A DNA stretch of 64,000 nucleotides. It comes from Schmidtea polychroa (taxonomy: Eukaryota). Position numbers and translations under genes: made by a program. Below the pieces are notes generated by a model. That model was not told the DNA's origin and made no database searches. It worked only from the letters and a program-made list of their open reading frames with translations. Below are positions 1 through 64,000 of the stretch, piece after piece. How positions within the stretch are numbered: position 1 is the first letter of the stretch; every line of letters begins with the position of its first letter. The stretch covers positions 2,542,001 to 2,606,000 of the forward strand of contig CM097887.1 of assembly GCA_044892525.1 (NCBI GenBank), given 5' to 3'.

Positions 1-17
1 AAGTTGATAAGATTGAA

Positions 18-497
18 ATGGTAAAAAGGATTTCTGCTGTAGAAAAATATATGGATACGAAAATGAAGAAAGCTTTGGGAATCTTTGTTTGGCATATAAA
101 AGAAATCACAAACAAGCGAAACAAGTCTGGCTACTTGTGGAGTGAATATTTCTTTACGAAACCAAATTTCTACAGAATGAGACTTCATTTGTGTGCAAAT
201 GGTTCTGGGGAGGTGAAAGATATCGGCCTGAGCCTTCTTCTGTGCGCATATTCCAGCGTAAATGATGAATTTCTCACATGGCCGTTCTCAAAGGAAGTTA
301 CAATCACATTATTCAATATAAACGACCCTTTCATAAAGTCAACTGTAACTAAGATGTGTTTTTTAAACAAACCAAAAGAAAATTCCTACAGTTATGAATG
401 GAATGATTCCTTTGATTTTGTTTATTCGGATCTGATTTCAGATAATGTTTTCACTGATGAAAGCTTTTTTGTTGAATGCTATGTTAAAGATGAATAA
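18..497 (+). CDS. TRAF-like protein C-terminus (end of coiled coil + MATH/TRAF domain); 5'-partial, frame open to the window edge
   Basis: IFVWHIKE, SEYFFTKPNFYRMRLHLCANGSG, GLSLLL, NDEFLTWPFSKEVTITLFN and FFVEC match MATH-domain motifs of TRAF proteins; upstream in-frame codons (VDKIE) run to the edge of the window. Confidence 0.85.
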   Translation: MVKRISAVEKYMDTKMKKALGIFVWHIKEITNKRNKSGYLWSEYFFTKPNFYRMRLHLCANGSGEVKDIGLSLLLCAYSSVNDEFLTWPFSKEVTITLFNINDPFIKSTVTKMCFLNKPKENSYSYEWNDSFDFVYSDLISDNVFTDESFFVECYVKDE

Positions 498-1549
498 ACG
501 TTTTTTGATTAGTAATAATAATAATTTTTACATTGTAACTTTTATTTCCATTGTCTAACCAATTATATGGAGAGATAATCCTTCATTCAAATGCTTCCAT
601 GGAGATGTATTGGAAGCTGACAACATTTTCATCAGATTAGTATTTTTGAAAATCATATTTTTCGGTTATTGTTTTTCAAGTCGGTTTTCTCTGACTCCTC
701 GTGTTATCATTTAAATAAATGAATCGAAACCCAACACAGAATTAAATTTATTAAGCTTCAATCAAAATTACAATTCGTCACTAAATTTGCAACTTTCTCT
801 CTGAATAAATATCGCTCGCTAAGGTAAACAACCCAAGGCCCAATCACCTTTTCTGGTACGAAGAATAAACTTTAGTTTTAATTACTGGATTTCGTCCTCC
901 GATCGCGGATTGTCTTATTCGTTAAACTTCTCTCTTGTTTCGTCGACCAACTGGCGGCTTGTCTGTTTTTGAGCTCTATTTTTATATTTTTTCTGAAAGG
1001 TCTACGGAATTAGGATTATTGCAATTAATTCTCTCCATGGAATCTTAGGTAAACATTTTGTGGCTCAGACTTCCCATTACGGATTAATTAATTTGTTTTT
1101 TCGTTATAACTTTCCCCCTGAACCCCTCATTAAATTTCCATTATAATTTCTGAATTGTTTTTTTCAATTTAGCGTTCAACCATACTTGTTTTCTCGATCA
1201 ATATTGACTTTTAATTTTTGGTAAATTTTATTTAATTTTGTACTTTTATTGATTTTTCCAAATATATAAAAGGAATAGTGAAAATTCGAAACTAAGAAAT
1301 CATCGAAGTAAAATTTGAAAAACAATTTCGATGATTTGATTCTTTTCGTTGTATTTATATTGGAAATGACCACTTTTTTACAATAGTTACACATCACGTG
1401 TAAAAATAATATTATTTAATATTATTTATTATTATTATTTATTATCACATATTATATTATTACTGCTTCTCTCGTTTCACATCATCATATTTTATAATTT
1501 TTTATTCTTCTACGCATTTTCTATAAAAATGTTTTCAGATCTTCTTCAT

Positions 1550-2300
1550 TTAAATTATGACACATGCTATTGACGTGCTATTCTTGATTGATTCATTGTT
1601 GTTCAATACTTTATTCACAATCGTTGGCGCGATATTCAATCCAAATCCCATTCTCGTAAGAGCATATCTCTTCCCATTAACCATACAAGATTGATATCGC
1701 CACATGCTTTCATCCAAGTGTATTTGCATATATGCATCAGATAAATCTAACATTGCAAATTCTTTACTTAAACATATCCATGATCGTAATTTTCAGAACA
1801 GATATCTGTATTCCCATTATATACATCAATATATTTATTGACACTTCTAAAGTCAAATACTGGACACACTTTCGCTTTATTTAACTGAATTATACCATAA
1901 ATAGGTATTGATCCGATCGGTTTGCCCATTGCTTTCTCGTCGTAATCAACTAGATAGCTGTTAGATATCCAAGAATTCAAGACACACATCATCTCCTGAT
2001 CTTTTATCATAAACAATTATCATAAAAGTTTGAATTTCTATTAGGTAGAAATTTCGGTGGCTCTGACTTCCAATTTCATTTGACAATCCATTTCTCGTTT
2101 TCGAATCTCGCAGAGAAATTTTCCTTCAATATTTCTGACGTACTACTACTAGAGCACGCTACGTGACAAGGTGTTTCTTCGCAACCGAACAAGGCTTCTT
2201 TATTCACTCGAACTTTACCAAACCTATTAATAGCATTCACTCCTAAAACCAGAATTAAATGGTTAAAAGTAATGAAAATTGAAATAAAATTAGCTAACAT
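1550..2300 (-). pseudogene. Degenerate reverse transcriptase remnant of an LTR retrotransposon (Ty3/gypsy-like)
   Basis: Fragmented ORFs with RT motifs KVCPVFDFRSVNK and LDLSDAYMQI...YALTRMGFGLNIAP; several frameshifts. Confidence 0.65.
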
Positions 2301-4498
2301 TATTTAAATTATGAAATTTACAAAATTAAATTTTTGAAATTAATGAAAATTAAATAAATTGATTAATTAAATTAAATTAATTAAATTAAAAATTTTACAC
2401 GACCTCATATATGTGATATAATTTATAATTCAACTGTACTGTATTCTGATTGTATCCAGTGACAGAGAATGCATGTTAGTTCAGTCAAAATCAGTATAAA
2501 TACTGATTGCAAATTCAGTTGGATATACATTATTTCAGACAGTAAACATATGCTCTCAGTTTTTGGTTTATGCCATCGTGGTAAGCTTGAATCGGATTTG
2601 TTAATTTTATGTAATGTTTTAAGTTAATAAACCTTTATGTTCAATTTAGTTCTAGTTATTTTTTATTGTTCTTTTTAATTGTTTATTTCTCGTTTAAAGT
2701 TTGATGTTTTGAGTAATAATTTTTATTAGGTTTGATTTTATGTTTTGAATGGTACTTACAGTTGAGTTGAGACCCAGTAGGCCACGGTTTGAGGGACCTT
2801 TATGGTTGCTCTTACTAGTAGGTCGGCTGTGTTTTCAGATTCACACGAATCGATCGGGCCAGAAAGTAGGGGCTTCTCCACGGATCCTTTGCCGTAAGTA
2901 TTTATAGTGGAACATAGGTTAGAATTAGAAATATAGGTAGATCCCCGCTAGAATTTTCGAAGGATAATTTGAATACTGTAGGGAGTATAGAACAACTTTT
3001 ATTAACTGGAAAATAAGGGCGGATCCCTGCGCAAAATCTTTGAGGATGACATTAGAAAACATCCGGAAATGAGGACCATAGTTAAATGAAAACATGACAA
3101 TAATTTAACAATAGAATAGATAATTAATAAGGACGTAAGACTTTCTATCGCCAGTCCAGAACCCGAAAATGAAAATATCATGAGGAGTAGTTTTAGCAAT
3201 AGAGTTCATGTGATCATGGATTTTCAGCCATTGTGCACAACACCAACATGGTCATCGTCATGGGTACACAAATGGTATAAGCACAATAGTCACGAAGGCG
3301 TTTAGGAAGGAGTCGATTCAACATCTATAAGTACCTCTAATCTCTTTAAAAATAAAATAACACATCCCTAGCGCCAACAGTATTTGCAATTTATTGTACG
3401 CAGACGAAGTGTTTTATATTGTTTATTTGTTATTTTTAATAAATATTACTAATTAAAATTTATGTTTTTGGATTATGAAAAAATAACCGGTCCTTGATAC
3501 AAAAATAGTTCGAGAAGCACTGATCTACCTTACAAGTTATATTTTCATATTTTTCTAATTAAACTTTAACTATTTAGCTTATTCTAACCTTAAATTATTT
3601 ATAATATATTTTATTATATATTTTTTATTTATTAAATATTTAAAATATTTCTTAAACAAAAACTTTATCTTTTAAAGAATTCTATTAAAAGAATAAATTT
3701 TTAAACAAATATATCTGAAAATATCATAATTATTGCTTGTTTTAATATTTATAAAACATGGAAGAAGTTTAATTCTTTCTTTGTAATGATATTTTATATG
3801 TATATTCTTTTCTTATTATTTTCCAAATAATTTGAAAGTATTATTAAGTTAATTATGATTCGGTTTAAACCAGCAATCTTTCTGATTTCGAAGTGCACTT
3901 TTAATATCCATTTCAGATATTACAGATGATTCCACAAAGAGGACGCATAACTTGTAAGATAGAAATAATTTTTATTTCATTTAATAATATGAACATCTAT
4001 ATATTTAAATGAATATTGTTTTAAATATTTCGTTGCAATTATAACATTAATTTCACAAAAATATTAACTTCTATCTGAAATTTTATTGTCAATACTAAAT
4101 GTTAATGACAATATTAATATAATATTTTTTATCAGTTCTCGTTTGCATAAACAGTAATATATTCGATTAACACCATTATTTAAATTTATTAAAAGAATAA
4201 AAAATATAACGAAATGAAAATTAATTTAGTTAATAATTGATTAGTAAGTTAATCAAAATGTATCATTTTCAACCACAAATCGCACTGATTGATTTATAAA
4301 TTTTTTAAATATTAATATTTCATTTATTTAAAGAGAATACAATTACGCTGCCGCATAATTTGCTCGGAATCGATGTTAATTTAGTAAAAATATATAATTA
4401 TTTTTCAATATTTACTCATGTAATCAAAACGTTTTCTAAGCTGAATTGGTGACGGTTAAATCTATTCATATTCTGCTGTTTCCAGCATAACTCAGAAT

Positions 4499-4856
4499 TA
4501 GGGTTGTTAATATCGGTTTTTCGAGCAATCCGATTATCGTTTGTATAAATCCGATTTTAAACCGATTATCGTTTGCACTTTGCATAACCAAAGCTACTTA
4601 CATTATTACTATTCACGCACGTGTATAGTATAATTAGTTTTATTCAAAGTTTATACCACACACAAGGAGAATATGAACTGACTGTTTATGTAAAAAGTTA
4701 AAGCATATAAGTAAATTTGTTTTCAATTTCTTCGGTAATTTTCCCTGTATATAGTATATACCGAAACAAAACCGATTATCGTTTTGTGAAATAAAGAAAC
4801 CGATAATCGTTTTCAAAATCGAAAATCGGATTTCCGATTTTCGTTTAACAACCCTA
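4499..4856. mobile_element. hAT-type MITE
   Basis: TIR TAGGGTTGTTAA/TTAACAACCCTA; 8-bp flanks CTCAGAAT / CTTAGAAT (1 mismatch); internal ccgattatcgtt subterminal repeats. Confidence 0.8.
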
Positions 4857-5042
4857 CTTAGAATACAATGAATTTAACCATATGATAGCTATGGTAACAT
4901 TATAATTAAGTTAAGGATGGCTATTTAAATTAAAGCGTAACACTTGTCGCTGATTTTTCCCATTCCTAAACAATTACTCTGGTTATTAATGCGCTGTTTG
5001 GCTACTTATATACACTTATGATTCTTTAGGAGTACATTTTTA

Positions 5043-5960
5043 TTAGCTTTCTACTTCTATATTACATTTAATTTCTTTGTAGTTTTCGATTTTTATTGTT
5101 TTTCTTTTTACATTTTCCTCCATCTTTCTTTTGTACGAATGTCTCCTCCTGCCCACATATCCTTTATCGCTATCATTCGCTGTTATTAGGTGTACGGCTA
5201 TCGGCCCGCATGGTATGTAGTACCTTGGTAGTTGTGTCCTCAATTCATGGGCTTCGTCCTTGAAAGCCCTTGTAATATTTAGTTCCTCTTCTATGAGGTG
5301 AGTGAGGTATCGACTTTCCTCATTTCTTTTTTCACTTCTTTCACTTTCTCGTCGCTTCTCCACTTTTATAGCTCTTTTTCTAAGTTCTTGATGTTCTCAT
5401 CGTGCATCTTTCGTTCGTTCTTCAACTTTTTTCTTTTCCCAGCCAATTGCTCTTCTATACTCATAATTATCTCTTTCTGCTTCCTCCACTTTTTAGTGAG
5501 TTCGGATATCTGTCTTACTAGTTGCGCCACCATATCATCCATGGACGATTCTCTTGATCTTTTTACGTCAATTTTATCGATAGGTACCTTTCATATTCCA
5601 CGGCCTTGGTCTGCCATGTTTGGCTTGCTTCTATTCTCCTAATCCTTATAAATCTTTTTGGTTTATCAAATCTTCCCATTCATCGCTTTCCTTGGTTAAT
5701 TCTTGCATTTGTTCCTTGAGCCCATTTCCTTGCTTGTCGCAGTATTTCCGCCTTTTTCACTGTTTCTGTTATTGGCTGATCCATTTTCTTTCTTTTGTTT
5801 CCGTTAGCAGTTCTTTGAGATATCTACTATGGGTTTCGTGTCTTGAATTCTCCTTGATGTCCATTTCGCGCCTGCCTCTAATTTCAAATTATGAATTAGC
5901 TCCTGGAAGTGGTAACTCTCCTACTTCCTATTTTCCCCTATCTCTCCTCTCATTTTGTTC
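5043..5960 (-). other. Degenerate Glu/Lys/Arg-rich (coiled-coil-like) reading frame, probably TE-derived
   Basis: Purine-rich minus strand with interrupted charged ORF pieces (MEKRRESERSEKRNEE...); no diagnostic motif. Confidence 0.25.
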
Positions 5961-6785
5961 ATGAATCGGTGAGTCACTTTCTCACATTGTCTCTTGACTT
6001 TATCGGCTATCGGAATTCGAACATTTTTCCCTTCGTTCTTGCGTCGTTTCTACAATATTTACAAAGAGTCAATTTTTTCTGACTGAATTTTTTTAATCCT
6101 ATACCTGTACAGATATTGGTATTATTGATTTTACGCATTATTTTATCGTTGTTTATCGCGGTCGGTTCTCTACTTTTATTACATACCATTTTGATTTGGG
6201 TGTATACACCGATATATACAATTATTTATATACAATTAGTCCTATTCTTATCACTCTGTTCTGTCAATACCATCTCTTTTCAATGTTATCTTGAGATATA
6301 CTGTGTCGTCTTTCATTATTTTTTCGTATTTCTCTTGCGTTATGAATTGTGGTGCCCCTGTTCCTGGTCCCTCCTGTCATACTGGTCATTTATAACACAG
6401 GCTATGGCTGCCCGTCTTGAAACACTCCTCATGCATCGTTTTATTGTCTAGTATGGCTAATGATATTCTAGCCCTGAATGTCCATTATAATAATTCGTCG
6501 TTTTCTCCTTTACATGATATGAAAAATACGGATAAATGTGTGTTCCCTTACCCGTTCCATCCCCATCTGGGTATATTTTTAGCTTCATCTAGAACGATGG
6601 ACTAGTTATAGCTATTTGTATTCCGTCCTTGGCTTGCTGCCTTTTACGTTTTACATTCCTGCTGTATATGACAAATAATAAACGAAATTCAAAATGCCCT
6701 GATAACTGGAAAACCTTTCGTGCAGGACTCATATTAAAACATTATTGCTACAAAAGAACATGTATGAAGGTGTTGAAACATATTA

Positions 6786-8178
6786 CAGGGTTTCCAAAAA
6801 AGTTTCATCCTTTTCCAGAAAAGTTTCATCCTTCTCCAAAAAAGTTTCATCCTTTTCCAAAAAAGTTTCATCCTTTTTTAAAAACGTTTCATCGACAAAT
6901 ATTAAAATAAATTAAAAAGGAAGTACACGATTAAGGTAATTATTTAAAAATCTTCATCAGCAAAAGCTTTCCCAATAAACGAAAGCATGTTAGAAAAGTA
7001 GCCTTCGCAATCCTCTTCCGTAATTAAACTGCTTGCTGATCGAATCGCATCCAAAAGCTGTTCTTTGGTATCACAGTTTGCATCTTTGATCAGACCTTTG
7101 CACTTCGAGAATAAATTCTCAATTGGATTTAGTTGCGGGCTATAAGACGGCAAGAATAATACACTATGCCCTTCGCTATTGATCAATTCTCTTATGGCTA
7201 TCATTTTGTGGAAAGGAACATTATCCATCACAAAACACCGGTTCGTAATTCCTTCAGATCTCAACTTCTCACACAAGTTAGCAATAAATAGTCCAAATTT
7301 TTAACCGTTGTAAGCTGAAAAAATGTATTCGAAAAAATAAATACCATTCTGAGTGATTGCGGCGGATATTGAAATATTTTGGCTTCTGATAGCTCTGACA
7401 ATTTTTCTTGGGGAAGTTCCCCTCAAACTTCTACCATAAGATCGGCGTAAGCTGCAGCATATTCCACATTCATCCAAAAATATGAAACTCTCATGCGATA
7501 TTTGGGTAAAATCACACGCGTATTGAAAACGTTTTGCTTTATTCTCAGTCGTATTTCGTGCCATAGGAACCAATGTAACTCTCTTAAAGCTATAATGGAA
7601 AGCTTCAATTGCGTTGGATATTGTACTTTTTGATAACGAAACATTGAATTTTTCTAGTATTTTGGATTTCAAGGTGTTTAAAGTTATTGAAACTTCCTCG
7701 TTGATTTCGTTTTTTATAAAATCAACCTGCTCCGGCGTTATTTTCTTCTTTCTCCCGCATTTTTTGATTGCGGATTTTATTCTTCCAGTTTCTTTATATA
7801 TTTTAATGACTGCTGTAACCGTTTTAACATTCAATTCCAACTCTTCGGCAATTTTAACAATCGGTTTTAAGGTATTGTATTTGCCGCATATAAGTTCTCT
7901 GAGATGGTCAGTGAGTCTTGTTCTTGGTGCCATTGGGGCTTAAATATGCTTTATTATATCCTCAAAAATGGCGGGAAATTTAAAGAATTCATAAAATAAC
8001 ATTGATTTTATCTTTGGTTTTTCATTAATATTAATATTTCTACATTTGAGGTTGAAATTTTGTGGAAAAATATGAAACTTTTTTGGGAAAGGATGAAACT
8101 TTTTTGAAAAAGGATGAAACTTTTCTGGAAAAGGATGAAACTTTTTTGGAAAAGGATGAAACTTTTTTGGAAACCCTA
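6786..8178 (-). mobile_element. Tc1/mariner (DD34E) DNA transposon
   Basis: TA flanks at 6784-6785 and 8179-8180; ends CAGGGTTTCC / GGAAACCCTA; TIRs built from 4-5 tandem copies of a ~21-bp aaaagtttcatcctt unit. Confidence 0.9.
6944..7933 (-). pseudogene. Tc1-like DD34E transposase with one in-frame stop
   Basis: N-terminal HTH, FLDECG, MDNVPFH...(34 aa)...PSYSPQLNPIE; ORFs 7301-7933 and 6944-7276 are in the same frame, separated by one TAA (YNG*KFGLF). Confidence 0.9.
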
Positions 8179-8398
8179 TATGAATATGAAAGGAAACTAT
8201 CGGATAAAGTTAAAATCACATAAGCAGTGACGCAAGAATGCCGGCTTTCTATGACACTCTTCTGCATTACGATTGATTGGTCAATCCCGAGGTTAATTAT
8301 GTATCGCGTCTGTGTGCATTGTTTATTGATTGTAATTGGGTGTTGGGGTTAAGGTTTATTTATTTGAGTTTTGGGACTTTGATTAGAAGTTTGTTTAA

Positions 8399-8637
8399 CA
8401 CGTTCACACCGACGCCGATTTAAATGCTGCACAGTGTATGTTATTGAACAAAAGTTAAGTTTATAATACGTTATTGATTATAATCGTAATTAAAAATAAA
8501 TGTTTTTGATGAATATATGTAAAATTTTCTAATAACACGTCTAATATAATACCTTCAAATACGTCCTACCGGTGGTACGCGCCGCCCGATGGGGCAGGTT
8601 ACTGCGGGCCACCGGTGATCCGGTCGGCGTGAACGTG
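8399..8637. mobile_element. piggyBac-derived MITE (239 bp)
   Basis: TTAA at 8395-8398 and 8638-8641; 15-bp TIR CACGTTCACACCGAC / GTCGGCGTGAACGTG (1 mismatch). Confidence 0.8.
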
Positions 8638-9362
8638 TTAAAAAAGTTTAATATCGCAGATTTTTTAAATAAAATAAAGATTTTTGAAACCTTTCGTTTT
8701 CATTTTCGTTTTCATTACAAAATGGTTTAACTCAAAGAATGAATATGAATCCATAAGTGTTGGTAATGATAGGTGGTAGCTCTAAGGATATCTTTGTTCA
8801 TTTTATATCTATCGCATTTGACAAAGCAATTTGAATAACTGAACGAGTTCTTTTCAATATTCCCAAAGCTGGCAGAATCCATGACTTAAATTATGTAGGA
8901 GACATTTAATGCACCAATTATTTATGTTGCAATTCAAGCAGCTCTTTGTACGCTTCAGATCCTTCCTCAGATATCGTTCTGGACTCTAGTTATCCTATAT
9001 CACACACTATGGAAATTTATGAAACCTTATCAAGTAGTTCGACAATGTATCCTGGTGTTGCTGTTTGATTTCACTAAAACTATTGATCTTTTGCTAAAAA
9101 TAAAAGTCCCATAAACTAGTATTAAAATTTTGAAGATTGCTTTCTAAAATTTTACTATTATTGAAATGATTTTAAATTTATTTATTTTTCAGCTTAGCAT
9201 CTGTTATTGCTAAAATCTATTGCTATATAATTTATTTATTCTAAATTAGAGATCAATAAATAGATAATTAAAATTATAATATAAATCATCAAATTTATAA
9301 AATATTGTCAGTTTTAAATATTTGTTGACAGATATGAAATATTTCACAAGCTACTAAACAAT

Positions 9363-9647
9363 NNNNNNNNNNNNNNNNNNNNNNNNNNNNNNNNNNNNNN
9401 NNNNNNNNNNNNNNNNNNNNNNNNNNNNNNNNNNNNNNNNNNNNNNNNNNNNNNNNNNNNNNNNNNNNNNNNNNNNNNNNNNNNNNNNNNNNNNNNNNNN
9501 NNNNNNNNNNNNNNNNNNNNNNNNNNNNNNNNNNNNNNNNNNNNNNNNNNNNNNNNNNNNNNNNNNNNNNNNNNNNNNNNNNNNNNNNNNNNNNNNNNNN
9601 NNNNNNNNNNNNNNNNNNNNNNNNNNNNNNNNNNNNNNNNNNNNNNN
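9363..9647. other. Assembly gap (N run)
   Basis: Run of n. Confidence 1.
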
Positions 9648-11722
9648 TCTCTTTAAACCCTAATTTGGTCATTTAGTTATTTGAATTCAATTCAATAATT
9701 ATTTCATAGAGACTTAATTTATTATTGAGACAAACTCATTAATTATGGGGACGAAAATAGTTATTTAAACAATCAATTTCAAAAACACTTTATTACCATT
9801 TAGTAATATTAATTAATAGCCATTATATATTATTTATCTTTACCATTATAAGCTTCAATTTACGCTACGTAAACTCTTTTAAGGAGTATCCGATTTCAAC
9901 ATAATTATTTATGATCGGAAATAGTCGGTGAGCTAACGATGCTCTTTGTAAACTTTAATTTGCAAAAAGTTCGATGACTGATAATGATAGTTGAATCTTT
10001 CTAGTATCAATCACTCCAAATAGTCAGAGTATTGTCATTTCCGGTAAGCTGTACCCTCTGTATGGGCTCAGCTTTATATCATGTACCGTTTTATAATATA
10101 TATAGTCCTCCATAAGCTGAGGCTCATAACTAATTAACTAATTAATATAGAAAATTTGCATTTTAAATTATTATTTTTGCAAAAAATTTCAATTATAATT
10201 TAATTATAAAATAATGTTTTTATAGTTTTTAAATTAATTTAAATCATTTAAATATGATTATAAAAATAAAAAAAATAATACTAAAAATATAAAAATATAT
10301 TTTATAACGTTTATTCATTTCCCAGTAACAATGTTCCAATTTTATCGCTCGAGCTATTATAGAATATAAAATATTTAAAATGTTATCTTTAGCGAAATTC
10401 CTATCATTGATAAGTAATTTCTTTAACATGGAAAAACTCCTCTCTACAGGTATTGAGGTGGGCGGGCAATCAATTAAAGCAATATACCTCGATGGTGAAA
10501 TGTTTTTTTTTCGCTTCCATTAACTCATTCCATTTTTATCTAGGTGTAAATTAATATATATTTTTCAAATCTATGGAGTCATCTTTAAAATCGATATTTC
10601 TTAATGATTTATATCAAGTCTCAATTGTATGTATGCCTATTTCAAATTCATTCAAAACATTTTAATCTCAACGAACTCACTAAACAAACCATTCGATTGA
10701 ACAGTAATTTTCGCATTTTTTACTAGGATTCCACCATCTTCAAATTTTGTATCAATTATATGTTTAACATCAACTAGATTTTCTGAAATATATATTGCAG
10801 CCTTAATCCATCTACTCTATTTGGTAATGATTACACCAGATCTTCCAATTGAATTAAATAAGCTTAATCTAGCATCATTTTTGACAGTGGCCATTTTTTT
10901 ATTAATTTTTTTTATTGATTATACAGGGCGCAGTGTCACTATCATATAGTGCTAAATTATTAATAGACATATTAAGTTTTTCGAGCACATTCATTGTATA
11001 ATAAACTGCTGTTTTAGAGTTTAAACATTGTTCCAATTCAACATACAAGAATATTAAAATATTTCTTCATAATTTCACTCTCATCTGAAATCAAAAATAT
11101 ATCCTTACCCGTTAATATTTTTTTTATTTGGTTGAAAATGTTTGAACTTAATAGAATAGAGGCTTAAATGATTTGTTTAAAGCGATTACGAATTTATTCC
11201 GTATTCATAAACTAAGCACATCACCATACCATCCTCAAACAGATGGTTTAGTTGAAATCTTCAATGGTACACTAATCAGCGTGATTTTGTCGTATTTGAA
11301 TCGTAACTAAAAGGATTAGGATATGGGCTTATAGAATTGCAGTGAACGAAAGCACTGGTGAAACACCTTTTTATTTAATGTATTTGAGGCGAAATAATGT
11401 GCCAATTGATTTGGAATTCCAATCGCAAACCTCTCAATATTTGGATGCTCCAAATTATAAAGTTATTTTGCAAGAACGTTTATAGTCTGCTTGCGGGATT
11501 AAAAATAAAATATTCACAAGAGCGATATAAAGAGATATATGATAATAAGGCGCATGAGCATGGGATAAAATTGGAGACCTGATGTATCTGAATAAGATAG
11601 AGCCAGTAAAGGGACTGTCAACAAAGTTACAAAGACCATTTAAGGGTATGTGATGCAATGGAAACCAATTTGACATTACGTCCAATTAATAATAAAAATG
11701 TAGAAACAATTGTGGTTCATGC

Positions 11723-13951
11723 TATAGTTCCTCTACCGGTAAAAACATTTACCGTTTACCGGTAAATTGCGCATTTTTACATTACGTTTACCGGTAAAAA
11801 TATTTACTAAATTACCGGTAATACGGTTATTGTGCAAAATAAAAAAATATAATTATCCTATAACAATAATTATAAAAACCAGTAAAACTGAATTACTTAA
11901 AGAACTACATGTGCATGTGATTTTGTGATTTTTTATTTAAAATAAATAATATTTCGTAATACATAGAAACAAATTTTTAGAAACAAAAAATCTCGTAAGT
12001 AATATAAGATGCAGGTCCTAGTACTTCTGCCTCTACATTTAAAAAGGATAAAATATTAATATCCAGTTATTTACAGCGTGAAACTTTAGAAGAGATTGTG
12101 TCTAGACTAATTGCTTTAGATGGTTTCTCTTATTATGGCGTCACAAATTCGTCTTTCATTCGGCAAAGTATAAATAAACTAGGACACAAGCTTCCAAAAA
12201 ATTCAACGGGCACGATGGAATTGGTAAAAGTTTATTACGAAAAAATAAAAATACATGTTGTAGAACAATTACAGTCCAAAATTTCTATTGGGAAACGATT
12301 TTCGCTGTCTGTAGACGAATGGACAAGCATCAAAAATAGAAGATATTGCAATATTATTTTGTATGATGACAAAGAAAATTACAATCTTGGTTTAGCAAGA
12401 ATAACTGGAAAATGTGATGCAAAAAATATTCAGGCAATAATAAGAAACCGATTAAATGAGTTCAACGTAGATTTTGATCATCATATTTTATGTTCAATCA
12501 ACGATGGTGCAGCAGTAATGCAAAAATATAATAGAGAAAGTCCAGTTGAACCGGTATTATGCTTAAACCATGCACTACATTTATCAGTAACCAAGTTTTT
12601 CTACCAAAAATATGTTGATGAAACTGACCAGAGTTCAATTGCAAATGAGAAAGACATTATTTTGGAAGAGGAATATGACAGTGACGCTGACATTGATGAT
12701 GGTGACTCTGCTGAACCAGATAACCATATGATAATTGAAAAGATAAACGAGGCAATTGAAAATGATGAATACAGTCATTCAATTTTTTTCATTCAATTGC
12801 AAGCCTTACGAAGCATCATTAAATATTTTCGATTATCGTCATTAAAAAATGATTTTTTGCAAGAGAAGATAAAAACTGGACTTGGCAAAGAACTGGAATT
12901 AAAAATAGATATAAAGACACGTTGGAATTCCATCGATCCCATGATAGAACGATATTTACAAGTAAAAGAAGTAAAAGAAGCCTTAGAATATTTTAATTCT
13001 CTTCATTTGCTAGCCAGAATAGACAAAAAATATTTGATAAACATTCAAAAAATTTTAGAGCCAGTTCGGATTGCCGCAGAAGCCTTAGCAAGAAATGATG
13101 CTACACTATTTTCCGCGGAAAGTGTAATTGAATTGTTATGTTCAACATTGGAAAAAAATACCGATTCACCAATAACTTCTAACTTCTTAGTTTGTTTGAA
13201 AAGAGAAATTGATAAAAGACGTAATATTAAATTATTGTCTCTTGTACAGTACATGCTTCATCCAAAATATTTAATGAAACGAAATGTTCACTTTGATTAC
13301 TGTTCAAAGTTATCGACAGTGGCATTTGGGAAAAAATAATTGAAAGATTATTCAAATCAGATGAGTCAGCAGAATCAGATTCAGAAGATAATGTCGAGAC
13401 CGACCTTTTAAATACTGACTTGAAATCTCAATTTCAAAAAGCTATTTCTACAGCTATGGTTTCCATTTCCAGTAAACCAGTAGGATTATTATCATCAGTC
13501 CAGAAAGAGTTTTTATTTTTTGAAGTATCCGGGGAAAAAAGTCATAATCTCACACTTTTGTTCGAAGCTCTGCAAACCGCAAAACCAACATCTACAGACA
13601 ATGAAAGAACATTCTCCATAGCGAGCCGAGTTTGCACTAAAATAAGAACTAGGTTATCGGATGAAAATTTGCACATTATCGTTTTCCTTAAATATTTCTT
13701 TTTGAAACAAAATATTAACAAAAATAATGAATAATTAAAATTTTTGTATTTAGTTCTTTTCTTGAATGATTTCTTTTATATAATATGTATGAAATAAACA
13801 TATTGTAATGTTTTTTTTTCAATTAAACCATGATTTTGTTTTAATTTCTGGTAAAATGTTTATTACCGAAATTTACCGGTTTTACCGGTAATACGATTGT
13901 TAATTTACCGTTTACCGGTAAAATAAAACATACGGTAATTGAGGAACAGTA
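11723..13951 (+). mobile_element. hAT DNA transposon (2229 bp)
   Basis: 8-bp TSD GTTCATGC at 11715-11722 and 13952-13959; imperfect TIR TATAGTTCCTC / GAGGAACAGTA; ttaccggtaa subterminal repeats. Confidence 0.9.
12098..13734 (+). pseudogene. hAT transposase with one frameshift
   Basis: SVDEW, INDGA, CLNHALHL (CxxH), DIKTRWNS and the C-terminal dimerisation motif PTSTDNERTFSIA; frameshift in an A-run near 13335. Confidence 0.9.
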
Positions 13952-15891
13952 GTTCATGCTAAACGATGCATAAAGGTGCCTAAATCAGAACATCAAAACA
14001 CATCAAAACAAAAGAAAGTTAATGAAACAAAGATTCAAAAAAATGTTTCCAAAAGATCCAACTCCATTGGGATATATGAATAAAGTTTTATTTATAACTG
14101 CAGTTCTAATAAATATCATATCAAATACGAATGGAATGACAATAAAATCTACCATATGCAGTCAGCAAAGTGTTGGGCTAAGAAATAAGATTTAACAAAA
14201 AATAAAAATAGCATAACAGATGAAAGGAAGAGAAACACAACTACAAAGATTTTATTTAATGCAAAAAATTGATTTGATTACCACATAAATGTTAAATGAT
14301 GACACTGGCATCCAAAAGATCACAGTTTGAGGGGCATCAGTTGTTCCTCTGGCCAGTTGGTCGGTTGGCATTTCAGCATCATAGCGGAATTAATCGGGTC
14401 GATGATTGGAGGCTTCTCTACCGATCTGTCGCCGCTAGATCTTTAGTGGAAAATTTGAAATAATAAAAATGATCACAGTACCATGAAAGTAGAAATTTTC
14501 GCAATGACTGAGGGAGTCCGACCTCGTTTTCATTCATCATCGTTGGATCATCAACTTCATTCTTCTGGACATGGAAAATTTTAAAAATTTTATATTCCAT
14601 TCGATTCACTTAATTTTCCATACGGTTGAACTTTTCTCTGATTTTCAAATACTTGAATGGGACAGTGATATTTACAACTATTTAGTGTGACAAGCGAATT
14701 ATCCGAGACATGTATCAGGACCAGAACAAACTTCTTACCACTCACGAAATGTCCAATGTCACTTTCGAAGTATAGTTTCCATTAACTAGTTTTTTCATAG
14801 TAATAGTACAAGATTTGGTCGCAAATAGGCGTACTCTTTGAGCCCAGATATCATGAGATAGTTTCTAAGTAAACCACCGTATGGAAAAATTAGATCCAAC
14901 TCAGTCTAGATTACTATCGTCTAAATTTTTCTGATGTTGAACGTGAGCATCGGTGAGCAAGATAGTAGATCATAGCCAAACATTGCTTTCCAATATTATC
15001 AAATTAAGACGACCATACTCCCGCTTCGCACAATGAATAGGTGGCACGAATAGTAGAGTGAACAGATAAGATAAGAAAAATCCACCAGTTGAGACATGAA
15101 ATGTAAATGAGTTACGATAAATTAATCAACTACCTAACATCTAACAGTTGTACCGATTTTCATTCCCAATAAATTACACTTCACTAACCAGTTTAAGTCG
15201 ACGTGCATTCACCTGGTATTATCGAAAAATTTGATTGCGTAAACACCGCAAGTGTGCGGTAGATAAATGAGCACGTAATTGATTTGAGTTGACTGCAAAC
15301 TAGATAAGTCTGACAAATCACTTAATTACCCCAAGTTATAATTTACATTATGTTGGTGTATGAGGGAGGATAAAACTCATACATACATAACTGTCCTCGT
15401 ATCAGACCTCATCGTTTAGCTCAGGTACTTCCTATTCATACACCAAATGATCATCCGAATATTCCCACGTATGAGCCCGTGGTGATGTTCCACGTTGGTA
15501 GTGCCCATACGGGTTGGAGCTGACTAACAGGTGAGCCCCTATCTTAGGACTACTGATAGCCCGCTCGCGGTTCAGGTTCCCTGGTGCCTTAGAAGGACTT
15601 ACCCCCATTCATGCCTCAATCTCGGTCTGATCCTGGTCCAAGGGAACGACCGTTAGCCTGATTGCTTTTCTTCCACAACGCTATTACATTTATTCTCGAA
15701 ACCAAACCTATGAACATCTTTATAAAACAACCACACCCAGAAAAATATATTAATACCGAAACGAAAAAATGAAAATACATCATCACACTTATTAGTACAA
15801 CATCATACGAACAATTCGGATGCACAATATTAGCAAAGTTTATCAGTCAATTTACGACACGAAGTACAATCGGGATCACTCGCGAGCCGTT

Positions 15892-16654
15892 TTAGCCAAA
15901 GTTTTCTCCGTCGGCAATTATCTCATCGATATCTACAGGTAATCTACAATCTGAGATAAACTTGATGCCATTAGCCGGAATGATACGGAAGAATTCCTTC
16001 GAGGGAATTGAATGAGTGGTGGATATTTCTTTGATTTTCGACTGCGCCGCAAACAATGATGTTTCGAGCGCCTTCATTGTATTTCTCCGTTTCTTATTCT
16101 TCTCGGCCCTGGTTGGGTGTTTACGTTTACGGGGTGGCGGGTTTTCTCCTACAGCCTTTAGAGACGGTAGGTGCCACGAGAATCGGGGCCATGATTGGGT
16201 CAGATGGGCCGCCTTTCATAGGTAAATATCCTGACAGCACTGGGGCTGGGATGGGCGGTAGATGTGAACCGTGCCCTTGACAAGTTGTAGTAGACGTTGT
16301 AGATGACTGATGATGGAGAGGAAAAACATTCGATCCCTCCAAGACGGGATATTCGCGTACCCGCTTAGCGATTTCTGCCTCCGTGTAAACCTTATGGAGG
16401 GCTTCCGATTATGCCTTTATCGTGAGCCTTTTGCATCGGCTTTCTTCCAGTAGGCTGTCCCTACAGTGCTCCAACCTGAGGATCTTAGCCTTCTCCTCCT
16501 TCATCTGTGGCGGGGAGAACCACGTTCCTTCATAAAGATCTATCCTCTTCTTGAGGGCCCCTATATACAGATGGAGTTGAGCGATGTCTGAGTTCTTGTC
16601 AGCGCAAGAGAAACACGGACGAAGTTCTTTGGCTTTATTGGATGGTGCTGTCAT
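15892..16654 (-). pseudogene. Orphan GC-richer reading frame (stop and frameshift), family shared with 26945-27475
   Basis: ORFs 16409-16654 and 16127-16342 are joined by one stop; motif IAQL..Y...LK.R..LYEGTWFSPPQ...LEHCR resembles the 27-kb copy. Confidence 0.35.
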
Positions 16655-19089
16655 CTAGAAAATTAATCACAGTTCTTACTAAATTGCGACACTTATTAAT
16701 GTATCTATTGCAACAATTTATTGGTTATAGTTCTGAAATCGTTACGAAGGGTCTTAATTAGTAAATTTGTATGCTATTAATGTCTCAGCTTAACTTTCTC
16801 CGGCAATCCGTTTTGATGGTTTAAATACATCTAGTTCCGAATTCTATCTAGACCCTAGACTCAAAGATTTCACCCATCATACCACGCAACATCATACAAT
16901 AAAACGACTTGTTTTTCACATAATTCGACACTCTTCATTCATTCATTTATGAAACAACATTCCGACCGATTTATTAATTCAAGATAATTGAGAGAAGAAA
17001 ACGGGGAAATCCTCGATTTTAACTTATTCGATATAAAATTTACCTTCATCCTCGGGTCGGATAACCCCACTTATTGCATTTTAGTTGGCTGCTACAGTCA
17101 AATATATTCTCGTTCCCAAAAATAGCAAGAAATAAAGTCCGATCTTTGGGAATTATAGTTTATTAATTTGTACCTACTTGCTATTGCTGAGTCGTATGGA
17201 AATTCATCTCTGCTTATGGTGCACTGTTGTTACTAATTTACATGAAAGAACTTTAAAATATATATTATTAGATAATTATATTATAAATTAAATTCTAAAA
17301 ACCCTGTTAAAAAACGCGCTATTTCTATCGTCATGGTGACGCCTATTTGTGGATGTGTGTGTTATACTTGAATTTATTATACAAGTCGGTATGCGTTGTT
17401 AGAGTACTCAGCCTTGTACTTTCATATGTGGCTATTTCCCTATGATAGTGGAGACACTTCGACATCGTATCAAATCACTGTGGAGACGATCTGCTCTGTT
17501 GTTCACACACCAGCCTACTAACTCAGGGAATTATGAGCAGGTTACGATGTAATTATGACGTCACAGACAAATTCTACTATCGAGTGGGCTTTGCTATCTT
17601 ACTGGGAGGAAATCTATGATGGAGTGCGCAGGTGTGTGCACTTATGAGACGCAATAGATTGGAATTGTCACTAAATGTTGTACGAGTATCAGTCTTGGAT
17701 AGTATGTGGCAATTCGGTGAGCAATGAATGAGCTAAAAATTCTTAATCTACCGCGATCGTCATATGGTCAGCACAAGATAATGTCTACCCACGCGTCAAC
17801 TAGACTATTCATCGTGGAAATTAACTTATTATCGGTTATCTGATTTCGTTGGTCATTCAATTCGATCAGTTATCATCTGCCTACAATTCATTCCTCAAGT
17901 CACTGACAACTCCTACAGTGGTTCCTCAATTCAATCAGTAATCAATTGATAAATCTGTCAGCGATTTCTGTCATCTCACCATGAGTAATCTGATAACTTC
18001 TCAGATTTATTTACTCTACTTTCAGAAAAACGATGTTTATCAACAATTCAAAGTCCATAATCTATCCTTAAAGTGCATTCGTCGACGGGTTTCATCGCTA
18101 ACGTACTGGCGATTCAGATCTACTGTTACACCGAGAAAGCAATACTCTGCGGAAAATAACTGGATTTATACTCAAAAGCTTGATCGTCAACGTTCTCGTT
18201 CACTATCCCAACTGACAGGTTGACCATCATGAAGAAATTTCTCCGAACTATATGGATTCTTATTAAGTTAATAAAATTGTCAACCTCAATGCTGAACTAT
18301 CTTTGGTTCGCAATTTAAATCTTCTCCACTATTATTGGAAGTATCGATACGACTCGATGAAGCTATGGAGTATACTACGAACGATGCGAGCTCGGTGAAG
18401 GAATTTCGTCTTTCGGCATGTTGTTCTAACCTACTGAGCCTCTACACCCCTCATGACACACCCAAGAAGGCAATCATCTCTGCCGCCGTTCTTGCACCGT
18501 CATGAGAGACCAGTCGACTCTTTCGCATTCAACAATTTAGATATAAATCATAACAATAGAACAAATAATAATCAAAATAAATGGAACTCAGATGATATGG
18601 TCGCCGGGTAATTCGATTCAAGTATGATGCCTTCTCCTTTCCCAACCAAATATTCCATTTCAGTATTAGTAAGCATCTCACTTATTATTATCACCTGCTT
18701 TAGTTCCAATATCCTCGCAACATCTCCTGGCTGCACATCATAAGACTCCTCGTGGCTACTTCCTCCATTTGGCATCATACTTGAAATCATCAGAGGGTAC
18801 AGTCGCCAGCAGCATGAAGAAAGGCAGGTTCTGTTTTTAAATAAATTTATTGAATGAAATTGTTCTTGTTATTTACAAAATTTATTAAAAATCGATTATA
18901 AATATCTACTAAATTTCATCAGATTCATCATAAAATCAAACCAAAAATATCCTAACATACCTCGGAATTGAATAACTGGATTGAATCGGTTAAAGTTTTC
19001 CTGAATAAGGTTGTTAATAGTTCACTATACGTTTCTTCCTAGAATCAAATTAGTCGTCTTTGAATTAGTCCGCTGTGGTGATTTGTAAG

Positions 19090-19800
19090 TAAAGTTGTTA
19101 ATCAATATCGTCCCTGTAATAGTTTGGTTAAAAGTGGTCCGTAATTGGTTCCTGTAGAGTTTTTGATTAAAGTGGTCGAAAAAACTTAACAAATTTTACC
19201 TGTAGAGTTTTTGATTAAAGTGGTACTCTACTAATTTTTCGCGTTTCTTATATACTATTTTTCGTCCAATCAGGACTCAGTTAGGTTGTAATTTTTTATA
19301 TTTATTATTATTTAATGTTTTTATTATAATATATTAACCTTTTATAACTTAACTTATTTCTTATTATTATGTTATTTATTTTTCTTATTCTTATTATTTT
19401 TCTCTTGTTTTTCCTGCTGATTTATGGTCACTTTATTGTCATATGATTTTTTGTTTTAATTAAACTTAAAGATATTTTTATTTTTATTTATTGCTTTAAT
19501 TTCTCGTTTATTTTCTCTCACTTTTTGTTTATTCTATTTCCACTTCACCCGCTAGGTGCTTTAAATCCTTTCTCTTTTGTCTTCGTTCCAATTCTTAGGG
19601 GTTTTATTTATTTATTACTTATTCTTATTTCTTTTTATGGGTATTTTATTGTTTCCTTATTTACTATTGAGGTTTGATGGGGATTTATTTTTATTATATT
19701 TCGTTTATATTTTTCGCGGTTCGTTTCCCGATTTAACCCAGTTTCTCTCTACTTCAAAATTTAGCCCAACAATTAGTTTCCAATGAAGCTTGTGATAAAC
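19090..19800 (-). repeat. Interspersed repeat copy 1 with promoter-like end (CCAAT and TATA on the minus strand) and three ~26-bp direct repeats
   Basis: Shares ccaatcaggac, aatttagccca and ttacctgt...aaagtg blocks with 23750-24300. Confidence 0.5.
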
Positions 19801-20293
19801 ATAGCCTACGAGTACCCGGTTAAAATTAGCAAAAAAATTTGTAAAACAATTAGACCTTGCCCACTTACCTCGATATGAACTAGTAACTCAAAATAAATAA
19901 TCTTTTGCATTTAATTTATTTATCCTTTTAATCGAATCAAACAAATCTGTTCGGTACTAAATAACTTCACTATTAATAATTAACGATAACTTAAGCTATT
20001 TAATGTAGTTGTCCCTCTATCAACTGTCTAGTTAACAAATGAAAGTAAGATGGAAAACTTGGTTTACCTTTAATAACCTATTATGTTTTTTGTTTGCATA
20101 TGAAAGATTAAATCAATCACTGAGTTTCCTCCAGTTCATTATGGGTAATCCATTCGAACCATTTATTACTCTAAACTACGAGGAAAAGGTGTATGTAGTT
20201 CGATAATTGACAACAAACTATAAATATCCTTGGACAATTATACAACATGATTATAGAATAAATGCTATTCAAAAGATTTATAACCTGATACAA

Positions 20294-20295
<2 letters not shown>

Positions 20296-20361
<66 letters not shown>

Positions 20362-20395
20362 CATTATCGTCATTATTGTCATTGTTGTCATTGTT
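20296..20395. repeat. (TTA)n microsatellite with degenerate tail
   Basis: Direct reading; produces the spurious poly-Ile ORF. Confidence 0.95.
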
Positions 20396-20929
20396 AAATA
20401 AAACTAAATTAAATAAAACTATAAAACAACTTACATTATCAAGGGACCTTTAAAGTTAAAAATAAAAATTAAAATAATATGGCTGTCATTGGATTCAACT
20501 ATTTAAATTAAAATTTGGCATTCTGGGAATCGAGGGAATGAACAAAATAAAATTCAAATTTTGTTATCTGGACCGATGTCCAGAACACATTGATGCTGTA
20601 AATTGAATAATTCAGAGCACATAAATGCTAATTGAATAAATTTTGATATCTAACTTACAATGGTCTCTTGTCATGTGCTCAAGATTTAGAATATCCATTT
20701 TTAAGAAGCAACACAACCAAAGAATCAATACTTTTCACTGAATTGATAAACGTGGATGATAAAGACTATGCACGAAAAACTAATCCTCTCACCATATTTC
20801 GCTTGTATTTATATTCACAAAAGCTCTCAGGAGTAGTAGCTATTTTCATTTTATATTTCGCTCTAGTTTTCGATATTATCAACTCTGTTACTTATTTGTT
20901 ACATAAATGCATTGATTAAAAAATTACGA

Positions 20930-21344
20930 TTATTCGGATATGCTTGTCAATACAGTTGTATCCTTAGGATTCTCGAAAACAACTAAATATTGGACATTCA
21001 AATTTCGCGTTCGATGTGCACCACCTTGATGGAATAGGTTTTGAGTTATAAAAATAACAGTAACACCAACATGTTTATTGATCTTGGTGAATAAATTATT
21101 AATATTCTTTTCTTTATTGACTTTTTGATACAAATCGATAATGATGACATCGCCTTTCTTTAACCGACATGACCACTTTTCATCAAATTCCTTTAATATT
21201 TTTATATTTTTCAACTTACAAAAGTCAATCCATGTTCTTCATCTGCACCCCGATGCAATATTTTAATAACTTTACACCAAACAATGTTTTTCCGTTGCTA
21301 CTTGGGCCAACAATTATGTATACCGTATGATTTCTATATTCCAT
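20930..21344 (-). pseudogene. Polinton/Maverick-type packaging ATPase (FtsK-HerA/A32-like), degenerate
   Basis: Walker A IVGPSSNGKT; Walker B-like VIIID; NLFTK..KH.GVTVIFITQNLFHQG...RT.NLNVQYLVVFENPKD. Confidence 0.8.
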
Positions 21345-21431
21345 TATTAAGTATTATAAATATAGTTTTTTTTTTATTTTACAATTTAATAAACTCTTAA
21401 TAAAATTGTATATTAAGATTAATATTTAATA

Positions 21432-21795
21432 ATGTTATCAAATATAAATTATCGAGGAAATGTCGATTTGTCAAAAATGACGTTCAAATCAGGTATGTGC
21501 AGAATAATGGGATGCAAGAAACCATTGGATGTTAATAAGGTACAATATCAAATAAATAACATTAAAATTCAGTCAATTACGGTTACTATAGATATTGGAC
21601 ATAGTATCAATCTATAACTTGTCAAGAAAATGTGATTTTATGTTTGAGCCAGAACTATTTCCTGCTTTGAGACTTAAAATATAATCCCATGTGTTTGCTA
21701 GTGGTAAAGTAGTTGTGCTAGGTTTGAGAAATTTGGAGTTTAAGGATTTTGTTTCTAATATTCAAAATGAAATCATTTTATTGGCCAATATCTGA
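21432..21795 (+). pseudogene. Divergent TATA-binding-protein-like gene (one frameshift, one stop)
   Basis: TFKSGMCRIMGCK, IKIQSITVTIDIGHSINL and FEPELFPALRL..VFASGKVVVLG parallel TBP repeat motifs (IFSSGKMVCTGAK, FKIQNIVGSCDV, YEPELFPGL..IFVSGKVVLTG). Confidence 0.7.
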
Positions 21796-22253
21796 TTGGT
21801 TTAAATTTGTTTAAGACAAAAATGTTTATTCATTTCATGTCAGTTTTAAAATGTATAATATATCAACCCCTATCGAAGATTATGGTAAATTTTATTAAAA
21901 ATTTTATTGTCAGATGAATATGTTACCGTTATTGTTGAGCGATTAAAGTTTTACTATCCGGATATAAACGAGCTGATGAGAGACTGACCAGCTACTATGA
22001 TCTCCGAACTTGTATACAATCGTACCAGAATATGGATTTATGATGTCGAATTAATTCTTATGGAATGTTAAAATCAATCGAAACATCAAATAACTGGAAA
22101 CGGAATACCCATGCATCATAGGATGTAATTGCTGCGCGGATCGGTCCCAAAGATTCGTTGATTGCATTTAGTGAAATCTCTACGATGATTTCATTTTTCT
22201 AAAATTGTAGATCGAGGTTTTTGTTATATAGGATCCTGATAATAATGATCGTG

Positions 22254-22255
<2 letters not shown>

Positions 22256-22323
<68 letters not shown>
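22256..22323. repeat. (TAA)n microsatellite
   Basis: Direct reading. Confidence 0.95.
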
Positions 22324-22325
<2 letters not shown>

Positions 22326-23330
22326 CCAATCATAAAACAATATTAACATAATAATAAGTATCATAATAATCGCATAAATATAGAAATGATTCATAAATAC
22401 AATAGTAATGTATCACACACGCAAATTAAATAAAGGCTAATTACTTAAATTTGATTGGATAATCAATTTTTTTAGAAGGTATAAAGACTCGTTACCATCT
22501 TATGTAGGTTATAATTCATAATGACTAAGAAAAATTCAACCTCTGAGAAACTAAAAATTGTTGAACAGCCTGTGTATCCTGTTCAGGTGTTTCACAATTA
22601 CAAAATGTATTTTTAAAAGAACTCAATATGAAATTTATAAATCCGATCACACTCAATTCCAATTCCTATCGGGGACACTTAATGATAGATAATAAAACGA
22701 TTGATGAAGTTTTCAAGAAAATTCATATATAAAATACAATCAAAATGCTTTCTTCAAAAATCAAAATGCAAAATATTATGATGCTTTTTCAGAAATAAAC
22801 ATTAAGGAACAAGCAAACTGTTATCTAACAATTACGATTCAAGGGTATAAAATCGATAATAATGTTGTATTTTCTCCTATTTCAAAAACTACAAGTGCTG
22901 GAATTGCACAATTATTCTAATAAATGTTATTAAATATTAATAAATGTATTTAATCATATTTGTGTTTGTTTTTATTTGACATAGAAATATTTATAATAAT
23001 TATTTCAGATCAGAATAACGCATTAGAATTTTATTATTTAATAATGTCATTTCCATTTCACCGTCAGAGTTTAAAGCAGCCAAAATTATACGACGATTGA
23101 TTTTCATGTCGACAATCACTCCCTCCTCTCCATCAACACCGATACTCCAATTGTGCTTATGCAACTTTCCGCATAAGAATCATCTGCAGGTTCTGGATCC
23201 ATTTCCGATTTCGATATTCTTTCAAGTTCCATTTTAAACTTTTACAAAATGTTATACAGATAAACAACAACTCTTTTCTCACTTCCCGAATTTTCTATAT
23301 AACCTCAATAATTTACATTCGAATCCACGT

Positions 23331-23385
23331 CTCGCGTCTGTGTGCGCACACCAACAATATTCGGTCTAACCAGACCGCGCACACA
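23331..23385 (-). repeat. Partial solo copy of the double-hairpin TIR of the 32948-34093 element
   Basis: ctcgcgtctgtgtgcgcacaccaaca..tcggtctaaccagaccgcgcacaca, nearly identical to 33972-34026. Confidence 0.85.
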
Positions 23386-23749
23386 AATTCCACAAAGACA
23401 TTGCAACATGAACCCAAATCAAATACAATATAAATGCACACTTTAACAAAGACATGATATAAACAAAGTTATTAAAATTTAAAAATAATAATAATGTGAT
23501 CAGAAAAAGGTAAAATAGAAGTATTTAATAATCTGTTAATTTTTATTTATAATTTCTAATCAACTTTTCATTTGAAAAGCTAGAGGAAATAATTGGTGTA
23601 AAAATTAGAGAAATAATGACAGTTTCAGAAGCATTGTATCAAAAATGGGAATCTTATAGTAATGAAGATTCTCAATTTAATGAAGAAAATTTGTCAGATG
23701 TTGATGAAACTGTAAATGAACCTAAACTCGAAGACATTAAAAATATGAA

Positions 23750-24300
23750 TGTATTTTTGTAAAGTGGTGGATAGTAGTTATGAGAAAATTTTACCTGTGA
23801 TAATTTTTGTAAAGTGTGATCGACTAATTTAGGCGTTGCTTTATATATTAATTTTGGTCCAATCAGGACGAAGCTGTGGTGTACTTTTATTAATTATTGT
23901 TTTATGATTTTTTATTGTTTTTAATAAATTTTATTTATCGTTATTTTATTGTTATTATTATTTTATTAAGGTTGTTTTTTCCTATTTTTCTGCGAGTTTT
24001 TGTCTTTTGTTTTAATTCTCTGTAGAAGTTCTGTTAAAGAATTTTTTATATTTTATTCCCTATTTTTTATTACATTATTTTTCTCTTGTAGTGGATACCT
24101 TATTTCCTATAATTATTTCTATTTCTAATGATTTTTTATTATTTATTTCGGTTTCCTCTAGTGGGTTTTCTTATGTTTATTATTATGTTGGTTAGCTTCT
24201 GTTGGGGTTATCTTACTTATTTACTTTATTTTTATGTGGTTTCCTCTTTCAGCTTTATCGATATTTATACCTTTGAAATTTAGCCCAGCAATGTTGTAGA
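23750..24300 (-). repeat. Interspersed repeat copy 2 (diverged relative of 19090-19800)
   Basis: Shared blocks tccaatcaggac, tatatatta and gaaatttagcccagca. Confidence 0.5.
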
Positions 24301-24882
24301 AAATATAATGAAAGCTATAATGATGAAAATATTATGATGAAGGCTGTTCATGTATTAATCAATAAATCTTAAACTTGATTATATTTATTACAAATATATA
24401 AAAATAATAATTCAGACGACAGTTTGAAAATATTTCTAAAGATAACATTCTCATCTGAACTCTTTCTTTGTCATGCCATTGACAGCAGAGTAGTCCATCC
24501 CCATTGGCATCTGTTCATGGAGCAATTTTCGAATCAATAATCTAAATATTAATAATTAATTTAAAACTACATACATCTCTTTACATTGACGTGGTTTCAT
24601 TGCTCGGCTTTTCATTTCCATCAATTTTGTCCTCTGGCTCATGGAGCAAATTATGATTCTTTCGAGTACAATCCCTGTCCTTACAAAAGCTCGGCTTGTC
24701 ACATTCTCGAACTATGTGAGCTGTTGCAAGACATTGTTCAGTTATTATTTTTCAATTTTCTTTAAAAATTCAAAATTCACTCAAATAACTTCTCTTTAAA
24801 CAAAAGGCACAGAAAACTCCAAAATTCCACAACTACCAAATAAAAACAATCAATTTTACATTCATAACAATAAAGAAATACC

Positions 24883-25013
24883 CATTCCTCGCGTCTTTGT
24901 GCACACACCAACACGAAAACAGTTTTTAATAAATAACGCGCACAGACACGATGCCGAAATCGTCACCGCCAGTCAGAGGGAAAAGTCATTCCCTGCTCTG
25001 ACTGTTCGAAAGA
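24883..25013 (-). repeat. Diverged solo copy of the double-hairpin TIR
   Basis: ctcgcgtctttgtgcacacaccaacac...gccagtcagaggg...ctctgactgttcgaaaga. Confidence 0.75.
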
Positions 25014-26944
25014 TCAATTGATATTCTAATGGTGTGGCTTCTATGATCTTCTCTGTGTTATCTGCATTTCATTTTTCTGGGTTCCACTGACGAGGATTAT
25101 TTATAGCACATTTAGACAATTGAAATCAGAATAAATACAGTTATATGATTAACAAAGAACCTTTGCAATAAATATGCATGACTAATGTACATGTGCAATG
25201 CAAATGTAAATAACCTATTACATGATAAATACAATTTGTTGATTAAGAGTATACCTGCGTGGTTCTATAAATTTTTACCGTCCTTCAAACTTTAAAATGA
25301 CCATTGCAATATCTTGTATCATCACGATAATCCTTGAGAAAAACCCTTCGAAATGAGCAATTGATCGCAGAAATACTGTGTCACAAACTTTCCATAATCA
25401 ACTTTTCGTTAGCGGGTCCTGATTTTTTAAGTCGATTTGACTGAGATGATTTTTTATAAAACTTTCGTTGTTGAATTATCCCTTATTTATTGCCCAATAC
25501 ACACTATCCTTGATATATATATTTTTCTTATTTGACCTATATAGTGTGTGTAAATAACCTACTTTGAGTTTGCGGGTTCCTAATTTTAAAGTCGATTCGA
25601 CCTACATAATTTTTGAGCTGACCTACATAATTTTTTGAGCTGACCTACATAAAAATACTAGGAATTTTAGAAAAAAGTCCTCACCTGGGGGTGGTGGTAT
25701 GTGAGTTAGCGGGCCCCTATACATTTACTATACATGAGTTTTTTCCATTATCCGCTGTGCCCATTCTTCGAATTTGATTTTTGCAGTCACATTTAAAAAT
25801 TCAGAATATATTTATGCTCTATAGAAAACCAAAAAATTTAAAATACCTTAATTTGATCACAATGAACAATTTGATTTAGAACGAATATCATAAACTTTAC
25901 TATTATACGTTGGAATTTTTTATTAAATCTTTCAAACAAAAGTAAAATATTCAAAAAACTATCTGTACATTGAACGTGTTATGTCTATATTTTTGATTTG
26001 AATGAAAAAAAATCAATAAACATAAACGCACTATATGCTGAATTGAATTCTCTTTTTTATTACTGAATACGATAAAATTTATTTAAATCGCCCATCGTTT
26101 TATTGGAGCGAAGTATCACAATATTGTAATCTTTTTTCTAGACAAAGTATTTTGGATTTTTACTATTTAGCATCCTCAAATATTGGCAATCCGTCTCTGT
26201 TTTTACAGTTTATAATTTTTAATAAAACACTATGAAAATCGTAGCACCGAAAACCGGTGCTCATTTTTTATTATATCCCGGTTTTCGGCTCCGGAAAATA
26301 ACCGGATTTCCCTAAAATTAGGTTACGGGATCCCGGTGTTGAATGCTCTTCTCATAACTGAACCCAACAACTTCCGATTAGTTGCGCCAGCGGTCTTTTC
26401 CCTTTCCTCTTTTTTTGTCCTTTCCCCTCTGTTCTCATTATTTTATTTTTTTTGTTTCCATTTTCTAACGATAAACTGTAGATTGAAGGCGTAGCAGTCT
26501 AGGGAAGTCAAATATTCATTCAAAAGCATATGATAAACAATACTCGATTCAAACAAGTAAAATAATAATGAAGAGTTTGTAATATTAATAGAGATTTACT
26601 TTTAAGGTTCAAAAATATTAATAGACACTATGTGCCCTGTAAAAAATAATAGGCACTAAATGCCTCAAAAATAAATACAAAAAATAAAATGAGAAACACA
26701 TTTGGTGCTTTAATAATAAAACACCAGTAAAAAATAACAATAATGATTAATAATCAATAATAATAAGTATTATAATATTAAAAATCAATATAATTCAAGT
26801 AAAATAATCAATTTGATATTGCTCACAAAATGGTCTTTATGGAGCATCCAAATGCATAATAATAAGTATAATAACAAATAATATTAAAATAAAAGTACAA
26901 TAAAACTATTTATTTTTAATTTTTATTGACAAAAACAGAGATCC

Positions 26945-27475
26945 TCATGGTAGAAACTGAAAAAATAATATAAATAATGTGAAATTTTTAGTGAAATCAT
27001 CAAATGAATCTTCATATTCGAGCCTACAAATTTCATAACCTAGCTTAAGTAACTGTAAACAGTGGCTCAAACCAAACTTCATATAAAATAAACAGGAATC
27101 ATACTTTCTGGGTCGAGACTTGCATGGTTTCATTAGTACTGGAATTGTTGTCGGTATTCTGGAGATCAGAGCTGCTATAGCTGGAAACAGCTGTCTCGGA
27201 GTACGATGGTAATCGTCCAACTTCATCGTCAATATGAGTTCTAGTTCGGAGCTTCATAATTTTCTGGGACTTATCTGATGGTAATCTTGAGATCTTTTAT
27301 TATCCCTTGGTCTTCAGGCCGAGCTTTTTCCAGGGCTTCGATCTTTTGGAGGAGTTTACTTTCCTGTTCCGGTTTCAACCAGGTTCTTTCCATTCGCTTA
27401 CACTTCCATACTAGTAATTCGGCTCTCAGGTTGGCGAGCCGCTTCTGTCGTGTAGCGCGCCACGTATTGGTGATC
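26945..27475 (-). pseudogene. Orphan reading frame, diverged relative of 16409-16654
   Basis: LANLRAELLVWKCKRMERTWLKPEQESKLLQKIEALEKAR aligns by eye with the 16.5-kb ORF; contains stops. Confidence 0.35.
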
Positions 27476-28806
27476 TATACTAGTTATCTATACTAGTTAT
27501 ATTTTATTTAAAATTTAAGCATAAGAGGAGATATACCTGCGGAGATAAGAGTATACATGACTGTCACTTATAATAACAATTCAGAAAGTCTTCTTATCTT
27601 ATTTGCGATACATATTACATAAGATTAACATGTTTAGCGATATTAATCATTATCTCCCTAAAGCCAACTAAATTATCTTTTATTCAATGTCTTATAATCT
27701 TACGGTTTTATTACTTTAATTGTCAATCTATTCAAAAAGAATTTGTTCTATTTATTTAAGATCAAGATGACATATTAAACAACTACAATAACTAAATTTC
27801 AATTCAAATATTTTTTATTTTAATTAAACAAAATTTTGGATTTAGCTCAGGGAGAACACTGTATTTCTGTTAAAGTTTCGGGAAATCGGCTGCATCTAAT
27901 AACTTCTCATCGATCGACTTTTTTCATTTTCTTAGATATTCTAAAGCTAAATGTCCAAAATTTTAAATCAAAAAAATCATTTATAAAGATTCGGGTAAAG
28001 GATATCCCGATGAAGCTTTTCTCTAAAATTTGTTTTGAATATTATTCATTATTCATTAATCATTAAAATTATTTAACTATTCATTAAAAAAAACTTATTC
28101 ATTAAAATTATTTAATTAAGCAACAAAAAACAATCTTACTAACAGTTATATTTTCGATCATCAGCTACTCCTCGAAACCTTGTCTCCCACCTATCTCGTC
28201 CATTTGTTTAACAATATTGTTGACAAAATATTATTTCGCGGACCTTCTCATTCACCCGTCTCTATTTATTCAATTATTTCGGCTTTCTTGTTGTTTCTAC
28301 ACTTCTGTCTCGTATCATCCGACACAAGCGGAGATTTCGCCGGGAAACGAAGTTTCGAGTTTTGCTGATCGGAATCACTGGGACTTCTATCTCCTGACTA
28401 CTAGAAGTAGATACGACTACACAAGGTATACGTTCATAGATTCTCTGTGTTGTGCATGTTTATGATCATTTAAAAAAAATTAATTAAAATTATTACAAAA
28501 TTTAACATTAAAATTAATTTACGAAAAATTGAATAAACAAAGAAAGATCAATAATCGCATTTCAAATTATCCTCCTTAGTATTTTACTGTCTTTGTTTTA
28601 TTGTGTTTTAATCTTTAATTCTTATCTTATTTTCATTTTTTGTTTGTTAATCTAATTTTTCACTATATTTTGTTTTCTCTCTTACTTTATTATATTCGTT
28701 TATTTGTATTTTTTGCACTACCTTTTTTCAATTTGAATTTTTCGCGTTTTTTGTCGTTTCTTCGCTTCGACTAAACAATTATTTTTCTACTTTTTTTCTA
28801 GTTATG

Positions 28807-28807
<1 letters not shown>

Positions 28808-28870
<63 letters not shown>
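28808..28870. repeat. (TAA)n microsatellite
   Basis: Direct reading. Confidence 0.95.
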
Positions 28871-28871
<1 letters not shown>

Positions 28872-29097
28872 GTAAATCATTGTGAACGTGTATACTGTTA
28901 GTCGTTCGTCCGAATATTTTGTCTTAATTCGTAAGTCACGATAGTCAAAGACCTATAAGCATGCGTTTTTAATCGTTTATAAAGACTACAAGGAAAGGGA
29001 AATTGTTTCAATTGCAAAAAGCTCAAGTATAAGAATATGGAGCGTATCATCATTTGTCAACGAACATTGCTTTAATTCTTCTGATAACAGAGTTGTA

Positions 29098-29134
<37 letters not shown>
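29098..29134. repeat. (TA)n microsatellite
   Basis: Direct reading. Confidence 0.95.
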
Positions 29135-29138
<4 letters not shown>

Positions 29139-31609
29139 TAATCTATATGATTGGGCTCATATTGAAAATATTCTTTATACTGATTTCTGTTGGATATATT
29201 ATGTATTTTGAGTGACTGTATGACTACGAATATTAAAATTCTTTCATATGGTTACTTTAAACATTTATATTGATGTTCCTGAAAGCATAAATGTTTTTGA
29301 ATAATTTCCAAGTGGCATCTGAAAAAATGTGTCCACCGAATTCCAAAGTTGATAAGTTTATGCTTAGATATTACCCAAAGAACTATATTCTTCATTAAGA
29401 TTGTTGATATTCTTTTTTTATTCGTAATTATTACTTTAAAATATTCAAAAGATTTTTCAAAAATTTATTATTAAAACAAACTGCAAACTAAAACTTGGAG
29501 AATTAAATAATGTGTTTTCATATTCTGAGCGATGCCAACATATAACAATCATAAAAATAATAGTTAATATATAATATATATATATATATATAAATTTAGT
29601 ATAGATATTTAAAATTAACGATAAATACATTATTAGATTTATCTCAGCGCCTCAATTAAAAATTTTACCTATAGTTTGAAATTCGCTCAATCATTCAACA
29701 TTTCTTGTGATATTAATTTTGATGACGTAGCTTCAATCATCTTTCTTATTTATGATTTTTATACCTGTCGCCTTTTACTATATAACCAAGATGTGTAAGT
29801 AAGTGAACGATTTTGGGTTCCCCAGTCAACGAAAGCTGTCTTCTGCTTTGAGTACCTTCTATTATGTAGCTATTAATTATTTATAGCCGAATTGATGAAT
29901 CCGCTTTCACTTTTCTTCAGTTTAATTATTTACAAGTAAAATTATTTATAAAAATTTTAGGATAAAATATAATTTCTGAACTGCTCTCAAGTAATTTATT
30001 GTATACTGTTCTTCATCTGAAGTCACTGTATTGCTTGTATACTAAATTGAAATGAATACTCTTGAGAGATAGCTGGATTTCAATTCCACAAATTTTTCTT
30101 GAGTTGATTAAAAATCTGTTTTCAGGAAATTTTCTTTAAAATATATTTCTCCCAATATCGATTTCCAAAATGAACTTTAATTTCGTTGTCCGCTTATAAT
30201 TTTCCTCGGCCCTCAACAATAAAATATTTAATTTAAAATACTAAATCTAGAATTACGTGTCAGTAACCCACAATTGGTAATTTTCTGATTAAGTATTTAT
30301 TTATTTAATTTCTAAAATTTATTTATAGTATTATTTTTATTGACGTCATTAAAACGTCACTATTTACAATTTATTTAACGTCACTTGATGACGCCATAAT
30401 GATTTATTGATATCATTAAAGCTAAGAGTCTATATCTAATATATTGATTGTTCGGTTGTCACAGTTCCAATAATTTCCAGTTTTTTATATATTGGAGTTT
30501 CTTTATCGGGAAATTGATTGAAGTCTTTTCGTATCTTTTGTCAGTTGTTTGAGTATTTTATTTTCTTGTTGATTGGAGTTGTTTTGCAAAGTTGATAAGT
30601 TCGTATATATTAAAAACAAAGGAAATGAACTTGTGGAGTAAGTTCAATTATCATAAGGTAGATATTAACTAGATACAATAATAAAAAAACAACATAAAAG
30701 TAAATATCTTAAAAACAATAAAATTCATAAGATATAAACGCTTTTAAGAAAATAATACATCAAATGAGAAGTATGAAAATAATATTTAAATGATGTAAAT
30801 GATGATTATAATGTAAATAATACTAATTAATAATTTTTCATTTTATTGTTAATTTAGTTTTAGTTAGAGCATTTTATTTAGTACTTATAAGCGGGTCGTT
30901 AAATATTTATTTTAATGTGTTCGTTACATGGTCCATAACTATGCTATAACTAGCTGTTATTGCTTTTATTACAGTGTCTTGCAAGTTTGTCTATTTCTTC
31001 ATCTGTTAGTCCTATATTGTTGTGGTTGTTCTTTTATAAAAAAAATAAAATAAACTTTATATGAAGTTTATTTTAGGTTTTTGTGTTTGTTTTAGTAATT
31101 TGTACATTTATATTTCCTTATTTTGAATATGAGGCCGGCTCTAATTTATTACTCGGAATTTGTATTCCAATACCTTTCCGCTGTGCTATTGCTAGTTTAA
31201 AGGTTTTAAATAATTTTAACGTATAAAAATAAAATATATTATATGAAATACAAATATATTACAGAAACAAGTGTTTACAAAATAGAAATTACTTATATTA
31301 TTACACATTACTTATCACACGTTTTACATATTCAAAATTAAATTCTATTACTTCCCGTTGAAATTTAAAGATCACAAATTTCCAGTACTTTGGATATGAT
31401 TTTTGAGTTTTAATTCTTTTGTTTTTCTAAATAATTTAAATCCAAATATCAAATTTCATTAAATTTTTTTTCCAATAATTTTGACAAAATATTGGAATAT
31501 TTTTCAAATAATAGCTAAAGCATGCACTACATATAATGAATGACCAAATACCCGGAAGTAGTTCTTAATACTCCTGGTGGTTTGATGGAAAAGAGTACGG
31601 GATCAAGGT

Positions 31610-31720
31610 CAAAATCCCCCCCCCCCCGGTTTGTGAACAAGTTCAAAATCCCCCTCCCGGTTTGTGAACAAGTTCAAAATCCCCCCCCCCCGGTTTGTGA
31701 ACAAGTTCAAAATCCCCCCG
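31610..31720. repeat. Tandem repeat, ~3.3 copies of a 31-34 bp unit caaaat(c)n-ggtttgtgaacaagtt
   Basis: Direct reading; units differ mainly in C-run length, with no unique spacers. Confidence 0.9.
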
Positions 31721-32947
31721 TAAAAATATTAATAAAATATACAAAAAAAATAAAAAAACATAAAAAAAAGTTAAAAAATATATATTCATAAAAATGAACA
31801 AAATAAAATAAACATTACAATAAAATGAACATTAAAATTAAAATATACATAAAAAATGGTAGGCAAAACTTGAATAATCTTTTTGCTGATATAATACTAC
31901 AAGAATTTAGGAGAAACATTAAATGACGTAGCTAATGGAGAAGGGCGGACGGTCAGCACTAGCGAAGAAAATCTGTAATAATGATAGCAATAAGATCTAT
32001 TGAATTATTTAAGAATTTAAAGCTTCACATAAATTTTGTAATTCTAAATCATTAATAAGTGTTATAAACTTCATGTTGCCGATTCAGTTATGGATAATAT
32101 TAAGTTCAGAGAGGTTTCCTTAATAGTTGTTTCCGACAAGTAGTTGTTTTTGACAAATTAAGATTTGTAAATGAACACAATAGATAATTAACTAATTGAA
32201 CGAAAATCGATTGACTTCGAGACGAGAAAATACGTTAGAGAAAGGTCGTCAAGCGAAGAGTGTAGAAGCGATGTTTCGGAAATGTCGTTGGATGAAGGCG
32301 TCATGGTTCCAATCCGAGCATGTAAGAAAGCTTAACCCAGAGCCCACATAAAATGGTGGTCATGTTCTAACTTATACCGAAAATGAGATCTTGCCGGCTA
32401 TTGAGGCTTTGCTCTCGAAAATGCCAATAGCCCCAGCGAATGACAAAAGCTATGTAAACCGACGTAAGGGAAACTGAAGAAAAAAAGATTTAGGGAATTA
32501 AAAATGAGTGCAAATACAGCACCAAAAATAGAACAATTTTATTTTCCTGACTTGATCTTAATTATTTGCACAATTGTGTAAATAAATTTATTATATCGTA
32601 TTATTCGAATATATTGCTCGTAAAGGAATTTAAAAATTAACTAAAAGTGAAAGATGATTCCATTTGGGAATCCGTCATAATAAAGATAATGAATGATAAA
32701 TAAACTAAAATCAAATAAAACTTTGAGACAGCCCTCTCGATCCGAAGTCAATAGATTTAATGTTAGGATGATTGGAAATAAAACGAAATTGAGTTAATTG
32801 CGAAAATTAACAACAGTTATAAAAGTCCATATCTTCGTAAATCAAATAACAATTAATAAAGGATATTAACCGAATTGCAAATGATTAGACATTATCTTAT
32901 CATCTCGTATTTTTTTCTTGAAATCTTTAAAATTCGTTATCATAGAC

Positions 32948-34093
32948 TGTTTCGACCAGTCAGAGGGGGATTGCCTCTGACTGGCAGTTGTTTGGCTTTT
33001 TTCTATCGCGTCTGTGTGCGCGGTCTGGTTAGACCGATTCTTGTTGGTGTGCGCACACAGACGCGAGCAATGGATTGAATTTTATAAATCGGTAATCCTT
33101 AGAATTGTAATTTTAATTGGATTTTTTTGGTAGATTTGTTTAAAATTGGTTTTAAATTGAAATCTGTGGAAATTATGATGAATGAAATTAAAAGAATGGC
33201 GGTCGAAATGAATTTGCGATGTGATGTAGGTTGTGATCAGAAATTCTGTCTTACATCTTTTCAAAATATTAACCTTGTGAAAGGCGATCTCATTTATACT
33301 GGTTTCCAAGGAAAAGTTCCCGATAAATTAATTGTATCGATTGTCACGGAACTTTCACAGTTGTTGCCATCATTTTTCATGATTATGCATGGGATCGAGT
33401 CTTCTAAATTCACAGATAAGGTCGTCAATAAAAACAACGATATTGTATTATGGATTCGTAAGAAAATAATATTGAATCATTCTATGTCGGATCTTTCAAA
33501 TCGATTTGTGTGCAAAACGGAAATCAGAAATTATTTAATTGAAGAATTATCCAACAGATTTTCTCAGTTGTCCGAATTAAAACATTTGGGTAAGTCGAAG
33601 TTTGAAATCGCGCGTGTGCTTCGACGGAAACTGCTACTGGATAAAATGGCATATAACGATAAAATGACTTGTGATACAATATGTTTGTCTATGGCGGATA
33701 TTGATCAATTCTATTCCCAATCGGCTGAGAGGCGACCATTAGGATGTTCAATGATGGCATTATCTTATAATCTTGAACTGGACAAAATGTTATTCAAAAC
33801 TGATCGACGTGGCCCTGTAGAGGCGAAAAATAAAATCTTGAAAATTGTCAATTGTGATCTTGATCTTATTCATGTTTTTTTTCCCAAATAGAATTCTATT
33901 TACAAAAATTAATCGAATTAAAAATACAATTCACAAAGAAACCTACTTCCAAAATCCATCGATTTCCATTGCTCGCGTCTGTGTGCGCACACCAACACGA
34001 ATCGGTCTAACCAGACCGCGCACACAGACGCGATAGAAAAACTATACAAACAACTGCCAGTCAGAGGCAATCGCCCTCTGACTGGTCGAAACA
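32948..34093 (+). mobile_element. 1146-bp TG..CA element with ~127-bp TIRs, 5-bp TSD and a single orphan ORF
   Basis: TIRs 32948-33074 and 33965-34093; ends TGTTTCGACC / GGTCGAAACA; TAGAC at 32943-32947 and 34094-34098. Confidence 0.85.
33127..33891 (+). CDS. Hypothetical protein (254 aa from GTG; first ATG near 33175) filling the TIR element
   Basis: Uninterrupted ORF in AT-rich DNA, spanning almost all the space between the TIRs; no recognisable motif. Confidence 0.65.
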   Translation: MVDLFKIGFKLKSVEIMMNEIKRMAVEMNLRCDVGCDQKFCLTSFQNINLVKGDLIYTGFQGKVPDKLIVSIVTELSQLLPSFFMIMHGIESSKFTDKVVNKNNDIVLWIRKKIILNHSMSDLSNRFVCKTEIRNYLIEELSNRFSQLSELKHLGKSKFEIARVLRRKLLLDKMAYNDKMTCDTICLSMADIDQFYSQSAERRPLGCSMMALSYNLELDKMLFKTDRRGPVEAKNKILKIVNCDLDLIHVFFPK

Positions 34094-35040
34094 TAGACTG
34101 TTTTAAATGGGTAGGTGAAAGTAAACAATAACAATCAGGAAACTCAAGTAAATCCAAACGATAAGGGACAGGAAAAGGAGGGACCGCGATACCTTCTACA
34201 GTAGCTCACGAACCCAGAGGCTCGTCGGTTGCAGTTCTTATGGTAGAGCTCACTTGTTTGCTGACAGTCACCCTATTAAATCGCAGTACCAACGTTGCTA
34301 GCGACGAGCGTTTAGTGACCGATTAAAATAATTATGCGCGGTTACTCAGGGTGGTGAATATAGCAAAAGTGTCAAATAGACGATTGTCCTACAGCAAGAT
34401 GTTTCCCCACAGGCAACCGCTCCAGGTCCAACAAGAAATATTTTGAGAACTGTTGAATGAGGTGTAGCAATAATTGAGAATGTAATTTTTATTAACTTGA
34501 TATAAAAATAATCATATTCAAGACAAAAAATCCCATCAAGACAAAAGTGTACAAGATCTTGTTAAGTATTTGATTTTTAAAACAAGGTAGGTCACTAACG
34601 CACAATTATAAATTAAGAAATAACTTGAAAATTATCATCATTAATATTTAATGAATATTCTTTCAAAATAAAAATACCCACATCTTATATATTATTATTT
34701 GTATTTAATAAAATTACAAGATTGATGAACTTTTTTGTATTTGCTTTCTTTAAAATGTTAACTAGAATTCATCATTTCGAGATTTAATAATCATATAATT
34801 TGGAATGTTATACACATTATAGGATAAATTAAATATATTATTTAAGCCATATGAGCGAAGCGCTTATAGGCTTCAATTTTATCACCGGTCGTCCCAAGTT
34901 CAATTTTCGAATTTGGTCAATTTTTTTCGACATTTTTTTGAACGGAATCCGATTCAGCGTATTGATTTTAGTATATATTTAAATTTTCAGAGCATTCTGA
35001 ATTGTAGTTGTCGAGAAAATGATTAATTAATTATTAATTT

Positions 35041-36119
35041 TGCTAAGATCAAAAAACGGGGATTACAGATCTCAACACAATGACTCCAATAATTGAATAA
35101 ATAGATAGATAAATAAATATAAATATGTTATATTTAATGTGGTTGCGCGTATAAGTTTAGATAACTGAATCAAGAACAAACACTTTTCTCTTTTTTTAAA
35201 ACTGTATTTGATAATTTACAAAATAATTTACAATTATTGTATAAAGAAATAAGATAACGGATTTATTAATCCCTGCTGTTTACCTCAGCCTGCAAGAGAT
35301 CGATGGCTCCTGTGTAGCACAACGATCGCAATGTAAGTAAAAAAGTTGGGCAAGCAAAAGGGAATGATTTTGGGGCTCCCAGGGAACACTAAAGTAAGAA
35401 GATCAGTACTTTGTGTTCACTTTTCACAGGATAATAATTTATCCCTCAATACAATAATTTTACCTGGCTTAACAGCGATACTGGTGTGAAACTATTCTTC
35501 TTTGAACTCTTTTCAAAACTCTCTGTTTTTCTTCTCTCTCTCTCTGTTTTACAATTTCGCTTGTTGTCAATTTATACTGAATTTGCACGGTTGAAATCAA
35601 TTCGTAATTTGAGTTGGAATTTCTTCGTGTGAGATTTGGTTTATCGAAACTCGTATTCAATTATTCAAATTTGATTTAAACAATCGAGACTTGTGTTAAA
35701 TTCCTTGTGTTAATTACAATTCTCTCAGTGATTTTTAATCACGTCTTTTTGCAATAACAATTAAATAATTTTCAAGATGTTTCTTTCCAAATGTTCTCTT
35801 TCTCCAATTTATTTGTCCCACTAAGTTATTCTCCAAATAATTTGTCTTACAAATATCCGTCGTCAATTTTATCGTCCCTGGTTCTCGTTTTGAACCAGTA
35901 TTTATTTTAATTATTTATTATATTAATAGCAATTTTATAATTACTATATATAGTAGCCGTATAATCAAATATTACTATATACTACTTATTTCTATTAATA
36001 GTAATTAATTAAACCTATCTTTTATTTTCAGTAATTCTTTATTATTTTTATTTATACTATTTCTAATTTTAGTAATTTTTAATTATTTTATCATCAAGGC
36101 TCCAGGCCTATCCCTAACA
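35041..36119 (-). repeat. 3' LTR (1079 bp)
   Basis: tgctaagatc...tccctaaca; direct repeat of 54196-54975 with extra ~250-bp and ~80-bp segments. Confidence 0.92.
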
Positions 36120-36135
36120 AGTCTTACCCCCTAAA
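36120..36135 (-). other. Polypurine-tract-like sequence adjoining the 3' LTR
   Basis: Minus strand ...TTAGGGGGTAAGACT immediately before TGTTAGGG. Confidence 0.55.
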
Positions 36136-36364
36136 AGATTTTCGTCTCGAAAACAAGACAAATAACACTAAAGAAAGACTGTTGGTAAACAGCATTAAAA
36201 TAAAAACATAAAAATTAATCAAATAAGACAAGATATAAAATGAATGTTTCCAATCACAAATATTAAATGTCAAAAACACTGAATAGCACAAATCAAATAA
36301 TAGTTAAGTCATTTTATACACATTTTGAATTCGGCGACACTTGTTGGGTGGCAACGCTCTCCGA

Positions 36365-37724
36365 TTAGATATCCAGATCATCGGGATCTGGGTCTGGAAC
36401 TTTGTAAAGGTGCAACTCCTTCGTGCTGTAGCTATTTGCAACGACGTATTGCTGCAGCAACTTCTTTTTCCTCTTCTGTAAGACTTCTGGCTCAAAACTC
36501 ATTGCCAGAGGCTTACCATCCAGAGCACTCGTTAATATGACTGTAGACACTACATAAGGGATTCCGTCTACGTCATAAACATCATAATTTTGATTATTAT
36601 TGACTGCCATTCTCGTGACTGGTTGGCAGTCATACTCTTTGGCTCTGGGTTTCCATTTGCTATCCGGAATTTTGTACCACATTGGTTCGAAACCGTCCAC
36701 ATCAACCGAAACTGGTTTCTTGATGATATTCTCCTTGGAAATCTTTAACATTTTCTGCCTAACCACAGGTTCAGATTTAACCTTTATTGCTTCCTGCATC
36801 TCCTTAACCGGAGGTTGAAAAGCAACTTCCACAATGTCATCATCTGGTTCACTGAATATCTTTTTAGGTTTATTATTCTTATCTTCCATACTGCTGGGTG
36901 TCTCTTTTGTCGTTCCTTCGACGATCTAACAACTTTCTTCAACTTTAGCTTCGATTTGTCTCTTTTTATGGGTAATATTTTCTTTAACATCTTTTTCACC
37001 TTGCCTCCTTCTGGATTTTCTTTTCTGACCGCATTTCCGAATTATCCTTTGGCTGATAGGCAGCTCCCGATGATTGTTTGGGTGATTTTGCTATCTCCGT
37101 TTCACTAACGCATGTTTCATATTCATCTTCTTTTCCAATAGATATAGCTGGAGGCGGTAGTAGATCCACAGGTGATTTCCTTTTAGGCTGGGGTTGCTCT
37201 GATGTAGATGGTTGCTCGGGTAATCTCTTCTGCGTCATTTCCTGTTCAACTATCGCTGCTGTAGTTGCGGAAATGAATTCTTCCTGGGGTATAGTGATAT
37301 GGTCTAACCCTTCGTTTCTGATATGCAAATAAACCGCACGTATCGCCAGTGCCTCATTGGTGACCACTAAATTCCTCGGTTCTCCGGGAACCGTACGCAG
37401 GAAAGACTTTGTCAGGAATCCCAATCTGTAATGACCATGAATCTTTGGGACTCCTCTGGTTTCCAATAGTTTATTTGCAGAAAGGTCACGAATACCCAAT
37501 ATTCGCTGCACTGGTAGATTGGCTACCGAGATTAGATCTTTAAGTAAAATACCAACAAGTATTTTCTTATCACAAATCTTTCTTATCAGATGATAACAAT
37601 CATCTTCGCCGAGGTTACCTCTAATATCGGGTTCCTTTAACTTGTATTGATGCGTTTGGTAGTGTTTTACAGGGTCTCTAGGAGTCATTACCGCACTCAA
37701 TAAATTATTTCCCCTCATATCCAT
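36365..37724 (-). pseudogene. Accessory ORF B of the LTR element (probably one ~450-aa ORF broken by a frameshift and a stop); function unknown
   Basis: ORF 36996-37724; the shifted frame GEKDVKENITHKKRQIEAKVEESC*IVEGTTKETPSS continues in frame into ORF 36365-36889. Confidence 0.55.
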
Positions 37725-37733
37725 AATTGCGAT

Positions 37734-38432
37734 TTAGATAATTGTCTCCTTCAGTTCGATTCGGGATTTGGCAAAACCTGCCGATATGAAAATTGTAGCC
37801 TCGACCTCCTCGGCTTTGGCTAAATTTTTCCTCACAAATGATTTACACTGCTGTATATCAGCTTCATTTGCATTGTAAATCCAAGTTGGCTCGTTTTTGC
37901 TAACTATAGGGTATGGCTTCCTGAAGTCTAAGATTTCTACTGTGATTATGGTGTCCACCGCCGCTGCCTGGATCATAATATTCCGTTCTCGTCCATAAGC
38001 GTGGTATATCTCCAGAGTACACTGTTTTTCTAATTCAACCGGTAACTCTAATCCCGCCATAAACACAGTGAACGGCCTATTGATCGCATGGATCCAAATG
38101 TTTTCCAATTTCGGGCATGAACCATACTCTCTACATATTTCCGCCAATTTTAATCTTCCTTGGTTGTTTATAACCGTTATCATCATTTGCCTTCGAGGCC
38201 CTCCTGGGAACTTGAAATCGTTTGGAATATCCACTCTCCTGGGATAATACCAATAGTTTGAGGTGAGGTGATTCATTTTTGCTGCGACCGTGGTTCCGAT
38301 GAACCGATATACGTACTCTTCTTTATATGTGCTGTATACCTCAGTTTCAACTCGAGTCTGGGAATTGTACGTTGCCAATGAGTGTCGTCGATTTGCTTTG
38401 ACTGGTGGCTTTGGTTCTCTGTTGTAATTCAT
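37734..38432 (-). CDS. Accessory ORF A of the LTR element (232 aa, intact); function unknown
   Basis: ATG-to-stop ORF, same strand as pol, stop only 9 bp before the ATG of ORF B. Confidence 0.7.
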   Translation of the reverse strand: MNYNREPKPPVKANRRHSLATYNSQTRVETEVYSTYKEEYVYRFIGTTVAAKMNHLTSNYWYYPRRVDIPNDFKFPGGPRRQMMITVINNQGRLKLAEICREYGSCPKLENIWIHAINRPFTVFMAGLELPVELEKQCTLEIYHAYGRERNIMIQAAAVDTIITVEILDFRKPYPIVSKNEPTWIYNANEADIQQCKSFVRKNLAKAEEVEATIFISAGFAKSRIELKETII

Positions 38433-39656
38433 TTCTAAAAATAAATTAATTAACAGCTTTTATCACTTTCGTGATAGACCCTCGCAGGGTAACCAAAGTC
38501 GACATACGCTGATGTCTGATTTTACCGATGCTCATTTGAGCCCACATTAGTTTACATACTAATATAAATAAAATATTAAATAAATAATTATATATATTTA
38601 CACTTCCTAGTATATGGTGAGACTTTCCCCCTATACCTCGGTTTCGTAAATATTTTCCCAATAACGAATATCCCGCATATTTAATCTAAACATCCATAGG
38701 GTAGCTAATATCAAAATTAAAATCATGCAAATTACTCCCCCTATCATAATTAAGAATAACCAAGTTGGCGTTTAATCTCCCGTTGTCCCCTTTAACCCTT
38801 TGACGCTCATAAGCGTTGCCGGCATTTTTATCGCTTGAAATATTAATCAATCGACAGATTTTAGTCCATTAGTGAGTATTATTTTCAAAAAATAATTTAT
38901 TCTTTATTTTTTAGACACTACCTGGGGTGGTACATAAATACACCACTAAGCGATAATATGCAAAATATCCAATCAGTCAATTATATGATAAAGTGAATAA
39001 CACTGACGTTGAGCATTCAGACAGAGGTGAACATCACATGAACTGCATTTAATGTTGCTGCGGCAATCATGTCTTCGGGTGCTGCAGTATGTGCATCGCT
39101 TTCTGTCTTCTGTGAATACTGGTAAATGTTGTGGTGTAGGACAAGCAGCATTACTCGGTCGAATTTTCTTTGAAGGAGGATTGGCGGATGTCGCTCTCTG
39201 ACGACTACTGTAACGACCAGTGAGAGATAGCGCCACAGATCTGCGAAAGTCAAGAGCCTTCATTAGGTTGCCCTCATTTAGTTTCTTGAAAATGACATAG
39301 GAATTACACACACCAATATCCAGTAGGTCAAAGAAAATGCGTAAGTAGAACTTCACTTTTGACCTTTAAGTAAAAAAATCAAAACAAACAATGTATGTAG
39401 AGTTATAATGTGCACAGAGGCTGTAAATTTTTGCTTACCTTCGGTCGATTCCATATGCCTCTTTTCGTTGATCTGCAATGTCAACACCTCCCATAATTGA
39501 ATTATACGTCGAAACCATTTTTGGAACAGTTTTAGGCATTTTACCAGCCGTACCTCTTCGTCTTCTCATAACGGTCGTGGTTTCAAAAGGAGTCTCATAA
39601 TTGGATAGAATAGTGACAGGACGTTTGTTCATCCACTTTATTGATGAGATACTGCC

Positions 39657-42227
39657 TAGGGTGGAGCTTATTTTTGAACTTTCAAAATATTACCTTCTTA
39701 CCCTCCCATTCTGTTCCTATATATGAAAGAAAAATTCAGGCAAAATATGAACACAATTGAACAATATTTAGGGGTAGCTCAAGGACAGAGAAGTTTCTGA
39801 TACTCTTAAGCAGCGGCCGCCCATTTATTTACGGTACTTTACTATAGTAACTGAGAACTAAGTAAATTGAGACTTTCTCAGACTCTGATAATCATACAAC
39901 ATTTCAATCCTATTTTTACAATATACAATTAACACAAATTCTTCATAGTCCAGGCATGATCAGACTTGTTTAGTATGTTTACTGTGTGGACTGGCTATTG
40001 CAGGAGTTTGACAAATGTGTTTATAAATTTAAATTGTAAACAGTTGATAACACTACTATTAAAGTGAGCATTAAATTGCCCAGAGAGAAAAAGGAAGAAG
40101 GGGGTCGATGACTGGTGCAGATGAAAAACTTGCTGCTAAGGAGAAAAGATCATTTGAACGAGATGAGCAAATGCTTGCGAGGCGACAGCGAATGGAGCAA
40201 GTGAAGCAGTTAGCAGCTTCTACCGCTGAACTGATATCGTCATCTTCTGAAACCAGCTTAGATGGTGGAAACATGAAAAGTGGAGAAAATCTGAGTGATG
40301 ATGCTGCAGGAGGCAGCACATTTCGGACGCCAAAAAGAAAGAGGGGGCGAAAAGCTGTTATTACTCCAGAACTTGCAGTAGCTTTAGATAGAACTAAAGT
40401 GTCAGATCGCAAGGCTGTTTTCGTTATTGCAGAAACTGCTAAAAGCCTGGGACAGAACATCGATGAACTTGCTCTAAACAGAGACTCGATTCGACGACTT
40501 AGGGTAGAACATCGAGTTCAGAGAGCTGCCAACATAAAAGCAAAGTTCCAGGATAATGTACCACTTGTAGTTCATTGGGACGGCAAACTGATTCCTGATC
40601 TGATTGGAAAGGAGAAGGTTGATCGACTGCCGGTTTTGGTTTCTGGAAAAGGAGTATCTCAGCTACTTACAGTTGCTAAGCTTCCATCTGGAACAGGCGA
40701 AGCTCAGGCTGCTGCTGTATATGAAGCCATCAAAGACTGGGGCATAGCCAAGAGTATCCGAGCTATGTGTTTTGACACTACTAGCTCAAACACTGGTCGG
40801 ATTGCTGGTGCTTGTGTACTGTTAGAGCAGAAGCTTCAGAAGGAGTTGTTATCACTGGCTTGTAGGCACCACATTATGGAACTGATAATTGGGGCAGTTT
40901 TCCAGGTCTGCATGGGAGCCTCATCCTCCCCAGAAGTTGCACTCTTCAAACGCTTTCAAGAGTTCTGGAGATTTATAGATACGGCTAAGTATGAAGCAGG
41001 CACTACAGCTGATGACGTAGCAAGTTTACTGGAGGATATAAAGCAAGACACCGTCGATTATGCCAACAAGTATCTTGAACAGAGTCAGCCGAGAGATGAC
41101 TATAAAGAATTCTTGGAACTTGTAATTGTCTTCCTCGGTGCTGCTCCTCCCAGAGGTGTACGGTTCATGGCACCTGGTGCAATGCACCATGCTCGTTGGA
41201 TGTCCAAGGTGATATACAGCCTAAAAATTTGGATGTTCAAGGCGCAGTTCAAGCTGACTACTGCAGAAGAGCGAGGGTTGCGTGATGTTTGTGTATTTGC
41301 AGTACGAGTGTACCTGAAAGCTTGGATATCTGCACCTCAAGCAGCAGGTGCTCCATTCAGTGACTTGCTGCTGCTGAAGTCGCTGCTCGAGTACTCATCA
41401 ATACATGCAGCCATTTCAAAGGCAACATCTCGCAAGTTTGCAAATCATTTGTGGTACTTATCTGAGAAACTGGTAAGCTTGGCTTTTTTCGACAGTCGGG
41501 TCAGTTCGTCAACCAAACGACTGATGGTGAGTGCCATGCAAAATGATGAAAACCAGGATTCTGATCATTGCAAACGTATCACAGTTGCTCTTGGTTCATT
41601 CAAAGAGAAAAACTTGGAAGATTTTGTCACAGCTAAATCAATGATTCTGCTTCAACAGCTTGAACTGCCAGATGGATTTCTTGCAGTTGACCCAGACTTG
41701 TGGGGAGACAGAGATGATTACAAACAAGCTGCAGAAACAGTTACATCTCTAAAAGTTGTAAATGACCATGCTGAGCGTGGAGTGGCCCTCATTCAGGAAT
41801 ACAGTGGATTAATCACCCGTGATGAAACACAACTTCAATTCTTGCTGCAAGTTGTCCAGGACCATCGCAAAATGTATCCCGACAGCAGGAAAAAGACTCT
41901 GTCCGCCATCTCTGGGTTTACATAATAACAGTTAATTTCAAGTTTGCTGGACATTTACAGATTGTTTGTGTCAGAAGCTAAAGAAACATTTCACTATTAA
42001 TGTCTATGTGTGTAACACTGAAGTTTGCAAAAAAATAAAATAGAATCAGAATTTGTTGAATTTACAAAAATTTTATCATATTTCAGGCACTTGAGCTACC
42101 TCTAAACATAAAAATTTATTGCTTAAACTTTTTATACAGTGTTTCTATACCATAAGGAACAGATTAGGGGGGTAAGACTTTCAAAAATTATTTTTTTATT
42201 TTTTTTTATTTTTTAAGCTCCACCCTA
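39657..42227 (+). mobile_element. hAT-superfamily (hATm-like) transposon nested in the piggyBac
   Basis: TIR TAGGGTGGAGCTTA / TAAGCTCCACCCTA plus long imperfect subterminal inverted repeats; perfect 8-bp TSD ATACTGCC at 39649-39656 and 42228-42235. Confidence 0.93.
40108..41925 (+). CDS. hATm-like DDE transposase (605-aa uninterrupted ORF; 5' exons may be missing)
   Basis: VVHWDGK, FDTTSSNTG, ACRHH (CxxH), HHARWM, VVNDHAERGV; possible splice acceptor cccag just upstream. Confidence 0.85.
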   Translation: MTGADEKLAAKEKRSFERDEQMLARRQRMEQVKQLAASTAELISSSSETSLDGGNMKSGENLSDDAAGGSTFRTPKRKRGRKAVITPELAVALDRTKVSDRKAVFVIAETAKSLGQNIDELALNRDSIRRLRVEHRVQRAANIKAKFQDNVPLVVHWDGKLIPDLIGKEKVDRLPVLVSGKGVSQLLTVAKLPSGTGEAQAAAVYEAIKDWGIAKSIRAMCFDTTSSNTGRIAGACVLLEQKLQKELLSLACRHHIMELIIGAVFQVCMGASSSPEVALFKRFQEFWRFIDTAKYEAGTTADDVASLLEDIKQDTVDYANKYLEQSQPRDDYKEFLELVIVFLGAAPPRGVRFMAPGAMHHARWMSKVIYSLKIWMFKAQFKLTTAEERGLRDVCVFAVRVYLKAWISAPQAAGAPFSDLLLLKSLLEYSSIHAAISKATSRKFANHLWYLSEKLVSLAFFDSRVSSSTKRLMVSAMQNDENQDSDHCKRITVALGSFKEKNLEDFVTAKSMILLQQLELPDGFLAVDPDLWGDRDDYKQAAETVTSLKVVNDHAERGVALIQEYSGLITRDETQLQFLLQVVQDHRKMYPDSRKKTLSAISGFT

Positions 42228-44043
42228 ATACTGCCATTAGTGCTAACGTAAGAGTAAATATCACCCTCTTTCATACGCTTGTTAGCACGTACATCATCTG
42301 GCAAGTGTTTTCGTGATGTTCTGATAGTACCAATAGCTTGAACACCGTTTTCACGTAAATAGAAAAACAGCTCTACCGAGGAGAAGAAATTATCCATTGC
42401 CAGGATACAGTTTGTGTTGTGAAGACTCTTTGCCAAATGCATTATCACACTTCCACCTAGACCAAATTGGCGACCTTCATTATAAACTTTGCCTTGATAC
42501 ATGTCAAGTTCATGAACATATCCAGAACGTGATGATGCTCGGACCCACATTTTGAATCCCCAGGGTATGGGTTTTCCTTTGACGTACTGTTTCATTGCAC
42601 TTTTCCCAGTGAACTTAATCATGTGTTCATCAATTGACATTTCATTTTCCATTTCCATTGCAGCTTGAAACGCTTTGTTGAAATGGTTTATTAGTGGACG
42701 TACTTTGTACGCTCTGTCGTATTCCGGATTGTCTTTATGTGGCTGAAGAGCATTATCACTAAAGTGCAAATTCTTTAGGATAAATTCAAATCTTTTCACT
42801 GTCATCACATCGGCAATTGCATCTACATGGAGATCTCTGTCAGTTGACCAATAGTCACGGAGATTTGGTAATCTGTTATAGCCCATAATTATGCATATAC
42901 CCAGAAATGCTTTTATCTCTTCACTTGTTACATCGAATATAATTCCCTGTTGTTGAGCATACAATTTAGTTTGTTCAATAATGAGTGTTACAAGATCTTC
43001 AAAATTTGTTGTGATTTCAAATGAAGAGTAGGCAGTTGCAGGTTCAATATCCACTTTCACTTTTCCGAAATCTACTAGTTTTGTAGGTGTAGGGAATTCC
43101 AACAATCTCCGTTTTTTCTTTTGCCATTTTATATTTAAAGCCGTTGAATGCAACACATCCGAATCACGTTCTGAAATGGCAACAGAAACAAATATACGAA
43201 TTCGATTGAAATATATTAGGAAATCGAAGTAATGTACCTGACTCATCAGATAAGTCTTTAGATTCCTCATCAACATCTATGTCTAAAAACATAAAAATAA
43301 AACTTTGGTCACCATAAATGCTGATTTTAATTTGTAGCTAGCTTATATACCTTCTATTATTGTTTCGTCGATACCCATTTCAATGTCATTTTCAATCAGG
43401 GTAACATCTTCCTCATCAAGGTTTTCCATTTCGTCCTCAGAATTATCCGCCCATAAAAGTGAAATTGCTTTTTGAGCACAGGCTCTTCTTGAGTGAACAA
43501 TTCTTTTTTCTTTTGACATATCCTATAATAAAAATCATAAAAAATAAATAGCAAGTGTTAAAATATGTATTTTCATTTTAATTATATTTCTGTGCTATCA
43601 CTAAGTACTATCAATTTAGTAATTTAATAATGAACTATATAATACGCTAAATTTATGTTTACCGTTCTGTGGTATATATATATATATATATATACCACCA
43701 AGTTATTTCAGTTCTCTGAAGTACAAAAAAATAGTATTTAAGTTATTTTAATAGTCATTATGTTAGCTAAATCATTGTGAAATAATATAATATGAAAAAC
43801 GTTTTCAAAAACAAAAGATTACCTAAAATAATCTGAGTAGAAGATAATGTCTCAAAATTCTGAAAATTTCAAATATTTAACGAGATCGTATTAACTAAAA
43901 CAATGTTTTTATAGACACCAAAGATTCCAATGATAATATTTAGGCATATGAGAGTATTTTTATCAAAGGGCGAAACCAAATTATGTTTATTTATTGGTGA
44001 ACTATTTCGTTGAAGACGTGGTACATATATATACCACAGAACG

Positions 44044-44836
44044 TCAACTACAATTATTAATTAATTTATTTATGCGGGGCTGTTTTACACTCGCTACCTT
44101 TCTAATACTAAACCAATCCAAAGCGTTTATTCCTTTACAACCAGGAATATTTACTAATCTAGCCTTTCCTTCTTTGCTAGTTAGTTCTCCCTTTGTGGGA
44201 GGTATTAAATTTACTATTTCTTGATATATTGTATACCAACCGGTTCTTTCAGTAAACTCTAAATAAGAAATGTTCGCCTTTGTCACGATATCTGGTTTGA
44301 TTGCCCATCTTCTACTTAGATAAGCATGGTTGAGCACTAATCTCTCGACTCGCTGGTCATTTTCTAATATGACGATAAGCGCGATTTTATTATTCGTCCT
44401 CCAATCGTGAGTGGAAAGAGTATCATTTCTGTTCCACCGTGGATGAGTAAATCTTACTGTCGGCCCAAGATATGAAATCTCTACTTTTTTGGTAAATTTT
44501 GCAGTCTTCAAAATCCATGATGCTTTATCTACACAATCTCCTCCGTCTGCAAAAACGTTTGGGTCTGCAAAGAATGTCTTGATTTCTAGAAGATAACTTG
44601 TATTCGGCATAAGTCCCTCTATCCCATGTATTCAAGTGAAATGATATCCCTTTTTCAGCAGCTACCAAATATAGATCATATCTGTGCCATTGTATATTCG
44701 TTAAATGAAATCTGAATGCTCTATCTGTTCGTTGATATTCGATATCTGGATGTTGACTATCTTTTGGTGTAAATACCTCGAATGCTTGTCCAATCATCAT
44801 AACACAACTAATCACCGCTAGAAATGTAACTGTTTT
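44044..44836 (-). pseudogene. Post-integrase secreted/surface domain fused in frame to IN (signal peptide, FN3-like motif); truncated by the piggyBac
   Basis: After RYPLRSR: KTVTFLAVISCVMMIGQA-FEVF; frameshift near 44635 leads to IEGLMPNTSYLLEIKTF and ORF 44044-44610. Confidence 0.6.
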
Positions 44837-47800
44837 CGGGATTTGCCGAGATCGTAAAGGGTATCGTTCTGGTTGTCCCTTTAGGATACTTTTATATGAT
44901 TCTAACGTTTTCTTTTTCGATTTCTTATCTATTTCGAATTCATCAATTTCTGATTTTGGTTTCTCTTTTCCTGGCGGGGCTATCTTTTTACATCTGTTTG
45001 CATGAACCATTATCGGTTCTGCTTTTCTGTTTGCCACTAACTGCAAGACCAAATTGGTTTCTGTGACTTTCAAAATTTGATACGGCCCTTTGTAATTTCT
45101 CATTAATTTTGGAGATAAACCCTTTTTGTTGTAATGTCCCTCTACCATGACATAATCTCCAACCAAAAATCCATGATCCTTTGCCTTGCGATCATGATAT
45201 TCCTTCGTTGTTTCTTGGTTATAACGAATGTTCAAACCTGCTTTCTCCCAGGCTTCTTGCATTCTCTCTCTCATCTCGAATAAGTAATTTCCCTCATCAC
45301 AATTCTGTGAAGCTTTCGGATAAAATATAAGATCGACTGGCATCTTGCTATGCCTCAAATACATCAGATAGAAAGGTGTTTCTCCCGTTACTGAATGAAC
45401 AGCATTTCTATACGCAAACAAACATGATGGTATGTGTACATCCCAGTCTGTCTGACCTGAGTTTACGTATGATGATAACATGTTTACCAAGGTTCCATTG
45501 AACCTTTCTACCAATCCATCCGTCTGTGGGTGGTATGGTGAGGTATTTAACTTTAAAATACCAAAGTAATCATTTATACCTTTTAACAAATTACTCATGA
45601 AATCCTTTCCTCTGTCGGTAAGCAATTTTGTCGGAACACCATATCTAAATACAATATGTTCTACAAATATTCTGGAAATTGTGTCTGCCTTATGATTCGG
45701 AATTGGGAATGCTTCGGGCCACTTCGTTAAGTAGTCGCAAAATACTATGATAAATTTATTTCCCATCTTCGATTCTTTAAACGGCCCTAGTACGTCCATA
45801 GCAGTCATCTCCATTGGCGAGGACGGTACTGGCATTGGTTTCAATGGAACATGTGGTTTCCTGCCTGTGTTCCTTCTGGTTATACATATCTTACATGATT
45901 GACACCACTTTTTAACATCATCTTTCATATCTGGCCAGAAGTATTTCATTTTTAATCTCGATAGTGTATGTCTAGCTGAGAGATGTCCTCCCAGTGCTCC
46001 ATCGTGATATTGTAATAGTAGTGATTCTCTGTATTTCTTTGGCACTAATATTACATTATCTCTTGATTCCACATATTTGATTAGACCTTCTTCCAATATG
46101 AATTTATCTTTATGTTTCTCCCAATACTTCTGAAATTCATTTGGTATGGCCTTTGCTTCTATAGCTTGTCTGATCATATTGATCTCGTCATCATTTTTCT
46201 GCGCCTCTACTAAATCGCTCAAAGTGTTAGCCTCTCTTGTTAGCATGAAGGTAGTTCCTTCTAATCTTCCTTCCTTTATATCTTCTAACTCAGGCTCTTG
46301 CTCCATTCGTGATAATGCGTCTGCATTACCATTAACTTTACGATATACAATTTCGATATTATATGACTGTAATCTCAATGCCCATCTTACTAACTTTGAT
46401 GCTTTGTCTCTATGTTTTAACAGCCATTGCAATGGTTTATGATCTGTATAGAAAATTACCTTTCTGCCCCATAGGTAATGACTAAATTTTTCCACTGCAA
46501 ACACTAACGCTATAATGCTTCCAATTCTATTACAGCATAACTTTTTTCGTGTGGCTTCAATCCACGACTTGCATATGCAACTGCGTACTCATCGCTAATT
46601 TCGTCTTTCTGTCCCAAAACTGCACCTATACCTCTTGTGCATGCATCGGTCATCACCATGAATTGTCTTTTAAAATCTGGAAATCGTAAAATTGGTGGTT
46701 TGCATAGTGCATCTTTTAACTTATCGAATGCCTGTTGTTGGTCTTCTCCCCATAAAAATTTTATACCTTTCTTTTCTAAGGTAGTTAAAGGAAAAGCAAT
46801 TGCTGAGAAATTTCGTATAAATTTTCTGTAATATCCCGTCAACCCTAAAAATCCTTTGATTTCTTTCACATTCACTGGTTGTGGGAAATTCTTTACTTTA
46901 TCCGTGTTAGCCGGATCTGGTCTTACGCAATCGTGTGATATTACATGCCCCACGTAAATCACTTCCGATTCTGCCCATTTGCATTTGCTTGGCTTTACTT
47001 TCAGGTTAGCCATAATCAATCTTTTGAAAATGTCCTCAAGGTGTTCCAAATGTTTATCTAAATCTTCCGAGATGATAATATCATCTATATATACCATTGC
47101 ATGATGTGCATCCATCAACATGATATTCATTGCCCTCTGGAAAGTTGGAGGGGCTCCTTTTAATCCAAACGGCATTACTAAGTATTCAAAATGATCACTA
47201 CTTGTAGAAAATCCTGTCATAGGAATTGAGTCTTCGCTCATCTTTATTTGATAAAAACCTTTCTGTGCATCCATCACAGTAAACAACTTTGAATTTTTCA
47301 TTTTATCATAAATGTAATCTAGCAAAGGTAGCGGGTGATTATCACTAACTGTTTGTTCATTTAATTTCCTATAGTCATTGCATAATCTAACTGAGCCGTC
47401 TCTTTTAGCTACAACCACCAAAGGTGAGGAATATGGAGATTTACTGGGTCTGATTATATTATATTTTTGCATTAATTTAATTTGTTTATCAACGGACCCC
47501 TGTATACTTTGAGGTATTCTGTATGGGCGTATCTTTATCGGTTTATTTTCTGTTAATTTAATTTCATGCTCTAGAATATTAACTTGCCCTAAGTCATATT
47601 CGTGTTTTGCGAAAACTTGGTCATATTTACGTAACAATTGATTAACTCTGATGTTTTCCTTTCTAGATAAGGCTTTACTATCGCAGCTCGGTGCGTCATA
47701 ATATTCAATTTCAGGATCTCGTTCATCCTCTTCTACTGATAATATCGATTCAAACTCTTTCTGCATGTTAGATAGTTGTATCACTTTACCCACTCTAGTC

Positions 47801-48597
47801 TCTGGGTATAATCTCAATGATTTGCTCGCTAGATTCGTTAATCTAATCGGGATCCTTCCTCCCCGTACTGTTGCCAAGTTTTTCACCATAGGCGTTTTAT
47901 ACCTATTTACGAACTGCTCACTCGGTTCGAAAATAACATCTCCTTCCACCTCTTGGTGTGTTGCTACAAAACAAACTGTTTCGGTCCTCGGTGGTATTGT
48001 CACCGTTCTATCCAAAAACACTACATCCACACTGTAGGTTTTCCGTTTTCTACCCGTCATTTTCACTAATTCGCCTGTTGCACAATCGAATACAATATCT
48101 TTTAACTTTTTCAATATATCCATTCCCACGATACATTCTGCCAAACATTGTCTAGTGACCTTGATATCGTGTCTAAATTTTTGATCACACAACCTTAATT
48201 CACAATCTAATGTTCCGATAACATTGATAGGTTGTCCATTTGCTCCCGATGCCACGGTTAATGTCGGCACTATTGCTTGTAATTCTTTTTCATTTAATAA
48301 ATTTGCTTCGATCAATGTCAAATCAGATCCTGAATCAATAATGACATGTACCGTATGTCTGTTAACTTTTAATTTGATCGTAGGTTTATGAGTCTTTTTA
48401 CCCATATTGACCATTAATATTGCTGAGATTCCTCGAATATTGTCTCTGAACCTTTGTTGATCATCACTATCTTTGTCATTTTCTGATTTTATTTCATCCT
48501 TATACTCTTCCTTTAGCCGTTCCAACGTGCTAAATGGATATTTCGGTACCATCTCCAATACTGATGTACCCAAGGGTGGCATTGTCTCGAACTTCAT
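44837..48597 (-). pseudogene. pol: pol: aspartic protease, RT, RNase H, integrase (Ty3/gypsy order)
   Basis: IIDSGSDLTLI; RLCNDYRKLN, MPFGLKGAPPTFQR, YIDD; TDACTRGIGAVL, YTDHKPL; HHCC (GGHLS..CKIC), MDVLGP, TDRG, VERFN; a 2-bp TA insertion frameshift at ~46510. Confidence 0.95.
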
Positions 48598-48725
48598 TTG
48601 ATACGTTGGTTATGAGGTAGATGGTAATATATCTGTATTCGTTCTGAACTCGAACCTCTTTAGCATTTCCTCTTCAACTCGTTCTGGTATTATCTTTTTT
48701 CTACCCTCGTATGGTGATAAATAAT

Positions 48726-51482
48726 TCACAGGCCACTCCTGCCGTTTAGTTGTAAAGTACTATTTTCAAAATTTTGAGATTTCGGTTTTTTGTTGTCTGG
48801 TTTTATTGAGGTGTTGTCTGAGGTCTCATAGCCCTCTAGGTTACCTCCCTCGTCAGAATTGTCATCGTCTCGATGACTAGGTTCGTACATTATTAACTCA
48901 TGCTTCTTAATAGTTTGTCTCTTCATTCTCTTAATCTCTTTATTATGATGATGAAATACTGCAAAATCTGCACAGACTGGACACATCCCTAGTAGCAACT
49001 TCCAAGACCATCCCCCGATCTTGAAGATACTATAGGTGGAAAATAATTGCGATATGATTATTTTCAATATCATCACTATTGCATATATACCTGATCATCC
49101 TGCTACAAAAATGCCAAAGCTTGTAAATCTCCCCCAGATTTTCCGTATTACATTTGATGCAGCTTGTTTGTAATGTTCTGGTCCAAATAATAAGTTATAG
49201 TCCGGTTTTCCATCATATGATTGATAAATTCTTGTTATTATCTCTGACATTCCCCGATCTCTGATTTGGGGAAATACAATTGCTCTCCGAGCTTCTTCAA
49301 TATCTTCCGGAGTATATACTCCGCCTTTTGACATCTCGTTTAATGGTTGAAACTCCACTTTAGTTTCTAACTTTGTAGCCTGAAGCACTTCAACTGGTTT
49401 TGAAGGCGGCTTTCTGTCTGGCAACGAAATCCAAATATTGTTGATTTTGTATAATGGTGACATTGCTGGATTGCAAATTGCTGTTAATGGTGAGGTATCC
49501 TCCTTTAATAGCTGGTGTGATACTGGCATCAGGAATCTCAATTTTCCTTTATATTTCACTAATAGCTCCAATGTACATCGATCATATTTGGTAATTTCCA
49601 CCTCTATTGCTTTACATTGATAGCTAGAAATTGCTTCGCCCAAAATTCTACCAAATGTTCCTTCCTCTGTCGACATTGGCATTATTAAATCAGGATTTGC
49701 TATAGATATTGCTAATCTATTTCGTATTATTTCCCGATTTAAACGACAGTCGTTCAGGATCACTTCCTGATACACATCTAATAATTGTTTCTGCAAATCA
49801 TGATACAAGAAATCAATCTTATTATTGATATACTTGGCTATTTTAATATCTGATAAATGTAATGATTCTGCTGCTGGAACATATTTGTATGCTAAGTATA
49901 TTCCCTTGTAGTTGGTTTCAAATATTGGTACACCACATTTTGTTGTCTGTTTCTTTCTGACTAAACGGATTGCATCTGTTGGGTTCTTGGAGACTAATAC
50001 TACTGCTGTGCTTTTCTCCGGTACTACTTCCTTTTTCGTTTTGTGAGCTATCTTGTCTCCCCAACCACTTTGTTGTGAATCCTGAGACGTAAAGCTTTTC
50101 CCATCTAGCCTTGAAAATACTACCTTTTTCAGGTATCCTAAATCACAAAAATCTCTCATTGATTGGTACGTTAGTACTGCCAAACTGGTTTTACAATAAC
50201 CATATTTCACGTTGCATTCTGGATTAGACATCATTTTTCCCGTGGATACTTCGAAAGTTCCTTCGTACTCGATCAGCTCTACTGTGTAGTCCTCAACTGT
50301 TACCACATAACTTACTACATTGGAACCTCTTACTTTCTTTCTGCCATGACAAGAACCATCATCTGCTGTCGGTCCTCCCCGGGTAATAGTTATACCCAAC
50401 TTTTTCCCTTCTTCCGCGGTAATTGTTAGCTCATGATCTATTTTAACTGTTTTTGACCGAAAAGCATTTAGACAATCCTCTGGTGGGATGATTAACGGTA
50501 TAGGAATGAGTTTAGCTCCTAAAAATGCTTAATAACTATTCGATCCACAGTAATATTCAAACGTCGCTCTCTGGATTCGACATTCCCTCACTCTAGTTCT
50601 GTAAAACTCTGTTTGCTGATAAACATGATATTCTACGTCTTCCCTTTTTGCAACTTTATCTGGATATGCTTCCTTGCATTCCACTGTGTCTACTAATGAG
50701 TAGATTCGCGATAGTATTGGTTCATTACAATCATATGACGTTAGGGAACTTGTCTGTCGCAATATTCCCATCATTACCAACAACATCTTCATCCAACTAG
50801 TAAATCCACCTGCTCCCCGTGGACTACTTTTCATTTTCCCTTTCGTCAAGCCTTCATCTATGAATTGTCCTGCTACTTCGAACATCTCTTGTTCTGTGGT
50901 GCCTCCTGGAATCTTTTCCATAGCTTTCTTGACTTTTTCTGCAATTTTGACAACATTAACACTTTTATCTTTCTTGATTTGCCAATCGGGCTTAATCAAT
51001 CGTAAGATTTGATTCAGTCTTTTCCATGTTTCCGTTTTATCACTAGCGTCTCCAACGCTTTTATCAATTTGGCTAGCTATCCCTGCTAGAGCCTGCTTCG
51101 TTACATTTTGTATTGTAACTGGTTTTAGAAGTTCTCTTGGAGGCGGGTTCATTTGACTTTTCCTCGGTCTACCCCTTCTCTCCCTCTTCTTTTTATTCTC
51201 GACTAGCTTCGGGCTCACCCTTTCTCTTGGTGGCTCGACTTGTCGCGAAGTGCTAGCTCCGATGTTTGCTTCATTTCGGTTTAATTGCACTTCCTTATCT
51301 TCCTCTGTTGGAAATATTTCCATCAACTCGTCTTCAGTATTATCAAGTTCCTTTAGATATTTATCTATCTCTTCATCTAAATCTACTGTAGTTACGGGTT
51401 CTTGATGAATATCCCCATCTACTTGTTTTTGCTCGGGATGTACAGTTTCATCTCCCATTTCGGCATTATCTGGAAATCTCAA
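48726..51482 (-). pseudogene. Acidic/AT-hook linker + chuvirus/gB-like (class III) envelope glycoprotein, between gag and pol; two in-frame stops
   Basis: Internal signal peptide WMKMLLVMMGILRQTSS-LTSYDC; YYCG; DGSCHG; YINNKIDFLYHDL; DCRLNREIIRNRLAI; GEAISSYQC; GGVYTPEDI; C-terminal TM KIWGRFTSFGIFVAG*SGIYAIVMILKII..GWSWKLL; the three ORFs share one frame. Confidence 0.8.
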
Positions 51483-51508
51483 GGTTGCCTATTGATCCTC
51501 TGGAAACT

Positions 51509-54056
51509 CTACCATAATATTAATACAACTGTTTCCTCATTGGGAAAACATCCAACATCTACTAGAAATTCGTCGTCATCCACCTGACAACCATGTATCA
51601 TTTTTAGGAATGATTCTTTTAATATTTCTGATATTCTTTTTATCAGTTTCTTTACTCTATGATAACACGAGAATTGTTGTATCAGGTGTCCTCTCCTGGG
51701 TAACCTGATACCTAACATTACTGGACCTTGTCTACCTTCCAAATGTCTACCTTGCAAATGTCCATTTTTAATCAGCAGCATTTTTTCTTGTGCCTGGAAT
51801 TGTGATGTCTCTTTTACTAAAGGCACCACCAATGGCATTATCTCTCTAAGAGTATCTACTGGGATTCGCAGCTCCAGTATCCAGTCCATTATCATCTTAA
51901 TGGCTTCCCCATCTCTTGGGTTTTTCATCAGCTCGATTCCCAATCTATGTGGTACGGCTGATATTTGATTTAATTGATCAATTTCTATCTCGCTTTTTGT
52001 AAGGACATTATCCAAGTCCACTACTGTAACAGTTTCCTTGTGAAACTTTGCTTTTATAATCATATGTTTCCCTGGTAGTATACCACAATCTAACAGGGTT
52101 TCTCCCTCTAATAATTTTTCTCCCAATAAATATAGTTTGCATCTCAATTGAGGTTTTAACTCCGAAACTCTCTTTGCCAATGCTTCTACCTTTTCACTTG
52201 GGTTAATCGTATATCTACGAAAACAACCCTTTGGGAGAGATACAAAAATTGTAGAATCCTCCAGATTCTTTCTTTGTTTCCAATTTAGGCCAATATTTCT
52301 CAGAATTTCTCTCAATTCTGGATGATATTCCTCATTTCTGTCTAACTCTGATATGATATCCATTACTTTGTCAACCTCATTCTCATTAACGGGGTTTAAA
52401 CGAATATTTTCTAATTTCTGTCTCATTTCTCTTTGCCATACGCTCTTGCGTAATAATACTTTTCTACAGTCATCGATGGGATTCCTTTCCTCTTTCGATG
52501 CTTCTCTAACCTTTATTGGTTCACTACCACACTCACCTCGCATGGATGATGTGGCTATAAGGACTTCCGGCTCACTGACCGAAGCCCATCTTTTTTCCAA
52601 AACTTCTGTTGGAACAATTACATTAGCTACTGGATCCATGTCCAAAATCTTACGATTTTTAACTGGTGAAACCGGTAAACCTTCTATTTCTCTGTTGGCT
52701 TTTGGCTCCATTGCCATAGCCACTAGATTTTTCCTGGGTGAAACCTGTAAACCCTCACAGACCATAGTCTTTTCCTCTTTGTCCTCCTGCGGACTTTCTT
52801 GAAGCATCAACACTTCAAGTTCTACATAATTATTTTTATTTCGCCTCTTTTTGGCTGACGTCATATAAACAGCTTCATTTTCATCATACCCATCGGTTTC
52901 ATTTGTTGTCAGCCTTGCTAACCTGTTTCTCTCTTCTTGAATTTCTAATTCAAGCTGCTGCAAATACGTTAATTTATGATCTGAATTCACTGCAAACGTT
53001 GTCTGCTTCGATCGATTATTACCATTGTTACTACTACCATTGTTAACTGATAACTGATAACTGTATAGATAATTAGATAACTGATTTTGTGGACAAGAAC
53101 GCATAATATGACCAAATTTTCCACACTTATGACATTTAATTTTACCCCCCGAATTTACTTCATCCCTTTTAATATTATTATTAAAATTATTATTTCTACT
53201 CTGAAAGTTATTATTATTATTATTAATACCACGAAAATTCCTATCGGGGCTTCTATTTCTATTATTATTATTATTTGAATTATTCCCCCCAAAACTAGCT
53301 TTACAAACTGACGCTACATGTCCCACACTTGGTACATAATTTGTCCCCTGGAGAATTATTCCTACTTTTACAATCTTTTGACATGTGTCCCTTTTTATGA
53401 CAATTAAAACACTCAATGTCTGACTTATTGCTACTAATTGCAAAATTATTTGACTTCTCAATGCTACTTTCAATTAAACACGCTTTGCGAGTTAATTCCT
53501 CTAAATTATCTCCTATGTGTAAACTGAGTGCATTTCTCATTGCTCACGATAACCCTGACCAAAACTGATCTTTTACTAATGCTCTAGTTGCATCATTCCA
53601 GGCTGCCCTATTGCCAAATGCTCTCTCTGCCAACATCACTATTTGATATGAAAATTCCCCAACATGCTCACCCGAATTTTGTCGCTTGTTATAAAACTGT
53701 TGTCTCAACACTCTAGTTGCATCCCATGGTAATATTCTGTTTTGTAACGCTAATCGTAATACATTCCATTCAACTGGATGCTCGGCTATTATAACATCGT
53801 TATATATTTCCCGCGCCATCCCTTTTAAATATAAAGGTAATCTCAAAATCATTACCGGTTCCGGAAATCCTAATGCTCTGGCTAACTGAAAATATTCGGA
53901 CATAAATTCTGGAAACTCCCCTGGGTTTCCACTAAATGGTTTAATCGGAATTGTTGGATATCTCATAAAATCTACCGCTGGTGGTTGAGCTACCGGCATA
54001 TTATTATTTTGTAAATTATTCTCATTTAGATTTTGTAAATTATTTATATCTGCCAT
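51509..54056 (-). pseudogene. gag: gag with three CCHC knuckles, Asn-rich spacer and an embedded ubiquitin-like domain
   Basis: Capsid-like PIKPFSG..F..F, LPLYLKGMA, RQNSGEHV; CFNCHKKGHMSKDC, CTKC/GHVASVC (frameshifted), CHKCGKFGHIMRSC; Ubl at 52044-52256. Confidence 0.88.
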
Positions 54057-54174
54057 TATTTGTTGGTTTCTATTACCTGGTCTAAAATTTATTACTCTCC
54101 TATTTCTTAACTCAATGATTCAAAAAGATGTTTGTCTTTTATAAATAAAAATTCTTATTCCCCCCGTAAATTAT

Positions 54175-54192
54175 ATCACGTCGGGCTCACCA
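54175..54192 (-). other. Primer-binding site for tRNA-Trp
   Basis: Minus strand TGGTGAGCCCGACGTGAT, 3 nt after the 5' LTR; complementary (1 mismatch) to the conserved eukaryotic tRNA-Trp 3' end ATCACGTCGGGGTCACCA. Confidence 0.85.
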
Positions 54193-54195
54193 AAA

Positions 54196-54975
54196 TGTTA
54201 AGATCAAAAAACCGGGATTACAGATCTCAACACAATGACTCCAATAATTGAATAAAATAAATAGATAAATAAAAATAAATATAAATATGTTATATTTAAT
54301 GTGGTTGCGCGCATAAGTTTAGATTACTGAATCAAGAACAAACTCTTTTCTCTTTTTATAAAACTGTATTTGATAATTTACAAAATAATTTACAATTATT
54401 GTACAAAGAAATAAGATAACGGATTTATTAATCCCTGCTGTTTACCTCAGCCTGCAAGAGATCGATGGCTCCTGTGTAGCACAGCGATCGCAATGTAACT
54501 AAAAGAGTTGGGCAAGCAAGAGGGAATGATTTTGGGGCTCCCAGGGAACACTAAAGTACGAGATCAATACTTTGTGTGAATTATTCAAATTTAATTTAAA
54601 CAATCGAGGCTTGTGTTAAATTCCTCGTGTTAATTACTAATCTCTCAGTGATTTCTAATCACGTTTCTTTGCACTAACTATTAGATAATTTTCGAGATGT
54701 TTCTTTCCAAAATTTCTCTTCCTCCCCTGGTTCTCGTTTTGAACCAGTATTTATATTATATTTTAATTATTTATTGTATCAATAGTAATTTTATAATTAC
54801 TATATATAGTATTAGTAACACTAGTTGTTACTAATTATAGATTATTTATTATTTATAGTATTTAAATATGTTTAAACTTTATTTTAAGTAACTCTTTATT
54901 GTTTTTATTTACAGCAATTCTTATTTTAGTAATTTTATTTATTTTATCCTCAAGGCTCCAGGCCTGTCCCTAACA
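54196..54975 (-). repeat. 5' LTR (780 bp)
   Basis: tgttaagatc...tccctaaca; TG..CA; followed on the minus strand by the PBS. Confidence 0.92.
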
Positions 54976-55600
54976 CTGTCAATAAAACGAGCAGGCAATT
55001 TGTTAATATATGCTATGAAAGAGATGAATTTTTCCGTCGTAGTCGGAATAATATTTAATTCCTAAGAAGGAAATTTATTCAGACCATACTTCAAAATATG
55101 ATGGAGATCATACCCCCTCAAATTATGAAAGACAATAGGTAACTGTCTCTGACTTCGCCGAGACACATTACAATTCCTACAGGCAGCACCTAAATACTTA
55201 CCTGAGAAGTGGCAATGGCCCCTAACTCAATGTACAATAGATTTCTTGCAAAGATAACAGGTCCTGGAATCAGGAAAAGCCCGCTCTTCAATGAAGGACA
55301 AAGTTTAAATAGGTTTTCGCCCATTCATTTCGTAATATGGCAGGACAATTGTGACAGCAATTTCCTCCACCTTACGAATGAAAGATAACACACAATCCTC
55401 ACCAAAAAACTCATAATAAAACCTAGATTTATTATAATTATTAATTAATAACATGCCTGCTGTTATTGGCATATGTTTTTGGTGGTGGGTGATGTCTTCT
55501 GGTAAAATTGCCTCAAAATCGGCATTTATCACAAATGGCGGAGTTATGGTCTTCGCATAATTTTTAAAAATTAAATTTTTCTCTTTAGGTAGAAGTCTAG
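54976..55600 (-). pseudogene. Polinton/Maverick protein-primed DNA polymerase B N-terminal region with endonuclease VII module, truncated by the LTR
   Basis: PPFVINADFEAIL, FFGEDCVLSF, CYLC...VRGHCHFSGKYLGAACRNCN, FHNLRGYDLHHI, IPTTTEKFISF, RFIDS. Confidence 0.85.
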
Positions 55601-57430
55601 GTATACGGACGATACCATGGACTCTGTTGATTCTGAAGAAGAAGGAATGATACTGAAAGAGGGGCTAGAAAAAGTTTGGGCAATGCCGGAATGTGGCCTA
55701 GAAAATGGCTGCCAACTCGGAAAGAATTATGACTACAATCCCAGTTGAAGAACGGGCTAAAACACTGAATATTGAAAAGGAAGCGACAATGACCGTCAAG
55801 ACCCTAGGTTTGAAATGGTACTCTGAAGACAATGAATTTAGTTTTCAAGTAGATCTGCCGAATGAAGAATGTTTATCGAAAAGAAAGGTATTGAGCATAG
55901 TGGCAAGAATCTTTGATCCATTTGGACTGTTAGGCCCATTCATAATCATAGGGAAAAAGATTATTCAGAAATTATGGTTGTTAGGGCTTGATTGGGACGA
56001 AAAGCTACCCCGAAAGTTTAATAAAGAAATACACAAGTGGGTAGAGGATACAAATAATCTCGGAGATTTGCAAATTTCGAGATGTTTAAGGACTTAAATG
56101 AAAAATGAATGGCAATTAAATGTATTTTCCGATGCGTCAAGCACAGCATATGGGTCAGCTATATATCTACAGGAAGATACTAAGGTAGGACCTAAAAGTG
56201 TGTTGATTGCATCAAGGGCAAAGGTAGCTCCAGTGCAAATTATAAGTATACCAAGGTTAGAATTAATGGCAGCGTGTACTGGGGTTAAATTAGCAAGACG
56301 GGTTTCAGAAGTGCTGGGCAAACCGATGAGTGAGATACGGTTTTGGTCCGATAACAAAGACGTAATACATCGGGTTCGAAATTATTCGAGACTATTCAAG
56401 CCATTCGTAGCCAATCGAATTAGGTTCATTCAAGAAATGACAAAACCAGGGCATTGGGCTTTATGTTCCAACGATTGAAAATCCATCAGACTTGATCACA
56501 AGAGGATTATCGGCGTCGGATTTGATAAAAAGCACCATGTGGTGGAAGGGGCCGAAATTTCTACTAGAACTAATGGGAAATTGGCCAGCGACGGAGTTAA
56601 ACCAATCAAGTGCAACGAAGGAGTTCCGACAGGGAATAACAATGATGGCATGTGTAGAGGGGCAAATACGAATAGGAAATACGGACTGTTTCAAAGTAGA
56701 AACCTTTTCCTCGTGGCAGAGATTGGTCAGAGTTCGGACCTGGGTGGAGAGATTTATTTTGAATACGAGAACGACACAGTCTCAAAGAAGCACAGAGCAA
56801 CTGACAACTGATGAACTTAAAAGAACGGAACTCAATGTGATTAAAGGAGAGCAGGCGAAGTTTTTCTCTGAAGACCTGGCACGACTTATCAAGAATGAAA
56901 GGATAGATATCAGAAGCAGTTTGTTAAAGTTGACATCAGTTTTAGATGAGATGAAGGTGTTACGAAGTAATAGCCACATAATGCATGCAAAGAATTTACT
57001 ATGTGAGACAAAATATCCAATATTAACCATAAAAGATTGCCATGAAAGTTTGAGCCATTATGCAGAAACCCAACACGTCTTAAGTGTGTTGAACGAAAAA
57101 TATTGGATTTTGAAAGCCAAAGTAATGATCAAACAATGTGAGACAGAATGCGGAATGTGTAGGGAAAGAAGAGCTAAAGGAATGAGTCAAATAATGGCAC
57201 CGTTACCGGCGTTCAGGGTTTCAGAACCATTTAGAGCCTTTGTTCACTCGGCAGTAGATTTTGCAGGACCGTTTGAAACTAAAGTAGGCAGAGGAAAGGT
57301 GAGAAATAAAAGGTACATTTGCCTATTCGTATGTTTAAAATCACGGGCGGTGCATATTGAAATGGCATATGGTTTGGACACGGATTCATTCATTCGAGCT
57401 TTTATGAGTTTTGCAGCGAGGCGAGGAATG
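55600..57430 (+). pseudogene. BEL/Pao LTR retrotransposon pol fragment (RT end, RNase H, integrase)
   Basis: Y.DD..DS, KTLGLKW, KRKVLSIVARIFDPFG, FSDAS..AYG, KVAP..SIPRLEL, FVANR, NPSDL.TRG, WWKGP, VDFAGPF, RAVHIE, F.ARRG.P. Confidence 0.9.
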
Positions 57431-58802
57431 CCAAAATCGCCAAAGCCAAACTACGCGTAATGAGAATTAAATGTGAAGGAAAGAAGATATTAAGATGTAT
57501 CTCCAAATTATTTTTAATTATAAAAGAAGAAGGAGAAGCTAATGGGGATTTGAGATTGACACTAAGATGTCAAGGAGGGGGGGCGGGGGAGGATGGTGAA
57601 TTATGAGTTTATGTGTTGCGTCTATGGGTTTTTTGTTTTGTCATTGGATTAATTTGTGTGCTTACACAGACGCGGACAATTGTCGAGTTGAGATCGAATT
57701 TTTATTTATGATCGGTTTTTGATATTTTGGCTGTAACAATTTTGGTTTTTTATGTGAAGTTGTTTAAATTTTGTAGATTTTCTGTAAATTTGAAAATAAA
57801 AAGGTTTTAAAATTCGTTTGGCGTGCTGATTTCGAAATGGAAAAATTAGTTTGGAATATCTACTGTTGGAATGGATGAATGGACAATTAAACAGACACCA
57901 TTTATTACTCAAGTTCAATCTTTAGCTGATTTAAGAAAAGTTTATTCGTTTCGGCCATTATCTCAATATTCATTATGTAAAGCATGTGAAGATCTTAATG
58001 TTGCAGTTTTACGATTTATTTCAGCTGCTGAAACTATTGCTAAATATTATTCTCAGAATTCATCTGAAATCGCTAATTCTTGCAATTGAAGTCGTTCTCT
58101 GCTATCAAGTTTGAAATTGACCTTCCAAACAGATAAAATCATCATAGTGGTTCTTTCTAACATTGACCGGGTAAAAGCTATTAGGCACCTGTGTTGAGTA
58201 TTTTTGAGAAACTCATAATTCACCAGGTAGGGTATATAAGGTAGATCCTAACTGGTTCTTTTAAGCACAATGCTACATGAATATCAAAGGCATTTTTATG
58301 TCTTATCCCATTAAGACAATTGGGGCCCAAGTTTACACATATTTGAACATTACAGGATCTACTCTGTTGCGAATTCATTAATTTTTGTAAATTAAAATCT
58401 GCGGTGTAATGGAAATAATCCCAGTCTTCCAATAATAATAAGTAAATAGGTTAGTAGTGTGTATGATGGGAATCCTACCCCGCCCACCCCCTAATTCGCT
58501 CGTAAAAACAAGTTTTTTTTCACTCGCTCACCCTTCGGGAGAGGTTTGGTCAACGTAAGATTCCCATTATACACACTACTACAAATACATCAATATTTAA
58601 ATAATTTTAAAAATATTATTTTATTAATAATATCGAGTACCCGAATTTTACTGGTACCCAAGAATAAAAAAATTAAAATATACAGATTTGATAATTCGAT
58701 GATTCTAATAATTCTAATATTTCTAATATTTTCAATATTTCTAATAAAACTGGAAATCAGTAAATACACTAATTCCCAATATTATAATATAAACCATCTA
58801 AA

Positions 58803-58982
58803 ATGAGACCTAAATATTTCTGTGCAAGTTGTAATAAAGATATTTCAACATCAAACAAAGCAAAACATGAAAAAACTAACATTCATAAAAGAAAATCAAG
58901 TGTCCAAGAAGGAGATGTTCAAAGTCAAAGTTCTAAACTTCCAGATTTTCCATGGTCTAAATATAGACACCCGAGATTTTAA
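58803..58982 (+). CDS. Small C2H2-type zinc-finger ORF (59 aa), probably a Polinton accessory remnant
   Basis: MRPKYFCASCNKDISTSNKAKHEKTNIHKR (C-x2-C-x11-H-x5-H); lies just upstream of the capsid gene. Confidence 0.45.
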   Translation: MRPKYFCASCNKDISTSNKAKHEKTNIHKRKSSVQEGDVQSQSSKLPDFPWSKYRHPRF

Positions 58983-59259
58983 TAATAATAATAATAATAA
59001 TAATAATTTAATATACTCTAAATATAGACACCCAAGAATTAACACTCAAGATTTTAATAAATATTGTAAATACTACATAAAATCTAAAATTTATAAAAAT
59101 TAGAGTGTCACATTATGAATAGTAAAAAAATGAAATTCTAAATTTCTATTATAAAAATGAACAATATAAATCTCGAGATTTCAGAAAAAAATTAATTAAA
59201 TCTTAATTATGATAAACAGTTTATTCATGAAATCAAGAAAAATGATGGACTTAAAATCT

Positions 59260-60431
59260 GCCCAACCTCTGGTTCCATTTCAAATTTAAATCGTTCAGGT
59301 GATATAGTTTTTTAATCTCTTCAAACATCAAATCATATAGATATTTGTATTGCAAAATTATATTACAAAATTGAATTAGAAATTGAAGCAAACAAAGATA
59401 TAACCCTAGAAAATAATTTCTTTCCAAATTTATTCTCCAACATGAGATTAAAATTAGGACCCTCAGAAGTTGAAAATATTTTGTATCCAGGTGTATATTC
59501 TTCAATGTTAAATTTTGTTTTGACTGGTTGTGATTACAAAAATGAATATGGTGAATTAACAGGTTAGATCCCTGATGTAAATAAAGGTGATACAGATAAA
59601 GATGGTTTAGATACAAATTATGGTTATAATAAACCTGTCAAACTTTACAAGTCTAAAAAATTTGAAGGTTATTTTGAATTAAAATATTTATTTGGATTCC
59701 TTCAAAACTGTAATCGTATACTCCATAATGTTTTCATAGAATTACTTTGTAATAGAATAGAAGATGATAAAGTATTATTCTATGAAGCTGCAGATACAAA
59801 AGGTAAATTAAAATTAACAACGATTGAATTACACATACCTGAATAGACATTAAATCCACACGCTGAAATTAAACTCCTTGAAAGATTAAATTCCAACAAG
59901 TCTATAAATGTAAATTATTTAAATAGAATATGTAGTATATTTGATACGAGAGAAGGTTCAACATATGCTATAAAGATTGCAAATTTAGCATATCGACCAA
60001 GATATATTTTAATTGGATTCAAAGAATTAGATCTATCCTTTCAAAAAAAAACAACTTGTTTATTCAAAAGCTTGGAGATGATAATTTAAAATCAATTCAA
60101 ATTCAATTGAATAATTCTTATTATCTAGTAAATAGAATGGAGTTTAATATAGAAAACAATGAAAATATATTCTCATATGAAAATTCAAACATGCCAAGAC
60201 TTCAAAATAAAACCACAATTAAGTTTAGAAGATTTCAAATATTTGTATTCTATATTCTGTATAAATGTTTCAGATCAAGATGATAGATTAGCTATAAATA
60301 ATATTGATGTCACTTTTCATATAACAAAGGATTCTAATTTTAAAGCAAAAATATATACATTAGTTCTTGAAGAAAATATCATTTTACCTTTGAATTCTTT
60401 GAATAAGTACCCTTATGACAAATACCCTTAG
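59260..60431 (+). pseudogene. Polinton/adintovirus-like double-jelly-roll major capsid protein, degenerate
   Basis: NLNRSGDIVF, NLFSNMRLKLGPSEVENILYPG, FELKYLFGF, IELHIPE, RPRYILIGF, IQIQLNNSYY, FCINVSDQ.D; several stops and frameshifts. Confidence 0.7.
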
Positions 60432-61144
60432 GGGGTCAAAGCATCCTGTTGGATAAACTCCGAGTATATATAATAAAACGAATCGACAATAACTATTTTA
60501 TAATATTTAAGACTTCATAAAAGTTTTGATGGGGTTTGTTCAATTTCCTGTTTAGTTTTGAATGAAATCCCTCTGCCAAGTTATTTGTTCTAGGTCCTGA
60601 ATTATCGAAGTGAGATCAGATTGACCTGCTAAATAGTGATAGTTGATTATGAATCTATTAAACACCTTGTTTATATTTTCAATTTTATGAGAACTCGAGT
60701 TTATGGGAATTATACTTTACAGGAATTTCATTTTTATAAACCATAAAATTGACCTATTAAAAATAAATCTTTAAATAATTATATAAATATTTATCTTAAT
60801 ATTTAGTGAATAATTATAAAACTGATTAATTATTAACAATTAATATCCATATAATTTGTTGTATTATTTTAAAGAGAGAGTATATAACTATGTGTGGAAT
60901 AAAAAACATAAATTATTATTATTATTTTTTATTTTGAGGTAGTTGCAAACTACATTGGGGTAATTATTGCTATTTTCAAAGTACTATTTCCATTATTATT
61001 ATTTTCGTTATTTTTATTTTCGTTATTATTATTTTCATTATTATTTCAGAAATACTTTATTTTCATAATTTCATTAACATTAGCATTAGGAACACATTAT
61101 TTTCAAGATAATTTTCATTAAAGTTTTCATAGTTTCATTCAGGA

Positions 61145-61619
61145 CAGTGCTCGAAGTGAGGCGGGATAGCCGGGATATTATCCCGGCATTGATTATGTAG
61201 GCGGAATTGCATCCCGGCACTTCATTTCATATAATCTATAGGTTTATCCTGGTACTTATTTCATTTTATAGGCACACAAATACTGCGATTAAGGTCNNNN
61301 NNNNNNNNNNNNNNNNNNNNNNNNNNNNNNNNNNNNNNNNNNNNNNNNNNNNNNNNNNNNNNNNNNNNNNNNNNNNNNNNNNNNNNNNNNNNNNNNNNNN
61401 NNNNNNNNNNNNNNNNNNNNNNNNNNNNNNNNTCAATTAAGAATTTCCCAAGCAGCAGTAATGGATAGGTAGGTATATTCTGAAACTTATGATTAAATGG
61501 GTGGACACCCCCCAAAGTTTTGCAACACCCCCAACTGAAAATTTCTGCATAAAAGCCTGGAATCCCGGGTGCCACAGCATGCCTATCCCGGCACATATTT
61601 TGTTCCACTTCGAGCACTG
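61145..61619. mobile_element. hAT-type MITE spanning an assembly gap
   Basis: TIR CAGTGCTCGAAGTG / CACTTCGAGCACTG; 8-bp TSD ATTCAGGA at 61137-61144 and 61620-61627. Confidence 0.85.
61297..61432. other. Assembly gap (N run)
   Basis: Run of n. Confidence 1.
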
Positions 61620-62389
61620 ATTCAGGAACACATGATTTTCAGGAACATTTTCATAGTTTCATTAACATTTTCATTATTTACATGATAATTTACGAAAATA
61701 ATAATAGAAATAAAATTAAAATTTTTTTATGAAATTAATAAACTTTTAAAAATAAATGTATAAAATATTTAAAAATAAATAAAAACTAACATTCAGACTC
61801 TGAATCAGAATCTGTTTCAGTCTCAGATTCCTCCCCAATAGCATCATTAATTGTTGGCGTTTCTTCGTCACTAATAACAACATATTCTAAATTTTCTAAT
61901 AAATAAATAGATAAAATAAAATAAATTTAAGTGATTCAGCAAAGGGTCCATTATCACCATTTCAAATAACTTCTAGTATTTCGCAATCACCTAAATTTAA
62001 TTTTTAAATTTATAAATTAAATAAAATAATTAAAATTTGCAAAATTTAAAAATAATTGTGACGAATTTCTGATTCTGAAAATGTGACTGCCGGAATAATT
62101 AATAATATTATTGATCAATTAACAGGTCCCCAATACTTTATATTTCAAGGAAATTTGATTCATGTATCCTCAAATGAAGTTAATTGGTAGAAAGCTTGAT
62201 AATCCGATACAGCTATGACGGGGCCTGTTTAATAACGATGGTCACAGGTCAGATACTGAAGAAATTATTCCGAGTGAGTAAGTGAATTCGAAATTGGTGT
62301 ATTTTGTGTACTCATTGAATCGTTTGAGAAGAGTTATCTTTTTTATTATTACTAGGAATTGGATAAAAATCATTTATTATGGCATTCGA

Positions 62390-63285
62390 TTCTTTTTCCC
62401 GCTCGTATTTGTTAATAACATCAACATTGTTGTCACATATAATACTTTGTTGATGTAGCTGACTGGAGTTGGATTTTTCATAAATTTCTGTTTCAATTTT
62501 ATTTGGTCAGATACTTTATTTTGCTTGGCCCGTAAGGGATATCTGGGTTCATCCTACTTTGGCACTGATTTACATCGATTTGCATGCACAATCATTGGGT
62601 TAACCTTTTTACTCCTGAATGGTAACAATTTTCAATTCGTTTCGGTGGTGTCGCACACTTTGTATGGTCCTTTAAATGGTCTTTGTACTTTCGGCGATAT
62701 ACCTTTGAGTGGTTCTGATTTTGATACCATTCGCATGTGGTTTTCTATCATTGGCTTCTTTATGCTTCTCCTGGCTGTGCTTTATTGTCAAACCGGTTTT
62801 TTTCCATACCAATTGCAATCTTTCTTGCATCAATGCTTTGTAATCGGGTGTCTCCATATACTGTGAAATTGGTGGTTTGCATTTGAGATCAATCGGCATG
62901 TTATTTTTTCTTAAATACATCAAATAGAAAGGTGTCTCACATATACTTTGATTTATTGCGCTTCGGTACGCAAATATAACTTCAAATGATTTGGGATAAC
63001 GTACGCTTTCGGCCATTTAGTGAAATAGTTCCAAATTACAACGATGTATTTATTTGCTTTTTCTGTTTCTGGTAATGGTCCCTAAATATTCATCGCAGTC
63101 ATTTCCATCGGTGCTGCTGGTACTGTCATCGGTTTCAACGGTACATTGATTTTTCTACAAGTGATTCTTCCTACGAGTGATGCATCTTTTACAACTTTAT
63201 AAATTTTTTATTGTTGGCCAAAAATATTTCAGTTTCAATCTTGATAGCGTCTTGCGCGTTGACAAATGACCTCTCAAAGCTCCGT
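62390..63285 (-). pseudogene. Degenerate, internally deleted Ty3/gypsy integrase followed by a signal-peptide-like segment
   Basis: GHLSTRKTLSRLKLKYF, PLKPM.VP..PMEMTAM, ETPFYLMYLR, FKGPY, MIVHANRCK, RYPLR, then NPTPVSYINKVLYVTTMLMLLTNTSG. Confidence 0.8.
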
Positions 63286-64000
63286 CGTGATATATATATC
63301 ACAGGGAGTATAAAACGAAAAATCCAAGAACATAACGAATATAAATTCATCAAGCAAGTAAGTCAGAAATTTAAATATTCATGAAAACAAATAAAAGTTT
63401 AAAACGAAAAAACAAAAATAAGGAAAGGTTGAAATTGATGAGACAATTCATATTCATGATTATCTCAGGCGACCCCAAAATCTTCCATAATATGACTAGG
63501 GTTAACCCTAAGACTAAAAATTCTATAAAAATTGTCAAAAATAGTTTGATTGACGGATTTCATCTGCTGGAAACAATGAATCCTTATGAAATATGGAAAT
63601 ATTTATCGAAATCAAGATGTTCCTGAATGAGGAGAGTCGCCCTAGTCTTTCAGTGACTATTGACCGAAAAATAATTGTTTGTTGTGATCCCTTTGTATTG
63701 TTGGGTTATTGAGTTGGTGATAAATTTAATGTTACTCTGACTCCAAGCGTGTCTTTGACCGATTTACAAATAACACTTGACAACAGAAATCTTTATTGAT
63801 AATCACAAATAAACTTTCTCTTTACACTGACAATCAATTCAACATTCTGCTTGGTGACTATACAATGCTTATTACAACACTCGGTGAGGAATAACACTTG
63901 TGTATAACACCGGATTAAAAGATCAAAAATTACTGATTGGTTTATCAACTGGGACTTTGAGTTGGTTGTTTTCTTTGACCTTCCTTACAACTTTATTCAA

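Follow-up and report, generated by a model that had tools for sequence, protein, structure and literature searches.

To our knowledge, env-bearing LTR elements and retroviruses have been described with one envelope gene that serves both binding and fusion. In the Burro elements of planarians, env lies in frame between gag and pol within one polyprotein and matches mononegavirus fusion proteins, ubiquitin-like and Bcl-2-like stretches precede it, and accessory ORFs are found downstream; in the parts of that account covered here, neither a second signal peptide nor an FN3 domain nor a C-terminal anchor is among the domains described (PMC6431247). GAG-ENV-POL errantiviruses with an env of the HSV/gB type are reported from Nematoda, Bryozoa and Platyhelminthes, and the covered sections describe one env per element, in contrast to the two surface modules of the family presented below (PMC13524379). 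The word 'fibronectin' is absent from the main text and seven supplementary files of the latter paper, in which 'polyprotein' likewise gives 0 matches. In-frame gag-env-pol is thus known from planarian Burro, and what appears to be new, as judged by the literature covered, is a second glycoprotein, of predicted FN3 type, at the end of the polyprotein. A literature search combining retrotransposons or Burro with fibronectin returned no paper on such a module, and Grohme 2018, Sacco 2022, Lee 2026 or Repbase may annotate one; the covered parts of PMC10084718 and PMC12440569 held nothing bearing on it.

The window, by which we mean the whole 64,000-nucleotide stretch of Schmidtea polychroa DNA that was analysed, holds a broken copy of a Ty3/gypsy LTR element on its minus strand, the two repeats of which lie at 54975-54197 and 36119-35040. 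Its features are as follows.

54197..54975, minus strand: 5' LTR (TG...CA), then a primer-binding-site-like stretch (LTR alignment)
51512..54119, minus strand: gag with CCHC knuckles, broken in the window copy and the first part of the polyprotein in other copies (Pfam)
48729..50790, minus strand: first signal segment, PF24664 fusogen (Monjiviricetes-type, class III; PF24664 match 51488-48729) and its TM helix, broken by stops in the window copy (Pfam, hydropathy)
44867..48609, minus strand: protease, reverse transcriptase, RNase H and integrase (Pfam)
44783..44866, minus strand: RYPLRS linker and internal signal-like segment (44836-44783) (hydropathy, family comparison)
44497..44782, minus strand: predicted FN3-type domain 1 with L-x5-Y motif, frameshifted at ~44622 in the window copy (alignment, AlphaFold2, Foldseek)
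44197..44496, minus strand: predicted beta-sandwich domain 2, FN3-like, its tyrosine motif degenerate in the window family (AlphaFold2)
44045..44196, minus strand: cysteine-bearing stalk, cut through by an insertion (copy alignment, hydropathy)
38797..44044, no strand assigned: piggyBac-like insertion (PF13843 pieces), foreign to the element (Pfam, copy alignment)
38631..38796, minus strand: end of the stalk with an in-frame stop at 38774-38772, TM helix at 38762-38688, 18-residue tail ending ETEV, stop at 38633-38631 (translation, hydropathy)
36365..38432, minus strand: ORF2, a homolog of ISG20-like DEDDh exonucleases, broken in the window copy (profile/sequence match)
35040..36119, minus strand: 3' LTR, with a purine tract before it (LTR alignment)

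The order is that of Ty3/gypsy elements, with gag upstream of protease, reverse transcriptase, RNase H and integrase by Pfam, and so are the termini, which comprise two TG...CA LTRs, a primer site (presumably tRNA-Trp-like, 3' of the 5' LTR) and a purine tract. The two LTRs align in two blocks, at 92% and 72%, and a flanking target duplication is not evident around the window copy. Without the piggyBac-like insertion, which sits at TTAA and is truncated at one end, elements of the window family measure ~14.7 kb.

In the window copy, the integrase frame (46588-44525, minus strand, 687 aa between stops) passes RYPLRSR (44866-44846) without a stop, enters the hydrophobic stretch and continues into FEVF from 44782, while the FN3-like motif IEGLMPNTSYLLEIKTF is read in the next frame (44631-44044), from 44622 on. 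The sequence-only reading had described this continuation and a single frameshift ahead of the motif, and comparison with other copies bears out both. The integrase C-terminal region leads into the hydrophobic stretch without a stop in 8 of 11 other copies, and we therefore do not regard the continuity as chance; the remaining three have a stop just upstream of the stretch (two identical, one elsewhere). Of the three outcomes that the sequence-only reading had named as refuting it (no predicted signal peptide, no FN3/Ig-like fold, or a consensus in which integrase stops before this region), none was obtained. The frameshift is peculiar to the window copy, in which 14 nt are missing at ~44622 relative to 9/9 aligned copies; all 11 other copies that were translated read in one frame across this point. 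The apparent end of the reading at 44044 is the edge of the 5.2-kb piggyBac-like insertion, as the alignment with a natural copy breaks off at 44045 and picks up again at 38796. Past the insertion, the in-frame stop is followed by a hydrophobic helix of 25 residues and the tail with its ETEV-stop end. Hence, the window copy is broken in three places, by the 14-nt loss, the insertion and the stop before the helix, and the module is larger than first noted, the helix and tail at 38762-38631 having been missed. Since a TM helix and tail lie beyond the insertion, the second module is membrane-anchored. The earlier proposal of two separate surface modules stands, with a PF24664 fusogen before pol and a signal-bearing protein after integrase; it had allowed for secreted as well as surface modules, and the second has a type I, anchored layout rather than a secreted one.

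The genome searched comprises 781 Mb and has four large contigs. A DNA search for copies gave 42 matches, listed from 40 scored of 273 candidates; in three of the 11 other copies the frame stays open all the way from RNase H to the last stop, and 7 of the 11 translated copies yield an identical mature protein of 308 residues. At the protein level we found 148 matches, 34 of them near-full-length at 91-100% identity and 16 belonging to a second subfamily at 60-63% identity. Ten matches lie within an open frame of 3,516 aa, and one second-subfamily match lies within a frame of 3,513 aa. In the 3,516-aa frame, Pfam recognizes gag knuckles, PF24664 (E 5.9e-82), protease, reverse transcriptase, RNase H and integrase, and the order is gag, PF24664 fusogen, PR-RT-RH-IN, signal-like segment, two predicted FN3-type domains, stalk, TM helix and the tail with its ETEV-stop. 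As in GAG-ENV-POL errantiviruses, a class III-type env lies in frame between gag and pol. Everything from gag to tail being in one open frame, there is no separate env at the usual place, and ORF2 is separate and downstream. The module had been placed at the canonical env position, and this must be revised, as it is no ORF of its own there and forms the end of a single gag-env-pol polyprotein. One sequencing run, possibly of RNA but maybe of DNA, has contigs across the stretch.

Two further arrangements of family sequence were seen in the genome. At G000:C2 ~100.87-100.90 Mb, three family copies stand in tandem with a spacing of 14,218 bases, and at G000:C3 ~106.49-107.23 Mb (L033), partial matches covering the second half of the ectodomain are repeated by the dozen at intervals of 2.87-2.88 kb; the latter array is satellite-like and made from a piece of the element.

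To place the module among related elements, the genome was searched with the PF24664 profile (2,580 candidates, 68 scored), and we compared 10 stretches that follow fusogen matches, 20 that lie behind integrase or ectodomain relatives, and a single giant-family copy. With A and B denoting the subfamilies of the window family, the others are C (8 loci), D (2 plus one relative), E (1), F (18) and the giant family (1). All of C, D, E, F and the giant family have a hydrophobic segment and an ectodomain after integrase, with a helix and short tail wherever the frame is unbroken, and the signal-ectodomain-helix-tail ending is thus present in 6/6 PF24664-bearing family groups examined (A/B counted as one). 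The RYPLRS linker is common to five of the six, the giant family being without it. The domain is repeated twice in A/B and F and three times in C, D and E. The ectodomain of F is 25-27% identical to that of the window family, and those of C/D/E are 12-14% identical to it; profile comparison links A/B with F (E 1.9e-7) and F with C/D/E (E 7e-6), and gives no direct link between A/B and C/D/E (E 0.3). The giant-family ectodomain is not alignable to C/D/E (E 0.43), and when the window family was compared with C and D by pairwise BLAST, the RYPLRS word alone was returned. Gypsy families lacking the fusogen were sought as a negative control, but the search (150 scored integrase matches) returned almost only the giant family. 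This family has a frame of 4,791 aa and accounts for many of the 150 matches; the one copy examined (L064, L065) holds MATH, PF24664, ankyrin and a signal-ectodomain-helix-tail end (T-L-V stop), followed by TRAF and BIR-RING ORFs.

Outside the genome, a metagenome protein of the same build, P0002, matches family C (E 8e-10 by HMMER, E 1e-12 by the C/D/E profile). It is one match among 1.84 billion in a deep HMMER search queried with family C rather than the window family, and the comparison covers the protein alone. For the window family itself, no outside relatives were found in the protein database (near and longer lengths), viral contigs or metagenome contigs.

The FN3/Ig-like fold that had been suggested from the motif is supported by prediction. 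AlphaFold2, given 18 natural sequences, models two seven-stranded sandwiches at a mean pLDDT of 68.5 (mid-confidence), in line with the strand number and size (~90-100 residues) expected of FN3 domains, and the Foldseek list for this model is topped by tandem FN3 pairs of fibronectin (E 1.9e-6), tenascin, neogenin and DCC. Two families with 13% identity to each other both have FN3 as their top ESM Atlas matches (0.88 and 0.93). FN3 domains typically carry a leucine and tyrosine-corner motif, L-x5-Y, which occurs in 7/7 sequences scanned, once in A/B and at least twice in C, D, E and F. Pfam fn3 has no match above its curated cut-off for the window family, and domain 1 of family F reaches 13.3 bits against a cut-off of 25. 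We conclude that the domains are predicted beta-sandwiches, of probable FN3 type within a range that includes C2 and other Ig-like folds. Matches to an insulin-receptor helix (E 0.099), a glycoside hydrolase (E 0.05) and Sm proteins were below significance and were set aside.

The layout is that of a type I membrane protein, with signal segment, ectodomain, anchor and tail (hydropathy 1.6-1.9 and 2.1-3.2; 3-11 sequons; tails of 21-31 aa by the window rule), and the ectodomain bears cysteines as well as sequons. The signal peptide was called from hydropathy and position, together with small residues at the putative cleavage site, as judged by eye, and the conserved layout. Along the natural frame, hydropathy marks a signal-like segment, the fusogen anchor, a second signal-like segment after integrase and the final anchor, and this alternation of signals and helices is topologically consistent.

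Comparison of the two subfamilies by the Nei-Gojobori method, with dS partly saturated, gave a dN of ~0.25, a dS of ~1.2-1.3 and a dN/dS of 0.19-0.21 for the mature protein in 20/20 pairs. For one pair, the ratio was 0.08 in domain 1, 0.21 in domain 2, 0.55 in the stalk and 0.18 in helix and tail, and, again for one pair, 0.019 in the integrase region upstream. These ratios indicate that the second module is under purifying selection while changing about 10x faster than integrase.

Class I PDZ domains bind S/T-x-V/L/I at a free C-terminus. The C-termini found here are ETEV, ETEV, MSQL, ETRL, ETWV, ETFV, STLV and ATLV; all eight fit S/T-x-V/L, for which composition predicts 3-4% per sequence, the sequences sharing ancestry and so not being independent. 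It is retained even between tails that cannot otherwise be aligned. The ETRL end belongs to family C (L034-L043); some rabies virus G proteins also have ETRL as their PDZ-binding end, likely a case of convergence.

Among described elements, the window family shares with Burro/GYPSM1 of dugesiid planarians the single polyprotein, the in-frame env before pol and a downstream accessory ORF, the ubiquitin- and Bcl-2-like stretches being weak here (covered parts of PMC6431247). In the 4,791-aa giant family, MATH, ankyrin and BIR occur as in the description of Burro1, which makes a dugesiid planarian the likely host; unlike the Burro account as far as covered (PMC6431247), this family also shows the signal-ectodomain-helix-tail end. 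With GAG-ENV-POL errantiviruses the window family has in common a Ty3/gypsy pol, a class III-type env before pol and many similar copies (covered sections of PMC13524379). Rotifer LTR elements likewise have extra transmembrane and DEDD exonuclease coding behind pol, but in separate ORF3s and of DEDDy rather than ISG20-like type, and 'fibronectin' gives 0 matches in the portion of the source covered (PMC5408684). Strict Burro elements exceed 30 kb and carry MATH, ankyrin and BIR cargo, whereas the window family, at the length given above, has none of these Pfam matches; it is Burro-like in plan and not a strict Burro.

Viruses offer further parallels. Separate attachment and fusion proteins are found in herpesviruses (gD or gH-gL with gB) and paramyxoviruses (H/HN/G with F), which the element resembles in having a second envelope-type glycoprotein beside the fusogen and from which it differs in that both modules come from one polyprotein that also holds Pol; no link in sequence or fold to these proteins was found. 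It is by analogy that we infer a comparable split between attachment and fusion here, as the sequence-only reading had done. Flaviviruses, alphaviruses and bunyaviruses, RNA viruses without reverse transcriptase or integrase, make polyproteins that are processed by signal peptidase, and they share with the element the alternating internal signals and anchors and the derivation of several glycoproteins from one frame.

What, then, might the second module do? We propose, at close to an even chance, that it is a second type I membrane protein ending the gag-fusogen-pol polyprotein and serving as attachment or adhesion partner of the fusogen, because its place is fixed, it is linked one-to-one with the fusogen, and constraint is strongest on the membrane-distal domain. 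The polyprotein would thread the ER membrane four times, in the order Gag (cytosol), signal 1, fusogen (lumen), helix 1, Pol (cytosol), signal 2, FN3 domains (lumen), helix 2 and tail (cytosol). Signal peptidase would free both glycoproteins, the element protease would trim integrase from the signal stub, and both glycoproteins would be produced in equal numbers. The S/T-x-hydrophobic C-terminus could bind a host PDZ scaffold and thereby bring the protein to cell contacts or to sites of budding; there, its FN3 domains may engage a partner on the next cell and so allow the fusogen to act. That the stretch is instead a functionless passenger, a chance hydrophobic segment and decayed host DNA behind integrase, might be suggested by the triple break of the window copy and by the lack of a significant family match for the module; however, open frames in many copies, a dN/dS of ~0.2 and a layout common to deeply diverged families and P0002 leave this reading with a negligible probability, and we consider it excluded in practice.

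The main rival to an attachment role is that the module is a captured and truncated host receptor, of the cytokine-receptor or receptor-phosphatase type, which acts as a decoy or signalling modulator to protect the carrier cell and has no part in entry. Two or three FN3-type domains with a helix and short tail correspond to the build of a class II cytokine receptor; the top VIA rows include IL20R, the IFN-lambda receptor, IFNGR and CD45, and the tyrosines near the end of the tail are kept in most families. Poxvirus interferon-binding proteins, which share the tandem FN3-type fold, are among the viral Foldseek matches, at weak scores (TM ~0.3, 10-13% identity); these proteins are mostly secreted, unlike the element module with its anchor and PDZ-type tail. 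Sister families furthermore carry BIR-RING, TRAF/MATH, ankyrin, a weak Bcl-2 match and an ISG20-like nuclease, and protection of stem cells has been reported for a Burro1 IAP (cited in the covered part of PMC13465017). We regard the host-receptor reading as unlikely, yet as a serious contender. A role mainly in assembly or release appears improbable to us: the signal stub would anchor Pol, the PDZ tail would pick the budding site or counter a host tethering factor, and the ectodomain would be mostly a spacer. The constancy of the tail motif, the most constant feature of all (8/8), fits such a role, as do ectodomains that vary in domain number and in one family cannot be aligned, and a topology that would tether Pol at both ends; the constraint on domain 1, the most constrained part of the module, nevertheless goes beyond the needs of a spacer.

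Returning to the attachment reading, we suggest in its broadest form, tentatively and at well short of even confidence, that this lineage represents reverse-transcribing viruses with a two-glycoprotein envelope, in which a class III fusogen and a host-captured FN3 attachment protein are cut by signal peptidase from the Gag/Pol polyprotein and the PDZ tail steers spread to cell contacts. If true, an LTR element would combine a division of labour like that of herpes- and paramyxoviruses with an expression plan of the flavivirus kind, and this would extend to the giant Burro-like family. That another membrane protein has been conserved under selection behind Pol, in families both deeply split and very abundant, suggests that these elements need more at the cell surface. 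Whether invertebrate elements with a gB-type env pass between cells, and via which receptor, has become testable; knock-down and proteomics are routine in planarians, and the most abundant giant family carries the same layout.

The downstream ORF2 was compared between the window (36365-38432, minus strand), L060:401-1888 and L039:4168-5625. That of family E matches ISG20L2 (E 1e-10) and is in turn matched by that of the window family (E 1e-18). D and E have retained the first D-x-E motif, whereas A, B and F have lost it, and for this reason we suggest that ORF2 without it is a pseudo-nuclease. A Bcl-2-like stretch (PF00452, E 0.012) immediately precedes the first signal, at residues 987-1077 of the L067 frame; the window family aligns to it at ~50800-50900 (minus strand) with a score of 74 against a maximum of 52 in 200 shuffles, and the window copy is without part of it.

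The window also contains other mobile DNA. Inside the piggyBac-like insertion, a nested transposase-like frame of 616 aa (40075-41925, plus strand) has no Pfam match. Elsewhere, at 55702-57460 (plus strand), 59316-60283 (plus strand) and 62858-63293 (minus strand), lie other decayed mobile pieces, which comprise a BEL/Pao-like pol stretch, recognized by eye, frames that, by eye, we take to resemble a polinton or adintovirus capsid, and an integrase fragment from a related gypsy family.

Follow-up and report, generated by a model that had tools for sequence, protein, structure and literature searches.

Among the captured domains of retroelements, a ubiquitin-like domain (Ubl) in the Gag extension of an element of Schmidtea polychroa raises the question of how it came to be there and what it could do for its carrier. 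The window analysed here is a stretch of 64,000 nucleotides (positions 2,542,001 to 2,606,000 of contig CM097887.1, assembly GCA_044892525.1), in which a preliminary description made from the sequence alone had placed one Ubl at 52044-52256, read as a non-conjugatable domain captured by the retroelement. The domain and its place in the Gag extension are borne out (a beta-grasp is predicted, with Z 10.5), but the borders were a few bases off and out of frame: the domain (Ubl1) comprises 69 residues at exactly 52046-52252 on the minus strand, the plus strand being interrupted by a stop across the same span. The single Ubl was real but an incomplete picture, as a second one (Ubl2, 51515-51724) and a homologous helical domain before each Ubl had been overlooked.

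Ubl1 lies downstream of a CCHC knuckle in a stop-to-stop frame (51509-53473, minus strand) of a gypsy-type LTR element that runs from about 54975 down to 35041 on the minus strand and is 93-95% identical to a natural sister copy over Gag to Pol. Intact sister copies consist of one 3516-aa frame with the order capsid, CCHC knuckles, extension with two modules, Bcl-2-like domain, class III Env (PF24664), protease, reverse transcriptase (RT), RNase H and integrase. In the window copy, Gag, the stretch just behind Ubl2, Env and RNase H all carry stops or frameshifts, the Bcl-2-like part has a deletion, and DNA transposons have added 5.2 kb; being broken, it cannot make the polyprotein, and any function therefore concerns the family. 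The stretch is covered by one sequencing run, which we guess to be RNA, DNA being possible. Enveloped retroelements are abundant in this genome, with more than 100 matches for each of several families. The parts of the window element are the following:

54196-54975, minus strand: 5' LTR (partial), by self-match to 35041-36119 (94.3% over 383 nt, 89.8% over 147 nt, 80.2% over 252 nt)
53544-54119, minus strand: Gag capsid region, with a premature stop at its end in the window copy (Retrotrans_gag E=0.06; 97% identity to a natural sister copy)
53090-53137, minus strand: last CCHC zinc knuckle of Gag (zf-CCHC E=6.9e-5, over the cut-off)
52289-52465, minus strand: helical half of module 1 (sister-copy model with three helices, pLDDT about 80; homology to helical half 2)
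52046-52252, minus strand: Ubl1, predicted beta-grasp without GG (Pfam and PDB sequence matches, AlphaFold model, structure searches)
51995-52036, minus strand: short predicted beta-hairpin between the modules (model strands 5-8 and 13-16, pLDDT about 70)
51758-51991, minus strand: helical half of module 2, five predicted helices (pLDDT 81-95; 54% identical between families A and B)
51515-51724, minus strand: Ubl2, predicted beta-grasp, with a frameshift behind it in the window copy (model and structure matches)
51159-51194, minus strand: basic stretch with an AT-hook-like RGRP motif (by sequence; 6 of 11 proteins have RGRP; the relative P0011 gives Pfam AT_hook E=0.027)
50832-51104, minus strand: Bcl-2-like domain, its BH1-BH2 side deleted in the window copy (Pfam Bcl-2 E=0.0068 in a sister copy)
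50745-50804, minus strand: hydrophobic stretch, likely an internal Env signal peptide (directly before the start of the PF24664 match)
48726-50744, minus strand: fusion glycoprotein (Env) of class III type, interrupted by stops (three-part match to PF24664 Monjiviricetes_fusion, E=5e-9, 3e-51 and 6e-5)
44525-48609, minus strand: Pol, with protease, RT, RNase H and integrase and a frameshift in RNase H (Pfam matches)
36365-44631, minus strand: what is left of a second ORF, interrupted by about 5.2 kb of DNA transposons at 38797-44044 (no Pfam family)
35041-36119, minus strand: 3' LTR (window self-match)

The integrase is followed by a long tail with a hydrophobic stretch, for which no Pfam family was found. 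The second ORF after Pol, likewise matching no Pfam family, measures, from stop to stop, 775 aa at L032:1764-4088 and 604 aa at L034:2200-4011, and its remains in the window occupy 36365-38796 and 44044-44631. The insert between these remains holds a piggyBac-like DDE_Tnp_1_7 frame (42206-43276, E=8e-68) and a 616-aa frame (40075-41925) with no Pfam match. About 1 kb beyond the 3' LTR, a proteasome-subunit match (PF00227, 33103-33891, E=1.8e-7) is flanked by a 192-nt inverted repeat (32948-33129 and 33903-34093). Beside the truncated 5' LTR, 55700-57460 looks by eye like a broken BEL/Pao-like pol (RNase H and integrase region), Pfam giving only Integrase_H2C2 at E=0.13.

By sequence alone the likeness of Ubl1 to ubiquitin is above chance yet weak. 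The Pfam ubiquitin match that the preliminary description had called for was found (PF00240, E=0.004), but its 17.3 bits do not reach the gathering cut-off of 25.4 bits, which is also above the best score among relatives (21.9 bits). Searching PDB sequences with Ubl1 at E<=10 returned 51 matches, mostly ubiquitin or NEDD8, the best at E=8.8e-5. The fold was modelled by AlphaFold on a natural sister copy whose Ubl1 region is 91% identical to the window. This model, unusable past residue 154, has good confidence over residues 6-154 (pLDDT 75-92 for the beta-grasp blocks), which run as three helices followed by strand-strand-helix-strand-strand. Ubl1 in this model aligns structurally with ubiquitin and UBLs at Z 10.5-8.8 (the best ten rows covering 70-77 residues with rmsd 1.4-2.8 A), Foldseek gives 211 PDB matches at E<=0.001, and identity to ubiquitin in structure-based matches is about 20-25%. 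The model thus predicts membership of the ubiquitin-like beta-grasp superfamily, with a beta-beta-alpha-beta-beta-beta topology that superposes on ubiquitin; the lack of a beta-grasp prediction, which the preliminary description had named as speaking against it, did not occur. The donor UBL family is not nameable, as the best profile match shifts with the alignment among UHRF1, ubiquilin 3 and ISG15, with E about 2e-5.

The C-terminal GG of type I conjugatable modifiers and of pestivirus-type processing inserts is absent behind the last Ubl strand in all 27 module rows that reach that strand (32 rows in all), and Ubl1 would on this evidence belong with neither. We regard Ubl1 as an integral, non-conjugatable Ubl of predicted ubiquitin fold, and here the preliminary description, which had also noted the missing GG and had set the domain apart from pestivirus-type processing signals, was right. 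Type II UBL domains such as those of ubiquilin, UHRF1, the ISG15 C-domain and Rad23 share the beta-grasp, and the integral ones among them likewise have no free GG end; their hydrophobic patch is not kept in the module.

Ubl1 is the C-terminal half of a helical-plus-Ubl module of about 150 aa, present in two tandem copies in the Gag extension. A profile built from 13 outside rows (with no row of family A or B) matches the window frame twice, at residues 329-476 (26.7 bits) and 514-651 (89.9 bits); module 1 by itself reaches 30.7 bits, where 300 shuffles give 4.9 at most, and the two helical halves are homologous to each other (hhalign 96.4%, E=1.2e-9). The model of module 2 (pLDDT 89.4, pTM 0.83) consists of five helices and a beta-grasp, and its Ubl2 (pLDDT 96-98) matches SUMO, ISG15 and ubiquitin at Z 12.0-10.3, with rmsd 1.4-1.9 A in the top rows. 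Taken alone, Ubl2 finds no Pfam or PDB ubiquitin match by sequence and is visible only through profiles and folding.

For the helical half no such relatives emerged: against PDB sequences nothing was better than E=0.052, an Atlas search gave no usable match for it and only leads below 0.85 for the whole module, and the structure match lists obtained with whole-module models are filled by the Ubl part. A by-eye likeness of the helical half to TFIIS-N/LEDGF-type (TND) domains was rejected at the sequence level, hhalign against 12 host-type TND segments (from 35 PF08711 matches in the genome) giving 0.39% and a score of 10.2 versus 15.0 for the reversed profile. As a separate observation, many near-identical TFIIS-N frames (IWS1-like by eye) lie on one contig arm (G000:C2:164-172.5 Mb), which suggests an expanded gene family.

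How widely the module occurs was examined by a profile search of 1.84 billion representatives, which revealed 31 proteins; of the 27 looked at, 20 align with the extension and 7 are polyubiquitin-like. Gag knuckle or capsid matches are present in 6 of those 20. A word-indexed protein search limited to lengths of 660-2100 yielded 3868 candidates and none at E<=0.001, and of 66 pattern matches in viral contigs none was confirmed as a related locus. Two modules are found in families A to F of this genome (F is broken) and in P0003, P0005, P0011 and P0033 (the last from a fragment), and a single module in P0007, P0010, P0015, P0029 and a giant Burro1-like element. In a tree of the 21 of 32 module rows with at least 120 residues, 6 of 7 first modules group together at 87/89 (a grouping of all 7 has p-AU 0.37), a result compatible with a single old duplication. 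Capture of the Ubl is an old event in the clade, followed by internal duplication; the preliminary description was wrong in assigning the capture to the element of the window.

Sister copies carry the domain, and the one-off capture that had been named as the other adverse outcome is not borne out. Of 297 candidates for Ubl1 in the genome, 150 were scored and 124 matched, among them a second family (B) at 33-38% identity. At 34 family A loci, chosen by their Ubl1 match, Ubl1 is whole in all 34 and stop-free in 32, and Ubl2 is whole in 26. Compared with one reference, each of 13 long-frame copies shows 5-7 synonymous changes per 47 sites in Ubl1 and 1-5 replacements per 166 sites, a replacement-to-synonymous ratio of about 0.05-0.24 (the 13 pairs share the reference and are not independent); this comparison, called for in the preliminary description, indicates that Ubl1 is under purifying selection. 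Between families A and B, where synonymous sites are near saturation (0.67-1.0), amino-acid identity is 22% in helical half 1, 31% in Ubl1, 54% in helical half 2 and 47% in Ubl2, compared with 59% in the capsid, 64% in Env, 73% in RT and 40-41% in aligned linker columns. Module 1 is thus maintained, yet changes faster than any other folded part. A mosaic pattern was also observed within family A: between L008-L024 and L031, about half or more of synonymous sites differ in the linker (9 of the 11 copies with data for it) and the Bcl-2-like domain (10 of the 11 with data for it). In the modules the share is about an eighth, a contrast suggestive of recombination just behind Ubl2.

The surface of the module was examined in ubiquitin numbering, with the ubiquitin-like unit of P0022 as the ruler. 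Second and single modules keep K22 (18/22), R27 (18/22), D51 (21/22), D52 (18/22), D53 (19/22), E54 (21/21), Y55 (19/21), D58 (14/20) and G60 (19/20), and residues 22-27 and 51-60 are taken, from the known structure of ubiquitin, to lie on the face opposite the I44 patch. Positions 8, 44, 68 and 70 (L8, I44, H68 and V70 in ubiquitin) are variable across the module family. In the window Ubl1, L8 is replaced by P, I44 by Y and V70 by K, and the family signature is partly lost as well (A27, T55 and E-E-G at 51-53), so that this copy lacks the canonical patch and has the signature only in part; more of the conserved face is retained by the first modules of families C and D. The conserved L8-I44-V70 patch of canonical ubiquitin-receptor ligands (Rad23/Dsk2-type UBLs, Gag-Ub fusions) is missing here.

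Behind the module stands a Bcl-2-like domain in families A, B, C, D and E, the giant element and P0007. Pfam Bcl-2 matches are all under the cut-off (family A E=0.0068, C E=0.013, E E=0.0046); in family B the assignment rests on 35% identity to A, and for D and the giant element it comes from a profile made of three natural segments. P0007 stops after the Bcl-2-like part without Env, which links the cassette to Gag and not to Env. RGRP lies between the module and the Bcl-2-like domain in families A and B, the giant element and several outside relatives, and behind the module in P0020 as well; families C, D and E have no GRP motif. P0015, in which no Bcl-2 match was found, combines Gag, one module, RGRP and Env with four successive aspartic-protease matches and has no RT match in its 2296 residues.

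The clade is already known to carry a Ubl in polyproteins of this type. The planarian giant gypsy Burro1/GYPSM1 was reported with a 'Ubi2/SUMO-like (PF11976)' motif between MATH and BCL-2, and Burro elements were described as having an in-frame Env that separates Gag from Pol (Arkhipova and Yushenova 2019, PMC6431247); in the available part of that text the motif receives one clause, with no helical half, duplication or surface. Burro1 and the window family have in common one polyprotein with Gag-CCHC, Ubl, BCL-2-like domain, in-frame fusion glycoprotein and Pol, and the Burro-like GAG-ENV-POL layout is found in the window family, with Env in frame between Gag and Pol (in sister copies) and the Ubl followed by a BCL-2-like domain before Env (by sub-cut-off Bcl-2 matches). 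The window family differs in its frame of 3516 aa versus 4873 and in its two modules, and it does not qualify as Burro1 proper, a polyprotein of about 4,900 aa with MATH and ankyrin and a BIR gene, as its frames gave no match for MATH, BIR or ankyrin. A separate giant family of this genome has MATH, Env, Pol, ankyrin, TRAF and BIR-RING matches; its order is MATH, module, Bcl-2-like, Env, with TRAF and BIR-RING in separate frames. Its module (residues 231-364 of the examined stretch, between MATH and the Bcl-2-like part) scores 18.6 bits against at most 6.8 in 300 shuffles, and its PR-RT is 37% identical to that of the window family over 626 residues. The published 'Ubi2/SUMO-like' motif is most likely this helical-plus-Ubl module. 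This Burro1-like element, with its separate TRAF-type and BIR-RING frames (L079-L090), is of high copy number, and all 150 scored BIR candidates matched.

GAG-ENV-POL errantiviruses of flatworms with HSV/gB-type Env have also been catalogued (Chary and Hayashi 2026, PMC13524379). By eye the closest of them is Smed_errantivirus_4, with the same gene order and Env class and 66 of 92 positions agreeing at the Env start (a by-eye count); 'ubiquitin' has no occurrence in the main text and searched supplementary files of that paper. Among the papers that literature searches brought up, we found none with the helical half, the module duplication or the conserved face as its subject, judged by title and abstract opening. 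The feature is known in kind; what these searches leave as new is its architecture.

We put forward, tentatively and as the likeliest reading, that the Ubl module is a non-canonical docking adaptor in a host-modulating cassette shared with the Bcl-2-like domain. Relative to the Env signal peptide the cassette would be cytosolic, and the element's own protease would free it; the module would use the face opposite the I44 patch to dock on a protein of the host or of the element, without conjugation or GG clipping. Module 2 may retain the ancestral binding job, with module 1 evolving faster as a duplicate and contributing avidity or another partner. Such a partner would probably come from cell-death or ubiquitin signalling, because the giant relative places the module beside MATH, TRAF and BIR-RING genes. 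Such an adaptor is supported by the ubiquitin fold that the models predict, the duplicated module, the absence of GG, an I44 patch that varies while the opposite face is conserved, the selection on Ubl1 and the constant Bcl-2-like neighbour; the Ubl1 signature, largely lost, an A-B identity in Ubl1 (31%) below that of the linker, and Bcl-2 matches that stay sub-cut-off (E 0.005-0.013) speak against it. The conserved basic and acidic residues, adjacent on the fold, may instead be structural, pairing mutually or with the helical half, as in the K27-D52 pair of ubiquitin. A bolder version, which we consider unlikely, would make helical-plus-Ubl a two-part domain family, so far undescribed and confined to enveloped GAG-ENV-POL retroelements, packaged with Gag, delivered with a Bcl-2 mimic to newly entered cells and hijacking one host ubiquitin or cell-death enzyme via a surface rarely used by known ubiquitin receptors, the duplication giving avidity or a second target.

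Several other readings are held to be less probable. The helical half and Ubl could form a rigid structural unit that, placed between nucleocapsid and membrane anchor, serves the Gag precursor as a spacer or makes it oligomerise, with the conserved face packed inside the polyprotein or particle; the pTM of 0.83 for the helical half with Ubl2 suggests a fixed arrangement, both halves always co-occur and duplicate together, and helical half 2 is better conserved than either Ubl. Ordinary gypsy Gag, however, assembles without the module, and one or two modules are both tolerated, so that we hold this reading to be somewhat unlikely. The RGRP motif behind the module and the basic first Ubl helix would suit a chromatin or nucleic-acid tether, in which the module, together with the AT-hook-like motif, guides the pre-integration complex to chromatin or influences LTR transcription, but with the motif missing from three families and the TFIIS-N/LEDGF likeness outscored by a reversed profile, a tether seems improbable. 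Module 1 as a decaying passenger, a redundant duplicate without its own function, would account for the long branches and low identity of most first modules; this is largely refuted, and very improbable, given that it stays in frame in six families (the measured ones about 22-38% alike), with few replacements relative to synonymous changes and a core that still models confidently.

Two further readings would have the module act as ubiquitin itself does. A canonical mimic could recruit ESCRT for budding, target the precursor to the proteasome or act as a decoy for ubiquitin receptors, as the preliminary description had suggested. The element has an Env, PTAP, PSAP and PPxY are absent from all 11 proteins scanned (a YPxL-like string occurs in 2 of the 11, and the giant element has one PPxY, within its MATH domain), position 44 is an aromatic Y in the Ubl1 of families A and B, and GG-less ubiquitin fused to Gag rescues budding according to the available part of PMC2958808. 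That rescue, however, requires L8 and I44 (PMC2958808), and here position 8 is P and position 70 is K or T, while position 44 is Y, Y, K, N, E, H and D in seven first modules and also varies in 22 others. Because the L8/I44/V70 patch is not conserved and the opposite face is, these roles through the canonical surface are disfavoured, and the suggestion is weakened to a quite improbable one. Cleavage by host deubiquitinases, as with a pestivirus-type processing signal, would suit the position inside the polyprotein and the BVDV ubiquitin inserts among the fold matches; we give it hardly any credence, as pestivirus inserts depend on their GG end and are near-exact copies of host ubiquitin, whereas no row here has GG, identity to ubiquitin is low and the element encodes its own protease. 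Cytopathic pestivirus inserts and the engineered Gag-ubiquitin described in the available part of PMC2958808 do share with the module a ubiquitin fold within a viral polyprotein, with the difference that the GG end needed by the former and the L8 and I44 needed by the latter are both absent here.

One giant relative has been reported to protect planarian stem cells via a captured anti-apoptotic gene (Lee et al. 2026, as cited in the available part of PMC13465017). That polyproteins of this type carry a Ubl is no novelty in itself, and the significance of the module is modest until its partner is found. It is nevertheless the most constant cargo observed among these enveloped retroelements, and its borders, duplication and conserved face turn a one-clause annotation into a small soluble protein fit for pull-down or crystallisation.
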